Shown one piece after another: positions 1-64,000 of a stretch of 64,000 nt of DNA. The notes beneath the pieces were generated by a model. It did no database searches, was not told where the DNA came from, and was given only the letters and a program-made list of their open reading frames with translations. Position numbers and translations under genes: made by a program. Source of the stretch: Squalus acanthias. Its lineage: Eukaryota. Position 1 is the first letter of the stretch; each line of letters begins with the position of its first letter. The stretch is taken from positions 77,564,001 to 77,628,000 of the forward strand of contig CM059432.1 of the NCBI GenBank assembly GCA_030390025.1. The letters run 5' to 3'.

Positions 1-2769
1 CCTGTGCTCCTTGCCCTCTCTACCTCCTAATAGATTCAACTCCCTAACACGCCCACCAGCTGTGCTCCACTCCTCAACCACTCCACTCTTCACTGCTCCT
101 CAGCAACTTCCCCCCCCCCCCCCCACCCCCACCCGATGCAATGTGCTCCCAGCTCCTCCCCAGTTCCCCACTGTGTGCTGTTCTCTGGCTCAGAATGAGA
201 GCATGCTAAACATCATAACTGTGCTCTAGATCCCAATGCACCAACAAGGAACACTACAGATTAGTATATTTTTAAATACATCTACCTTTGTTGATGTGGT
301 TTCATTCATAAACAGACAGCCTCATCTGCAACAGTACAAAATATCCCTTTGAACAACTGCTTTAACACCAAAAAGTCAGCTACATGTACAGAGGAATGAA
401 TTTTCCCACTATTCATACCCACTGCTAGGTTTTCTCATCTGAATTGAATCTGAAACGGAACCCGAATTGAAGCATTAAGTCACCCAAACTGGGTTAACTT
501 CAGATATTTTTGAATTGACCTGAAGTGGCCCAATCCATGTAAAACAGATCTAAAATTCAGGTTAGCACTGAACGCCGCTTATGTTTAAAATCTGGAACTC
601 TGACTGCACCAGCATGCATTTCATCACCATCTCTACCAGTTCCTTGCTGATTGAAGAAAACGTCTGTGTGGCATTTGATCACATTCTTCTTCGGAAATGC
701 TGTCGTCGGTGATTTGTATATTTAACCCCAGTAAGTTCTAACCACTGTATCATATAAAAATATAGCAACAAGCATGAGACATACTAGTGTTTCATGAGTA
801 GTTACATAGTGGAGACAAATTCCTACAGTTTGTCCTTTTTATCTATTTATACTCAGCTACAATGGGGTAAACAGTGGGGAGCCCTGTCTGCACTGTGTCT
901 CTTTGTATGTTCAGGACTTCATATCCTGGGGCAGTGGATTGCTTTTTAGGGCAACAGACGGCTATCTGTAAACATTTGACCACTCGTCAAGCTTCATTGC
1001 TGCAAACAGAATGACACAAATGAGCCTGTGGTCGCTGTTGTGCTTATGGCACAGAGAAAATCCATTACATCTCTTTGCAAAATACCAAGTGCAGCAGCAC
1101 TGAAACTGAGCAACTCCATAAATAACCTTAACAATAACAACCTCACGTCTTTACATTTATACAATTTCACAACCCGACAGTTGCTGAATATTGTTACTGA
1201 CGCTAACATTATTATGATTTGATCACTAATGCATGAGGTTATATACACATTGCATTAAAAAGATCGTAAGACTGGATGGCACCTTAATGCTAAGGCTTTG
1301 TAGCTTTGTTGAAAACGACAGCAAAAAAAACACATTTTTATGTTGTGCTTCACAATCATTCAGAACTGAAAGAAGAGATCTGTGCAGTTCGAAAAAGTCA
1401 TGTGCAATGTTTTATTCTTTCACAGGCACAACTTCTGTTTAAACCAGGTGCCCCTGGCCGGCACTAACCAATCTATCAGTTTATTTGGTGACTTTGCTAT
1501 TTCCATGTTTTAAAACAATTCTTATTGAAGTGTAAAACAATTGACCTTTGTTCTTATGAATAAATAGCAATTTAGATAAAACACACAATATTTGTAGAAT
1601 AACAGATATCAGAGCGAGATACAAAACTATGATCTAATCTTGGAATATATCATAAACTGCAAGATTAAATAAGGATGAGAGTAGTACTTGTTAGTCTATG
1701 CAGCCAAATTTTAAAACAATGTTTCGGTTAATAGAGGAGATAAATATAATGACCTTGGTGCAGTGGTAGGATACTGCGATATTGTGTGAAAATATCAAAG
1801 ACATGCTCAATAACTTTAAAAAACAATCTTGGTTTATTTTATTAAACCTCTCACAATGGGACAGTTCAGCCACAATAATAAAAGGTTGGGGCTGAGCAGC
1901 TGGAGCATCCTTCTGCTTTGCTAAATGAGTCTGGAGCTTGGAAATATAATTTGCAACTGTAACATCAGACAGATGAGCACTGCTGTAGCATCAGTCCATG
2001 AAAGTTCACCCCCAGACCTTCTCGGCACATATTAAACACCTGATCTAAGTATGCAAGGTATTGTGTTCTCAGAACTGCAACCAAACCAAACTGAACGACC
2101 AGAAGGCAGCAGCAAGAGAAGTGGAAGGAAACAGCTGTCCTCTGCTAAAGGCTCCCCTGAAGTCTGTAAAAGTTGCTGCTTCAAGGAGTTTAAACATACC
2201 TGACTGACCAATAATTGAAAGGCAGATTAGCATCTCTTTAACTCAGTCAAGAAAAAGGACAGGCTTCAGAATGAGGCAACTTAGAACAAGAAGCAAAAGG
2301 TTATACCAAAAAGCATGCATTATTCATAATAACTGAAACAAGAACACAACATGTCCTGGATATGGCAGAGTGCCACAAACATTCTTGAATTTCCAGGTTT
2401 ATCTCTGAATTTCCAGGATCAATCCTGAACTTACCTCATTGCTCTGATCTCCAGATTGGTGCAGCTTTGTCCCTGTTTGAAGACAACCATGGCACAAAAT
2501 GCCTTACTGTTGCACTGAAACAAAGTTTTCTCCCTAATTCAGGCTTGTCTCCATGGAAAATGTGCCATGCATATGCAAGCCAGCACTCTCAATACACTGA
2601 ATGGAGTATTTCATAAATTAACAATGGGTAGAACAATGCCTTTGGCTATTGAAATTGAGGTTTTAATCTTGGGTTATCCATTAGCAGTTTTATAAAATGA
2701 ATATTAAAAATGGGTGAACTGATCTTAAGGATGCTGCACCATATAAACAGATAGTAATTCCCAAACTCT

Positions 2770-3525
2770 GGCCGCGATTTTATCAATGGAGGCGGGTTGG
2801 GTGCGGGTCAGGTGGTTTCCGGCTTCCAGTCCCACCCCCAGCTGCATCTGGCACACAGATGTGATTTTGTCTTGATTGACCTTGTTAAGCCCGCCCTGCG
2901 GGCGTGCCGGCTGATTAAGAGGAAGTGGGTCAGATGATGTCATTTGATGACGCGTCATCTGCCGGTTTCCTTAAAGGGACCACGTACAATTTTTTTTGAC
3001 AGTTGATTTCTCAGTGTTTGACAGCATTGAGGTGCTGCAAACACTGACAATCACTGCACCCAGGCTCTCCAATGACTCCTTCCATAGGCTGGAATAGATG
3101 GCAGCTGCAGGTGAGGTGACAGAAGCGATCTGTCACTGGTGAGAGAAGTTCTCCCAATGACATGGCACTGGACATGGATTTAAAAACTTGTAACCTAAAG
3201 AAAAGTGTAAATATATTAAAAATGCAGTTCCCAACATTTTCTTGCCTCTGAGACTCACCATGTGCAACATTGGATCCTTCACACCAATTCTGCAGCTGTC
3301 ATCAATCCAGAAACATTACAGCAGACTCACAACACGCCACACTTACCTGGCGTGGTATCCGGACATCGGGAAACCCGAGCCAGAAGCGGCAAAATTCAAA
3401 ACTAGGCTGTCAACTACTAGCAACCACCTGTTAATAGGCAGGTAATTGCCTTTAATCCTCTTCCTGCCGCTAGGTGTCGGGTCCATGCGCAAATCGGGGA
3501 CCCGACACTTGGGAAAATTGGGAGG
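2770..3525. mobile_element. Harbinger-type non-autonomous element (MITE), right end poorly defined
   Basis: Starts GGCCGCGATTTT (Harbinger-like terminus). Internal sequence such as ccttgttaagcccgccctgcggg is the reverse complement of sequence in the TSD-bounded element at 18012-18855. Confidence 0.6.
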
Positions 3526-3539
3526 GGGAGGCCATCGAA

Positions 3540-3836
3540 GGATTTAAACACATGGATGCAACTTTTAAATTGGAAGCATTGGGGGACTGGAAGCTAATGT
3601 AGGTCAGGAGGGAGAGGGGTGATGGGTGAGTGGGACCTCGTGCAAGATTGGATACAGGTAGCAGTTTTGAATTAACTAAAATTAATGGAAGGTGGAGAAT
3701 GCGAGGCTGGTCAGGGGAACATTTGAATAATTGAGTCTAATGGTGATAAAGGCATGGATGAGGGTGTCAGGAGCAGATGGGCTACAGGTAAGGGCTGAGC
3801 TAGGGGCTGAGCTGGCAATGTTACGGAGGTGGAAGT
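3540..3836 (-). mobile_element. Old L2-like LINE fragment
   Basis: Resembles remembered L2 ORF2 3' region on the minus strand; no intact ORF. Confidence 0.35.
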
Positions 3837-4310
3837 AGATTGGGTGACTGCTTTGCGGAACACCTCTGTTCAGTCCGCAAGCGTGACCCTGAGCTTCCGG
3901 TCGCCTGTCACTTCAATTCTCCGCCCCACTCCCACTCTGACCTCTCTGTCCTCGGCCTCCTACACTGTTCCAACGAAGCTCAACGTAAGCTCGAGGAACA
4001 GCACCTCATCTTTCAATGAGACACTTTACAGCCTTTTGGACTCGGTGCCGGTTAATAAAGAGTTTCCTGTACAATCATACCTTTTGTCTTTTAATCTCTC
4101 CTGCCTTCCACCCTATCACAGACCTTCCCTTTTGTTCTTTCCTCCCCTCCCCCCTTCACCTGCCTCTGCACTTGCTTAAAATCTGTTACATCTCCAACTT
4201 TTTCCAGTTCTGACGAATGGTCATCGACCTGAAATGTTAACTCTGTTTCTCTCTCCACAGATGCTGCCTTACCTGCTGAGTATTTCCAGCATTTTCTGTT
4301 TTTATTTCAA
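3837..4310 (+). mobile_element. Penelope-like element 3' fragment (GIY-YIG endonuclease C-terminus plus terminal region)
   Basis: Frame from 3852 reads FAEHLCSVRKRDPELPVACHFNSPPHSHSDLSVLGLLHCSNEAQRKLEEQHLIFQ*DTLQP, matching the EH...HF...LE pattern of Penelope GIY-YIG domains. It is followed by a pyrimidine-rich tail shared with 19924-20053 and 30991-31196. Confidence 0.8.
4206..4242 (+). ncRNA. Minimal type I hammerhead ribozyme motif (Penelope-associated)
   Basis: AGTT-CTGACGA-atGGTC atc GACCt-GAAA-tg-TT-AACT: conserved core boxes, stem II GGTC/GACC, stem I AGTT/AACT. The ACGT stem III palindrome is mutated to ATGT. Confidence 0.7.
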
Positions 4311-4981
4311 AATCTGGGATTAGTTTAGAATGTCAGTGTCATTTTGACGAGCTGTCAGTAACAGTGATTTGAACACTGGACAAAAATGTGCTGGTATAAC
4401 ATTGATACTACATCTGTTAGTCCTTCTTCTAAACACACTGCCAGTAATAGGCTCCAAACTGTTCCACATAACACTTTCACACTCCATGAGTGGGAGATTG
4501 GGTTAAAGTGATGAAAACCAAGATATACTTTCATATCAATGCCAAAAATAACATGTGACACACAATGTAAAAAAATCAATTGGCAGAACCTTAAAGAAGA
4601 GCTTCACTAATACTGCCTTAAAATTTGGACTTAGATCAGCTTTGGATTTGTTTTGAAGAGAGATGAATTTTAGGCGCTTTAGCTAAGTCTGAGGCTGAAA
4701 TTTGAACTTATTCAAATGCTCATTTTCAGCATGTTTTAAACTGGTTTTAACAGCAGAATTATGACATGACTACCCTGTTATCACCAATTTCCCATCCGGT
4801 ACAATCCTCTTAACCTCGATCCTTTGTTTTCCGCATCTTCATCCCACCATAATTTTGTAATTTTTCTCTCTAGCTTGAAGACAATGGGAGAACAAGAAGA
4901 CAATATACATAGGAAGGTGAGGAAATAGCCCACAATGGTTCATGCAATGGAAGAATACTCAGGGATGTGGTTACAAACAAT

Positions 4982-5681
4982 GGGGGGGGCAGGGGGTTTT
5001 CATGTGCACACGAAAAATGGGTAGGCAGTGGGCGGAGTCAAAGGAATCTGTGCTATTTTCAGGATCGCCCCTCATTAACATGCAGTTGGTGAGCTGCCAA
5101 TGTGAAACACGCTCTCCATAGGCAGCAGGCTGATTTGGAGACAGGAAATAGGGCAGTGGGCCGCTTGTCGAGGGCCTGCTACAGCAGCTTAAAAGAGGAG
5201 GTCTATTTTTATGTTGGGAACAGAGAGAAGCAACACTCTGGAGCAGCAGGCAACGTGTGTACAGAACCTACAGCAGCAACTTTCAAATACATTACGGTGG
5301 AAAACCCACAAGCGACTGCCATAAATATGTCTCCAAAAGCTCCATTCAACTTTGCCCGACGCCATCTGAGGTACACTTTAAATATCGCTCAAAATGGCCG
5401 CTCCTGACTTGAACTGCCCATGATTGATGAGTGGGAGCAGGAACTAGTAGTAGTCAGGCAACAATTGACAAAAGTGGCTCAAGGGTCTAAATGACATCAC
5501 TTGATGAGGCTCCTACTGGTTTCCGACGTGAGCTGTGGCCGCCAGGGTTCATGTCCATCCAAAAATTGGAACAGATGTCAAAGCAGTGACAGTGGGCAGG
5601 TTTAGCAACCGTTTCATTTAAGTTTGCTATTGACCCATTGTTAAGCACAAAAGGGACAGCAGTGAGATGAAAATCACCCAC
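4982..5681. mobile_element. Old Harbinger-type MITE
   Basis: G-rich left end, right end AAAATCACCCAC, flanked by AAT on both sides; TIRs degenerate. Confidence 0.4.
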
Positions 5682-6677
5682 AATGGGTATACTTTGCTCT
5701 GCATGTAACGCTTAAACAAAATGATGACTAAACTGGGAAACTTCCCAAGATAAGTCACGAGAATTTTTCTTTATTCACGTAAAGCAAAATATATCCAGAT
5801 ATATTTTATTTCTATGGCGTGGTGTATATCAGCTCAGAACACAAGCCTGCCAGCTACAGAGTATTATCAATTTTAACCAGCTTATTACTTAACCAGAAGC
5901 TCTGCTGATAATGTAGCTCTTTATTCAAATACACTGGGAAAACATTTTTTGCAGTAATGGGTTCAAGTCTGCACAAACCCAACAGCACAATTGCATACCA
6001 TGAAACAGAAATGAGTGCAAAATGATTCTGAAGCTTATCATGGTATATGGATCTTAAATCTGTTTTGGCAAAAGAAACCACTGCATAATTTTCCTTTTTA
6101 TCATAAATTACAGATCTGTTGCACAGTGCAAATATTGCAGAGCTGTAAGACAGCTGTGTCCCATTAAAATGTGTAATGGTCACTGATTTCTTACAGCACA
6201 TGGTCATCAGGCTGAATCCGCAGCCAGTAATTAAGAAGATGAAATGTTTAATTGTGCTTTAATTTTGATAAAATTTATCTGTCACACATCCTGTAATCAG
6301 GTATTATGCTCACAAATCAATGTCATTGGACTTGAGTGGTGATGGAGGCAGCAGATTCTCTCTCCTGACAGATTCATTTGAATGTCAAACTACCCTGTTA
6401 AGCAATCACAGCAGTGCCGAAATGTCAATTGCTGCACAGTCTGTGACATACTTGGTAGAGAACAGTCCCTTTAACACTTGAAGAGACAATGGGGGTGATT
6501 TTTGTCGGCTCCTTTAGGCGCTAAAGAGCCTCCGAGGTGGCCAAGATGGGGTCTTGAGCTGAAACGCTAGTTTAGCCCGTGTTTAGCGCAAGACACCATC
6601 TTGGTTAAGAAGTGGACGTGCACGCTAGGAACGGCCGCCCGGAGGATCGTTAACTTCTCTTCTTTCCCTCCTTGCAG

Positions 6678-8216
6678 GAGAAACAACCACACAACAACAG
6701 GGAGAGGGAGAGAACCAGAGGTGGCCCTCCATCATTCGCCACGTTGACAGGGAGAGGGAGAGAACCAGAGGTGGCCCTCCATCATTCGCCACGTTGACAG
6801 GGAGAGGGAGAGAACCAGAGGTGGCCCTCCATCATTCGCCACATTGACAGGGAGAGGGAGAGAACCAGAGGTGGCCCTCCATCATTCGCCACGTTGACAG
6901 GGAGAGGGAGAGAACCGGAGGTGGCCCTCCATCATTCGCCACGTTGACAGGGAGAGGGAGAGAACCGGAGGTGGCCCTCCATCATTCGCCACGTTGACTC
7001 CAGCAGAGGAGGTCGCCCTGGAGGTGTCAAGAGTTGCAGAGCTGCTGGCGGTGGGAGACGGCGAGAGGGGGGCCTCTCAGCAACCTGGTGACTGAATTAC
7101 ATCTCATACAGACACATGGCATACAACAGTCACTCATATGGGGACTGATGTCAGCAGCCAGTGAATGTTCATCATGTGCCTAATGGTATCGTTCACCATT
7201 CTTAATATAACATTTCTAAATCATCTCTTTACTCTCCCACAGGTCCATCAAGAGCCCCCCCTCCCACACTGTCCAGCCGGAGGAGGAAGAGGACTCCTCA
7301 GAGGAGCCTCCAGCCTCTGAGGGCGCAGTGTCACCTGACCTAAGCGCACCCAGCACCAGCGCAGATACGCACGCCTCGGTGGGTCCTATGCGAGAGAGAG
7401 TAGTGTTGTCACCTGGTGTCTCACAAGTCACAGGTGAGCAAGAGGAGATGGTGGAGATGGACAGCAGTGGAGACTCCTCGCCTGAGGACACAGGACGCTC
7501 CCAGCTCTGCTCAGCAGCATGCAGACGCTGAGCCTCGGGGGCCATCCAGAAAGAGGGCGATCCTGGAGGTGCAGGAAGAAGTGCAGGAGGCTCTGACAGG
7601 TTTTGCGGCCGCGATGTCTGCAAATGTGCAGAGAATGGAGGAGTCCATCTCCAACATGAGCACCACCGTGTTGCAGGCGATGGCGACTGTAGGCTCTTCC
7701 ATGGATAGGATGGCCACCTGCATGGAGCAGCTAATGCGCTACTCACAGGAGCACATGCTAGCTGTGGACAACAGATGGCAGAGGCTCATAGACCTCCTCA
7801 CTAGGAGGGATGTAAATGTAGACTTGGGTATTCATCGCCCCACTGCTGTGCAGCAAGGTGCTCTCCAGCTCCTTGCTAGCAGGGATGTGTGGGTGGCCCA
7901 TGAGAGAGAGATGATGGTAAGAGGGAACATGGAAGTGGGGGTTCCTCTCAAAGCACACCCACTTCCCCATTGCCTACCCCTCAGTCAGAGCCCTAGATGC
8001 CTCCTCGAATCGTGTTGGCCGAGTCTGCCCCTGCACAGTCGCAGGAGCAGCAACCTTTAACGGGGCCATCACAGGCTCCAAAACCCAGAGGATGTCTGCC
8101 AAAAGTGTCTACGCAGTCGCAGCAGGGAAGTGAGTAGGCTGCCTCTACCTCTGCTGAAGCCACAGGGATAGCACCTCGTAGAAGCACACATAAATGAAAA
8201 ATGACACAGAAGTAGA
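6678..8216 (+). pseudogene. Harbinger Myb/SANT-like protein gene, exons 2-3, frameshifted
   Basis: Acceptor cttgcag|6678 EKQPHNNRERERT..., donor after 7087, acceptor cccacag|7243. Homologous to the exons at 58451-58609 and 58762-59719. Confidence 0.8.
6697..6998 (+). repeat. 50-bp tandem repeat, 6 near-perfect copies, inside Myb exon 2
   Basis: Unit acagggagagggagagaacc(a/g)gaggtggccctccatcattcgccacgttg repeated at exactly 50-bp period. Confidence 0.97.
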
Positions 8217-8257
8217 TGCACAAGGGTATGCACATGGGTGTTTAAAGAAGTGTTATT

Positions 8258-9019
8258 GGGCCAGAAATTCGGTTTTCCAGCTTCCTGCGGGTGCAAGCAT
8301 CGCGCGCGTACTTACCTACCGCGCCTGCCGTTGTGTTTTGGGCCCACGAGAACTTCGGGTCCTGGGCCTCCTCCAGCTGCCGGCGCGCAGTGCTTGCGTG
8401 TCCAGGGGCGCAGTTAGTTCGAAGCGTCCCCTGGGATCACGTGGGCCATGGAGAGCCAATCGGAGCAGGGCATTTTCATTCATAGATTTGACAGGAAGAC
8501 CTGTCAAATCTATGAATTGAAATCGGCCCCAAAACCACACTTAAACTTCAAATAAATTTAAAAATAACATCACATTTTTAAAATAACTATAAGTTAAATA
8601 AATTAACTACTTTAAACAAAAATTTAAATTTTTGAAAAAATTAAAATACTTTTTAACGGTGCTAAAAATAAACTTACCTTTCTTTAAAGTATCTAAAAAA
8701 GATAAACCTGTTGAAAAAATGTTTAAATTGTAATTAATTAACCACTTACCTTGTTAAAAACAGGGCCTTGCGCCTCCTTTTTAAAAGCGCAGCTTCTTCA
8801 TACTTACCCTCCCAGAGAAACCTGAAAAAAAAACGAAGTTCGCTGCGTGCGCGCTGCCTCTACCGCGCACGCGGTTCACCTCTAAACGCCTCCCTTCACG
8901 AGACCGGAAGTTCCGGTTTCCCGCGCATGCGCAGTGCATGCAGGAAACCGGCACTTCAAGTGGCCTTACGGGTGAGTACACAGCGCATACTCACCCGACA
9001 AGAGCCGAATTTCTGGGCC
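8258..9019. mobile_element. Harbinger-type MITE inserted in copy B
   Basis: TIRs GGGCCAGAAATTCGG / GGCCCAGAAATTCGG (rc); CpG-rich ends and AT-rich core; interrupts the Myb 3' UTR. TSD not clean. Confidence 0.8.
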
Positions 9020-9374
9020 AACGAAGTGGTATTGTATCCGTTACTGTTATGACACATTTAAAACTATTTATTTTCACCACTTTCTGTTTTTGTCTGCTAC
9101 TTTGGAAGTGGCTTAGTGAGTTGGAGTGAATAGTGAGACATAACGTTACCTCCAGCAATGGCGGGTCAGTGTGAAAGGAATGGCTTGGTCATTGTAGGGA
9201 TGCTTTATGATGCTGTTGTGGGGGTGATGGGGGGGAACCTGGCACGACATGTGGCAGCCATATGGGTGTAATGCAGGAAGTTAAGTAAATCTGGCCATGA
9301 TGAAGTCATCCCTGGCCTCCTGGGCAGCAATGTACTTTGGTGCTGCTGGCATCTGGACCTCAGGTTCCTCATGG

Positions 9375-9751
9375 CCCCACTGATGTGCAGCAAGGTGCTC
9401 TCCAGCTCCTTGCTAGCAGGGAAGTGCAGATGGCCCATGAGAGGGATGACGGTGAGAGGGGACATGCAAGTGGGGCTCTGCTCAAAGTGTTTACACTTCT
9501 CGCCGTTGCCACCCCCTCAGTCAGAGCCCCAGATGGCTCCTCAGATCCCGATGGGCAAGTCTACCCCTGCACAGTGGCAGGAGGAGCAGACTTTGGCGGG
9601 GCCATCACAGACTCCAAAACCCAGAGGACATCCGCCAAGAGTGTCTAAGCAGTCACAGCAGGGAAGTGAGGAGGCTGCCTCTACCTCTGCTGAAGCCACA
9701 GGGGTAGCACTTTGTAGAAGGATGCGGAAGAGAAAGATGGCACGCAAGTAG
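9375..9751 (+). pseudogene. Second copy of Myb-like gene 3' end
   Basis: Diverged duplicate of 7838-8216 (QQGALQLLASR...AGPSQTPKPRGHPPRVSKQSQQGSE). Confidence 0.8.
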
Positions 9752-10049
9752 ATTCACAAGGGTAGCCACTTGGGTGTTATAGTCAATGTTAATGTCAAGT
9801 TTACGTTAATGTGGTGTCAACCATAAAAATCTTTATTTTCACCACTTTCCCATCTTGGACACATTTGTGTGCACCTTTGGAAGTGGCTTAGTGAGTTGCA
9901 GTGAATGGTGAGACATAACGGTACCTCCAGCAATGGGGGTCAGTGTGAAAGGAATGGCTTGGTTATCGTAGGGATCCTTTATGGTGTTGCTGTGGGCTGG
10001 TGCCAACCTGGCGCAGCATGTGGCAGCCATATGGGTGTCCTGCGTAAAG

Positions 10050-11281
10050 TTAAGTAAATCTGGCCATGATGAGGCCATCCCTGGTCTCCCGGGCATCAAT
10101 GTGCTCGGGTGCTGATGGGATCTGGCCCGCAGGTTCCTCCAGCTCCTGCTCCTCCTTATCTTCCAGCTGATGCTCCTCTTCCTCCTCCTGCTCCTCCTCC
10201 TCTGAAGAGGCTGCTTGTTCTGTGCCTTTCTCCTCATGCAGCGCTATCCTCGCTGCTGCACTATGTTGTGCAGGGCGTGGCATACCACATCGATTCTGGA
10301 GACCCTGGCTGGTGCGTACTGAAGGGCTACTCCAGATCTGTCAAGGCATCTGAAGCGCATTTTCAGCATGCCTATTGTCTGCTCTATGACACATCTGGTG
10401 GACATGTGGCTTTCATTGTATCTCTCCTGGGCCTCACTACTTGGCCTCCTCAAGAGTTTCTTCAGTGGATAGCCCTTGTCTCAAAGCAGCCAGCCGGAAA
10501 GTCTGTTTGGAAGAGCGAAGAGCTGAGGGAGGGTGGACTGGCGAAGGAGGAAAGAGTCATGACAGCTGCCAGGGAAATTGGCACACACATGCATGATGAT
10601 CTTCTATGGTTGCAGACCAGCTGCACATTGAGGGAGTGGAAGCCCTTGTGGTTGACAAAGACTCCTGGGTTATGTTGGGGTACCTTGATGGCCACATGTA
10701 TGCAGTCGATGATGCCCTGCACTCATGGGAAGCCAGCCAGAGTGGCAAAGCCAAGAGCCCGCTCAGTAACACTGGCTTCATCAGTGGCAAAGTTGATATA
10801 ATTGGCTGACTTGTCAAAGAGGGCATCGGTGACCTGTGTGATGCATCTGTGGGCAGCCGACTGTGAGATGCCGCAAATGTCTGCTGCAGATCCCTGGAAG
10901 GAGCCTGAGACGAAAAAGTTGAGGGCGCTGGTGACTTTAATAGCCACTGGTAAGGCGTGTCCACCCACTCCTCTGGGCTGCAGGTCTTGCTCGAGCAATG
11001 TCTGCGACAACCTGGCGCGATAGCCTGAGCCTCCTTTGGCACTGCTGCTCAGTCATGTTGAGGAAGCTCATCCTCTGCCTGTATGCCCTGTGTTGGGGGT
11101 ATCACCTCTGGCACGGTGCAGCCCTGCACTGATGCCCTCTGTCCTGTGCAGCATCAGGTCGTTGAGGAGAAGGTTGGTGGTGTTGCTGTTGCTGCGTTTG
11201 GTGTGCCTGGTGCTGCTGGTGTTGGGGCTCATCATGGTCTGATTCTGAGGACCAAGAAGAGACAGTATAAACGGCACCCAT
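10050..11281 (-). pseudogene. Harbinger (HARBI1-like) DDE transposase, frameshifted
   Basis: ORF pieces: [62 protein letters not shown], ending GLIMARFT*; several frameshifts. Confidence 0.92.
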
Positions 11282-12312
11282 GCTGATGAAATAGATGGCA
11301 GGTCAAGTAGAGATCAGAGGAGCAAGCTGTCAATGGTGCGTTAGGTTGTAACAATGAGGTGAGACTGGATGATGACTTTGCTGGAAACACTTGCAGCCTG
11401 TAGAAAGCTAAATGTGTGCTGGGAATACAGTCAGCAACAGCTTCTGCCCGAGGAAAGTGACCAACTATGAGGTGGGAGGTTTTATAGTTCATTACTGCTG
11501 TCATCTAATCAGCTGGAGCAATGACCACTCAACTCCCACCTCAGGCTGACAGACATGGTTCCCGAGCTGCGTGAATCCCCTGGTCATGCAGGGAAATTCA
11601 ATAGGTAGGCTAAAAAAGGCGCTTAAGGGTCTGACAAATACCTGTTAATGATTTGAATTAGGTCGCCCGCCTCTGCCGGTCGGGTCGCTGCTGCACTGGC
11701 AAACGCGCCCGATGGAAAGGCGTGTAGGGGTGGGATGACAGCGTGTTCCCGACCCGCTCCAACTTATTTCAAATTTCCCAGCTGACCCGCCTCCAATCGT
11801 GCCTGCACAGACCCCAGAAAATTCTGGCCGAAGTCTCCATTATAAACAGAATATTTGGATGGATATCAGAGATTGTAGTACTAGTTTTAAAATTGTCCAA
11901 ACTATTAAGTGGATTTCGGCAGCAACCATTCAAACTCCGGGTGAAGCATGTGTCATTCTGGCAAATAATCTTATGGATGCAAGAATTCAATAACTGGTCT
12001 ACTAGACAAAGAGCTGTGCAGTATGAATAGTTACACAAACAACCTGATAAGAAGGGTTACCCGATTTTCCTTGCTGCATTCTTGCAGTGCTAGACTACTG
12101 TAACAGTTTAGGCTTGTTGGGCCAAATGGCCTCTTTCTGTGCTGTAATTCTATGTAAAAGATTAAAGTCAACAAAGATAACATTCCTGCACAAGTCAGCT
12201 ACCCTACTTTACACACTACCTACATAACAGCATTTTATCTTTTAAAAAGCATGAAGCATTTAAATGACATGGATTATGAAGACTTTATTTGCTTAAAGGG
12301 AAACTACCACCA

Positions 12313-13465
12313 TCATAGAATCATAGATTCATAGAATCTTACAGCATAGAAGGAGGCCATTCAGCCCGTCGTGCCTGTGCCGGCTCTTTGAAAGAACTGT
12401 CCAATTTAGTCCCACACCCTAGCTTTTCCCCCAACCCTGCAAATTAGTCCTCTTCAAGTACATGTCCAATTGCCTTTTGAAAGTTCCTATTGAATCTGAT
12501 TCCACCACCCTTTCAGGTAGTGTGTTCCAGATCTTAACAACCCACTGTGTGAAGACATTTCTCCTCTAGTTCTTTTGTCAATTATTTTAACTCTATGACC
12601 TCTGGCTACCAACCCACTTGCCCGGGGAAACCATTTCTCCCTACTTGCCCCTCATAATTTTGAATATCTCTATTAGGTCTCCCCTTAACCTTTCCTGCTC
12701 TAAGCAGAACAATCCCAGCTTCTCCAATCTCTCCACATAACCGAAGTCCCTCATCCCCAGTATTATCCAAGTAAACCTCCTCTGAACACTCTCCAAGGCC
12801 TTGACATCCTTCCTAAAGTGTGGTGCCGAGAACTGAACATAATACTCTAGCTGAGGCCTAACCAGAGATTTGTAAAGGTTTAGCATGACTTCCTTGTTTT
12901 TATATTCAATGCCCCTATTTACAAAACCAAGTATCCCATACACTTTCTTTACTGCCTTATCAACTTGTCCTGCCACCTTCAAAGATTTGTGAATAGGCAC
13001 CCCAGGTCCCTCTGCTCTTGCACCCCCTCAAAATATTACCATTTAAATTATGCTGCCTCTCCATGTTGTTTCTCCCAAAGTGCATCACTTCACACTTATC
13101 CACGTGAAATTGCACCTGCCATGTGTCTGCCCATTTCACCAGTCTGTCTATGTCCTCCTGAAGTCTGCTAGTATCCTGTTCATTGCCAAATTTTCTATTG
13201 TCTGTAAACTTCGAAATTGTACTCCCTGTACCCAAGTCCAAGTCATTTATATCGAACAAGAAAAGCAATGGCCCTAACACCAAGCCCTGGGTGACCCCAC
13301 TGCATACTTCTCTCCAGTCAGAAAAACATCCATTCGCCACTACTCTCTGACTCCTATCCCATAGCCAATTACATACCCAAGTTACCACCTTCCCTTTAAT
13401 ACCATGTGCTGCTATTTTCTGAATAAGTCTGTTATGTGGTACTTTACCATATACCTTTTGAAAGT
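12313..13465 (-). mobile_element. CR1 LINE 3' fragment
   Basis: RT motifs SGVTQGLVLGPLLF, LYKSLVRPQLEY, RLRGDLIE; microsatellite tail (catagaat)n at about 12313-12340. Confidence 0.9.
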
Positions 13466-13809
13466 CTCACAAGGCACAGAGGGCAAAGGTACATTTTTAG
13501 ATGCAAAAGCCAGACATGTGCTCACACACAGAGCACAGACAATTTTTTGCATACGGAGGACATAGACACATGTTTATACATAGAGGGCACAGGTTCACAA
13601 ATAGTGGACACATGTTTGTTCGCAAACAAAGGGCACAAACATATGTTGAGAAACAGAGGAGACCAAGGGACAGTAATGCAATAATGCCAAATGGCCAATG
13701 TAGCTCTGTGTTTTGGGCGCCAGAGCCTCATATTACCAGGTGCTGAGTCCTGCTCAATGGCCAAAGTGCACAACAGCCTAAAATGTGGCAGCCACACACT
13801 GAGTACTCT

Positions 13810-14702
13810 GGGGGAAAAATTCAGTTGGTTGCGCCTCCTGTAAGCGCCTTAAGAGGGCGCTAATGGGGCGCAAAGTAACTAGCGCCCGGGCGCGGCGATG
13901 TTTGCACCGCTCGCGAAATTAACTAGACATTTTGCGGCAGCGCTAAACACTACCGCCACAATCTCCTGCGCCGGCAGATCGTGACGTCAGTCGAGTGCAC
14001 AACACCCCGGTAGCGCCTCGGAGCGGATATTGAGTGGTGCCCCCTGCCTTACCGCCTGCCGCTAGCAACGACAGGTTGAGGGGAGCGTTTTGCAGTCAGG
14101 AAGGGACTGGGGGAGCGCTATTTAAAGGTGACCGCTTCCTGCCTTTTTTTGTTGGTGACATTTTTGAACCACGCATTCTGAGAGAGAGAGAGAGAGACTT
14201 CTGGAGAGATTCAACGCTGTGTGAAGGAGTTTTGGGTACTGAGCAGCACTTTGCAGGTTCATTTTGATTTGCCCTTCCTTATATCAATTTAGAAGAGACT
14301 GTGGGGGTTGCACTCTGAGCTCTTTCCCTGGTTCGCTCCATTGTTTTTTCCAGCAGATTTGATGTACAGGTCTCTCCAGGCCGAGATTCAAGGCTGCAAT
14401 GAGCAGGATGTGGATGGAAAGCAAAATCAACCCTCCCCTTTAAGAACTGGCCGGCGCCATTGTGTCTGTGTTCCATTGCTGACTGACATCACATGAGCTT
14501 TGCCAGCGCTCTGAGGTAGCGCCTCGCTCCTCGGCCTCTGCGCCTTAAGACAGATGTGTAGCGCCTGATTTAGCGCTCCAATCACCTCCAGGGGCGATAA
14601 AAGTCAAGTTTGCAGTTGGAGGCGATAATTAGCGCCAGGCGCTAATCTTTGCGCCCGGCCGATAATTGCGCCCCAAATGGGGCGATACTGAATTTCTCCC
14701 CC
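13810..14702. mobile_element. Non-autonomous deletion derivative of the family 1 Harbinger element (893 bp)
   Basis: TIRs GGGGGAAAAATTCAGT / GGGGGAGAAATTCAGT (rc), TCT TSD on both sides. Left ~460 bp is homologous to 26692-27150 and right ~330 bp to 30510-30840. Confidence 0.93.
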
Positions 14703-16694
14703 TCTATGTCTGTTCTGCACAAGGCTTATTAAGGCCCTGCTTTAATTTAAATGAGGGATCCTCCCCATAATGCAATTGGAGCACCTGAGCAGTGGTCTAG
14801 ACACTCAATGCTTGTTTGCCACAGACACTTCAGACAAATAAATGGAACAAAAATCGGGCGGTTTCTACAATATGGGCGATCCGTTCTGCCAGGTTACCGC
14901 CCAAGCAGCGAACCTGAATTACCCACAGTGTGCTCAACTTGTGTAGTAGTAAGGCACTACAATTGACCTTGAACACCCAACTGCCTATGATTGACCCACC
15001 AATGTGACTTATTAATGAGCCCTGAAGGAACAGACCTGTCACGAGGACATGGGATTTTTCCCACTCAGTTGCAGATAACCCTGAAAGCCAATGTCCAAAT
15101 AAGTAGGGTGATAATGGCTGGACTTACAGCAGGAAACTTACCTCTCCTCTATACTAATGAATTGTAGCTTTAGCTGATTAAACTCCAACAGTAGCCTACT
15201 GACCATTTGGGCATGCTAAGCTTTGGCTCTTGCCAATCTGGGCTTAACCTGCCTGGACTTAGCTAAGTGTGGTGTGTCTCTAGAAGGAGAGAGTGTGCAC
15301 TCCATATCAGAAATTCTGGCTGTGGAAATAACTCAGTAGCTTAGTTTGGAGACTTAAGTATGGTGATTAGCTATTGTACTCGTCAAAGCCAGCTCACCAA
15401 AGAAAAAACTCCTGAATGGTTTTTTTGCTGAACTAATTGCTGTAACTATTAGTAAAGTTCACTCAAAATTTTATAAAGCACACATTATTTTTATAGAATT
15501 ATAACTGGAGGATATTTCATGAATTAGAAACTTCACAATTCACTCCTGACTTCATGCGATTCAGAAATTAAGTATTGTCCAGCAATATGGCATTCTATTT
15601 ATAGAAAAATATTCAGTCATTGTCAGAGTTCATTTATCTTATATTGAAAGTGTATGATTTTAATAGTGAGCTCAATAAGTGGGGTGGAAGATTCCTTTGT
15701 AATACCAAAGTGTGTGGTCAGGCTCCTCTGCTGGTGACAGAACTATGTTTAGCTTGGCACTGGAAATATTGGAGTGAGGTTGTCTGGTGGTTCTCGTAAT
15801 AGATGTTTGATCACAGATGAAATTTGTAATTGTTTTCTCAGGTAATTATTATGTGATGGATATCATGTAATTTCAGCATGGGGGGTGAAGGTGGGGGGGG
15901 GAGAGAGATTCATAAAGGCTATGTAGGGTAGCAGAATTACACTTACATAGAAATGAAATACTAGCTTCAGAATTTTACCAACTTGTCCTATTTAGTTCTA
16001 CCTATGAGCAAAGGCATATCATGAAAACAGTTGTAGAGTAACTGGATTGTTTCAGAAGTCAAACTCAAAGTTGCATTGATGAGATCATTTCTCCTTTTGC
16101 AGCCTATGTCATTTTCTTTAAAAATGAGAGATGGCTTCAGGCACTTTCAGTGGAATCTTTAAACTGCCGTTCAGTCTGTGCAGCATTCTCCTTTGTTGTT
16201 GTTGCTTCAGTTAGTTTTAGAATAAGTTAAATCCAACACTCTGGAAATTCTGTATTTTAAATTGATTAAGAGAGGTATTTATTTAATGGGTTGTGGGTGG
16301 GGGAGGTTATGGCAACTGATTTACAAATGTTCAAAACTGTAATTAAAATACTGTGATCAGCAATTAGGACTTTTAAGCTGTCTTAGTTGTTCTGGTGTGG
16401 TATTACATTCTGCTTAACATGTGGCATTCATGATAATTAAAATGATACTAACACATGGACAATTTTATGGCCCTTATGGTGCAGCCCATTATGCCAAATA
16501 CAGGCCTATGTTTGCATAACATACTCTACACAGCCTCATTACGCCTACTCTTCTCTTCCCTCCTTTAAACTAACAAATGTTAAGGCAATTCTCAGACAAA
16601 TGTAATCTGGCTTTCTGAGTTGACAGCTCTTATCAGTGAGTAATGAAAGGGAAACATTTTCAGTTAGACCTAAGAAGGTTACAAGCCATTCTTT

Positions 16695-16800
16695 GGGGGT
16701 GAACCTGGTCAATAGAAAGGAATTTTGGGCGCGGTGTAAAATGGGTTGCTGATTCGCTATCGTTTGTTTTGCACTTTTGCCAAAGACCAATTTCAGCCCC
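16695..16800. mobile_element. Mini Harbinger-type MITE
   Basis: GGGGGTGAA...AATTTCAGCCCC flanked by TTT; reverse-complement similarity to 35711-35832. Confidence 0.5.
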
Positions 16801-18011
16801 TTTGTATCCAGTGTACTAATTTCAAAGTGTCCTTTCCATTTTACTACAGCTAATAAATCATTCTTTGTAGTCATGTTCATATTTAGAGTTAATTTTGAGA
16901 GTTTGGGGTCTTTACAGTCTTTTTCATTTTTAAGTGCATTCTCTTTAAATAGTACATAGGGAATTGCTGTCCTTTTACTATTAGGACACAAGGTATAGGT
17001 CAGTTTTGCATCCAAACAGTACACCATACAGAAGGAAGAAAATAAAAGAATACAGGAAAAGGCTAAGGAAGCAGGAGAAGAAACAGCTTCAGTTCAACAG
17101 CAATAGGCTGTGATTTCTATGATTCTGTGAATTAACTTTGTTCCTTTGTTTTTGTTGCCTTTAATTTTTATCTTCTGTTTTCAGCTTTTCTCCTCACCAT
17201 ACATATCCTCCTCCCACTGGGAGAGTGCAGGATACAGGAAATTTGAAGAATAATTGGTATGGATGCCTATGGGGGTACATGATTTCAGATTCCCAGACTT
17301 TGCTAAGAGATATGAATACAAATACCCCCAGCATAATCTTGGTAAGGATTGTTGAAACTTGAGCACCTGCGATACCCATTCTGGTACAGTTTAGATGCAG
17401 GATTGCTTACACACTAGCTCAGGTTTTCAGTGGCATCGATTGCACTCCACAGGTGGCAGAAGGAGTCACAATCTGAGCAAGATGTCAGCTTTTCCCTCAC
17501 CAAGATGGAGCACATTGATTCCACGTGGCATTCCATCTGGCATTCTGGCTGAGGACTCAATAAACTCACTCAACTGAGGCAATCATGTTGAAGTGACAGG
17601 CAGTGCTGGGACTTGGACTCATGACATTCTGGGTTGAAGCCAAGCACTCCACTGTTGGAGCTATCAGGCTGCTCCAAACTACCATACAATTTTTGGTTGT
17701 GAGGCCTGAATGAACTTAGTTTACGGTTTTACCTTTGGCACCTTAAGCACTTACATTTGACAGCTATAAATTCAGATTTGATCCAGATATAGATCTGATC
17801 TGAATTAGAATAAATTGGTTAACTCCTGCTCTACATTCAAATAAAGACTCACTTCCACGCATCCACACCAACCTGACTCCAATCCATACTTTCTTGGTAC
17901 TCTATACAACATCTATGTAAATAGCAATAGCCTTCAAAAGTAGTGCTGCTCATAGCTGTACTAATTAGAACTCCATTAGATTTGTGAAAATCAAAGTCAT
18001 TTTGTAACAAT

Positions 18012-18855
18012 GGGGGGAGTTTTGCCAACCCTGGGGAGGCGGGTATGGAGGCGGGACTGCCGGGAAAATGGCAGCAACTGGGAGCGGGTACCGAACCCGC
18101 CCCCAACCCGCCTCCGTGCCATCTTCCCGGGAGGCGGGTCCCTGAGTCGCGCAGGGACCCGTCTTCTCGAGGCGGGAAGGGGATTACAGCCATTTAACTG
18201 CCTCTTAACAGATAGTTAAGAGGCAGTTAAGAGGATTATCTCCATTTTACCCCTGCAAGTGCGGGCTTCCCGACGGCTGCGAACCTCGCCAGGGTCAGCG
18301 AGGTGAGCAGTGGGTCTGCGGGGGTGAGTGGGATCGAAAAGTGCGCTGTGGAGGTGAGTGATGGGTGCAAGTGTGGAGAGGTAAGTATGAGAAGTGAGTG
18401 TAAAGTGTTAGAAAAAGTTTACTTACCTTTGTTTCTTCCTGCAGGCTTCAACCCTTGGGGATCTGGAGATGCCTCCTCTCAATGGCAGAGATGACAGAAT
18501 GGCTGCTGTATTCTCCGATGCAGCAGCCATCTGATTTCTGCTGAGGAAAGAGGTTTGGTGAGTCTTCAGTACAAGGACTGACCTTAGAACAGAGATTGTC
18601 AGTGTTTGACAGCTTCTCTAAGCTGTCAAATGCTGACAATACATCTGTCAAAAATTTTGACAGATAAAACATCATACGCTGACATCCTCTGTCACCGGCT
18701 TTCCCTTAATTGGCCGGCTAAGCCCGCAGGGCGGGCTTAACAAGGTCAATCAAGGGAAAGTAGCGTGGGTTGGCCGGACGTCGTTGGGGGCAGGACTAAA
18801 TCCCGAAAACCAGCAGTCCCGCCCCCAATGCGCCCCCATTGACAAAATCCAGCCC
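18012..18855. mobile_element. Harbinger-type MITE (844 bp)
   Basis: Termini GGGGGGAGTTTTG / GGGCTGGATTTTG (rc), AAT TSD on both sides; same family as 2770-3525, opposite orientation. Confidence 0.8.
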
Positions 18856-18929
18856 AATGAGTATGACACTTTTTTCAAAGCACATGCAGAGACTGAGTGA
18901 CTGAGCACTTGGACAAGTATCAGCTGATC

Positions 18930-19730
18930 AAAGAGAGTCAGCATTGATTTGTGAAGGATAAGTCAGGTCTGACTAATCTAGTTGAAGTTTTTGATGAGGT
19001 CATTGGCATGGTGGATAGGGGAGTGTCTATGGACGTTGTCTATATGGACTTTCAGAAAACATTTGATAAAGTTCCACACAAGAACACATTAACAAAAATA
19101 AAAGTGCATGGAATTGAAGGTAACCTTGTGACAAGGACCGTTATTTAGTTGGGAGGTAGGAGATAGAGAGTAGAGGGTAAAGAGTTCATTCTCTGATTGG
19201 TGGAATGTGACAAGTGGTGTTCCCCAGGGATCTGTACTGAGGCCTTAACTTTTCACCATATGTATTAATGACTTGGATAAAGGAATAGAGTTGTATATCC
19301 AAGTTTGTAGATTACACTACGATAAAGGCACAGTAAGTATTGTGGATGGGAGCAGGAAGTTACAAAGGGACATAGACAAACTAAATGAGTAGGTAAAACT
19401 ATGGCAGATGGATTTCAATGTAGGGAAGTGAGAGGTAAACCACTTTTGACCTGAGAAAGAGATATCAGAATATTTTCTTAATGGTGAGACTAGGAGCTGT
19501 GGAGGAGCAAAGGGATTTAGGTATCCATGTACACAAATCGCTAAAAGCTAGTGCACAGGTACTAAAAGTAAACAAAAAAGGTTAATAGAATGTGAGCCTT
19601 TATTTCAAGCGGGCTGAAATTCAAAAGTGAGGAAGTGATGCTTCAGTTGTTCAGAGCCTTGGTCAGACGCCATCTTGAGTACTGCAGTTAGTTTTGGGCA
19701 CCAAACCTCAGGAAAGACATACTGGTCATA
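18930..19730 (+). mobile_element. CR1 LINE fragment (continues at 22358-22688)
   Basis: RT motifs LTNLVEVFDEV, DVVYMDFQKTFDKVPH; degenerate. Confidence 0.88.
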
Positions 19731-19923
19731 GACCTTGGACCTCCACCCATCCCTCTATCTCTATCTATATTATCACATCCCCATCTCACTAGCCACCCTC
19801 ACACTCACCCTCATCATAGTGCAATCATACCAACTAACAACACACAAGGATAGGCACTTGGGTGTTTTATGCAATGTTCATGTAAAGTTTCTGTTAATGT
19901 GGTGTCAAACATTGAAACCTTTA

Positions 19924-20053
19924 CAAAAGCAAAATACTGCGGATGCTGGAAATCTAAAATAAAAACAGAAAATGCTGGAAATACTCAGCAGGTCAGGCAG
20001 CATCTGTGGAGAGAGAAACAGAGTTAACGTTTCAGGTCGCTGACCCTTCATCA
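19924..20053 (-). mobile_element. Penelope-type terminal fragment with hammerhead core
   Basis: Reverse complement of the 4200-4310 tail; flanked by direct repeat GAAACCTTTA (19914-19923 and 20054-20063). Confidence 0.85.
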
Positions 20054-20054
20054 G
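20022..20054 (-). ncRNA. Minimal hammerhead ribozyme core (5' strand of stem I lost at junction)
   Basis: Minus strand: CTGATGA-agGGTC agc GACCt-GAAA-CG-TT-AACT; core boxes and ACGT palindrome intact. Confidence 0.7.
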
Positions 20055-20387
20055 AAACCTTTATTTTCAACACTTTGCGTTCTTGGACAGATTTGTGTGC
20101 ACCTTTGGAAGTGGCTTAGTGAGTTGCAGTGAACGGTGAGACATAACGGTACCCCCACAATGGTGATGAGTGTGAAAGGAATGGCTTGGGCATTGTAGGG
20201 ATTCTTTATGGTGTTGGTGTAGGGTGGTGCCAACCTGACACATCATGTGGCAGCCAGGGTGTACAGCGTCAAGTGAAGTAAATCTGGCCATGGTGAGGCC
20301 ATCCCTAGCCTCCCAGGCAGCAATGTGGTTGGGTGCTGGTGCCCTCTGTCCTGTGCAGCATCAGTTGATTGCAGAGAAGGTTGGTGC

Positions 20388-21710
20388 TAGAAAATAATAA
20401 TAATAGGATTGGGCAGAGTCAATATGGATTTATGAAAGGGAAATCATGTTTGACGAATCTGTTAGAGGTTTTTGAGGTTGTAACTAGCAGAATAGATAAG
20501 GGGGAATGTGCTGTATTTGGATTTTCAGAAGGCATTCGATAAGGTGCCACACAAGAGGTTATTAAACAAAATTAGGGCTCATGGGATTGTGGGTAATATA
20601 CTAGCATGGATTGAGGATTGGTTAACGGACAGAAAACAGAGAATAGGAATAAACGGTTCATTTTCGGGTTGGCAGGCTGTAACTAGTGGGGGACCGCAAG
20701 GATCAGTGCTTGGGCCTCAGCTATTCACAATCTAAATCAATGATTTGGATGACGGGACCAAATGTAATATATCCAACTTTGCTGATGATACAAAGCTGGG
20801 TGGGAATGTAAGTTGTGAGGAGGATGTAAAGAGGCTTCAAGGGGATATAAATAAGCTACGTGAGTGGGCAAGAACATGGCAAATGGAATATAATGTGGAA
20901 AAATGTGAAGTTATCCACTTTGGTAGGAAAAATAGAAAAGCAGAGTATTTTTTAAATGGTGAGAGATTGGGAAATGTTGGTGTTCAGAGGGACCTGGGTG
21001 TCCTTGTACACGAATCACTGAAAGTTAACATGCAGGTATAGCAAGCAATTAGGAAAGCAAATGGTATGTTGGCCTTTATTACAAGAGGATTTGAGTATAA
21101 GAGTAAAGACATTTTACTGCAATTATATAGGGCCCTGGTGAGACCACACCTGGAGTATTGTATACAGTTTTGGCCTCCTTACCTAAGGAAGGATATACTT
21201 GCCATAGAGTGAGTGCAACAAAGGTTCACCAGACTGGTTCCTGGGATGGGGGGATTGTCCTATGTGGAGAGATTGAGTAGATTAGGCCTATATTCTCTAG
21301 AGTTCAGAAGAATGAGAGGTGATCTCATTGAAACATACAAAATTCTTACAGGGCTTGACAGAGTAGATGCAGGGAGGATGTTTCCCCTGGCTGGGGAGTC
21401 TAGAACCAGGGGTCACAGTCTCAGAATAAGGGGTCGGCCATTTAGGACTGAGATGAGGAGAAATTTCTTCACTCAGAGGGTGGTGAATCTTTGGAATTCT
21501 CTACCCCAGAGAGCTGTGGAGGCTTAGTCATTGAGTCTACTCAAGACAAAGATCAACAGATTTTTGGATATTAAGGGAATCAAGGGATATGGGGATAGTG
21601 CAGGAAAGTAGAGTTGAGGTCGAAGATCAGCCATGATCTTATTGATTGCTGGAGCAGGCTCGAGGGGCCAAATGGCCTACTCCTGCTCATATTTCTTATG
21701 TTCTTATGTT
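20388..21710 (+). mobile_element. CR1 LINE, 5'-truncated
   Basis: [38 protein letters not shown]; tail (ttcttatg)n; a few stops. Confidence 0.93.
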
Positions 21711-22357
21711 GTTGTTGGTGTTGCTGGTGTGCCTGGTGTTGCTGGTGCTGGGGCTGATTGTGGTCAGATTCTGAGGACCAAGGTGAGAGAGTATAAATAG
21801 TACCCATGCTGATGAAATAGATGGCAGATGAAATTGAGATGACAGAAGCAATCTGGCAATGGTGAGAGAGGTTGTTCCAATGAGGTGACACTGGATAGAG
21901 AGTTTGCTTCAAACACTTGCAATCTGCATAAAGCTCAATCTGTCTTTCAAATGCAGTAAGCAACAGCTTCTGAGCTTGGAAAATGAAGAGTTTTGAGGTG
22001 GGAGCTTTTATAGCACATTTTAAGCTGTCAAGTAATCAGCTGATTCAATGGCAATTCATCTCCTGCCTCAGCTTAACAGACGTGATCCCCGAGCAGTGAG
22101 GACCCTGTGGGCAAGCACGTAAAATCAAAAGGTGAGCTCAAATGTATTCTTAATAATCTCTAAACAAGGTCATAATGACTTGAATTGGGTCTGCCGCCGC
22201 TGCGTGTCGGGTCTGCTCAGAGCTGACAGACCTGACATCGGGGAAAGGCGCGTGGCGGCGGGTTCACAGCGGGGTCCCGACCCATTGGGGAAAAAGACCA
22301 CTTTCCCACCCGACCCGTCACCGATCGCGCCCACTGACCCCCCGGAAAATTTCAGCC

Positions 22358-22688
22358 AGAGAAACTATTTCCTCTAGTTGGGGAATCCAGTACAAGAGGG
22401 CATAATCTCAAAAAGAGAGCTAGGCCGTTTAGGATTGAAATCAGGAAGCACTTTTTCACACAAAGTGAAGTGGAAATCTAGAACTCGCTCCCCAAAAGGC
22501 TGTGGATGCTGGGTCAATTGAAATTTTCAAGACTGAGATCAATAGATTTTTGTTAGGTAAGGGTATCAAGGGATATAGAACAAAGGCGGGTAAATGGAGT
22601 TGAGGTACAGATCAGCAATGACCTAATTAAAAGGCAGAACAGGCTCGAGTGCCTGAATGGCCTCCTCCTCCTCCTCCTATGTTCCTAT
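22358..22688 (+). mobile_element. CR1 LINE 3' end
   Basis: Same 3' sequence as other CR1 copies, tail ctcctatgttcctat; probable continuation of 18930-19730. Confidence 0.8.
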
Positions 22689-25600
22689 ATTGTACTGCTG
22701 GTTAATTCATCCACTTTTATCCTTATAGCCATAAAATATATAGCATTGCTGTTTCTGAGTTATTCTATCATTCCCTCTTGGATTTATAAATGTTTAATCA
22801 TAAATTATTACCAGCCACTTGAGATAGTAATAAGAACAGTGCTAAAAGCAACGACAAATAGTGGGACATTTATGTTCTTGCTAGACACAAAAACATTCAG
22901 GATGTTTACTGAAGGCCCAATAAAAAACCTACTGAAGTAATTCTCAACCCACTGGGGAAATGGATTGCCACTGAGAATCTGAGCTCAGTGGTTAACGGTT
23001 ACAGTTCTCAGTGGCAAGGTATTTCCTGCTACATTGTATGTTTTGTTGTGCAAAATATGTTGCTTATTGTTCCTCATCTGGTTGTTTAAGATAATCAATT
23101 TTAGCGTGAAGTCTCTCAGGTCATTCTAACTTTCAAAATATGTATTACTTTTTGAAATTTGGAAAACTGAGTTCTGCAAATGGGTACGACAGAAATATAA
23201 AAATCTGGTCACTTCTTAATTCGAATTGCTTTCTAGACAAAAATATTTTTCTTAAATTTTATGGAAATGGCACGGCAATGATCAGCAGGTTGAATACCAA
23301 TTCCAAAATTCACCCATAGTCGGTAATATAAATTCTGTATGTACAATTCTCTGGAAATTTTTATCCTAAATGTTACAGAGTCGAATTACAGAAATATTCA
23401 GAATCACATGTATTTTGTTTATGAAGGCAGTTCTCACAATGGCATTCCCTGATATGTCTAATATAAAATGCGCTCTTCATAGCTACATGTGAAAGTACAC
23501 ACGGTCCCCTACCTAGAAATCTCCTTTCAATATACTTCCATCTTTATATGTCTCATAAAGGACACCATATATGGGGGAATTGATTGCTGTAATGGGTTAT
23601 AACCCTGGATTACCAAACAAAATTGCGTGCCTCATGGAAACACTACCCGAAACAACAAGGTCACAGTCCAAAACCTAGAAAACTGAATCCTTTCATCTAT
23701 TGTTTGGTTAACATCAATATTTGTGATCACCAAATCAGAGTATATTCATAAGCAAATAGCTTGAGTTTATTTGTTTCTTTCTCACACTAAATGAATTAAT
23801 TTGCAAGCTATTACTTGAATTGGCAGTTTATAGGCTTGTTTTACTGACAGTACTATTTGAAGTTTCCTGCGGTAACTTCATTACCCATATTTTGTTCAGA
23901 ATTACTGATGCGTGCCGAAAATTGCTAATGACAGATGTTTCTCCACTCTGTCACACTTCTCGTATCATTTGATTTGGAAAGCAACATACGGTGTTATGCT
24001 CTATCAGTATGTCACAGACTGTCTGTAAACAGCTGGTCATAACTCAGTTCAGTGAAAACCATTACTTTCCAATGAAGTGCTGGACAAGATCCAAATTTTG
24101 TTTTGGCATGGCCAGCACTGCATTATGCAGATAGTTTTGCTGCTACAGGGTTACCTGTGGAAGCAAAAGCTTCTTATTGCTTTACTTTACTTCAATGTAA
24201 GATGAGATTAAATCACAAACAACAGCAAACTAATTATATCCAGTAAACCGTCCAAAAGCTGCTCGCACATTTTGCCCTGCCAACTGTATGCTTCCTGGAT
24301 AAATAACTCTGGTAAACTGAACAGAAATGGATAATAGGGAATGATCATTTAAATGAAGTGTCCCTCTTAAACATTTCAAGGTGTCAGAAAAGATGGAAGG
24401 CATAGCTTCCGATAGACAGACAAATCCTGAAATTTTCTTCACAAGTAATCTTTTAAGCGTTCACTGCTAATTATGTCCTTTAAAATTTATCACTGATTTA
24501 TTTCACAGACTTCTGCCACTATTTCTGCTATCAATAAATAAATAGTCCAACAAAACTTCAGCTTCTTGGCTGTTGTAGCAATTATCACATTGTAATAGCA
24601 TTCCTTTTGGCTGCATTTAATTCACTTTAAATGTGTGTGCGTGCTCCTGCCAGCTAGCAACCATGTATGCTCTAGATTACATATGAAAGGGCCTCTTTGC
24701 ACTGAAGCAGGAGGTAAAACTAAGCAACACAAATTCTGGGAATGGCATCCATCACACAGTGCTCTAGACTAGAGTGAAATACGATGTGACATTAACCTAT
24801 AGAAAACAGTTTGAGCTCACAATTATCATAGCACTTTTAATCGTGCAAAATCAAAGAAATATCTTGAAAACTGATAAACATTTTTATTTGCTGTCTCACA
24901 TTGTTAATCGTCTGTGCTTTCTGTTCAATGCTAACATTTTCCAGGATGGAAGCATTTTGTAAAAGGTCCTTTAGGCATAAATGTACTGTTCTAAAAACAC
25001 AATATAGATTAGGTATTTTCCTTGGGGAGGAGATGGGACAGTGGAGTTAGACGCCGGTCTCTTACCTCTGAATGGAATGAATCCAGCTCAGGGGTGACTG
25101 ACGATTAGAATAGTTTTGCATTTGCATACTGTATGGATTGCATTCAATTCCCTATTTTGAAGAGAAGTGTCAGATTCAGGAAAATAATGGTACCTCATCT
25201 TTTGAGTCACTCAAACATTATTGGTTAGGGCACATATTCAGGCATCAAATACAGGAGGTCAAAATGACCAAATTAGCTGGATGTGTATTGGTGCAACTAT
25301 TGCTAGTGGTTATGCTACCATACTTTGGTTCTATGAATTAGGTTATTTATGTTGTCCACACAGGGCTGTGAAATATCAATAACCCCTTTATGCAAAGACT
25401 GAAATTTGACAAAACCTGCCATTGAAAAAAGACCAGCTGGTGCCATGTTAAATGCAGCAACAATGTGCACCACAGCCTTATTGGTAGATAAGAATCTCAT
25501 TTCGCAGTTGTCTAGAATAATATGGCACTTGAGAAAATTGCATATTTACTTAGATTACAATATGGCCTTTGCAGTATAGAGTATGGAATCCACTGAAATT

Positions 25601-26025
25601 TAATTACAAGACCTTGGTTTCACCTACCCTGTGATAACATCTTAGTGTTATACTGTTCCTCTCCTGGATAACTAACATGTGGAGCTATATTCTACAATAC
25701 TCTTTTTTTAGGCTTGACCTCAACTAACCATTGAAAGTCATACTAACCTACATGTCAGTATTGAGTGGTTTGCTGATATATGATTGCTATGTTCTGGGAA
25801 GTTCAAGCCCTGCCCTCTGCAAACGATGCAGTTGCTCCTCTCCAGAATGTATTGTAGAAGGGGTGGTAAGTTCCTATTAATTAAACATATTGTAAACATA
25901 GCAATCTGCCCACCCCATCCATAACATATCGTACACAGGGTTGGACAGATTTCTAGACTTACAAAGGCCTTGAATTTTCTCTGTATTTGCATGACATGCG
26001 AAACAGGGTCACAAATCAATTACAT

Positions 26026-26658
26026 GGCCTAGAAGATCACGGAATTTTGAGTGGAAGTGAGTTACGCGCACAAGTGCAATACGCCCAAATCTCCTCGATC
26101 CCTCCGCCCGAACGCATCTCCACCCATAAAATTGGCCCCACCCCCAGATTACAGATCCTCATACACGTGTTTCCTGCAATTGAGTTGCTCAGAGGCTCTC
26201 TTAAAATTACAACCTGTTTCTCAGGTGCGGCAGGAAACAGTCATTTTTCTGGTGTTTTATTACAATTTTTCACACTTTTTAAAAATTTATCCTCACTGAG
26301 ACTTGCACTGTATTCTCTGTTTCTTTTCATGCATTTCTAATGGCATAAGTATAAGGAACAATAAAAATTGAAAAGCTTCCCCAATTGCAGGTCCATAAAC
26401 ATGTTGTACATAAATGATAGTGCGATTAGTTGAAACTTTAATTTTCATTCTTAAAGAAGAGAAATATATGGTGTGAGTTTGGCGCTTTCCTTGGGCCCCG
26501 GTTGTTGACACTGACTTGTGCCCATTTTACGTTCGGGCATATTCTAATGAGATTTGCAGGAAATTTGAGAGTAACTTGACATCGGCAGAAGGGGCGGGGA
26601 AATGGGCGCATTTTCAGATCTAACTTCCAGCTTGCACCCACAGGTGAAATTCCAGGCC
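26026..26658. mobile_element. Old Harbinger-type MITE
   Basis: GGCCTAGAA ... GAAATTCCAGGCC termini; internal similarity to 33925-34355. Confidence 0.45.
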
Positions 26659-27203
26659 ACCATGTATAATTCAGGTAGGTTTAGACATTAAGGGGTAAAA
26701 ATTCACTTGGTTGCGCCTCCCGTTAGCGCCTTAAGAGGGCGCTAATGGGGCATTAAGCCGCTAACGCCCGGGCGCAGCGATGTTTGCGCCGCTCGAGAAC
26801 TTAACTTGAGATTGTGCGGCGGCGCTAAAACTTACCGCTGCGACCACCTGCGCGCGCAGATTATGACGTCATTCCATGGTGCAACGCCCTTGGGGCGCCC
26901 CGGAGCGGAAATTGAGTGGCGCCCCCTGCCTTACCGCCTGGCGCTTCCAACGACCGGAAGACTGGAACGCTATCAATCGGTGTGGGGCTGGGGGGGGGCG
27001 CTATTTAAAGGGGGCCTCTTCCTGTCTTTTTCTGTGGTCGACATTTATGCACCACTCGTTCTGAGAGAGAGAGAGAGATTCGGAGAGAGAGAGAGAGAGA
27101 CTTCTACATTGACTCAACGCTTTGTGAGGTAGTTTTGCCTATTCATCCTAACTTTGTTGCTACTTTAGTTGCTGTACCTCATTACTTTTCTGGCAAAGAG
27201 AAT

Positions 27204-28364
27204 ATGGGGGCTGCAATGATTGGGGGCGTCGTCCTGCTCCAGCTGAATCGGAGGATACAGAGACGCAGACAGAGAGTGGCAATGATGGCCAGACGGAGGA
27301 GGGCCATCAGGCGCATGTACAGGAGAGCTTACCCTCCCAGGGTATATCGTGAACAGCTCTCCTACATCCATATGTCCGAGGAGCTGTGTTTGCGAAGGCT
27401 GCGATTCAGCAAGGAGGTGGTCACTGAGCTCTGCCACCTGCTGCAGCCAGATCTGCAGCCTCAGCTGAGGTCCAGGACGTCTCTGTCGGTGGCAGTGAAG
27501 GTCACAGTGGCTTTGAACTTCTACGCCACTGGCTCATTCCAAGCTGCTGTTGGGGACCTCGCCAATATCTCCCAGTTTGCGGTGCATCGCTGCATCCGGC
27601 AGGTCACCAATGCCCTCTTCAGAAGGAGACGAGACTTCATCTCTTTCCCTATGACCCCAGACAAGCAGCGTGACCGTGCTCTGGGCTTTGCGAGGGTAGC
27701 GGGCTTCCCCATGGTGCAGGGCGCCATTGACTGCACGCATGTGGCTTTGCGTGCTCCGCGAGAGAATGCAGAGGAATTCAGGAACAGAAAGGGGTTCCAT
27801 TCCTTGAATGTGCAGTTGGTCTGTGACCACAGACAGGTGATACTCGCTGTCAATGCCCACTATCCGGGCAGCTGCCACGATGCTTTCATCCTGCGCCAGA
27901 CTACTGTGGCAGAAGTTTTCGAGGCACCGCATCAGCCAGTTGGTTGGCTTCTCGGGGACAAGGGGTACGCATTGAGCACCTGGCTGATGACACCGCTCCG
28001 TACGCCAAACACCCCTGCTGAGCTGCGGTACAATGAAAGCCATCAAGCAACCAGGAACATTATTGAGCGCACAATCGGCGTGCTGAAACAACGGTTCCGC
28101 TGTCTGGACCATTCCGGAGGAGCCCTGCAGTACTCGCCTGAGCAAGTTTCGAACTTCGTAGTCATGTGCTGCATGTTGCACAACATGGCAATCCTCAGGA
28201 CCCAGCCAATGCCACCAGGCCTTGTAGCACCACCAGAGGAGGAGGAGGAAGAGGAGGAAGAGGACGAGGACGATGATCATCAGCAGCACCAAGGCGGGAG
28301 GGCGGCCCACAATGGTCAAACTGCAAGGGCCGTCCGTCAACGACTAATAGCAAGCCGCTTCTAG
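27204..28364 (+). CDS. Harbinger (HARBI1-like) DDE transposase, intact, 386 aa
   Basis: Uninterrupted ORF from ATG 27204. N-terminal HTH-type region VAVKVTVALNFYATGSFQ; catalytic motifs [50 protein letters not shown]; acidic C-terminal tract. TATA-like TATTTAAA at ~27002. Confidence 0.95.
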   Translation: MGAAMIGGVVLLQLNRRIQRRRQRVAMMARRRRAIRRMYRRAYPPRVYREQLSYIHMSEELCLRRLRFSKEVVTELCHLLQPDLQPQLRSRTSLSVAVKVTVALNFYATGSFQAAVGDLANISQFAVHRCIRQVTNALFRRRRDFISFPMTPDKQRDRALGFARVAGFPMVQGAIDCTHVALRAPRENAEEFRNRKGFHSLNVQLVCDHRQVILAVNAHYPGSCHDAFILRQTTVAEVFEAPHQPVGWLLGDKGYALSTWLMTPLRTPNTPAELRYNESHQATRNIIERTIGVLKQRFRCLDHSGGALQYSPEQVSNFVVMCCMLHNMAILRTQPMPPGLVAPPEEEEEEEEEDEDDDHQQHQGGRAAHNGQTARAVRQRLIASRF

Positions 28365-28658
28365 GGCCCCTGCCATTGCTACAAACATTAATCAACCCAG
28401 CACGCAACCCCTAAGCCGGCCAAGGCACCAATAATTCCAACCACCAGCCATGTATATTTTGAATACAGAAACTTATTTATTTTACAAACTCTGTGTGTGT
28501 CAATTCCTCATGACAAACTCATAGAAATAAACACAAAAAAACAGTCAATAACATAACTGGTTCTCACAACCTGGAGATAATGTCCAAAACACTAAACAAA
28601 AGTTGGACCATGAACCTCGGCCTTTAATAAAAAAATGACCAGCATTTTGTCACACCTC

Positions 28659-30482
28659 CTACTTTTTGCCCTTCGAGGGTGATCTCCTTCCCTTGCGCAC
28701 TTCCCCCCTTCTAACCCTACTGCTCCTCCGTAATGGGACCTCAGTGGCTGCAGCAAGGCTGGTGGAAGGCTGCTGCTCGTCAGACCCTGACACTGCAGAT
28801 GCCCCTGAAGGACGGCCTCGACCACTTCTGGGCCTGGAGGGCCCGGTTGCAGACTGCACCAACTCTGCATGGGCGGCAGCAGTCTGTCCTACAGGCGGTG
28901 GCAAGTGCAGTGGAGAAGTGACAGTGTTGGCAGCAGGAATGCTGTCATCGTGCGAGAGGACAGCAACTCCCTGCTCGCCCGACACACTGGCACTCCCACG
29001 GGGCAGCACTTCAGCATCCGGAGCAATCTGCCGGAGAACAGATTGCTGGCCTGCTGCGGCGCGGTGACAGCCCCGGGGACATGTGCACGAACCATCGAGG
29101 TTGGCAGCAGTCTGTGCTCGCGTGGCCTCCATCTGAGTCTGTATGAGAGCAGTCAGAGGTGGGATCACGGCAGCCAGTGACTGAATTGCAGCACTAAGCG
29201 TTAGTGTGGCATCCGCCTGTGCTACAGCGAAGTGCTCCACACTCCTTGCCAGTGACTCAATGCATTCGGGCACCCTTCCCACTGCACCCATGAGCTCAGT
29301 GTGCATGCACACCGCCTGGGTGTTCATTTCTGCAATCAGCCGCTCCTCCTCTGCGTCCATTGCAGTAGGAGTGTCTGGCATACTCTGCCTCTGGGGAGAA
29401 GGCCCCCGTTCTTCCCTACCCCCCGCCATGGCGTTGCTGCAGCCCGCTGGGTCCTGGAGCTTCACCATCATCAGCCCCTTCCCCCCTGCTCCCCTCTGGG
29501 GAAGGCGTGTTCCCAGTGTGGGCATGGGCTTCCTCGGGAGAGGGTGGCACTGATACTCTGGCTTCCTCTTCCTCCTCAGCTGCAGCATCACTCCCATTGG
29601 CAGCTTCAGGGCCCGTCTCCTCAGCTGGTGAATCACCATCTGAAAGCAGGGAGGTACAAGAGTGGCTTTAGCGTGAGGACAGGGTGGCAGTAAGGGAGGA
29701 ATAAGTGCAGCGAGTTAGCAAGTTGTATTGAAAGTGTCAAAGGCTGGTGTTGTGAGGGACAAGTGGAAGGACAGAGGACAAAAAGGTGATGACCTTACCA
29801 TTGCTGTCCACAACGGGGTCGGCGTCTCCAGTGGCGACGGGACCGATCACCCGGCTTGCCACAATCCTGTGGACGCGCTCCTCAAGATCGCTGAGGGGTT
29901 GCAGCTGAGGCCACCCTCCACCTGTCCGTTGCTGCTGTCTCCGATTATGCGCCAGCTTGGCCTGCAAGAAAAAGGACAGCATCTGAGTAAATATACAGCC
30001 ATGGTCTTGCCTGATGTGCCTCCCATAGGTGAATAGCCCTTACTGTATACAGCCATGGTCTTGCCTGATGTGCCTCCCATAGGTGAATAGCCCTTACTGT
30101 ATGCAAAGTGTGGAATGTGTGTGTGTGTTTGATGAAAGGGCCATAGGTGTTGGATGAGTGTTGTGCATTGTGGTTTTAAGACCCTCTGGCCATAGAGTGA
30201 GGTTGAGATGGAGGGATGGAGAGGTATTGAGAAAAAGCCACTCACCCTGACGACCCAAGTGAGGTCGTTGAACTTTTTGCGGCATTGAGTATGGGTCCTG
30301 GGCACCATGCTCCTGGAGGAGACGCTCTGAGCCACCTCCCTCCACACTCTTCTGAACTCGCGTGGCAAAGGCCTCCTGCCACTCTCAGGGAACAGCATAC
30401 ATCGTCTGCGCTCCACTGCGCCAACCAGAGCATCCAAGGCCCGCTCGATGAAGCGATGAGCGCGTTCTCTCACCCTCTCCAT
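28659..30482 (-). pseudogene. Harbinger Myb/SANT-like DNA-binding protein, 3 exons (30482-30246, 29961-29799, 29639-28659), one +1 frameshift
   Basis: Exon 1 MERVRERAHRF...W REVAQSVS...QCRKKFNDL (Myb/SANT-like); GT-AG introns of phase 0 and 1. The spliced frame hits TAG at 29416-29418 just after a 6-G run; removing one G restores the long downstream ORF. Confidence 0.85.
29992..30099 (+). repeat. Perfect 54-bp tandem duplication in Myb intron 1
   Basis: tatacagccatggtcttgcctgatgtgcctcccataggtgaatagcccttactg occurs at 29992 and 30046. Confidence 0.95.
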
Positions 30483-30990
30483 GCTTGGCAGCAAAATGGA
30501 TTCACAGGTCTCTCCAGGCTGAGATTCAAGGCTGCAATGAGCAGGGTGTGGCTGGGGAGCAAGTGGCCCCCCCCGCTTTAAGAAGTGTCCGGCGCCAGTG
30601 TGTCTGTGTTCCCTCGCTAACTGGCAGCAGCTGCGCTGCGCTCGCGCGCTGAGTTAGCGCCTCACTCCTTGGCCTTTGCGCCTTAAGACAGGTGTGCAGC
30701 GCCTGCTTTAGCGCTCCACTCACCTCCCGGGGCGGTAAAAGTGAAGTTTCCTGTCAGTGCCGATAATTAGCGCCAGGCGCTAATATTTGCGTCCGGACGA
30801 TATTTGCGCCCCAAATGGGGCGCGACCTAATTTCTACCCCTAAATATTTTGATGACCTAACTTTCTTATTATTGCATATGCTTTAATACATTGTTTATCA
30901 CAGTCCCCCAGTGGCTCAGTGAGTAAATGAATATTCCCGTGTGGTGCTAAATATAAAGACTAGGAAGGTCCTAGATTCGATCCTTGATCT

Positions 30991-31196
30991 CCATCCTATC
31001 ACAGACCTGTCCCTTTGTTCTTTCCTCCCCCACATCCCCCTTTTTTCCTGGGTCTGCACTTGCTTAAAAACTGTTAAATCTCTAACTTCATCCAGTTCTG
31101 ATGAAAAGTCATCAGCCTGAAACGTTAACTCGGTTCCTTCCCTCCACAGATGCTGCCTGACCTGCTGGGTATTTCCAGCATTTTTTGTTCTTATTT
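30991..31196 (+). mobile_element. Penelope-type terminal fragment with hammerhead core
   Basis: Homologous to 4107-4310; 8-bp TSD CTTGATCT (30983-30990, 31197-31204). Confidence 0.85.
31094..31130 (+). ncRNA. Minimal hammerhead ribozyme motif (stem II degenerate)
   Basis: AGTT-CTGATGA-aaagtcatcagcct-GAAA-CG-TT-AACT. Confidence 0.6.
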
Positions 31197-31653
31197 CTTG
31201 ATCTGGACCGAGTTACCTTATCTCAGTTGAGGTGGTGCTTGGATTAGGAAGAAGAATAATCAGACAGGGTTCCTGCCCCTACTCCTGCAAAATGTGCATG
31301 TGAGGAGAAAATCAATCTTGGTTCTAGTCTATTAATATTTGCTGTCCACATGTGAAGAATGGCTAGTTAGACAAAGATACCAGAGAGCTGGTGCTGCTTG
31401 CCAAATTGTACCCCAGCATGAGCCAGTGCCCATATAAGAGGATGGGAGAATTAACGAAAATACACTTTAAAACAGAAAATTCAGGAAAAATATTGTGTGG
31501 TAGAATTTTATCTGTACCAACAGGGCATAAAGTATCGCCTGAGCAGAATGTAAAGAGGAAACTAGGGCAGGGAGGATCGCATGCCTATAACAACCATGCC
31601 TGGTTTTTCTTCCCTTTAAATTGATGGAAAGATACCTTACGGCCAGGCAATAC

Positions 31654-32166
31654 AGACCACACCTGGAGTACTGTGTTCAGTTCTGGGAATCAACCTTAGG
31701 AAGGATATATTGGCCTTGGAGAGAGTGCAGCGTAGATTTACCAGAAGGATACCTGGAGTTCAAGGATTAAATTATGAAGAGAGATTACACAAACTAGGGT
31801 TGTATTCCCTGGAATTTAGAAGGTTAAATGTTGATTTGATCGAAGTTTTCAAGATATTAAGGGGAACTGACAGGGTAGGTAGAGAGAAACTATTTCCTCT
31901 GGTTGGGGATTGTAGGACTAGCGGGCATAGTCTTAAAATTAGAGCCAGACCTTTCAGGAGTAAAGTTAGGAAACACTTCTACACACAAAGGGTGGTAGAA
32001 GTTTGGAACTCTCTTTCACAAATGCTAGGTCAATTGTTAATTTTAAATCTGAGATTGATAGATTTTTGTTAACCAAAGGTATTAAGGGATATGGGGCAAA
32101 GGTGGGAATATGGAGTTAGGTCACAGATCAGCCATGATCTCATTGAATGGTGGAACAGGCTCGAGC
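31654..32166 (+). mobile_element. CR1 LINE 3' fragment
   Basis: ALERVQRRFTR...LGLYSLEFRRL...HFYTQRVVEVWNSL. Confidence 0.9.
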
Positions 32167-32181
32167 ACTTGTTTGTACATC

Positions 32182-32334
32182 GCTGGGAACTTCCTCGGAG
32201 GTTCTCCCAATCGGGTGTCACAACTTCATCGGAAAATCGGCGGAAACCCCAGATAGACTTGTAAGCAAAATTTCCAACAATCTTGCGCTGAAGTTTAGCG
32301 GCAATTCGGGAGAGCCTCCGAGGAAATTCCTAGC
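32182..32334. mobile_element. Short hairpin MITE
   Basis: ~30-bp imperfect TIR GCTGGGAACTTCCTCGGAGGTTCTCCC / GCTAGGAATTTCCTCGGAGGCTCTCCC (rc). Confidence 0.65.
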
Positions 32335-32371
32335 ATTTGTGTTTTTAAAAAAAAGGGTTGAGTTTGTTTTT

Positions 32372-32670
32372 AATTCATTCACGGGATGTGGCTGTCGTTG
32401 GCAAGGCCAGTATGTATTTCCCATCCCTAATTAAACTTGAGAAGGTGGTGGTGAGCCGCCTTCTTAAACCACTGCAGTCCGTGTGGTGAAGGTACTCCCA
32501 CAATGCTGTTAGGGAGGGAGTTCCAGGATTTTGACCCAGCGACGATGAAGGATCGGCGATATACTTCCAAGTCAGGATGGTGTGTGACTTGGAGGGGACC
32601 TTGGAGGTGGTGGTGTTCCCATGCGCCTGCTGCCCTTGTCCTTCTAGGTGGTAGAGGTCGCGGGTTTAGG
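32372..32670 (-). mobile_element. CR1-superfamily LINE (family 2) 3' fragment
   Basis: RRSFIVAGSKSWNSLPN...FKKAAHHHLLK; closely similar to 39975-40270 and 43283-43633. Confidence 0.85.
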
Positions 32671-33474
32671 AAAGGAGAAAAGAGCAAGTGTCGCAACAGT
32701 GCCTGTGATCTGACTGATTTTTCTTTTAGCTTCTGTTGTCTGTTGATTTTTGCTTACTGCGTCTTGAAAAATGTGTGAACTATTATTTTGCAGCAAACAG
32801 CACAGCATTTTCATTCTCAAAGATAGCTCTTAGTGTTGACTATTCAAGTAGGTTTGCTAGCTTAGCATCTCATCTCGCTCCCAGTGGCCTTGATTGCATG
32901 GCTCAAATCAGTTCCTTATTTGGCTGTCTCAGATCTAACAGGTCCAGCTGGAAAGTGCAGTGAATTAAAATGTGGTGTGATGCAGCAGAAGGTGCTCTTG
33001 TGAGTTTAGGATTCTGGCTCCAATACCAGAGCCCTGCAGGGTGGCATGGGGGTTCTTTACAATGTCTGTTAGTTCATAAAATGTAGTCATTTACCTCCAA
33101 TATTACTCATTTCTGCAAATGAAGAGTTTCATATTCCAGCAAAACTCTGGAGCTCAAATGTGGCAACGTTACTATATGATGCTGAAAACTATTTCAAAAA
33201 ATCTTAGGCTCTTTCAGATTGTACTGTTTAGCTGCTGACAGTTTTATTGGAGGGGAAGGAGAATGGAAGCTTTTTACTTTTTACAGACAGTGCCAGTGCC
33301 AGTATTCCTGGAACAGCACTCTATATTGCATCTACATAACATTTCCATTTTTCTCATCATCCACCTTTGTGGCTTTTAAGAATAAGACCACCAGCTTTGT
33401 ACCAATTAGTGCCAAATGATTAGTTTTATGCCATGGACCGATGCCTATTAGGAACTGTCGAGATTCAACAACAA

Positions 33475-33890
33475 CAACATTTCTATAGTGCTCCTTACAT
33501 GTCGGATGACATCCCAAAGTGCTTTACAAAGAGAAGCAAAAACTGAGCAAAGGACAAAAAAGGGAAAGCATAAAGAATTAGGATGGAGGAGGGTGAAAGC
33601 AAAATTGAAAAGAAGGTTTTGGGAGGTTTTTTGAAAGAAAAGGGAAGGTACCAAGGCAGAAGGACCTAGGCAGCAAGTCCCAGAGGGCAGGGGGTAATGT
33701 CTAAAACAATGGCCACTAATGGTAGAGTCAGCTGGGAACAAGGGGCAGCTCACTATCAGAGGAGTAGAGGGTGTATGGGGGATGTTTGGCTCAAGGTGAT
33801 TGCAAAGATAGAGTGGGGCAGGGCCCATGGAGAAATTTGTAGCCAAGGGAAAGTATCTTGAAGTCATTTTGCTGGAGCAGTCATCACACA
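33475..33890 (-). mobile_element. Old L2-like LINE 3' end
   Basis: Minus-strand tail resembling L2 (tgtaaagcactttggga...cactatagaaatgttgttgttg). Confidence 0.5.
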
Positions 33891-34357
33891 GATCCAGCTT
33901 TAATCTCATCAGCTTGTACTGGCATCGACCCGGAATTTCCAGGAAAGTTTCGGGTTAACTACAGCACAAAAGCAGAGTATCACTATTTTTTCCCGAGGAA
34001 TTTCATGTGTAACTGTTTTACGGCAGAACTTTGCTACACGTGAATTTCCTCAATCATTTGCGCTGTTCCCGCGTTACGTTTGCCATAACTGCTCTTCGCT
34101 CATTAACATAGCTCCATCCCCATGCAAAAGACCAGAAAATGCAAGTTTCCTGCATTTACTCCCCAAATGTTAGGCACAGCAGGACTCAAAGTGAATACTT
34201 CTGGGGTCTTATAGTGATTTATTTACCAATTTTTAAAATTTCTCTTTACTGAGATCTGCACTGCATTTTCTATATCTGTGAATGCATTTTTATATCATCA
34301 GAACCTCTTAAATTATAAAGGGAAAAGCTTCCACAAATGCATTTTGTTAAACATGCT

Positions 34358-34904
34358 GGCCTAGAAATTCAATCGCACCCGAAAACATTTCAGGTGCTGA
34401 AAATGTGGATGCCCCCACTCCCACTTCAGTGAGAGGAGGCCAGCCTTCCTGAAGATGCACCGTCACTCAATCTGACCCTAGTAAGCAACAGCTCAGAGAT
34501 TGACATCACGTGTACTTTAGAGGGTAGGTTGGAGGAGGGGCGTTCATGTGGTGAATCATTGGCCACAAATGTGCATTAGGTAGGGGATAGGATGCCACTG
34601 GTGCAAGCTCGCATGAGGGAGATCATATACAAGCTCTGCTGTGGACGACTCAGCTTCAAACTTCAAGGGCCCAGGCTACCAAAGAAGGCATACACCAGGA
34701 AATGCTTGGTGCACTGGGCAACCTGCCAGTGAGCTTGCACGCAATGGCTCAGAGCATGGAGGAGTCCGGCCGGGGCTTTGCGCAGAGCATGGAGACCATT
34801 CTGTTCAACATGGAGCAACTGGTCAGCTCCATAAACACAACAGTGGTGCCCACCATGATGGCGCCTCTGATGGCAGCTCTGACAGCTTCCATGGCAACTC
34901 AGAC
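34358..34904 (+). mobile_element. Harbinger left end with Myb-gene exon 3 remnant
   Basis: Terminus GGCCTAGAAATT; translation MLGALGNLPVSLHAMAQSMEES...MEQLVSSI resembles the MEES/MEQL segment of the other Myb proteins here. Confidence 0.55.
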
Positions 34905-35247
34905 GGTCGTAAGTGGTTTGTTTTCTGGAGGATTTTAATCAGTGGCCAGAACTCTTCAGTTTCCAAAACCCCTGAATACAAGCACATTTGTTTCTAACGA
35001 TTAGTTGGCCAGTCCAAGACATGGTCTTTGACATGAATCTGTCATTCACGACTTATGAAATAATACTGAGTGGCCTGCGGGTGGCGCTGTCCAGGGAGAG
35101 TATAAATACTCGGGCACGGGCCCAGCTTGCGCAGGACATTCTTAACAGGAACTAGTAAAGGACACAACGAGACCTCCGTGTTGTAAAACAGTTGATTAAA
35201 GCTTTGTTTAACGCTTAGACCAAGTGCCCAGTAGTTTTCTTACGTCA
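34905..35247 (+). mobile_element. Probable solo LTR
   Basis: Terminal inverted GGTCGTAAG...CTTACGTCA, TATAAATA at 35101, ATTAAA at ~35195; no clear TSD. Confidence 0.45.
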
Positions 35248-35710
35248 GTCTTTATAGGCAATTTGGATTTGATTGCCTGGTGCATTCCAGTGTAGCTAAA
35301 ATAATTTGTTACGCAGCTTCCGAACCAAAATGTGTCCAAATTCTATTGAGAACCCTTGTACAGCACCTAGAAATGTATGAACCAGAATAATGATAGTGTT
35401 CAGTTCAGAGTGTAAAGATTGTGGAGCACTGACTTCCAGAATCATATATTCACAGCTCTAATGGGAAGCTACAGAATCTTTACATCTATTAGAATTAATC
35501 CTACAAGATCCTACTGGAACATTCTAAATCCTGTAGGATCCTAGCATTGAAATTGCAAATCCTGAGGGATTTTATCATAAGGAAGTATATTTAGTGGATC
35601 TGAATTATATGAACAGCAATATTTATTGGTCCAGTGTTCATTTAAAATAAGTTACACATTCATCTCAAGAGCAAATCATTAAAATATTGTTTAAAGTAAG
35701 AAGAGATAGA

Positions 35711-35832
35711 GGGGGTGAAAGTTGACTTTGGTGGGAGCACAAAATGGGCAATAGCAAATTGGCAGCCCATTTTACACCCCACCCAATTTTCTTTTACATT
35801 TTGCGCTACTGCCAAAGTCAAATACCACCCCC
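35711..35832. mobile_element. Mini hairpin MITE
   Basis: GGGGGTGAAAGTTGACTTTGG ... CCAAAGTCAAATACCACCCCC inverted ends. Confidence 0.6.
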
Positions 35833-37989
35833 ATAAATTATGAATTACGTCAGGGTTCTGGGGGAAATGCCAGAAAAGTGTGGGAGGCATAGTGATGCTT
35901 GATGCTTTATGGCTCATCAGAGTATTTTCTAGTTGTGTTATATGTTAGATAATTGCCACAAAGATGAGAATTGAGTTAATACATGATGAGTCCAAAATGC
36001 ATTGATTCATTTTAATAAGTTCTACGTTTTATTCCCTCTTATCCATTGCAAACATTCAAGTGTAACCAATCAATGTGATGACCACACATTCACTCATGCA
36101 CCTTGACAGCTGAGTTTCCATGTGGCATAACTGATGTTTGCCTCAGGCATTTGGCTACCCATGCACGGGTGGGTTTTTACGTTCCAATACTTACTTGGAA
36201 TTTCATACATTGGCCTTTTAAACCAGCACTAACCCCTTTTCATTCTTTTGGGCTGTAACATAAAACCAGAGAATTAATATACACACACACACACACGTGA
36301 ACTTTTAAAACAATTAATAACCTTGTATGCTGTGTGCATGTGTGTATCATCACTCTTCGTACTATGCTTGTCTGATGCAGCACCGTCAATGGAAAGGAGC
36401 ATCCAGTACAACTGGAAAATAGTAAAGAAAAAATTCGACCACAAATCTCTTGACATACTTCAACCCTTAAGAATTCTTTGCTGGTTTTATGTTCAAATGC
36501 TGCAAAACAGCCTTTCTCAGCCTCATTTTAACTGGCCTGTCTCAAAGACATATCTATATATTATTAAAAATCTTGCGTAGGGTGTATGCGTCCTGTCTGC
36601 AAAACCTTACTTCCTGTTGTCATGATTTTAGGCCACGTTTTTGTGCCAACATTTACCATTGTAAATTGCTATGTCAACTCTCATAGAAGCTTAGCAATAT
36701 CTTAAAGGAGATAATCCAATTCTCTAAGTCAGATTGAAAATCTTACATAAGCTTTGGTGAAGTATTTCTTCCACAATCCATTTGACAGTTTGATTTTGTC
36801 TAAATTGTTTCGAAGTTCCTTTGAGTTTTGTGATGATACTGAAATAAATGTAAAAGATGCAACTCCTGTAGGCCCGTGAAATGGATTTATGTGAATATCT
36901 CTTTCGTTGTAACTTTCATGCATGTACAAATTCTCTCATATCATCGAATCAGCTTAGGTTTGCATTTAGAGATAAAATCAGAGATTGTAAAATTAATATG
37001 GCAAATGTATTTCTGTTTCATCTTTAAGGTCCCTTTTGTAATGCATTTGCACTCTTATGTTTTATGTTGAAGCACGTATTGCTTCTACAAGGTAATTTTA
37101 AAAACGAGTTGAGCCGTGACAAATAGGGACAGCTAGCCTAATTGAATCATTTGAGCCAAGGCAGCTCAACTAGGTTATCCTCACTGCAGCCCACATTGAT
37201 ATTACTGTGAGAAGCATTAAGCCATGAAATCGTGTCTGTTTTTGACTTCAGCGTTCTTGACATGGCAGTGAACACAGCCTGTCTTTCATTGTAACACCAG
37301 AGTTCTTTTAACTGCTACAAAAAGTTTCCCACAATAGTCACTTGAAAATGTTCTGATATATTGATCACTCCTGAATGTTCCATTGCAAAGTGCAGCATAT
37401 TTCCCCCTCCTCCAATTCTTTTGCTCAATTTCCTCCCCTTATCCCTCCTGTTATTCTTTTTGTCCTGAAGGCAGCAACTTGTACAGGAGAACAGTTCCAC
37501 AATAGTGACCCTTTGGCATCTCACCCAAGCTGGCAATTCTTTATTTTCCTGGGCAGTCAATGTTGGCAGGCGATTTGGTCTTACGGGACATTATAGTCAA
37601 ACCTAATCCTGTCCTCACCTGATATCTATACACATCCTTCCAGCAGGAGTCTCTGGATAGGAATTATAAATGGAATACCTGGCTGATTTTCCTCTTCCTA
37701 TCACATGGACACTAAGAAAGACTGTAGAATGCTGACTTCTGTTACAGATCTGGACAGCTACGTCTGATGTCACTTTAACCTGCCTGGTGGGAAACTGATG
37801 CGAACAAATCAGCCGCCCCTTTAACACCCGCCCGCAGGTTAGTTTAAAATGACATGGGATTTTAATTTGTAGAGTCTGAGTGATGTGGTGCATTTACACT
37901 CTGTCCCACCAGAGGACTTTTTTTAACTATTGATTTGGATAAACAATCCTTCAATTATATTGTATCCAATTTGTTTGTAAAACTTTTTT

Positions 37990-39950
37990 AAATGTTGTTC
38001 TTGGGACGTGGGTGACACTATCATGGGCCCCCTTTATTGCCCATCCTGAGTTGCCCTGAGAAGATGGCAATGGGCCCTCACCTTGAGCCGTTGCAGTCTG
38101 TGGGGTGATGGTGCTCCCACAATGTTGTCAGTTAGGGAATTCCAGGATATTGACTGAGGACTGATGAAGAAATGGTGGTATATGTCCAAGTCAAGAGGGT
38201 GTGTGACCTGGAGGGAAACTTGGAGTTGATGATCTTTCGATGATCTTGTTGCTCTTGGTGGTAGAAGTTACAAGGCTGGAAGGTGCTGTTGAAGTAACTT
38301 TGGTGAGTTGCTGCAGCGCATCCTGTAGATTGTACATACTGCAACCACACAGTGACGATGGTGGAGTGGATGGATATTGAATCCAGCAGCTGGGAATCAT
38401 CAGTCCAGCAGACTGCTCTGTACTGGATGATAAGAAGCTTCCTCATTATGGGTGGCTGTATCCATCTAAGCGAATGGTGAATTTTCCAACATACTTCTGA
38501 CTTGAGCCTTATAGATAGTGGAGAAGTTTGAGGGGTCAGGAGGTGAGTCACCAATCGCAGAATACCCTGTTTTTGACCTGCTCTTGTAGCCACATGGTTA
38601 ATATGGCTGGTCCAGTTAAGTTTCTCATCAGTGGTGACCCCCAGGAAATTAAGGTTGGGGGACTCAGTGATGGTGGTACTATTGATGCTCATGGGTAGGT
38701 GTCTGGGCCTTGTCTTTTTGGAGAAGATCATTGCCAAGCACTTATGTGACACAAATGTTACCTTGCCACTTGTCAGCCTATGTTTGCATGTTGTCCACGT
38801 CTTGCTGTAGGCCGGCATGGGCAGCTTCATGATCAGAGGAGATGTAAATGGAGCTGACCTTATGTTGAAGGAAAAGTCATTGATGAACATAGGAGCATAA
38901 GAAAGGAGTAGGCCATTCAGGCACTTGAGCCTGTTCCACCATTCAATTTGATCATTGCTGATCTGTACCTCAACCCCATTTATCCGACTTTGCTCCATGT
39001 CCCTTGATACCCTTACCTAACCAAAATCTATTGATCTCAATCTTGAAAATTTCAACTGACCCAGAATCCACAGCCTTTTGGGGAGAGTGTTCCAGATTTC
39101 CACTACCCTTTGAGTGAAAAATTGTTTCCTGATTGCACTCCTAAATGTCATAGCTCTAATTTTAAGATTACCCCACCTTGTTGTGCATTCCCCCCCCAGA
39201 CAAAATAGTTTTTTCTGTACTTACCCTATCGAATCCTTTTAACATTTTAAAGACATTGATTATATCACCCCTTAACCTTCTAAACTCAAGGGAATACAAA
39301 CCAGTTCATGCAACCTGTCCTCATAATTTAACCCTTTAAGCCCAGGTATCATTCTGGTGAATCTGCATAAGGCCAATATAAAGCAGCTGACGTTGGTTAA
39401 GACTGTGGATACTGCCCTGAGGAATTCCTGCAGCAGTGTCCCAGGGCCGCGATGATTGGCCTCCAACAACCACGAGCATCTTTCTGTGTGTCAGTTATGA
39501 CTTCAGCCACTTTGACCCCCAATGACCTCAGTTCTGCCGAGGCTCCTTGATGCCATACCCAGTTAAATGTTGCCTACATGTTGAGGACAGCTACTCCCAC
39601 CTCTACTCTGGCATTCAGCTCTTGAGTATTCAGCCTGTATCAAGCTCTCACAGAACCCAAGCTCAGCATCAGCGAGCAGGTTATTGGTGATTAGGTGTCA
39701 CTTCCTGGCACTATTAATGACTCCTTCCATCACTTTGCCGATAATTGGGAGGAGGATGAAAGGGCGCTAAATGACCAGGTTAGATTTCACCTGCTTTTCA
39801 TGGATTGGATATACCTGGGCAATTTTCACATTGTCGGGTAGATGACAGTATTGTGGCTGTACTACAATAGCTTGGCTACAGGGGTGGCTCATTTTAGGTT
39901 GCAGATCCTCCCCTCTACAACCAGGATATTTTTAGATCTCATAGCCTTTC
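37990..39950 (-). mobile_element. Older CR1-superfamily LINE (family 2), interrupted by CR1
   Basis: Degenerate RT/C-terminal translation (FLGVTTDEKLNWTSHINHVATRAGQK); colinear with 39975-41346. Confidence 0.8.
38887..39367 (-). mobile_element. CR1 LINE 3' fragment nested in family 2 LINE
   Basis: RFTRMIPGLKGLNYEDRLHEL; splits the host sequence gtcattgatga|agcagctg. Confidence 0.85.
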
Positions 39951-39974
39951 TCTCCTCCTTCCCCACCATGATAT

Positions 39975-41346
39975 TTTTATTCGTTCATGGGATGTCGACA
40001 TCGCTGGCAAGGGCAGAATTTATTGCCCATCCCTAATTGCCCTTGAGAAGGTGGTAATGAGCTGCCTTCTTGAACTGCTGCAGTTCGTGTGGTGAAGGTA
40101 CTCCCACAGTGCTGTTAGATGGGGAGTTCCAGGATTTTGACCCAGCGACAATGAAGGAATGGCGATATATTTCCAAGTCAGGATGGTGTGTGACTTGGAG
40201 GGGAGCTTGGAGGTGTTGGTGTTCCCATGCGCCTGCTGCCCTTGTCCTTCTAGGTGGTAGAGGTTGCGGGTTTGGAAGGTGCTGCTGAAGAAGCCTTGGT
40301 GAGTTGCTGCAGTGCATCTTGTAGATGGTACACACTGCAGCCATGGTGCGCTGGTGGTGGAGAAAGTAAATATTTATGTGGTGGATGGGGTGCCAATCAA
40401 GCGGGCTGCTTTGTCCTGGATGGTGTCGAGCTTCTTGAATATTGTTGGAGCTGCACTCATCCAGGCAAGTGAAGTGTATGCCATCACACTCCTGACTTGT
40501 GCCTTGTAGATGGTGGAAAGGCTTTGGGGAGTCAGGAAGTGAGACACCCACTGTAGAATACCCAGCCTCTGACCTGCTTGTAGCCACAGTATTTATGTGG
40601 CTGGTCCAGTTAATTTTCTGGTCAATGGTGACCTCCACGATGTTGATGGTGGGGGATTTGACGATGGTAATGCTGTTGTGTGTCAAGGGGCGATGGTTAG
40701 ACTCTCTCTTGTAGGAGATAGTCATTGCCTAACACTTGTGTGATGCGAATGTTACTTGCCACTATCAGCCCAAGTCTGAATGTTGTCCAGGTCTTGCTGT
40801 ATGCGGCATGGACTGCTTCATTATCTGAGGAGTTGCGAATGGAGCTGAACACTGTGCAGTCATCAGCGAACATCCCCATTTCTGACCTTATGTTGGAGGG
40901 AAGGTCATTGATGAAGCAGCTGAAGATGGTTGAGCCTAGGACACTGCCCTGAGGAACTCCTGCAGTGATGTCCTGGGGCTGAGATGATTGGCCTCCAACA
41001 ACTACAACCATCTTCCTTTGTGCTAAGTATGACTCCAGCCAGTGGAGAGTTTTCCCCCTGATTCCCATTGACGTCAATTTTACTAGGGCTCCTTGATGCC
41101 ACACTCGGTCAAATGCTGCCTTGATGTCAAGGGCAGTCACTCTCACCTCACCTCTGGAATTCAACTCTTTTGTCCATGTTTGGACCAAGGCTGTAATGAG
41201 GTGTGGAGCCGAGCGGTCCTGGCAGAACCCAAACTGAGCATCAGTAAGCAGGTTATTGGTGAGTAAGTGTCGCTTGATAGCATTGTCGACGACACCTTCC
41301 ACCACTTTGCTGATGATTGAGAGTAGACTGATGGGGCGGTAATTGC
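39975..41346 (-). mobile_element. CR1-superfamily LINE (family 2), RT domain to 3' end
   Basis: NYRPISLLS, QFGF, LDIKAAFDRVWH, GVPQGSVLG, FADD motifs; frameshifted. Confidence 0.93.
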
Positions 41347-41374
41347 TAGTATTTCCAGCATTTTCTATCATCTC

Positions 41375-41813
41375 AGAGGCCTTCCTTTACCTTCCGAGGT
41401 CTTGCAAGTTTCCAGCAGCACTCCCTGCACTCTTATTGCACCAAGCCACTACTTGAAAAAATTTTAAAAATCCAGTCCAAAATCTTAAATGCAAACTTAC
41501 CTGAAAGATATGTGTGTCACTTTAAGAAGGGCTGACAGCGTCTTTGACAGTCTGCTGAATGCTCACTTTTCAGAGTGAGCTTCGGATCCAGCGCTGAACT
41601 CAGTGTACAGACATGCGTCAACTTGGCATTGCACGCCGACTGACGTCACGCTTTCTTCATTTACATCTCCAGCACTGCTATCAGCAGTGCTAAGGCCCTC
41701 ACCAAATGGTGGCTGCCAAGTCCCGCTCAGAGAAGGGCGCTAGAATGGCGGCTGCTATTTTTCGCCAGGATAGTGTTGTAAACAGGTGGTGGAAGTAGCC
41801 CAATTTCTAGGCC
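41375..41813. mobile_element. Harbinger-type MITE right portion
   Basis: Ends AATTTCTAGGCC; GC-rich subterminal region. Confidence 0.5.
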
Positions 41814-42339
41814 ATAATGTGTAGACAGAGATAATCAGACACTCCATGAAATATAGTTCCTATAACTCCTGATGCCTCTTGAAAATAACTAGCTCAAATT
41901 GAATGGTGGAGAGGTGGGCGTAAATAGATATTCTGCAATTTTGCTTGATTATTTTTATGCAGAATTTTCCCTCAGGCAGTTAAAAAAAAAGTGGAATAGT
42001 CCATGACAGGGTAAACTGATTATTGTCGTGCAACAACTTGTCTGCTGACTGGTGGATTCTTTCAGTGGTGTACACCATCAAGCTGTCATCTCCCATCAAT
42101 TATTACTGAGATGTACCACATATTTTGTGATAGTCAAATATAGAGCATTATTTACTCCATTCATGTCAGTAGTCTTTTTCGTAAATATATTTAAGCAGAA
42201 ACATTAACTATATTCTGTACCCATTATCAATAAGAAATCAAACATATGTGAATTATTGAGTTACTGACAACTCTAGATTCTTTTGATTGAGCAAATAAAA
42301 GAAACTGTGATCATTTTAGCATAAAGCAGGATATGAATT

Positions 42340-43180
42340 TATCGCATGCACAATGCTAATTCCAGGCAGTAAAACCACATCACCAGTTTAATTTCACAGA
42401 ATTCAATCACATAAATTATAGTGCCAATTCCAAAAAGTTAGAACTCAACAATCAAGAGAATTAATTCTGCAGAATTGGGCTGCATGGTTTATATCACTGA
42501 TTGTAAAGAGTTAAACCATTGGTTACAGCAGTGATTCCACATATTTAAATCATCGAGATTACAACATTGAATTTGCAGAATGAAAATATTAGTGCTGATT
42601 TTGCAATATTAGATCACACGAAGTTCAGCACTCATTCTGCAGTTACACCACACTGTTTGAAGCACTGATTATTAATCATGTAAAACCACATGGATTAAAA
42701 TACCGAATTCACAGTTCATTTCTCAGAGTCACACCACACAGGTTACATAGAACTAAACCACACATGTGACAGCGCTGATTCCACTGAGTTAGATCACATA
42801 TAAATAGAATCATAGAATGATAAAGCACAGAAGGAGGCTATTCTGCCCATCGTGCTGTGCTGGATAACAGCATCAAATCTGGAGGATTAGATCATGCAGA
42901 GTGCAAAGTGAATTCCAGAGTGTTGGATTATAGTACTGATTCAGCAGAGTTACTTTACATGGATTACAGTGCTGATTCTGCATGTAAAGTCGCCTAGGCT
43001 ACAACGATAATTTTGTAGAATTAAACCACACAGATTACAGTGCTGATTGCACAGGTTCAATAAAGGATTACAGCACCAATTCTACAGAGTTACACCACAT
43101 GGATTACACGCCTAATGCTACAGAATTCAACTGAAAAGTTTCCAGTGTTAATTCTGCTGTTAATATACGTGGATTACTCC
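42340..43180 (+). repeat. Degenerate ~36-bp minisatellite
   Basis: Consensus approx GGATTACAGTGCTGATTCTGCAGAGTTAAACCACAT; unit starts near 42961, 42997, 43032, 43065, 43101, 43171. Short CR1 tail embedded at ~42805-42863. Confidence 0.75.
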
Positions 43181-43282
43181 AACAATGCTGAAGACAGACG
43201 GGCAAGTCATATAGAAACCATCATTATACGGCCACATTATCCTCATTTTCTTATTTTCAAAATATAAGTACTTTATTTTATT

Positions 43283-43633
43283 AATTCACGGATGTGGGCA
43301 TCGCTGGCAAGGCCAGCATTTATTGCCCATCCCTAATTGCCCTTGAGAAGGTGGTGGTGAGCCGCCTTCTTGAACCGCTGCAGTCCGTGTGGTGAAGGTA
43401 CTCCCACAGTGCTGTTAGGTAGGGAGTTCCAGGATTTTGACCCAGCGACGATGAAGGAACAGCGATATATTTCCAAGTCAGGATGATGTGTAACTTGGAG
43501 GGGAACTTGCAGGTGGTGATGTTCCTATGCGCCTGCTGCCCTTGTCCTTCTAGGTGGTCGAGGTCGTGTGTTTGGGAGGTGCTGCCGAAGAAGCCTTGGC
43601 GAGATGCTGCAGTGCATCTTGTGGATGGTACAC
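43283..43633 (-). mobile_element. CR1-superfamily LINE (family 2) 3' fragment
   Basis: Closely similar to 39983-40333. Confidence 0.88.
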
Positions 43634-43843
43634 ATTACAATTATAAAGAAAGAGAAAAATTATCACGAACTTGTGTTGAACATTCTGTTTTGATTCTATT
43701 TTATCGTCCTAACGACACCTTGTGTATGTATAATATGCAAAAAGAAATTCAAAAATCAAAGTGGGTTATGGTGGGTTATCTGCCAAGTTAATTGCCCTAA
43801 TAATAGAGCCAGGAGAGGAGGCAAAATCCACTAGAGTCATTAA

Positions 43844-44550
43844 CGGGAAGATTTTAACTCCCCCGGGATGGGTGACACAGTGTCGGGGCAGGGGGGGGGG
43901 GGGGTTCATTTGTTAAAAATGGGAAATCTGACCCCAACCCGCCACGAACTGGTTTAACAGTAGCAGGTTTGTGGTCGGCTGAGTAACCCGCTCTGGAGAG
44001 ATGGGTTGGTAATTATAATATTTAAATGAGGCTCCACGCCTCAGATTTTGTCAGAGATTTGGATTGAATGCCTCCAGTATTAAAAAAACCCGGCTGCTAA
44101 AGGGAGGCTGGAGCTGCCAGATCCAGCAGGTAGGTACATTTCCAGCACTACTTGTGGGCCAGGTGGAGCAGGATTGCTTCTCCCCGGCCCCTCAAGCACA
44201 CCTGCCGTGATCTGCCTCCCTCCCCGCGATCCAATCTTCCCTCCCCATGGAACTTCCGAACCCCTGCGATTTCTTCCCCCCGTGATCTCCGCCACGCTCC
44301 AAGCCCCCGCATTACCTACCTCTGATCATCTCGATTACCAAGGACTGTCCCCAGTGGGGACAGCCTTGTACTGCAGGCTTTCCCGCCCGTCAGCCAGCAA
44401 GCCTCCCAATCGGGCCGGCTGCCGGGCGGGAAACTGAGTAAACAAATTCTAATCTGCCAATAAATTTGGAAAGACCTTTGCATTCCTGGCATATCCCGGC
44501 CGCTGACAGGCACCCCACTCCCATCCCACCTCCCCGTAAATATCGGGGAC
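43844..44550. mobile_element. Harbinger-type MITE (707 bp)
   Basis: TAA on both flanks; termini CGGGAAGATTTT / GTCCCCGATATT (rc), degenerate; CpG-rich. Confidence 0.6.
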
Positions 44551-44854
44551 TAACTGTCAGTTTAACATCACTTCTAAATAACGAACCAGGTTATCAACCT
44601 CAAGCATTTGTAATCCTTTAAAATGCAGTAACAATATGGCGGCTCAATAATTCCAGTATAACTCATTGGACTATAAACCAATACATTTGAATCCTAGCCT
44701 CAGCTGGTGCTTGTCTGCCCAGATATACTTTGCATAAGTTTTGCCAATTCTTGGCTGAGTCAAAAGAAATGAAGGGCACTGTGCGACAACAGAGCCTTTA
44801 ACCATAAAGAGGGTGAAAACCCTGGCAGTTCCCGTCTGATCTCACAGAAGTATC

Positions 44855-47100
44855 ATAGGAACATAGGAACAGGAGTAGGCCGTTTAGCCTCTTGAGCCTG
44901 TTCTGCCATTCAATGAGATCATGGCTAATCTGTGACCTAACTCCATATATCCGCCTTTGTCCCATAACCCTTAATACGTTTAGTTAACAAAAATCTATCA
45001 ATCTCAGATTTAAAATTAACCATTGATCTAGCATCAATTGCCATTTGCGGAAGAGAGTTCCAAACTTCTACCAGCCTTTGTGTGTAGAAGTGTTTCTTAA
45101 TTTCCCTCCTGAAAGGTCTGGCTCTAATTTTTAGACTATGTGCCCTATTCATTGACTCTCCAACCAGCAGAAATAGTTTCTCTCTATCTAGAAGACACAA
45201 AAATCATACTAAAAATAGTGGGGAACTAAGGGGCTAATGAGAGTGAGGAACTTAAAGTAATTAAGATCAGTAGAGAAGAAGTACTTGAGAAACTAATGGG
45301 ACTAAAATCTGACAAATCCTCTGGACCAGATGGCCTACATCCTAGGGTTCTAAAAGAGGTGGCTGCAGAGATAGTGGATGCATTGGTTGTAATCTTCCAA
45401 AATTCCCCAGATTCTACAACGGTGCCAGTGGATTGGAAGGTAGCAAATGTAACCCTGCTATTCAAGAAAGGGTGGAGAGAGAAAAGAGGGAACTACAGGT
45501 CAGTTAGCCTGACATCAGTTGTCAGGAAAATGCTGGAATCCATTATTAAGATAGTGGTAACGGGCTACTTAGAAAATCATAGTATGATTAGGCAAAGTCA
45601 ACATGGTTTTATGAAAGGGAAATCGTGTTCAACAAATTTATTAGAGTTTTTTGAGGATGTAACTAGCAGGGTAGATAAAGGGGAACCAGTGGATGTAGTA
45701 TATTTGGATTTCCAAAAGGAATTCAATAAGGTGCCACATAAAAGGTTGCTACGCAAGATAAGGGCTCATGGGGTTGGGGGTAATATATTAACATGTATAG
45801 AGGATTGGTTAACGGACAGAAACCAGAGAGTAGGGATAAATGGGTCATTTTCAGGTTGGCAGGCTGTAACTAGTGGGGTGCAGCAAGGATCAGTGCTTGG
45901 GCCTCAGCTATTTACAATCTATATTAATGACTTAGATGAGGGAACCAAGTGTAATGTATCCAAGTTTGCTGACGATACAAAGCTAGGTGGGAAAGTAAGC
46001 TGTGAGGAGGTCACAAAGAGCCTGCAAAGGGATATAGACAGGTTAAATTAGTGGGCAATAAGGTGGCAGATGGAGTATAATGTGAGGAAATGTGATATTA
46101 TTCACTTTGGTAGGAAGAATAGAAAAACAGAATATTTTTTAAATGGTGAGAAACTAATAAATGTTGGTGTTCAGAGAGATTTAGGTGTCCTCGTACAGGA
46201 AACACAGAAAGTTAGCATGCAAGGACAGCAAGCAATTAGGAAGGCAAATGGCCTTTATTGCAAGAGGGTTGGAGTACTAGAGTAAGGAAGGCTTACTACA
46301 ATTGCACAGGGCTTTGGTTAGACCACACCTGGAGTAATGTGCACAGTTTTGGTCTCCTTTTCTGAGAAAAGACATTCATGCCTCAGAGGTGGTGCCACAA
46401 AGGTTCACTAGATTGTTCCCTGGGATGAGAGGGTTGTCCTGTGAGGAGAGATTGAGTAGATTGGGACTATACTCTCTGGAGTTTAGAAGAATGAGAGGTG
46501 ATCTCATTGAAACATCTAAGATTCTGAGGGGGATTGACAGAGTAGATGCTGAGAGGTTGTTTCCCCTGGCTAGAGAGTCTAGAACTCGGGGGTATAGTCT
46601 CAGGATAAGGGGTCAGCCATTTAAGACTGAGATGAGGAGGAATTTCTTCACTCAGAGGGTTGTGAATCTTTGGAATTCTCTACCCCAAAGGGCTGTAGAT
46701 TTTGAGTCATTGAGTATATTCAAGGCTGAGATAGATAGATTTTCTGACTCTAGGGCAATCAAGGGATATGGAGATTGGGCGGGAAAGTGGAGTTGAGGTC
46801 GAAGATCAGCCATGATCTTATTGAATGGCGGTGCAGGCTCGAAGGGCCATATGGCCGACTCATGCTCCTAATTCTTATGTTCTTATGTTCTTACCCTATC
46901 TGTTCCTCTTGAAAACGTCGATAAAATCACCCCTTAACCTTCTAAATTCCAGGGAATACCACCCTAGTTTGTGTAATCCCTCCTCATAATTTAACCCCTG
47001 GAGTCTGGGTATCATTCTGATAAACCTGCACTCCCTCCAGGCCCAATATATCCTTCCTAAGGTGTGGTGCCCAGAACTGCTCACAGTACTCCAGGTATCC
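44855..47100 (-). mobile_element. CR1 3' fragment (44855-45190 plus 46893-47100) split by a younger CR1
   Basis: The halves rejoin as tctctatcta|ccctatctgttc, matching the intact copy at 56965-56988. Confidence 0.88.
45191..46892 (+). mobile_element. CR1 LINE, 5'-truncated, RT domain
   Basis: [44 protein letters not shown]; tail (ttcttatg)n. Confidence 0.95.
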
Positions 47101-47305
47101 CTTCTGTTGCCCAACCTGGTAGTGAGGGCAATCATAGAGAGGTCTGTGGTATAGGCCATGGCTATCCCAATCCACTAACTGAAGGTGGATAGGTGACCAT
47201 AAAATGCACAACAGTGATCATCAATGTAGATGAAATATTTATCCTTCTATCCTTCATCTTTATGGGTTCAAGTTTCATTCCAGGATTTGAGTGTATAATG
47301 TAGAC

Positions 47306-48733
47306 CAGGGTTGGGCAATTATTTGGGCTGGAGGGCCAATAACAAGTTTTGGTGAGCTGCTGAGGGCCGTACACCGATGTTCCCCCCAAGGTGCGCGGCC
47401 GCACGGTCACGCAGCAATTGTGAGGTCTCGCGCAGGCCGCTCACTGGCTCCTGCCGCTGGAAGAGATACCACGCAGCAAATTTAAAGGGACTGCACACGT
47501 TGGTGAGAGCAAAGTGTAAAATTGGTAAATTTGAAACATGCCAACCCATGGTGTTGATCATCACTCCCACTTGCACCCTCCCAATAATTTATAAACAAAA
47601 ATTCAGATAGTAGTCAGATACTATTTTAAATACACAAAATGTAGTGTAAAATAGTAAAATCTTCCAGTACTAAATGAATGAAATGATTGATCGATCGATC
47701 GATTATATGTTGTACTGAAAGTCTACGTGACTGTTTGGCAGAGCGCTCGAGTCTGCAGGGCCTCCGACGTGAGAGGTGTTCTCTTTTTAGTGTGCTGAGT
47801 ACGGGAGCCCGAGGCTTCGCAAGGCCTGAACAACAATCGCGTGCCATTACCGGGATCCACTCCTGTGTCTAAGACGGCGATGCGAACCCCCCTGCCATCG
47901 GACTCCGGGTACCGGGAGAGGAAAGACGCAGGGCCGGTCTCTTTCTTCGGTAAAAGAGTCATCGAGATGAGCAGCCATGACTCGACTCAGACTAATGTGC
48001 AGCTCGAGTTCCAGCTCATGGGCCGTATTTTGCCCACCCTGGGATAGAAGCTCCCCCGCTCTTTACTGTGAAACTCCCAGAAATGGCAGGGACCCGACGT
48101 AACTGGGTCTGCGCCAGAGTTACGCCAGGAGACTGGCGGTACCCCCGTGGAATTCAGACATCACCTTTCACCCAATTGCACCAATAAACAAAAATAGCAT
48201 TTTATAACTCACTGGAATGAAATCAAGCCCAGGACTAATTTTGAATTAGTCGCTAAAATTCCTTTAGAAACTAGTTGAGACTAATAACTCGCTGCTAGTT
48301 TTTTAAAATGTTCTAAGTCAACAATCTTCCAATCGATTCGATTGTGTCAATTCCGAGTCATATTGCCAATGACGTTATTTTAACTATTTAAACTATTTAT
48401 GTTATCCTGCATTTATCTGGAAAGTTTGCACAGATATATAAAACTGAACTCACAAACCGTGAGTAACTTGCCTTTCACATTGCAGTGACGGAGCAGAAAC
48501 TGGGGTTTCGGGTGTGATAACGACACTTTGATGCAGCGAACAGCAGATTCGATTTGCCCGCCTCTGTTTCTGGTTATGACTCCCCTGCTGCCTCGGAGAC
48601 AATGACCCACCCCCTGATGGTACGTGGGGCAGGGTCAGGCTAGGGTTCGGCCTCAAGACCAGGCTTTGGCGGGCCGGATTGAATCCATTGGCAGGCCGGA
48701 TACGGCCCACGGGCCATATTTTGCCCGTCACTG
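47306..48733. mobile_element. Non-autonomous hAT (Charlie-like) element carrying captured host DNA
   Basis: TIRs CAGGGTTGGGCAA / CAGTGACGGGCAA (rc); 8-bp TSD ATGTAGAC / ATCTAGAC; typical subterminal GGGCCGGAT...GGCCCACGGGCC motifs; no transposase. Confidence 0.88.
47849..47978 (-). pseudogene. TPP2: Captured 5' coding fragment of tripeptidyl-peptidase II
   Basis: [36 protein letters not shown] matches remembered human TPP2 N-terminus [36 protein letters not shown] at 32/36 positions. Upstream ATG (47978) MAAHLDDS is out of frame, consistent with a short deletion. Confidence 0.88.
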
Positions 48734-51700
48734 ATCTAGACTGACATTTCAGTGAAGTACTGAGGAAGTTCTCAGCTGACTATCAAAAACTGGGAGCACT
48801 GTACAACAGAGGCGTCAACCATGGAGAGAAAATCGCAAAAGTGCTATCTTTCAGATCAGACATCAAACCAGGCCCTGTCTGCATGTTCCAGTGGTTCAGA
48901 TGGATATATTCCATGGCGTTATTAGAAGATTAGCAAGTTCTGCTAGTTCCTGACCAACATTCCTCGCTCAACCAATATAACAAAAAACAACTTAACTCGT
49001 CATCCATCAAATTTGCTGTTTGTTGGATCTTTGTGTGTGCAAATTAGCTGCAACATTTGCCTACATAACAATGGTGACTACACTTAATTATACATCATTC
49101 TGAATCAGTCCCTGTTGTTATAGTGGGAGCTAATTACATTGTTAGAACTGTCAGAACTCAACCTAAGCTGCTTCTATACAGGACCCACTGACTGCCATTC
49201 GTCTCTCCATGCCTGCTGAACTGACCATCCCATTTTGTCTGTCACGGTGGGGTACACACAATCAGCTAGTTATGACCTGACAAATATCTACCAGGAATAC
49301 ACAATCAGCTAATAATGACTTAACAACAATCATGATGGATTTGCTTGACCCGTAAGTTGGCAGCCACAGAGGGAACCCTCCATTGAACAGTGATATATTG
49401 CTCGACGAGGTAATGGGATACGTTTTGAACCATGAACTTTCCTCAGCCACTGAGCTCTTTAAAGAAAAGGATGTGTGTGCACATCACATTCTAATGACAG
49501 TGAATATACCCACTGCTGAAAACAGTGATTAGTCAAAGAGTCTCAAGGGTACAGATGACAGCTGATAACAGACTGTTAACCCCCATGAGTACTGAAATTT
49601 CTCTGCAGCTTACAATGTGGAGGCATTATTTTATGAAGTAAAAGGCAGGGTCGGTTTTATACTGCACCTGAGGTCTGTGAATCAGGGTAATATTATCAGG
49701 GTTTTGTCCACTCACCCAGAACTTTTTCTGATGACGCTACATGACCTTCAGCTACCCTGAGGTGAAAATCATCACTATATCCTCATATGTATTTAATTTT
49801 GCTTCTAAACCACACACTACTAGTGTATAAATCAACATTATCAAAAAAAAATTTGCCTAAAAAATAACAGTGACTGCACGTCAAAGAAATTCAGATGTGC
49901 AAAGAGCTTCAGGACATTTCTATGATGTCCTAAACCACCATAAGAATTAATGTAAAGGTTTCATCTGTATATATGTTGCTCCACTATCGTACTGTTGCCA
50001 TTTTAGCAAAACATCTATCAAACATTCAAGTGTATAAATCATTCTGCTATATTTATAGGACATCAAAACTTGTCATTGGGGTGTGGTTATACAGCACAGT
50101 TTACTGTACGTTTGATTGCATGTCATTTTAAGCAGAGCTATAGTTAGTATATTCATTTGATATTGTTTATGCTCACTGGAAGTTAATTAAAATGCCTTTC
50201 AAATCAAGTAATTTGAGGAAAAATGGTGCAAAGGAGCAATTTCTGACCAAATAGATTTGGGGTTTGGTATTTTTCTTCTGACCAATTTACATTTACATTT
50301 CAAAATAATGCCATTTTGGCACTTTGTATGGAGTTGGAGTAATGGAAGCAAAATAACTGGTTCTTCATTAGTAGGTCACACAAGTGCTAATCATCTAAAA
50401 TTGCATTCAAAGTTACAGTAAATATTTTATAAGTAAGATAATTTCTACATTCATTACTTTTTTTATCTTGCTCTTTTATACCTGCTGCATCATATATTAC
50501 TCCAATTCAAAATAATGGGTAGGCAATCTGATCTCAGGCCTCTGCAATTCTGTAACCAATCACTTGGAAGTGCAAGAGACCTGCCCAGATTCACCCACAC
50601 TGATATATCCTCTCCTGTTTTGAGGAAGTACCTTTGCTCTGCTCCTCCCCAATAATACTAGTGATCAGTAACTCATTGCATGAGGAATCAAGGGTGCGAA
50701 GCAGCATCACAGTGTCCTGTCCTGTTTCTCCTAATTCTACCTTTTTTCCCAAACATCCACTTTCAAACTTGGATAATGCTTTCCAGCTAGATCACTGGCC
50801 ATACGCCCCTATGAGATAGTTCTCCCCCTCACTTTGCTGTCATGTGAAGACTAGCACTTTAGTCTCAAGGGTTAGGATCACTTCTTATTGAACATGTGTT
50901 ACCTGATGTGTTTAATAAGCAACAAACCAGATCCTATTCAAAGATTTAAAGCAACACAGTCTTCATGAAAAAATGCTGAGCAAAGCCAGAACATTGAACG
51001 TGTCATTTTCTTCATGATTATGTCACATTAAAATTAATACAATGACGTGTTCTGAAGCAATTTACATCAATACAGGAGTTGCTTGTAAACAGATAAACCA
51101 CTTTTTGCTACCTTTAAACCACCTTTAAATATTTTAGCAAAGATAGTCTGTAAATGTTAAAGATAGCAAAAACTGATACTCATAATTTAAGCTTCACTAC
51201 ATGCCAGAAAGAGTAATTTGATGATGAGTTGGTGATGATTATTACTTCATTTCTAAATATAGTTATATTTTTTATGATAAGGCTGGCTAGTCACTGTGTG
51301 TGTTATGCCAGCACTCATCTTTGGGCTTTATTAGAATAAGAAAATCAGTTTAAATGAGAATTGCCCAAAATACCATTATGATAGGCTTTTCAGAACTAAA
51401 ATATACGTAAAAAGTGAAGAATAAAATTGTGACCAGAAAATCGTGTCTTGTGCATTTGATTGGTTATTCTAACAGAGTACAGGGACATGGAATGTGTAGT
51501 ATCATAAAAAGATTCATGTGAATAACTACATTAGCAATAAAGATAACGTAGTGTGGCTGCTGCTTCTGGATGATTGCACAGAGGAAATTGAAATCTCAGT
51601 GTTTATAGATAATAATCATTAAATATGCTTTGTATAAAAGAAAAGACCGCTCTGTTGTCGACGAACCTCACGGTAAATATTATGGAAAATATGCTCATGA

Positions 51701-52130
51701 AAAGAAAACTTACTCAAAAGAATAAATTTTGCGAGAAGGTAATTACAACCAGAAGAGATAGGCTGAGTGATAGTAACACTGGAGCTGGTATACGAATTGA
51801 TTCTGAATCACATTACTTATCTACCTATATTCCACATTTATTTAACCAGTGTGCATATGTGATTGCTACAAGGTCAGTTGAAAGTTGAAAATAAACTTTA
51901 GAAAAGGTTTTGCCAAAATCAACACATATAAGAACCAAAAATCTTTTATTAATATAGTCATTTCTTTTGTCCTTTCATAATTAGGCAAATATTCTTAGCC
52001 ATGAATAGCTGTTTAAATGGAAAAGAAGTTTTAAGAACTGAACAAGGTCAATAGGTCCAAGTCTGTCCCTTTTTTAATTCTTCAAATACATTTTCCCACC
52101 TTCTCACCTCAACCGTAGAAACACATCGGT

Positions 52131-54700
52131 CTATTTGCTTAATTGGTACTTCAGTTTCTGAAGTCTGGACGGAGTCAAACTCATGATGTGTTCATGATCA
52201 AGTAGTTCACGATCATGTCTTGGTTCATTTCTAGCAGAGATCATTTGAACTACATGCACAGTTTGGATTTTGTCACCAATTTCAACCAAATATCTCTTGG
52301 TTCCACCAACTTCTACTATGGTTCCTACATCCCACTTGTGTGAACCCGACTTGCCAGGGGGACTGAGAACACGAACACACTCGTTTTGTTTGAAACTGCG
52401 TTCTTTCTGATTGGTGTCATAATAATGTTTCTGACTCAACTGTTTCTATTCAACTCTTGAGGCCAATTTCAGTTGAACAAGACTCAATCATGTTCTCAAT
52501 CTCCTTTTCATCAAGAGTTCTGCTGGGGTATATCCAGTTGTAGTGTGCAGAGTAGTTCTGTACTTCAGCAAGAAATTTGCTAAACGTTGCTTCATGCTGA
52601 GTCCCGAACAACACTGCAACACTTGCTTTTTGAGAGCTTCTTTCACTATTCTGACTGACCTTTCAGCTGCTCCGTTTGAAGCTGGATGATATGGTGGAAC
52701 GAGAGTGTGTTTGATACCGTTCGGTTTCATGAATTCTTGGAATAGAGCAGAACGGAACTGAGGGCCATTATCAGAAACAAGCTCTTCAGGTAAGCCATGA
52801 CATGCGAAGATAGACCTCAACTCATCTATGGTACATTCAATATTTGAACCCATGTGTTTCACTTCAATCCACTTTGAGTAACTACAAGTACCAGGAAATA
52901 AGTATTTGCTTTCTCACAGAAGTCTACATGTACTCTCTGAAAAAGGTCTACTTGGCCATGACCAGGGTTGTAGTGGAGTTTTGGGTGGTTTGTTTCTGCA
53001 ATTTTGACAAAAGCTGCATTTGCTGACAAGTGATTCAAGATCACTGTCCAATCCAGGCCAGTAAAAAAAGCTTCTTGCAATTGATTTCATACTGACGATC
53101 CCTGGATGTTCAGTATGAAGTTCGGCCAGAATTCTATCTCTCCAAGAAGTAGGTACCACCACTCTGCTTCCCCACTTGATACAGCCTTGCTCACAAGACA
53201 ATTCAGTACGACAGTATTGGAATGGTTTCAATTCTGTGTCCATACACTGATCAGTCCATCCATTCAAGGTGTTTTCATACACTCTTTTCAGTACTGAGTC
53301 CTTTTGAGTCTCATGTGCAATCTCAGTTACATTCACGGGAAAGTCTTTGTCAACTGCACCTAGTGTGAAAATAGCACCTTCACTCCCAACACACGAGTCC
53401 TCATGTGGCAACCTGGACAAGACATCTGCGATTGCATTTTGCTTTGAAGTGCGATATTCAATTGTGTAGTCATATTGTGACAACAACACTGCCCAATGTT
53501 GCATTCTTGATGCGGCCGTTGCAGGGATGGCAGATTTGGGCCCCAATATTGCTAGGAGCGGTTTGTGATCGGTTATCAGGGTAAACTTTCTGCCGATCAG
53601 GAACTGTTGGAGTTTCTTGATTCCAAACACTATAGTGAGTGCTTCCTTTTCAATTTGCGCGTAGTTGCTTTCACTCTTTGTGAGGGTTCGCGCTGCGAAC
53701 ATGACTGGTTTCTCTTGGCCGTCATCCATTACATGGCTTATGACAGCTCCCACACCATAGCTGGAAGCATCACACGCTAACAAGCTCGCGCTCTGTGCCG
53801 TAGTACACAAGTAGAGCATCGCTAGACAGACTTCTCTTACAAGCGTCATAAGCTTCCTGTTGCGCTTTCGTCCACTTTCACTGGACATCCTTCTTGAGGA
53901 GCTCGTGCAATGTAGCTAACATGGTTGCTAACTCAGGCAAGAAACGTGCGTAGTACTGGACCATTCCAAGGAAAGATCTTAACTCAGACACAATCTGTGG
54001 CTTTGGAGCATTGATGATAGGATCAACCTTTTCCTTCACTGGTTGCAAGCCATTTGCATCAACTTTCAGACCAAGGTACACAACCTTGGGCTGCACAAAA
54101 GCACATTTGCTCCTTTTCAATTTGACGTTGTGGGCATTCAACTTTTGAAGCACTATATCTAACACTTCTAGATTTTATTCCTCGCTGCTTATTGCGATCA
54201 GCACATCATCTTGATTGCATAAGCAATTTGGAACTCCTTGCAAAATCTTATCCATCATAGCCTGGAAGATTTTGGGGGAGGACTTTACACCATACGGCAG
54301 CTTGGTGTATGAGTACAGTCCCTTGTGTGTATTGATGGTGAGATACTGTTGACTCTCTTTGTCAACATTCAGTTGAGCGTAAGTGTGCGACTGGTCAAGC
54401 TTGGAGAAAACCTTTGACCCAGAGAGTGCAGCATACAAATCTTGCGATGTAGGTAATGGGTACTGCTCATTGTCAACTGCTTGGTTGATAGTAACTTTGT
54501 AGTCATCGCACAAGCGTACAGTTTTGTCTGCTTTGGGCACTACCACGATCGGGGTAGCCCATTCACTTTTGTCAGTTTTTAATAGCACTCCGTTATCTCT
54601 CAGCTTTGCTAGCTCTCCCTCCACCTGACTTTTCAACGCATAGGGGATCAGCCTTGCCTTACAATAGACAGGTTGGATTTGATGCGGATATTCGCGTCAT
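52131..54700 (-). pseudogene. Gypsy pol (RT, RNase H, integrase), frameshifted
   Basis: WATPIVVVPK, LPYGVKSSP, QDDVL, ACDASSYGVGAV, TDHKPL, H-x3-H...C-x2-C, SDNGPQF, HPASNGAAER. Confidence 0.92.
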
Positions 54701-54781
54701 ACCCAGTGTTGCCCTCATAACTGTCTGTGAACATACTTTTGTACTTGTTCAGCATTGTGTTGAGTCGCTTCTTTGAAGCAT

Positions 54782-56049
54782 CTACAGTGCAGATATTTTC
54801 CAGTCTAGTTTTAACTTTCTCAACCAGTCTTTACCCATGAGGGTTGGCCTGTTGTTGTAGCTCACTACAATAATAGGCAGCTTTACTAACTGGCCATTGT
54901 GTTGAACTGTACATTCCATTTGTCCACATGTCTCTAGGATTTCTCCGGAGTAGGTTTTCAACTCTACGGTACTCTTTGTAAGTGGTATTTGATTAAACTT
55001 ACTCTCATATGTGTCCTTACTCATGATAGAGCAGTCCGCCGCCATGTCGATACACATATCAATATATTGCTCGTTGATCAAAAGTTTTGTATGGAAGTCT
55101 TTCTCACGACTGCCACTGTTGCTGCTAGTGGCATAGATACTGTAGATGCCTAGTTCTTCAACATCAGGTGCGTTCACTTCAATATCGTGAACTCCTCCCT
55201 TTTGTTGTTGCTGCTTTGCATTGCCACTAGAATGGTTCTTACTTCCTGCTTTAGATCTAGCTCTGCAAGCTGTTGAAATATGGCCTTGCTTCTGGCAGTG
55301 AAAACACTTTCCATTTCTGTATTGGCAGGACTGTGGTGAGTGATTTCCATTGCAGCGACAACAATTCACTGAACTGCTCTCACCGACATGCTTTTGACTC
55401 GGTCTCTTAGCTTTAGGTTTAGCGGTGGCTTTGTGACTGTAGACCTCAGCTGCACTAGTCACTTGAGTTGGATGGAGCTCCCTAGCATTCTTAGACGCCA
55501 TCTCCATAGATAGGGCAATTTTGCATGCTATGTCAAACGTTAGGTTCGGAGTGTTCAATAACTTGGACTGTGTGCGCTCATCCATCAGTCCACACACAAA
55601 CTTATCTCGCAAAGCACGATCCAAAAATGTGCCGAAGTTACAATGCAAAGACAGGTTCTTAAGAGCTACAATGTACTCACTGATGGTTTCACTTTGATTT
55701 TGGTTTCTGGTACCAAACTTAAATCTCTCTGCTATTTCTAACGGCTTTGGGTCAAAATGGTCCTCGAGTTTCTCAACAATGTCTTCAAACGACAAAACCT
55801 TTGCTTTCCCTGGCGCGAGTAGGTTTGTCAACGTTCCGTAGACATCTGACCCGATCGCTGTTAGAAAATTGCTTTTTTCCGTTCATGAATTATTTTATTT
55901 TGAGCTTCAACATTCTCATCTGCACCTTCGGTCTCAATAACGTTATTGGCTTTAAAAAAAAACTCCATCCGCTCAATGTAAGAACTGAAAGGTTCGCGAG
56001 CTCGGTCATACATGCCAAGGTTTCCGATGGATCCCATAGGCATGGCCAT
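54782..56049 (-). pseudogene. Gypsy gag-protease, frameshifted
   Basis: YIERMEFFFKAN, ERFKF, LRDKFVCGL, zinc knuckles CCRCNGNHSPQSC and CFHCQKQGHISTAC, protease IDMAA...LMGKDWL. Confidence 0.9.
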
Positions 56050-56283
56050 GATTGTCCGAATCCCGTCGAACAGTGACTCAGCACGCTACCTGTGTACATG
56101 TGAGAATCAACACTGCTGTTGCTGTGTATACATACACGCGAAGGCGAAGCACAGGCGATTCTGCATCAGCATTAACAGTAAACATCTCAAAAATTCAGTT
56201 TAGGTGTCACAAATTCACCTTAAACTTGTCCACTCGAAGGTTGAATACTGTGTCCTTCCATGATCCCTAAAAATGCCTTTGGG

Positions 56284-56301
56284 ATCCCATCCTCGTCGCC
56301 A
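56284..56301 (-). promoter_or_regulatory. Primer-binding site complementary to tRNA-Ser(GCT) 3' end
   Basis: Minus strand TGGCGACGAGGATGGGAT; the + strand ATCCCATCCTCGTCGCCA equals the remembered 3' 18 nt of vertebrate tRNA-Ser(GCT). Confidence 0.85.
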
Positions 56302-56304
56302 AAA

Positions 56305-56429
56305 TCTAATATACTTGGGTAGAACAAATGAAGGACAGACACACGATGAGTTGCTAGTTCATGTGCTTTCTTTATTAGGCCAGAGCGAACTGAGCATGCT
56401 CATACCAAACCATGTGATAATACATTACA
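56305..56429 (-). repeat. Short 5' LTR of the Gypsy element
   Basis: Minus strand TGTAAT...ATTAGA (one change from ATTACA), AATAAA inside, 3 nt from PBS. Confidence 0.6.
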
Positions 56430-56647
56430 TAGTGAAACCTCTACACCCAGTGCAGCTGATGTCTCCTTTCCACAGGAAAAACAATGAAGGCGTTTCCCTT
56501 GTAAACCTCACATTTGTCACTTGCTTGGTACATGCAGACTGCCAGCTGTAGCAGTGACTTGAGGATCTGGTCGTGTGAAAGCATCATGCTGCTGTAACCT
56601 TCAATTCTGCAGGAACAGCTGTCCCTGCTCCAGATGTTGTCTGCAGG

Positions 56648-57205
56648 TCATAGGAACAGGAGTAGGCATTGATCCCTCGAGCCTGTTCCGCCATTCAATG
56701 AGAGCATGACTGATCTGTGACCTAACTCCATATACCTGCCTTTGGCCCATATCCCTTAATACCTTTAGTTAACAAAAAGCTATCAATCCCAGATTTCAAA
56801 TTAACAATTGATCTAGCATCAATTGCCATTTGCGGAAGAGAGTTCCAAACTTCTACCAACCTTTGTATGTAGAAGTGTTTCTTAATTTCACTCCTGAAAG
56901 GTCTGGCTCTAATTTTTAGACTATGCCCCCTAGTCCTAGAATCCCCAACCAGTGGAAATAGTTTCTCTCTATCTACCCTATCTGTTCCCCTTAATATCTT
57001 GAAAACTTCGACCAGATCACCCCTTAATCTTCTAAATTCTAGGGAATATAACCCTAATTTGTGTAATCTCTCCTCGTAACTTAACCCTTGAAGTCCGGGT
57101 ATCATTCTGGTAAACCTACGCTGCGCTCCCTCCAAGGCCAGTATATCCTTCCTAAGATGTGGTGCCCAGAACTGCTCACAGTACTCCAGGTGTGGTCTAA
57201 CCAGG
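56648..57205 (-). mobile_element. CR1 LINE 3' fragment
   Basis: LVRPHLEYCEQFWAPH...RRLRGDLVE...IKGYGPKAGIWS*. Confidence 0.93.
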
Positions 57206-57867
57206 TCATTGTGCAACAGTTGGTACAATTCAGTGGCAGCCTGTCTTGCAAAGCCATGGTGGCAAAGACTGGACTCTTCTGACATGCCCAGGTACATGGG
57301 AAGGGTTTTATAAATGCAGGTATTGATAGGAACGGTCAAATCACCTCAGGTGTTTTTGCATCTATAATTCTTATACCCTTATGAACTCGTACGTCCTCAT
57401 CTAAATCATGCAGCGCTATGGGAATTCCTAATGGAATTCCCAATTCACAACATTTTGTGTGACGGGATTTAAATGCCAGGAACAACCAATAATAATGAAG
57501 GAGCATATTGCTAGGGGGAAAACAAATCAAAAAATGTTAAAATGGCAGACAACCTAGTAATTCTGACACCTAGGGCTGAATTTTTACCTGTGAATGGGTT
57601 CGGGTGCAGGGGTGAGGGGCGTGTAGTGGGTCTTAACTAATTATTAACTTAATTAGATCACTTGACTGAGTCATGCAGGCTTCCCGGCCAATTAAATGGA
57701 GCGGGTTTGATGATATCATAGATGACTCAACTTCAACTCACCTATTTAAAGGGGCAGTAGACAGATGAGAGTTGAAGGTTGTTGGAGGTGGTCGTAAGAG
57801 GTGTCTGTTGGTGTTACAGCCAATAGTTTGACTTTGACAGTGAGGGTGCAATCATTTAGAAGCAACG

Positions 57868-59719
57868 ATGCAGTCTCAGCGCCAGAAAGCTGCGCTTAGG
57901 TTTTCAGATTCCTCCCTGGAAATCCTGCTCCAGGGAGTGAGACCAAGGAAGGAGGTCCTCTTCCCTGGTGACAGCAGGAAGAGGCCAGCCAGTGAAACCA
58001 AGAGGGCATGGCTGGAGATCGCCCAAGAAGTGAGCAGCAGTGGTGTTATCAGCTGCTCCTGGATTCAATGCAGGAAGAGATTTAATGACCTCATGAGGTC
58101 AGGAAAGGTGAGTACAATACCAGATTCAATTACATCCTGATGTGTGTGTCACCTCAACTCCATCACTCTGCCTTCCCAAGCCTACTCCTGCACATCACTC
58201 CTCACACCAACTATCTTGCAGGGGCACCCATCCCTCACTGTCTATGCACCTACTCACGTCCCTATCTGAATATCCATCACTGACACACACCCTCAGCCTA
58301 ATGCAATCATAGAAAGTAATGCCATAGAAGGAGGCCATTTGGCAATGTCATGCCATTCCCTCATAGTCACCCTCTACAGATGTAGCCCATCCATCCCCGA
58401 CACTCATTCCATCACTCTCACTCAAAGTTCTCTTCTTTCCCTCCTTGCAGGAGAAGAGAGCCCGGAACAACAGGGAGAGACTGAGAACCGGAGGTGGTCC
58501 TCCAATTTACACTACATTGACGCCAGCAGAGGAGGAGGCACTGGAATTAAGCGGTGTGGCAGAGCTACTGGCGGTGGGAGATGGAGAGAGGGGGACCCCC
58601 AGCAACCTGGTGACAATTGAATATCATACAGCCACATGGCATACAACAGTCACTCATGGTGACTTAATGTCAGCAGCCAGTGAAATATCATGATGTACAT
58701 AATGGTAAAGTTAAACATTCTTATCATAAGAGTTCTAATTCATGTCTTTACTCTCCCACAGGCCCATCAAGTGCCCCCTAAGTGTCCAGCTGGAGGAGGA
58801 AGATGACTCCTCAGAGGAAGCTCCACTCTCTGAGGGTGCACCGTCACCAGACCCATGCGCACCCAGCACCTGCGCAGATAGGCACACTTCGGTGGGTCCT
58901 GTGAGACATAGAGTAGTGTTGTCACCTGGTATCTCACACATCACAAGTGAGCAAGAGCAGATGGTGGAGACAGGGACAGCAGTGGAGACTCCTTACCGGA
59001 GTGTGCAGGATGCTCCAAGCTCTGCTCAGCTGGATGCAGATGCTGAACCTCGGGGGCCATCTACAAAGAGGTTGATCTTGGAGGAGCAGCAACAAATGTG
59101 CGAGGCTCTGGCAGCTTTTCCAGCTGCGATGTGCATGATTGTAGAGAGAATGGAGGAGTCCATCTCCAACATGAGCAGCACCATGTCGCAGGCGATGGCG
59201 ACGATGTGCTCTTCCATGGAAAGGATGGCCACCTGCATGGAGCAGCTAATGCGCCAGTCAAACGAGAACCTGCTTGCTGTGAACAACAGCTTGCAGACTC
59301 TTATTGAACTCATCTCTAGGAGAGATACCAACGTAGACTTGGGCATTTATTGCCCCACTGATGTGCAGCAAGATGCTCTCCAGCTCCTTGCTAGCAGAGA
59401 CGTGCAGGTGACCCATGAGAGGGATGATGGTGAGAGGGGACATGGAAGTGGGAGCTCTGCTCAAAGCGCTCCCACTTCTCCCCCATTACCTCCCCCTCAG
59501 GCAGAGTCCCACATGCTGCTTCGGATCCCGATGGCCGAGTCTGCCCCTGCACAGTTGCAGGAGGAGCAGTCTTTGGCGGGGCCCTCACGGGCCCTAAACC
59601 CAGAGGACATCTGCCAAAAGTGTCTAAGCAGTCACAGCAGGGAAGTGAGCAGCCTGCCTCTACCTCTGCTGAAACCACAGGGAGTGCACCTCGTAGAAGC
59701 ACTCGGAAAACAAAAATAA
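57868..59719 (+). pseudogene. Harbinger Myb/SANT-like gene, 3 exons (57868-58107, 58451-58609, 58762-59719), frameshifted
   Basis: Exon 1 RFSDSSLEILL...AWLEIAQEVS...IQCRKRFNDL; aag|gtgagt, ttgcag|, cccacag| splice sites; small indels. Confidence 0.85.
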
Positions 59720-60035
59720 TACAATCCTAGATGCACAAGAGTATGCACAAGGGTGATGCCAAAATGTTAGTGCTAAGTTTCAGTTCTATTTATCACGCAC
59801 ATAAATTTATTTCTTTGCACCACTTTCCCATCTTGTCCATTTTTGCCTGCTACCTGGGAATTGGCCTTGTCAGTTGGAGTGAATGGTGAGACATTACTTA
59901 ACCTTGAGCAATGCATGTGTGTTTGACAGGAATAGTTTGGTCATTTTAGCTCTGCTTTGTGGTGTTACTGTGGGGGTGGGGATGGGGGGGTAGTTGGTGC
60001 AGCATCTGCGTGACAGATGTGTGCACTGGTGCAAC

Positions 60036-61270
60036 TTAACTAAATCGGGCCATTATGAGGCCATCCTCGGCCTCCCGGGCAGCAATGTGCACTGCTGATG
60101 TGCACCTCAGGTTCCTCCTCCTCCTCCTCATGTTCCACCTGCTCCTCCTCCTCCGAAGAGGCTGTGCGCTCTGCGCCTTGCTCCTCCTGCAGCTCTAAGC
60201 CTCGCTGCTGCGCTATGTTGTGCAGCATGCAACAAACGACAATGATTCTGGAGACCCTGGCTGGTGCGTACTGAAGGGCTCCTCCAGATCTGTCAAGGCA
60301 TCTGAAGCGCATCTTCAGCATTCCGATTGCTTGCTCTATGACACATCTGGTCGTCATGTGGTTTCATTATAATGCTCCTCAGCCTCATTGCTTGGCCTCC
60401 TCAAGGGTGTCATCAGCCACGTTTTCAGTGGATAGCCCTTGTCTCCAAGCAGCCAGCCAGTAAGTCTGTTCGGAGGTGCGAAGAGCTGAGGGAGGGTGGA
60501 CTGGCACAGAATGAAAGAGTCATGACAGCTCCCTGGGAATCTGGTGCACACATGCATGATGATCTTTTTATGGTTTCAGATGGGCTACACATTGAGGGAT
60601 TGGAGGCCCTTCCAGTTCACGGACAGTCCTAGGTGATCTGGGGGTGCCTTGATAGCCACATGTATGCAGTCGATGACACCCTGCACCCGTGGAAAGCCAG
60701 CCAGAGCCACAAAGCCGAGCGCCCACTCAGTAACACTGGCTTCGTCAGTAGCAAAGTGTACATAATTGGCTGACTTGTGAAACATGGCATCGGTCAGCTG
60801 GGTGATGCATCTGTGGGCGGCCGACTGCGAGATCCTGCAAATGTCTGCTGCAGATCCCTGGAAGGAGCTTGAGGTGAAGAGTTGAGGGCAGTGGTGACTT
60901 TGACAGCCACTGGTAAGGCGTGTCCACCGGGTCCTCTGGGCAGCAGGTGTTGTTCCAGCAAGTTACAAATGTCTGCCATGATCTGGCGTGATAGCCTGAG
61001 CCTCCTGAAGCACTGCTGCTCAGTCATGTCCAGGAAGCTCATCCTCTGCCTGTGTTGGGAGTGTTGCCTCCGGTGAGGTGCACCCCTGTGCTGACCCCCT
61101 CTCTCCTGTGGAGCATCAGGTCGCTGAGGAGAAGGCTGCTGGTGTTGTGGCTGCTGGTGTTGTTGCTGCTGCTGCTGGTGTTGTTGGTGCTGCTGTTGGT
61201 GTTGTTGGTGCTGGGGCTCATCTTGGTCCGAATCTGAGGTCCAAGGGGAAACAGCATAAGTGGCACCCAT
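60036..61270 (-). pseudogene. Harbinger DDE transposase, frameshifted, with N-terminal poly-Q/H tract
   Basis: MGATYAV...QHQQHQQQ..., [45 protein letters not shown], ending MARFS*. Confidence 0.92.
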
Positions 61271-64000
61271 GCTGATCTGATAGATGGCAGGTAAAGTGGA
61301 GATCATGCCAATGTAGTGAGAGTGGCTTCCAAAGTTACAGAAATCACCTGCAAACTCCTGAAAGCAAAATCTGTGCACAAAATGGTGTCAGCAAGAGCCT
61401 TTCCCTTAGGCAAGGAAGCAGGTATAAGGTGTGTGCATTTATGTGCTTTTTCCAGCTGTCCCTTAATGAACTCGCACAATGGCCACTGAGCTCTCACCTC
61501 CCCTTCACAGGCAAGCTTCAGGCAGTCCATGAATCCTGTGCACAAGCAGTAAAAGCTGAAACCTCAAGTTAAAAAGCCTCTTGAGGGTCTCTCACCGAGC
61601 TGTTAACTACTTCAATGAGGTCGCCTTGGGTCCGTGGCATGCTGGGAAACTCACCCGAGTTAAAGGCGAAAGTCGACGGGATGAAGGCGGGTTCCCGACA
61701 CACTGTCAATTTCCACACTTTTAACTGCTGACCCGCTCGCGAACCCGCACTCTCTGCAATGGGAAAATTCCGGCCCTAATGTGTGGGCCAAAATGTGAGA
61801 TTTAACATGGGACCTGAATTCCATTAATATGCCATTTAAATGAGGCTCGTGTTTGCCTGTGACGCAGCTTCACTCGAGCTCCCAAGCTCACACATCACAA
61901 AATGCACAAGCCATGCGCCCAATCCTATGCCCCGCATCGATCGCCAGTGACACTCTGCGCTGCCAACGGAATCTTGAAAAATTTATGCATAGATTTCAAG
62001 ACTGAAAACCATTCTAGAAATTCAGATGGCATCATTATCAGTAAGAGTGGTTTGTTCATCAGCTGAACCACATGTCTGAATGACTGACTGTAGTACACTG
62101 ACAGACAGCTAGTACATTTAACATAATATGGAACATTAATTTTGGACAATGCTGGTTATTTTGATATCACAGGTTAGAGCCAAGTGATGTGGGGAAGAGT
62201 TATTTTAGATGGTGATATACAGCAAAATTTACCATCCTTTCATAATATTGTCTGATCGTCTCCAGATTTTAAGGTAAGCTTTTCCTATAGATGCTGCACA
62301 GCTATAAATTCTCGCCCTTCCAGCTTTTGTATAATAGCAGAAGAGTCACAGTGTAATCTGGAGGAGACACCTTTGGCCTGTGTTGTGTATCTCAGTGTAA
62401 TATAGGACAACATTGCAGTAACATCAGCATGAGTTCAGAAACTTGCTTAGCTTCTGGCTATAGCAACCAATACAAAGCCCACAGCTGTAAATTCTGCAGA
62501 CATCAAAGCACTAGTGAATCTACCAATGTTGTTCTAGGTATGTGAACCGTGATAGCGACTCAATTGCTTTTGCCTAATGAACTTGGCTTTCTTTAAAACC
62601 CATATTTTCTGCAATACAGGCCTCTAATATCAGCCACGTTCTAGGGGATCAGACAAGGTAAAGATATGTAGCTTTGTATTTGCTCTGATGATTTTTGATA
62701 ATGTACTTAACCAACATCATTCATGTATTTCTGAAGCACACTGGATGATAAGCTCAGATCAGCTACAAATACCACCGTGTAGCCTACACTTCATCTAGGC
62801 TGCAAGAGATCTAATTAAAACCGATGTACCAATTTAGTCATCTCTTCATCACAGGTGGGCCTGAATTAATGGGAAAATGGAAGTAAATTACCTACATTTG
62901 GCACATCCAGATTGGTGGGCTAATCCTTCAGCAGTGACGTGTGATAAACATGACAAGGTAACCTTCTTATTTTTTTCAAAAAGTAGTTCATTTTTAATTT
63001 AATTTCAATGTTACTGTGGGGCAAATCAGTAATACAGGCTAAGATCTGCAAATGCCTACATTCTCTCTCCGCAGTCTTTAATTACAGGCAATGAAACTGT
63101 CTTCAGATTTTTCATAGTAAGTTCATACATTGTCTTCTGGAGGAAGAATATATAAATCAGACCAGTTAATCCAAGTTTAGAAGATTATTTACTGTCCTAT
63201 CTTCTGATTAAACTGCAGCACTCAGAGCATCATGTTTAACAGAGCCAGCAGTTAGTCCTTCTACTCCATTCTAAGCATGCTGTTATAATCAAAATCGAGA
63301 ATGGTATATCTTGATCTTAAGATAGTTTAAATTATGTGTTTGAAAACAGTTTTCTTATTTTTTTTTAAAAACAAATTGATTCTTTTTATTTCTTAATTAG
63401 ATCCTTAGTGTTGTTGCCCCTCTGCCTCCCCTTCTCCTTAAGCCATAAGCTAATGGAATGGCTCTCTGGGGTATGATATGCCCTGTGCATTTTTAATTGT
63501 ACTAACTGGAGCCTTACATCTGAAGTGCTCTGTTCACATCAATCCAAATATATTTCCAATTAGTGGTGGCAAACTCTTGACCGTTTTCCCGAGCCCATTT
63601 ACTTGTGACTTTGGGCGATTACCAAAGTTGTTCTGCGATTTATCATTAGGAGACAAACATTCACTGTGTGGGCTCGAACCCCTGGAAGCTTTTCCATCTT
63701 GCTCAAATAAAGCATTGTTCTGCCATATTGGCAGAGAACTGGTAAAAATTCTCTGAGTGAAGGTAGTGAAGTGGAAGCAGCATTCAAGGTTGGGTTCAGA
63801 AGCTGGAGTCTATGGTATATCTTCCCAAAAGGCAACAATCTTGTTCACATCCACAAACTGTGGAGCAGTCTGAAGTTGTATTAAAAATACAAAATGCAGA
63901 GCAGGTTTATCACCATCTGAATGGGAAAGACAGGATAATGTTCTGAGCGCAACCTTTCATCTGAACCAACCTATCTATACCAGACAGGTACTGGCTGACC

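Follow-up and report, generated by a model that had tools for sequence, protein, structure and literature searches.

A piece of the first exon of TPP2 lies within positions 47306-48733 of the DNA analysed here, enclosed between sequences that look like the ends of a hAT-type transposon. The locus raises the question of how a host exon came to be there, and of whether it was left where it fell or was spread along with the element. The original prediction described a Pack-hAT, a non-autonomous hAT transposon with the start of TPP2 as its cargo, and guessed that such fragments may have been dispersed. We followed this up in the window, that is, the whole stretch of 64,000 nucleotides, and in sequencing runs of related organisms. 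The features are as follows.

47264-47297, plus strand: left piece of the interrupted dispersed repeat, start approximate; resembles the loose-end consensus of the paralogues before 48734
47298-47305, plus strand: left TSD ATGTAGAC, nnnTAnnn pattern (sequence; 7/8 identical to the right copy)
47306-48733: hAT-type element, whole unit, 1428 bp
47306-47655, plus strand: left arm, with TIR CAGGGTTGGGCAA, subterminal GAGGGCC motifs and then an AT-rich interior
47656-47830, minus strand: likely start of TPP2 intron 1 (translated read-through of protein P0001, 24.0 bits)
47831-47978, minus strand: coding part of TPP2 exon 1, ATG at 47978 (protein and PDB matches)
47979-48013, minus strand: probable remnant of the TPP2 5' UTR, at most 35 nt (about 12 nt matched, E 0.74)
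48014-48041, minus strand: inner right end (CAGGGTGGGCAAAATACGGCCC on that strand), shortened in this copy (19/22 against the outer right end)
48042-48668, no strand: second non-coding block of the long form, repetitive, depth below that of the first half
48669-48733, minus strand: outer right end, with GGCCCG/GGCCGG subterminal repeats and TIR
48734-48741, plus strand: right TSD ATCTAGAC (sequence)
48742-49085, plus strand: right piece of the interrupted repeat (high depth; loose ends at 48769, 49034 and 49085)

Element ends and the interrupted repeat

The outer TIRs, CAGGGTTGGGCAA on the left and CAGTGACGGGCAA on the right (reverse complement), are alike at 10 of 13 positions, imperfect and of hAT type, and they are flanked by 8-bp TSDs that agree at 7 of 8 positions, a match with a chance of about 5e-4 for one pair. 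GGGCCG/CGGGCC motifs were found near both element ends, and at the outer right end two pieces of paralogous contigs end at 48733-48735 and continue into other flanks. Sixteen of the 25 listed frames of at least 35 aa were searched and no transposase family was detected in them, with one sub-threshold, unrelated match. With short TIRs, an 8-bp TSD and no transposase in the frames searched, the proposed non-autonomous hAT element is supported.

The element ends presumably resemble those of Charlie/MER58 elements. The nnnTAnnn pattern, which fits both outer TSD copies and also a site inside the element, GGATAGAA, is the TSD consensus given for Buster-family hATs (PMC3517528). On the basis of this pattern and of the end motifs, the element, which carries no transposase by which to place it, is likely of the Buster/Charlie type, and the earlier label "Charlie-like" is founded on the TSD pattern and on these presumed end motifs.

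By self-BLAST, neither the element nor the host repeat has another copy in the 64-kb window. The fold of the element's first half gave a z of -3.2 on 20 shuffles, for which TIR pairing may account, and the Rfam search returned one sub-threshold match, attributed to chance. A 12-nt near inverted copy of the left TIR, at 47107-47118, lies 190 bp outside the element, where it adjoins the end of a LINE fragment; it may be a chance likeness.

The window also holds other mobile DNA. An open 451-aa frame at 27009-28364 (plus strand) resembles what is presumably a Harbinger transposase, and it is faced by a frame at 29847-30653 (minus strand) that we take to be its Myb/SANT partner; related decayed pieces are seen at about 7000-11800 and 58500-61300. 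Three long frames at 52914-55882 (minus strand) presumably belong to a Gypsy-type LTR retrotransposon, with likenesses to its gag, RT and RNase H/integrase regions, and a tandem array with a 50-bp period and copies about 98% identical occupies 6697-6998.

Database searching listed 23 sequencing runs from 9 studies, 20 of which contain part of the stretch. Contigs of four runs, one per organism (X1, X6, X12 and X15, the first of which may be the window's own source), were aligned at 80% likeness on 47100-49600, and the rows listed from this alignment are 40 of the 898 for letters, 15 of the 377 for joints and 24 of the 2576 for loose ends. Between 89 and 117 contigs per run align from 48734 rightwards, their leftward consensus resembles the left flank at 47280-47297, and one contig jumps from 47282 to 48741. 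As these paralogues of the host repeat lack the element, the repeat was cleanly split by it, as had been claimed. The repeat is presumably a SINE of the SacSINE1/Deu type; the SacSINE1/Deu-SINE family is reported to occur in sharks (PMC5499810). Within the host repeat, the paralogues leave at 48769 (72-101 contigs per run), and the following stretch of about 60 bp, at 48770-48830, is common to the relatives at this locus.

Contigs of X12, X15 and X1 bridge the right junction at this locus, that of X1, possibly the source of the window itself, with 0 differences over 383 bp; no bridge of the left junction appears among the rows listed. The unique flank differs at 0 of 531 positions in X1, 3 of 545 in X6 and 11 of 565 in X12, and a flank piece from X15 differs at 64 of 1026, repeat DNA included. 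Being common to relatives, the insertion is old and was in place before at least three of the four organisms diverged; no empty orthologous site was found, as the relatives compared share the insertion. Of the 362 positions changed in X1, 154 are C>T or G>A, the pattern of methylated repeats, although the CpG o/e of this element copy is 0.82 vs 0.40 for the window.

The TPP2 first exon and its flanks

The TPP2 likeness of the minus strand falls into two blocks when compared (tblastn) with the TPP2 of Scyliorhinus torazame (P0017). Positions 47849-47956 correspond to its residues 14-49, with 32 of 36 identical, and include the Asp codon of the LDTG motif at 47867-47869, and positions 47952-47978 correspond to residues 1-9 (8/9) in a different frame; the last six codons of the exon, at 47831-47848, are decayed. 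The sole PDB match of the cargo peptide is TPP2 (3lxu, E 2.4e-8), and almost all of its named database matches bear the TPP2 label. The N-terminus that matches best points to a host of shark-like kind. The parent gene is clear at the protein level, and a search that had been set as a possible refutation of the TPP2 N-terminus on this strand returned TPP2.

Between the two blocks 17 nt are missing, at 47951/47952, where a single nucleotide stands in place of the six codons that the native protein needs, and the frame from the native ATG stops after 43 codons. The native ATG and the frameshifting deletion of the original prediction are both present. The blocks overlap on CTTTT, which suggests that the 17 nt were lost by a microhomology deletion. 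When four full-length TPP2 proteins of cartilaginous fishes were compared with the 64-kb window, no other match was found at E<=1, as anticipated, and since nothing else of TPP2 is there the segment is not the working gene. A native exon 1 was likewise considered and rejected, given the frameshift, the early stop, the TT read at the exon 1 donor position of this copy and the lack of any other exon in the window.

The deletion also places an ATG at 47962 in the TPP2 frame, which creates a 79-codon ORF (47726-47962, minus strand) made of 36 TPP2 residues and an intron-derived tail. Searches with this 79-aa frame returned only TPP2 N-termini among the matches inspected (2 matches; best 150 of 534), and a motif screen of the matches inspected showed no database protein of the chimeric form and no translated element copy.

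In order to see what lies beyond the exon, we used P0001, a database protein that is identical to the skate protein P0043 over its exon-1 part and continues beyond the splice site. Its 67-residue tail was scored against the window DNA with a codon model that allows frameshifts, and it aligned collinearly from 47828 to 47656 with 24.0 bits, a score reached by 1 of 114 control tiles, this being one read-through from another cartilaginous fish that was chosen after the likeness had been noticed by eye. The distal block of the alignment gave 22.1 bits by itself, reached by 0 of 76 control tiles, and the other 38 of the 39 read-through tails gave at most 16.2 bits on the same DNA (mean 12.0). The cargo thus likely extends about 170 bp into TPP2 intron 1, and intron-like sequence beyond the exon indicates, if indirectly, that genomic DNA and not spliced mRNA was captured. 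A spliced retrocopy was rejected, as exon 1 is followed by this intron-like sequence and by no exon 2 sequence.

The 5' UTR is weakly supported, the upstream alignment having no significance. With at most 35 nt captured upstream of the ATG, the element probably contains no TPP2 promoter. The cargo would span about 47656-48013, with boundaries deduced from these alignments, and its border with the left arm is not sharp and possibly lies further left than 47655. Exon 1 was thus correctly located before, but the cargo is larger than had been described and likely takes in the beginning of intron 1. Between the element ends stand 130 bp or more of exon 1, and about 360 bp of TPP2 are likely, which fits the length asked of Pack-TIRs by Tan et al. 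2021, 100-5000 bp of host non-TE sequence between both ends of one TIR element. The cargo has a CpG o/e of 1.07 vs 0.40 for the window.

A multicopy family with a composite long form

The contigs were then read for other copies of the cargo. At exon positions 47883, 47901 and 47906 a letter other than that of the window is carried by 42-81 distinct contigs per run, in all four runs. At 47901 and 47883 the family letters give the native Tyr and Leu, so the changes there are private to this copy. Paralogous pieces (those listed) differ from the window by 9-14%, and they form an overlapping chain (47341-47743, 47519-47855, 47662-48018, 47902-48224, 48021-48246, 48328-48624 and 48454-48733) that starts in the left arm, crosses intron and exon and reaches right ends of either kind. 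Three of them cross 47902-48008/48018 with 0 gaps and therefore share the 17-nt deletion, so that the family appears to have spread a dead TPP2 fragment. The summed depth of the exon bin 47856-47939 reached 3921, 1776, 726 and 1661 in the four runs vs 12.9, 10, 3.8-8.3 and 3.6 on single-copy flank, giving ratios of 304, 178, 88 (with 8.3) and 460, which are to be read as an order of magnitude, since summed depth is not copy number and short overlapping contigs inflate it.

At the left TIR, 25 contigs of X1, 21 of X12 and 43 of X15 (the last at 47301) leave at 47301-47306 into flanks that agree with one another at 0.35-0.42, and the flank consensus ends in TCTAAAG in two runs, like a target site; for X6 there is no such row among the 24 of 2576 loose-end rows. 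It is through overlapping pieces that these varied left flanks would be linked to the cargo. Thus several copies with the same cargo exist, as in multicopy Pack-TIRs; dozens of distinct copies, and likely a hundred or more, are present in each of four related organisms. The guess that TPP2 5' fragments had been dispersed is supported by these data. Three other observations concern depth and arm structure: in X1 the depth over 47436-47519 peaks at about fourfold that found elsewhere in the left arm, which suggests a short motif common to other repeat families; some contigs have 24-36 other letters in place of 47495-47594; and the bin 47100-47183 has zero cover in all four runs.

These counts bear on two other explanations. 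In one, gap filling would have copied TPP2 DNA into an empty hAT that already sat at this site, a single-copy event of the kind that is the commonest Pack-TIR origin in Tan et al. 2021 (PMC8277862); we give it next to no credence, as it is largely refuted by the number of distinct contigs over the exon and by diverged paralogues with the same cargo and the same deletion. In the other, which we regard as very improbable, the TPP2 piece was multiplied by segmental or tandem amplification, by a Helitron or by a retroelement, with the hAT ends as mere bystanders. A whole copy together with both its flanks is spanned by no contig, the varied flanks being seen at each end separately and distinct TSD pairs around TPP2-bearing copies not being observed, and left-arm depth exceeds cargo depth in places, so that some ends belong to other families. 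Against this, the TIRs mark where depth goes up and comes down, the contigs depart precisely at the left TIR, and on the right at 48733-48735, into flanks that differ, no tandem array was found, and the TSD fits the outer ends.

The unit is, in addition, not simple. The stretch 48014-48035 shares 19 of 22 positions with the outer right end and finishes in a TIR at 48041, directly followed by GGATAGAA, a site of the nnnTAnnn type that has no matching partner TSD in this copy. One paralogous contig of X1 has 39 extra letters at this inner end, which resemble 48671-48709 (29/39 by eye). A complete short element (47306-48041) followed by a further 692 bp with a second right end makes the unit a composite. 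The single 1428-bp unit proposed before holds as regards its ends and the clean split of the repeat, but its second right end, at 48014-48041, had been overlooked.

The second block has no Pfam match and no significant match to the first half beyond the end motif, and a 12-nt repeat common to it and the left arm has no extension. It is likely the body of a sister hAT element. As a TPP2 promoter it is unsupported, with only 12.0 bits against the translated region upstream of P0001.

Both forms are found among the contigs. The short form is seen as a joint from 48011 to 48669, with a depth of 86.6 in X12, and ends in a full right end. The long form is seen in contigs that join 48008/48018 to 48070 (X12 and X15) and in a piece at 48021-48246 (X1). 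The lowest bins of the second block have 16-69 times the flank depth, and the first half is several times deeper than the second. These bridges in three runs, together with the depth, make the long form a smaller subfamily and not a local accident.

The opposite order, in which short forms arose by deletion from an ancestral long form, or a one-off nest at this locus, seems quite unlikely to us. The joint 48011 to 48669 can be read as a deletion, and the unpaired GGATAGAA site would be compatible with it. However, the paralogues that bridge inner end and second block in X1, X12 and X15 speak against a local nest, the inner end is a complete right end in a paralogue and has an nnnTAnnn site next to it, as a former terminus should, and the first half exceeds the second several times in depth.

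Taking these data together, we hold with considerable confidence that the locus is an old member of a hAT-type family, multicopy and non-coding, in which a frameshifted TPP2 exon 1 was likely spread as passive cargo; this reading includes the likely capture of genomic DNA with the start of intron 1 and a likely spread in trans by a transposase of the Buster/Charlie type. The ends, the TSD, exon 1, its deletion, the many paralogues, the varied left flanks, the short and long forms and the shared insertion in relatives were observed, and the following course would connect them. A copy of about 360 bp around the CpG-rich first exon would have come to lie between the two ends of a small hAT element through template switching during repair or replication. 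The 17-nt deletion, at a likely CTTTT microhomology, would have killed the frame early, before most of the amplification. The short form of about 770 bp would then have multiplied, and one short copy may have landed at the GGATAGAA site upstream of the right part of a sister element, where the transposase could move the left end with the farther right end, giving a long form that multiplied less. Finally, one long copy would have entered the SINE before the sampled organisms split.

Most likely the cargo does nothing. Sense, antisense or small RNAs from the copies might nevertheless act on the first exon of native TPP2, an alternative that can hold on top of the passive spread and that we judge unlikely. 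Many copies match that CpG-rich exon and the cargo keeps its high CpG o/e, such cross-talk is reported in maize (10.1101/777037), and some human Pack-TIRs are transcribed (PMC8277862). By contrast, a divergence of 9-14% would limit perfect small-RNA matches, the short piece upstream of the ATG probably holds no TPP2 promoter, and the predominance of C>T and G>A changes in X1 is that of methylated, decaying repeats.

Relation to known captures and significance

Pack-hATs are known in animals. Across 100 animal genomes, the survey of Tan et al. 2021 counts 370 Pack-TIRs, of which 208 are hAT, nearly all as single-copy repair accidents, with only 4 multicopy cases (1.4%), among them the frog Pack-hAT-N8_XT, which has three copies and carries the CAPSL 5' UTR (PMC8277862). 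The elephant shark, the sole genome named as a shark there, has 0 Pack-TIRs, and TPP2 is absent from the text and the 12 supplementary files of that paper. Its filter asked for at least 90% identity and a unique best hit (PMC8277862), and would tend to miss old high-copy families and to favour young unique captures. The element described here shares with the multicopy animal cases the non-autonomous hAT ends around a few hundred host-gene bases, the transposition after capture and the distance from the parent gene, with no other TPP2 in 64 kb. Unlike the frog element, it is found in dozens of contigs, likely at least 100 copies, in each of four organisms, and it has a coding first exon and a composite form with two right ends. 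Its copy number exceeds that of the published animal Pack-TIR cases compared, and for an animal TIR element it is unusual in copy number, age and composite build.

Other systems resemble it in part. The bat Helitron HelibatN3 carries NUBPL's promoter, its 5' UTR, exon 1 and part of intron 1 in about a thousand copies, and capture in the bat study was biased to 5' gene ends (PMC4224331). The 5' gene end with part of intron 1 and the high copy number in a vertebrate are common to both, but HelibatN3 is a rolling-circle Helitron, not a TIR element, and holds a promoter. Plant Pack-MULEs and Pack-TYPE elements show the same capture of gene fragments at the DNA level by non-autonomous TIR elements, often multicopy (PMC8903248, PMC8277862), in plant hosts and not, as here, in a vertebrate hAT. 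Buster/Charlie-type hAT MITEs presumably share the short TIRs starting with CAG and the GC-rich subterminal repeats, and they share the 8-bp nnnTAnnn TSD (PMC3517528), whereas the present element carries host exon DNA and has no transposase remnant. The literature covered, on TPP2 with transposons, shark capture, Anolis chimeric hATs and transduplication (Repbase/Dfam and most subscription papers being outside this scope), holds no report of the element, and a repeat consensus of this family may already exist without annotation.

These data support the dispersal of a coding exon by a TIR element of a vertebrate, in the manner of plant Pack-MULEs and bat Helitrons; such families would be overlooked by surveys whose filters favour young unique matches. 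The composite form would record how an element grows by turning to an end that lies farther away. For practical work on these genomes, the copies would interfere with mapping, PCR and the annotation of TPP2 exon 1, and as many dated copies they offer a ready test of first-exon cross-silencing of a parent gene in a vertebrate. A wider idea, to which we assign a small chance, is that sharks harbour a hidden class of high-copy Pack-TIRs, in which unrelated cut-and-paste families amplify housekeeping exons a hundredfold and silencing RNAs reach the CpG-rich first exon of the parent gene; if true, the epigenetic conflict that gene capture is described to drive in maize would have its first example among vertebrates.
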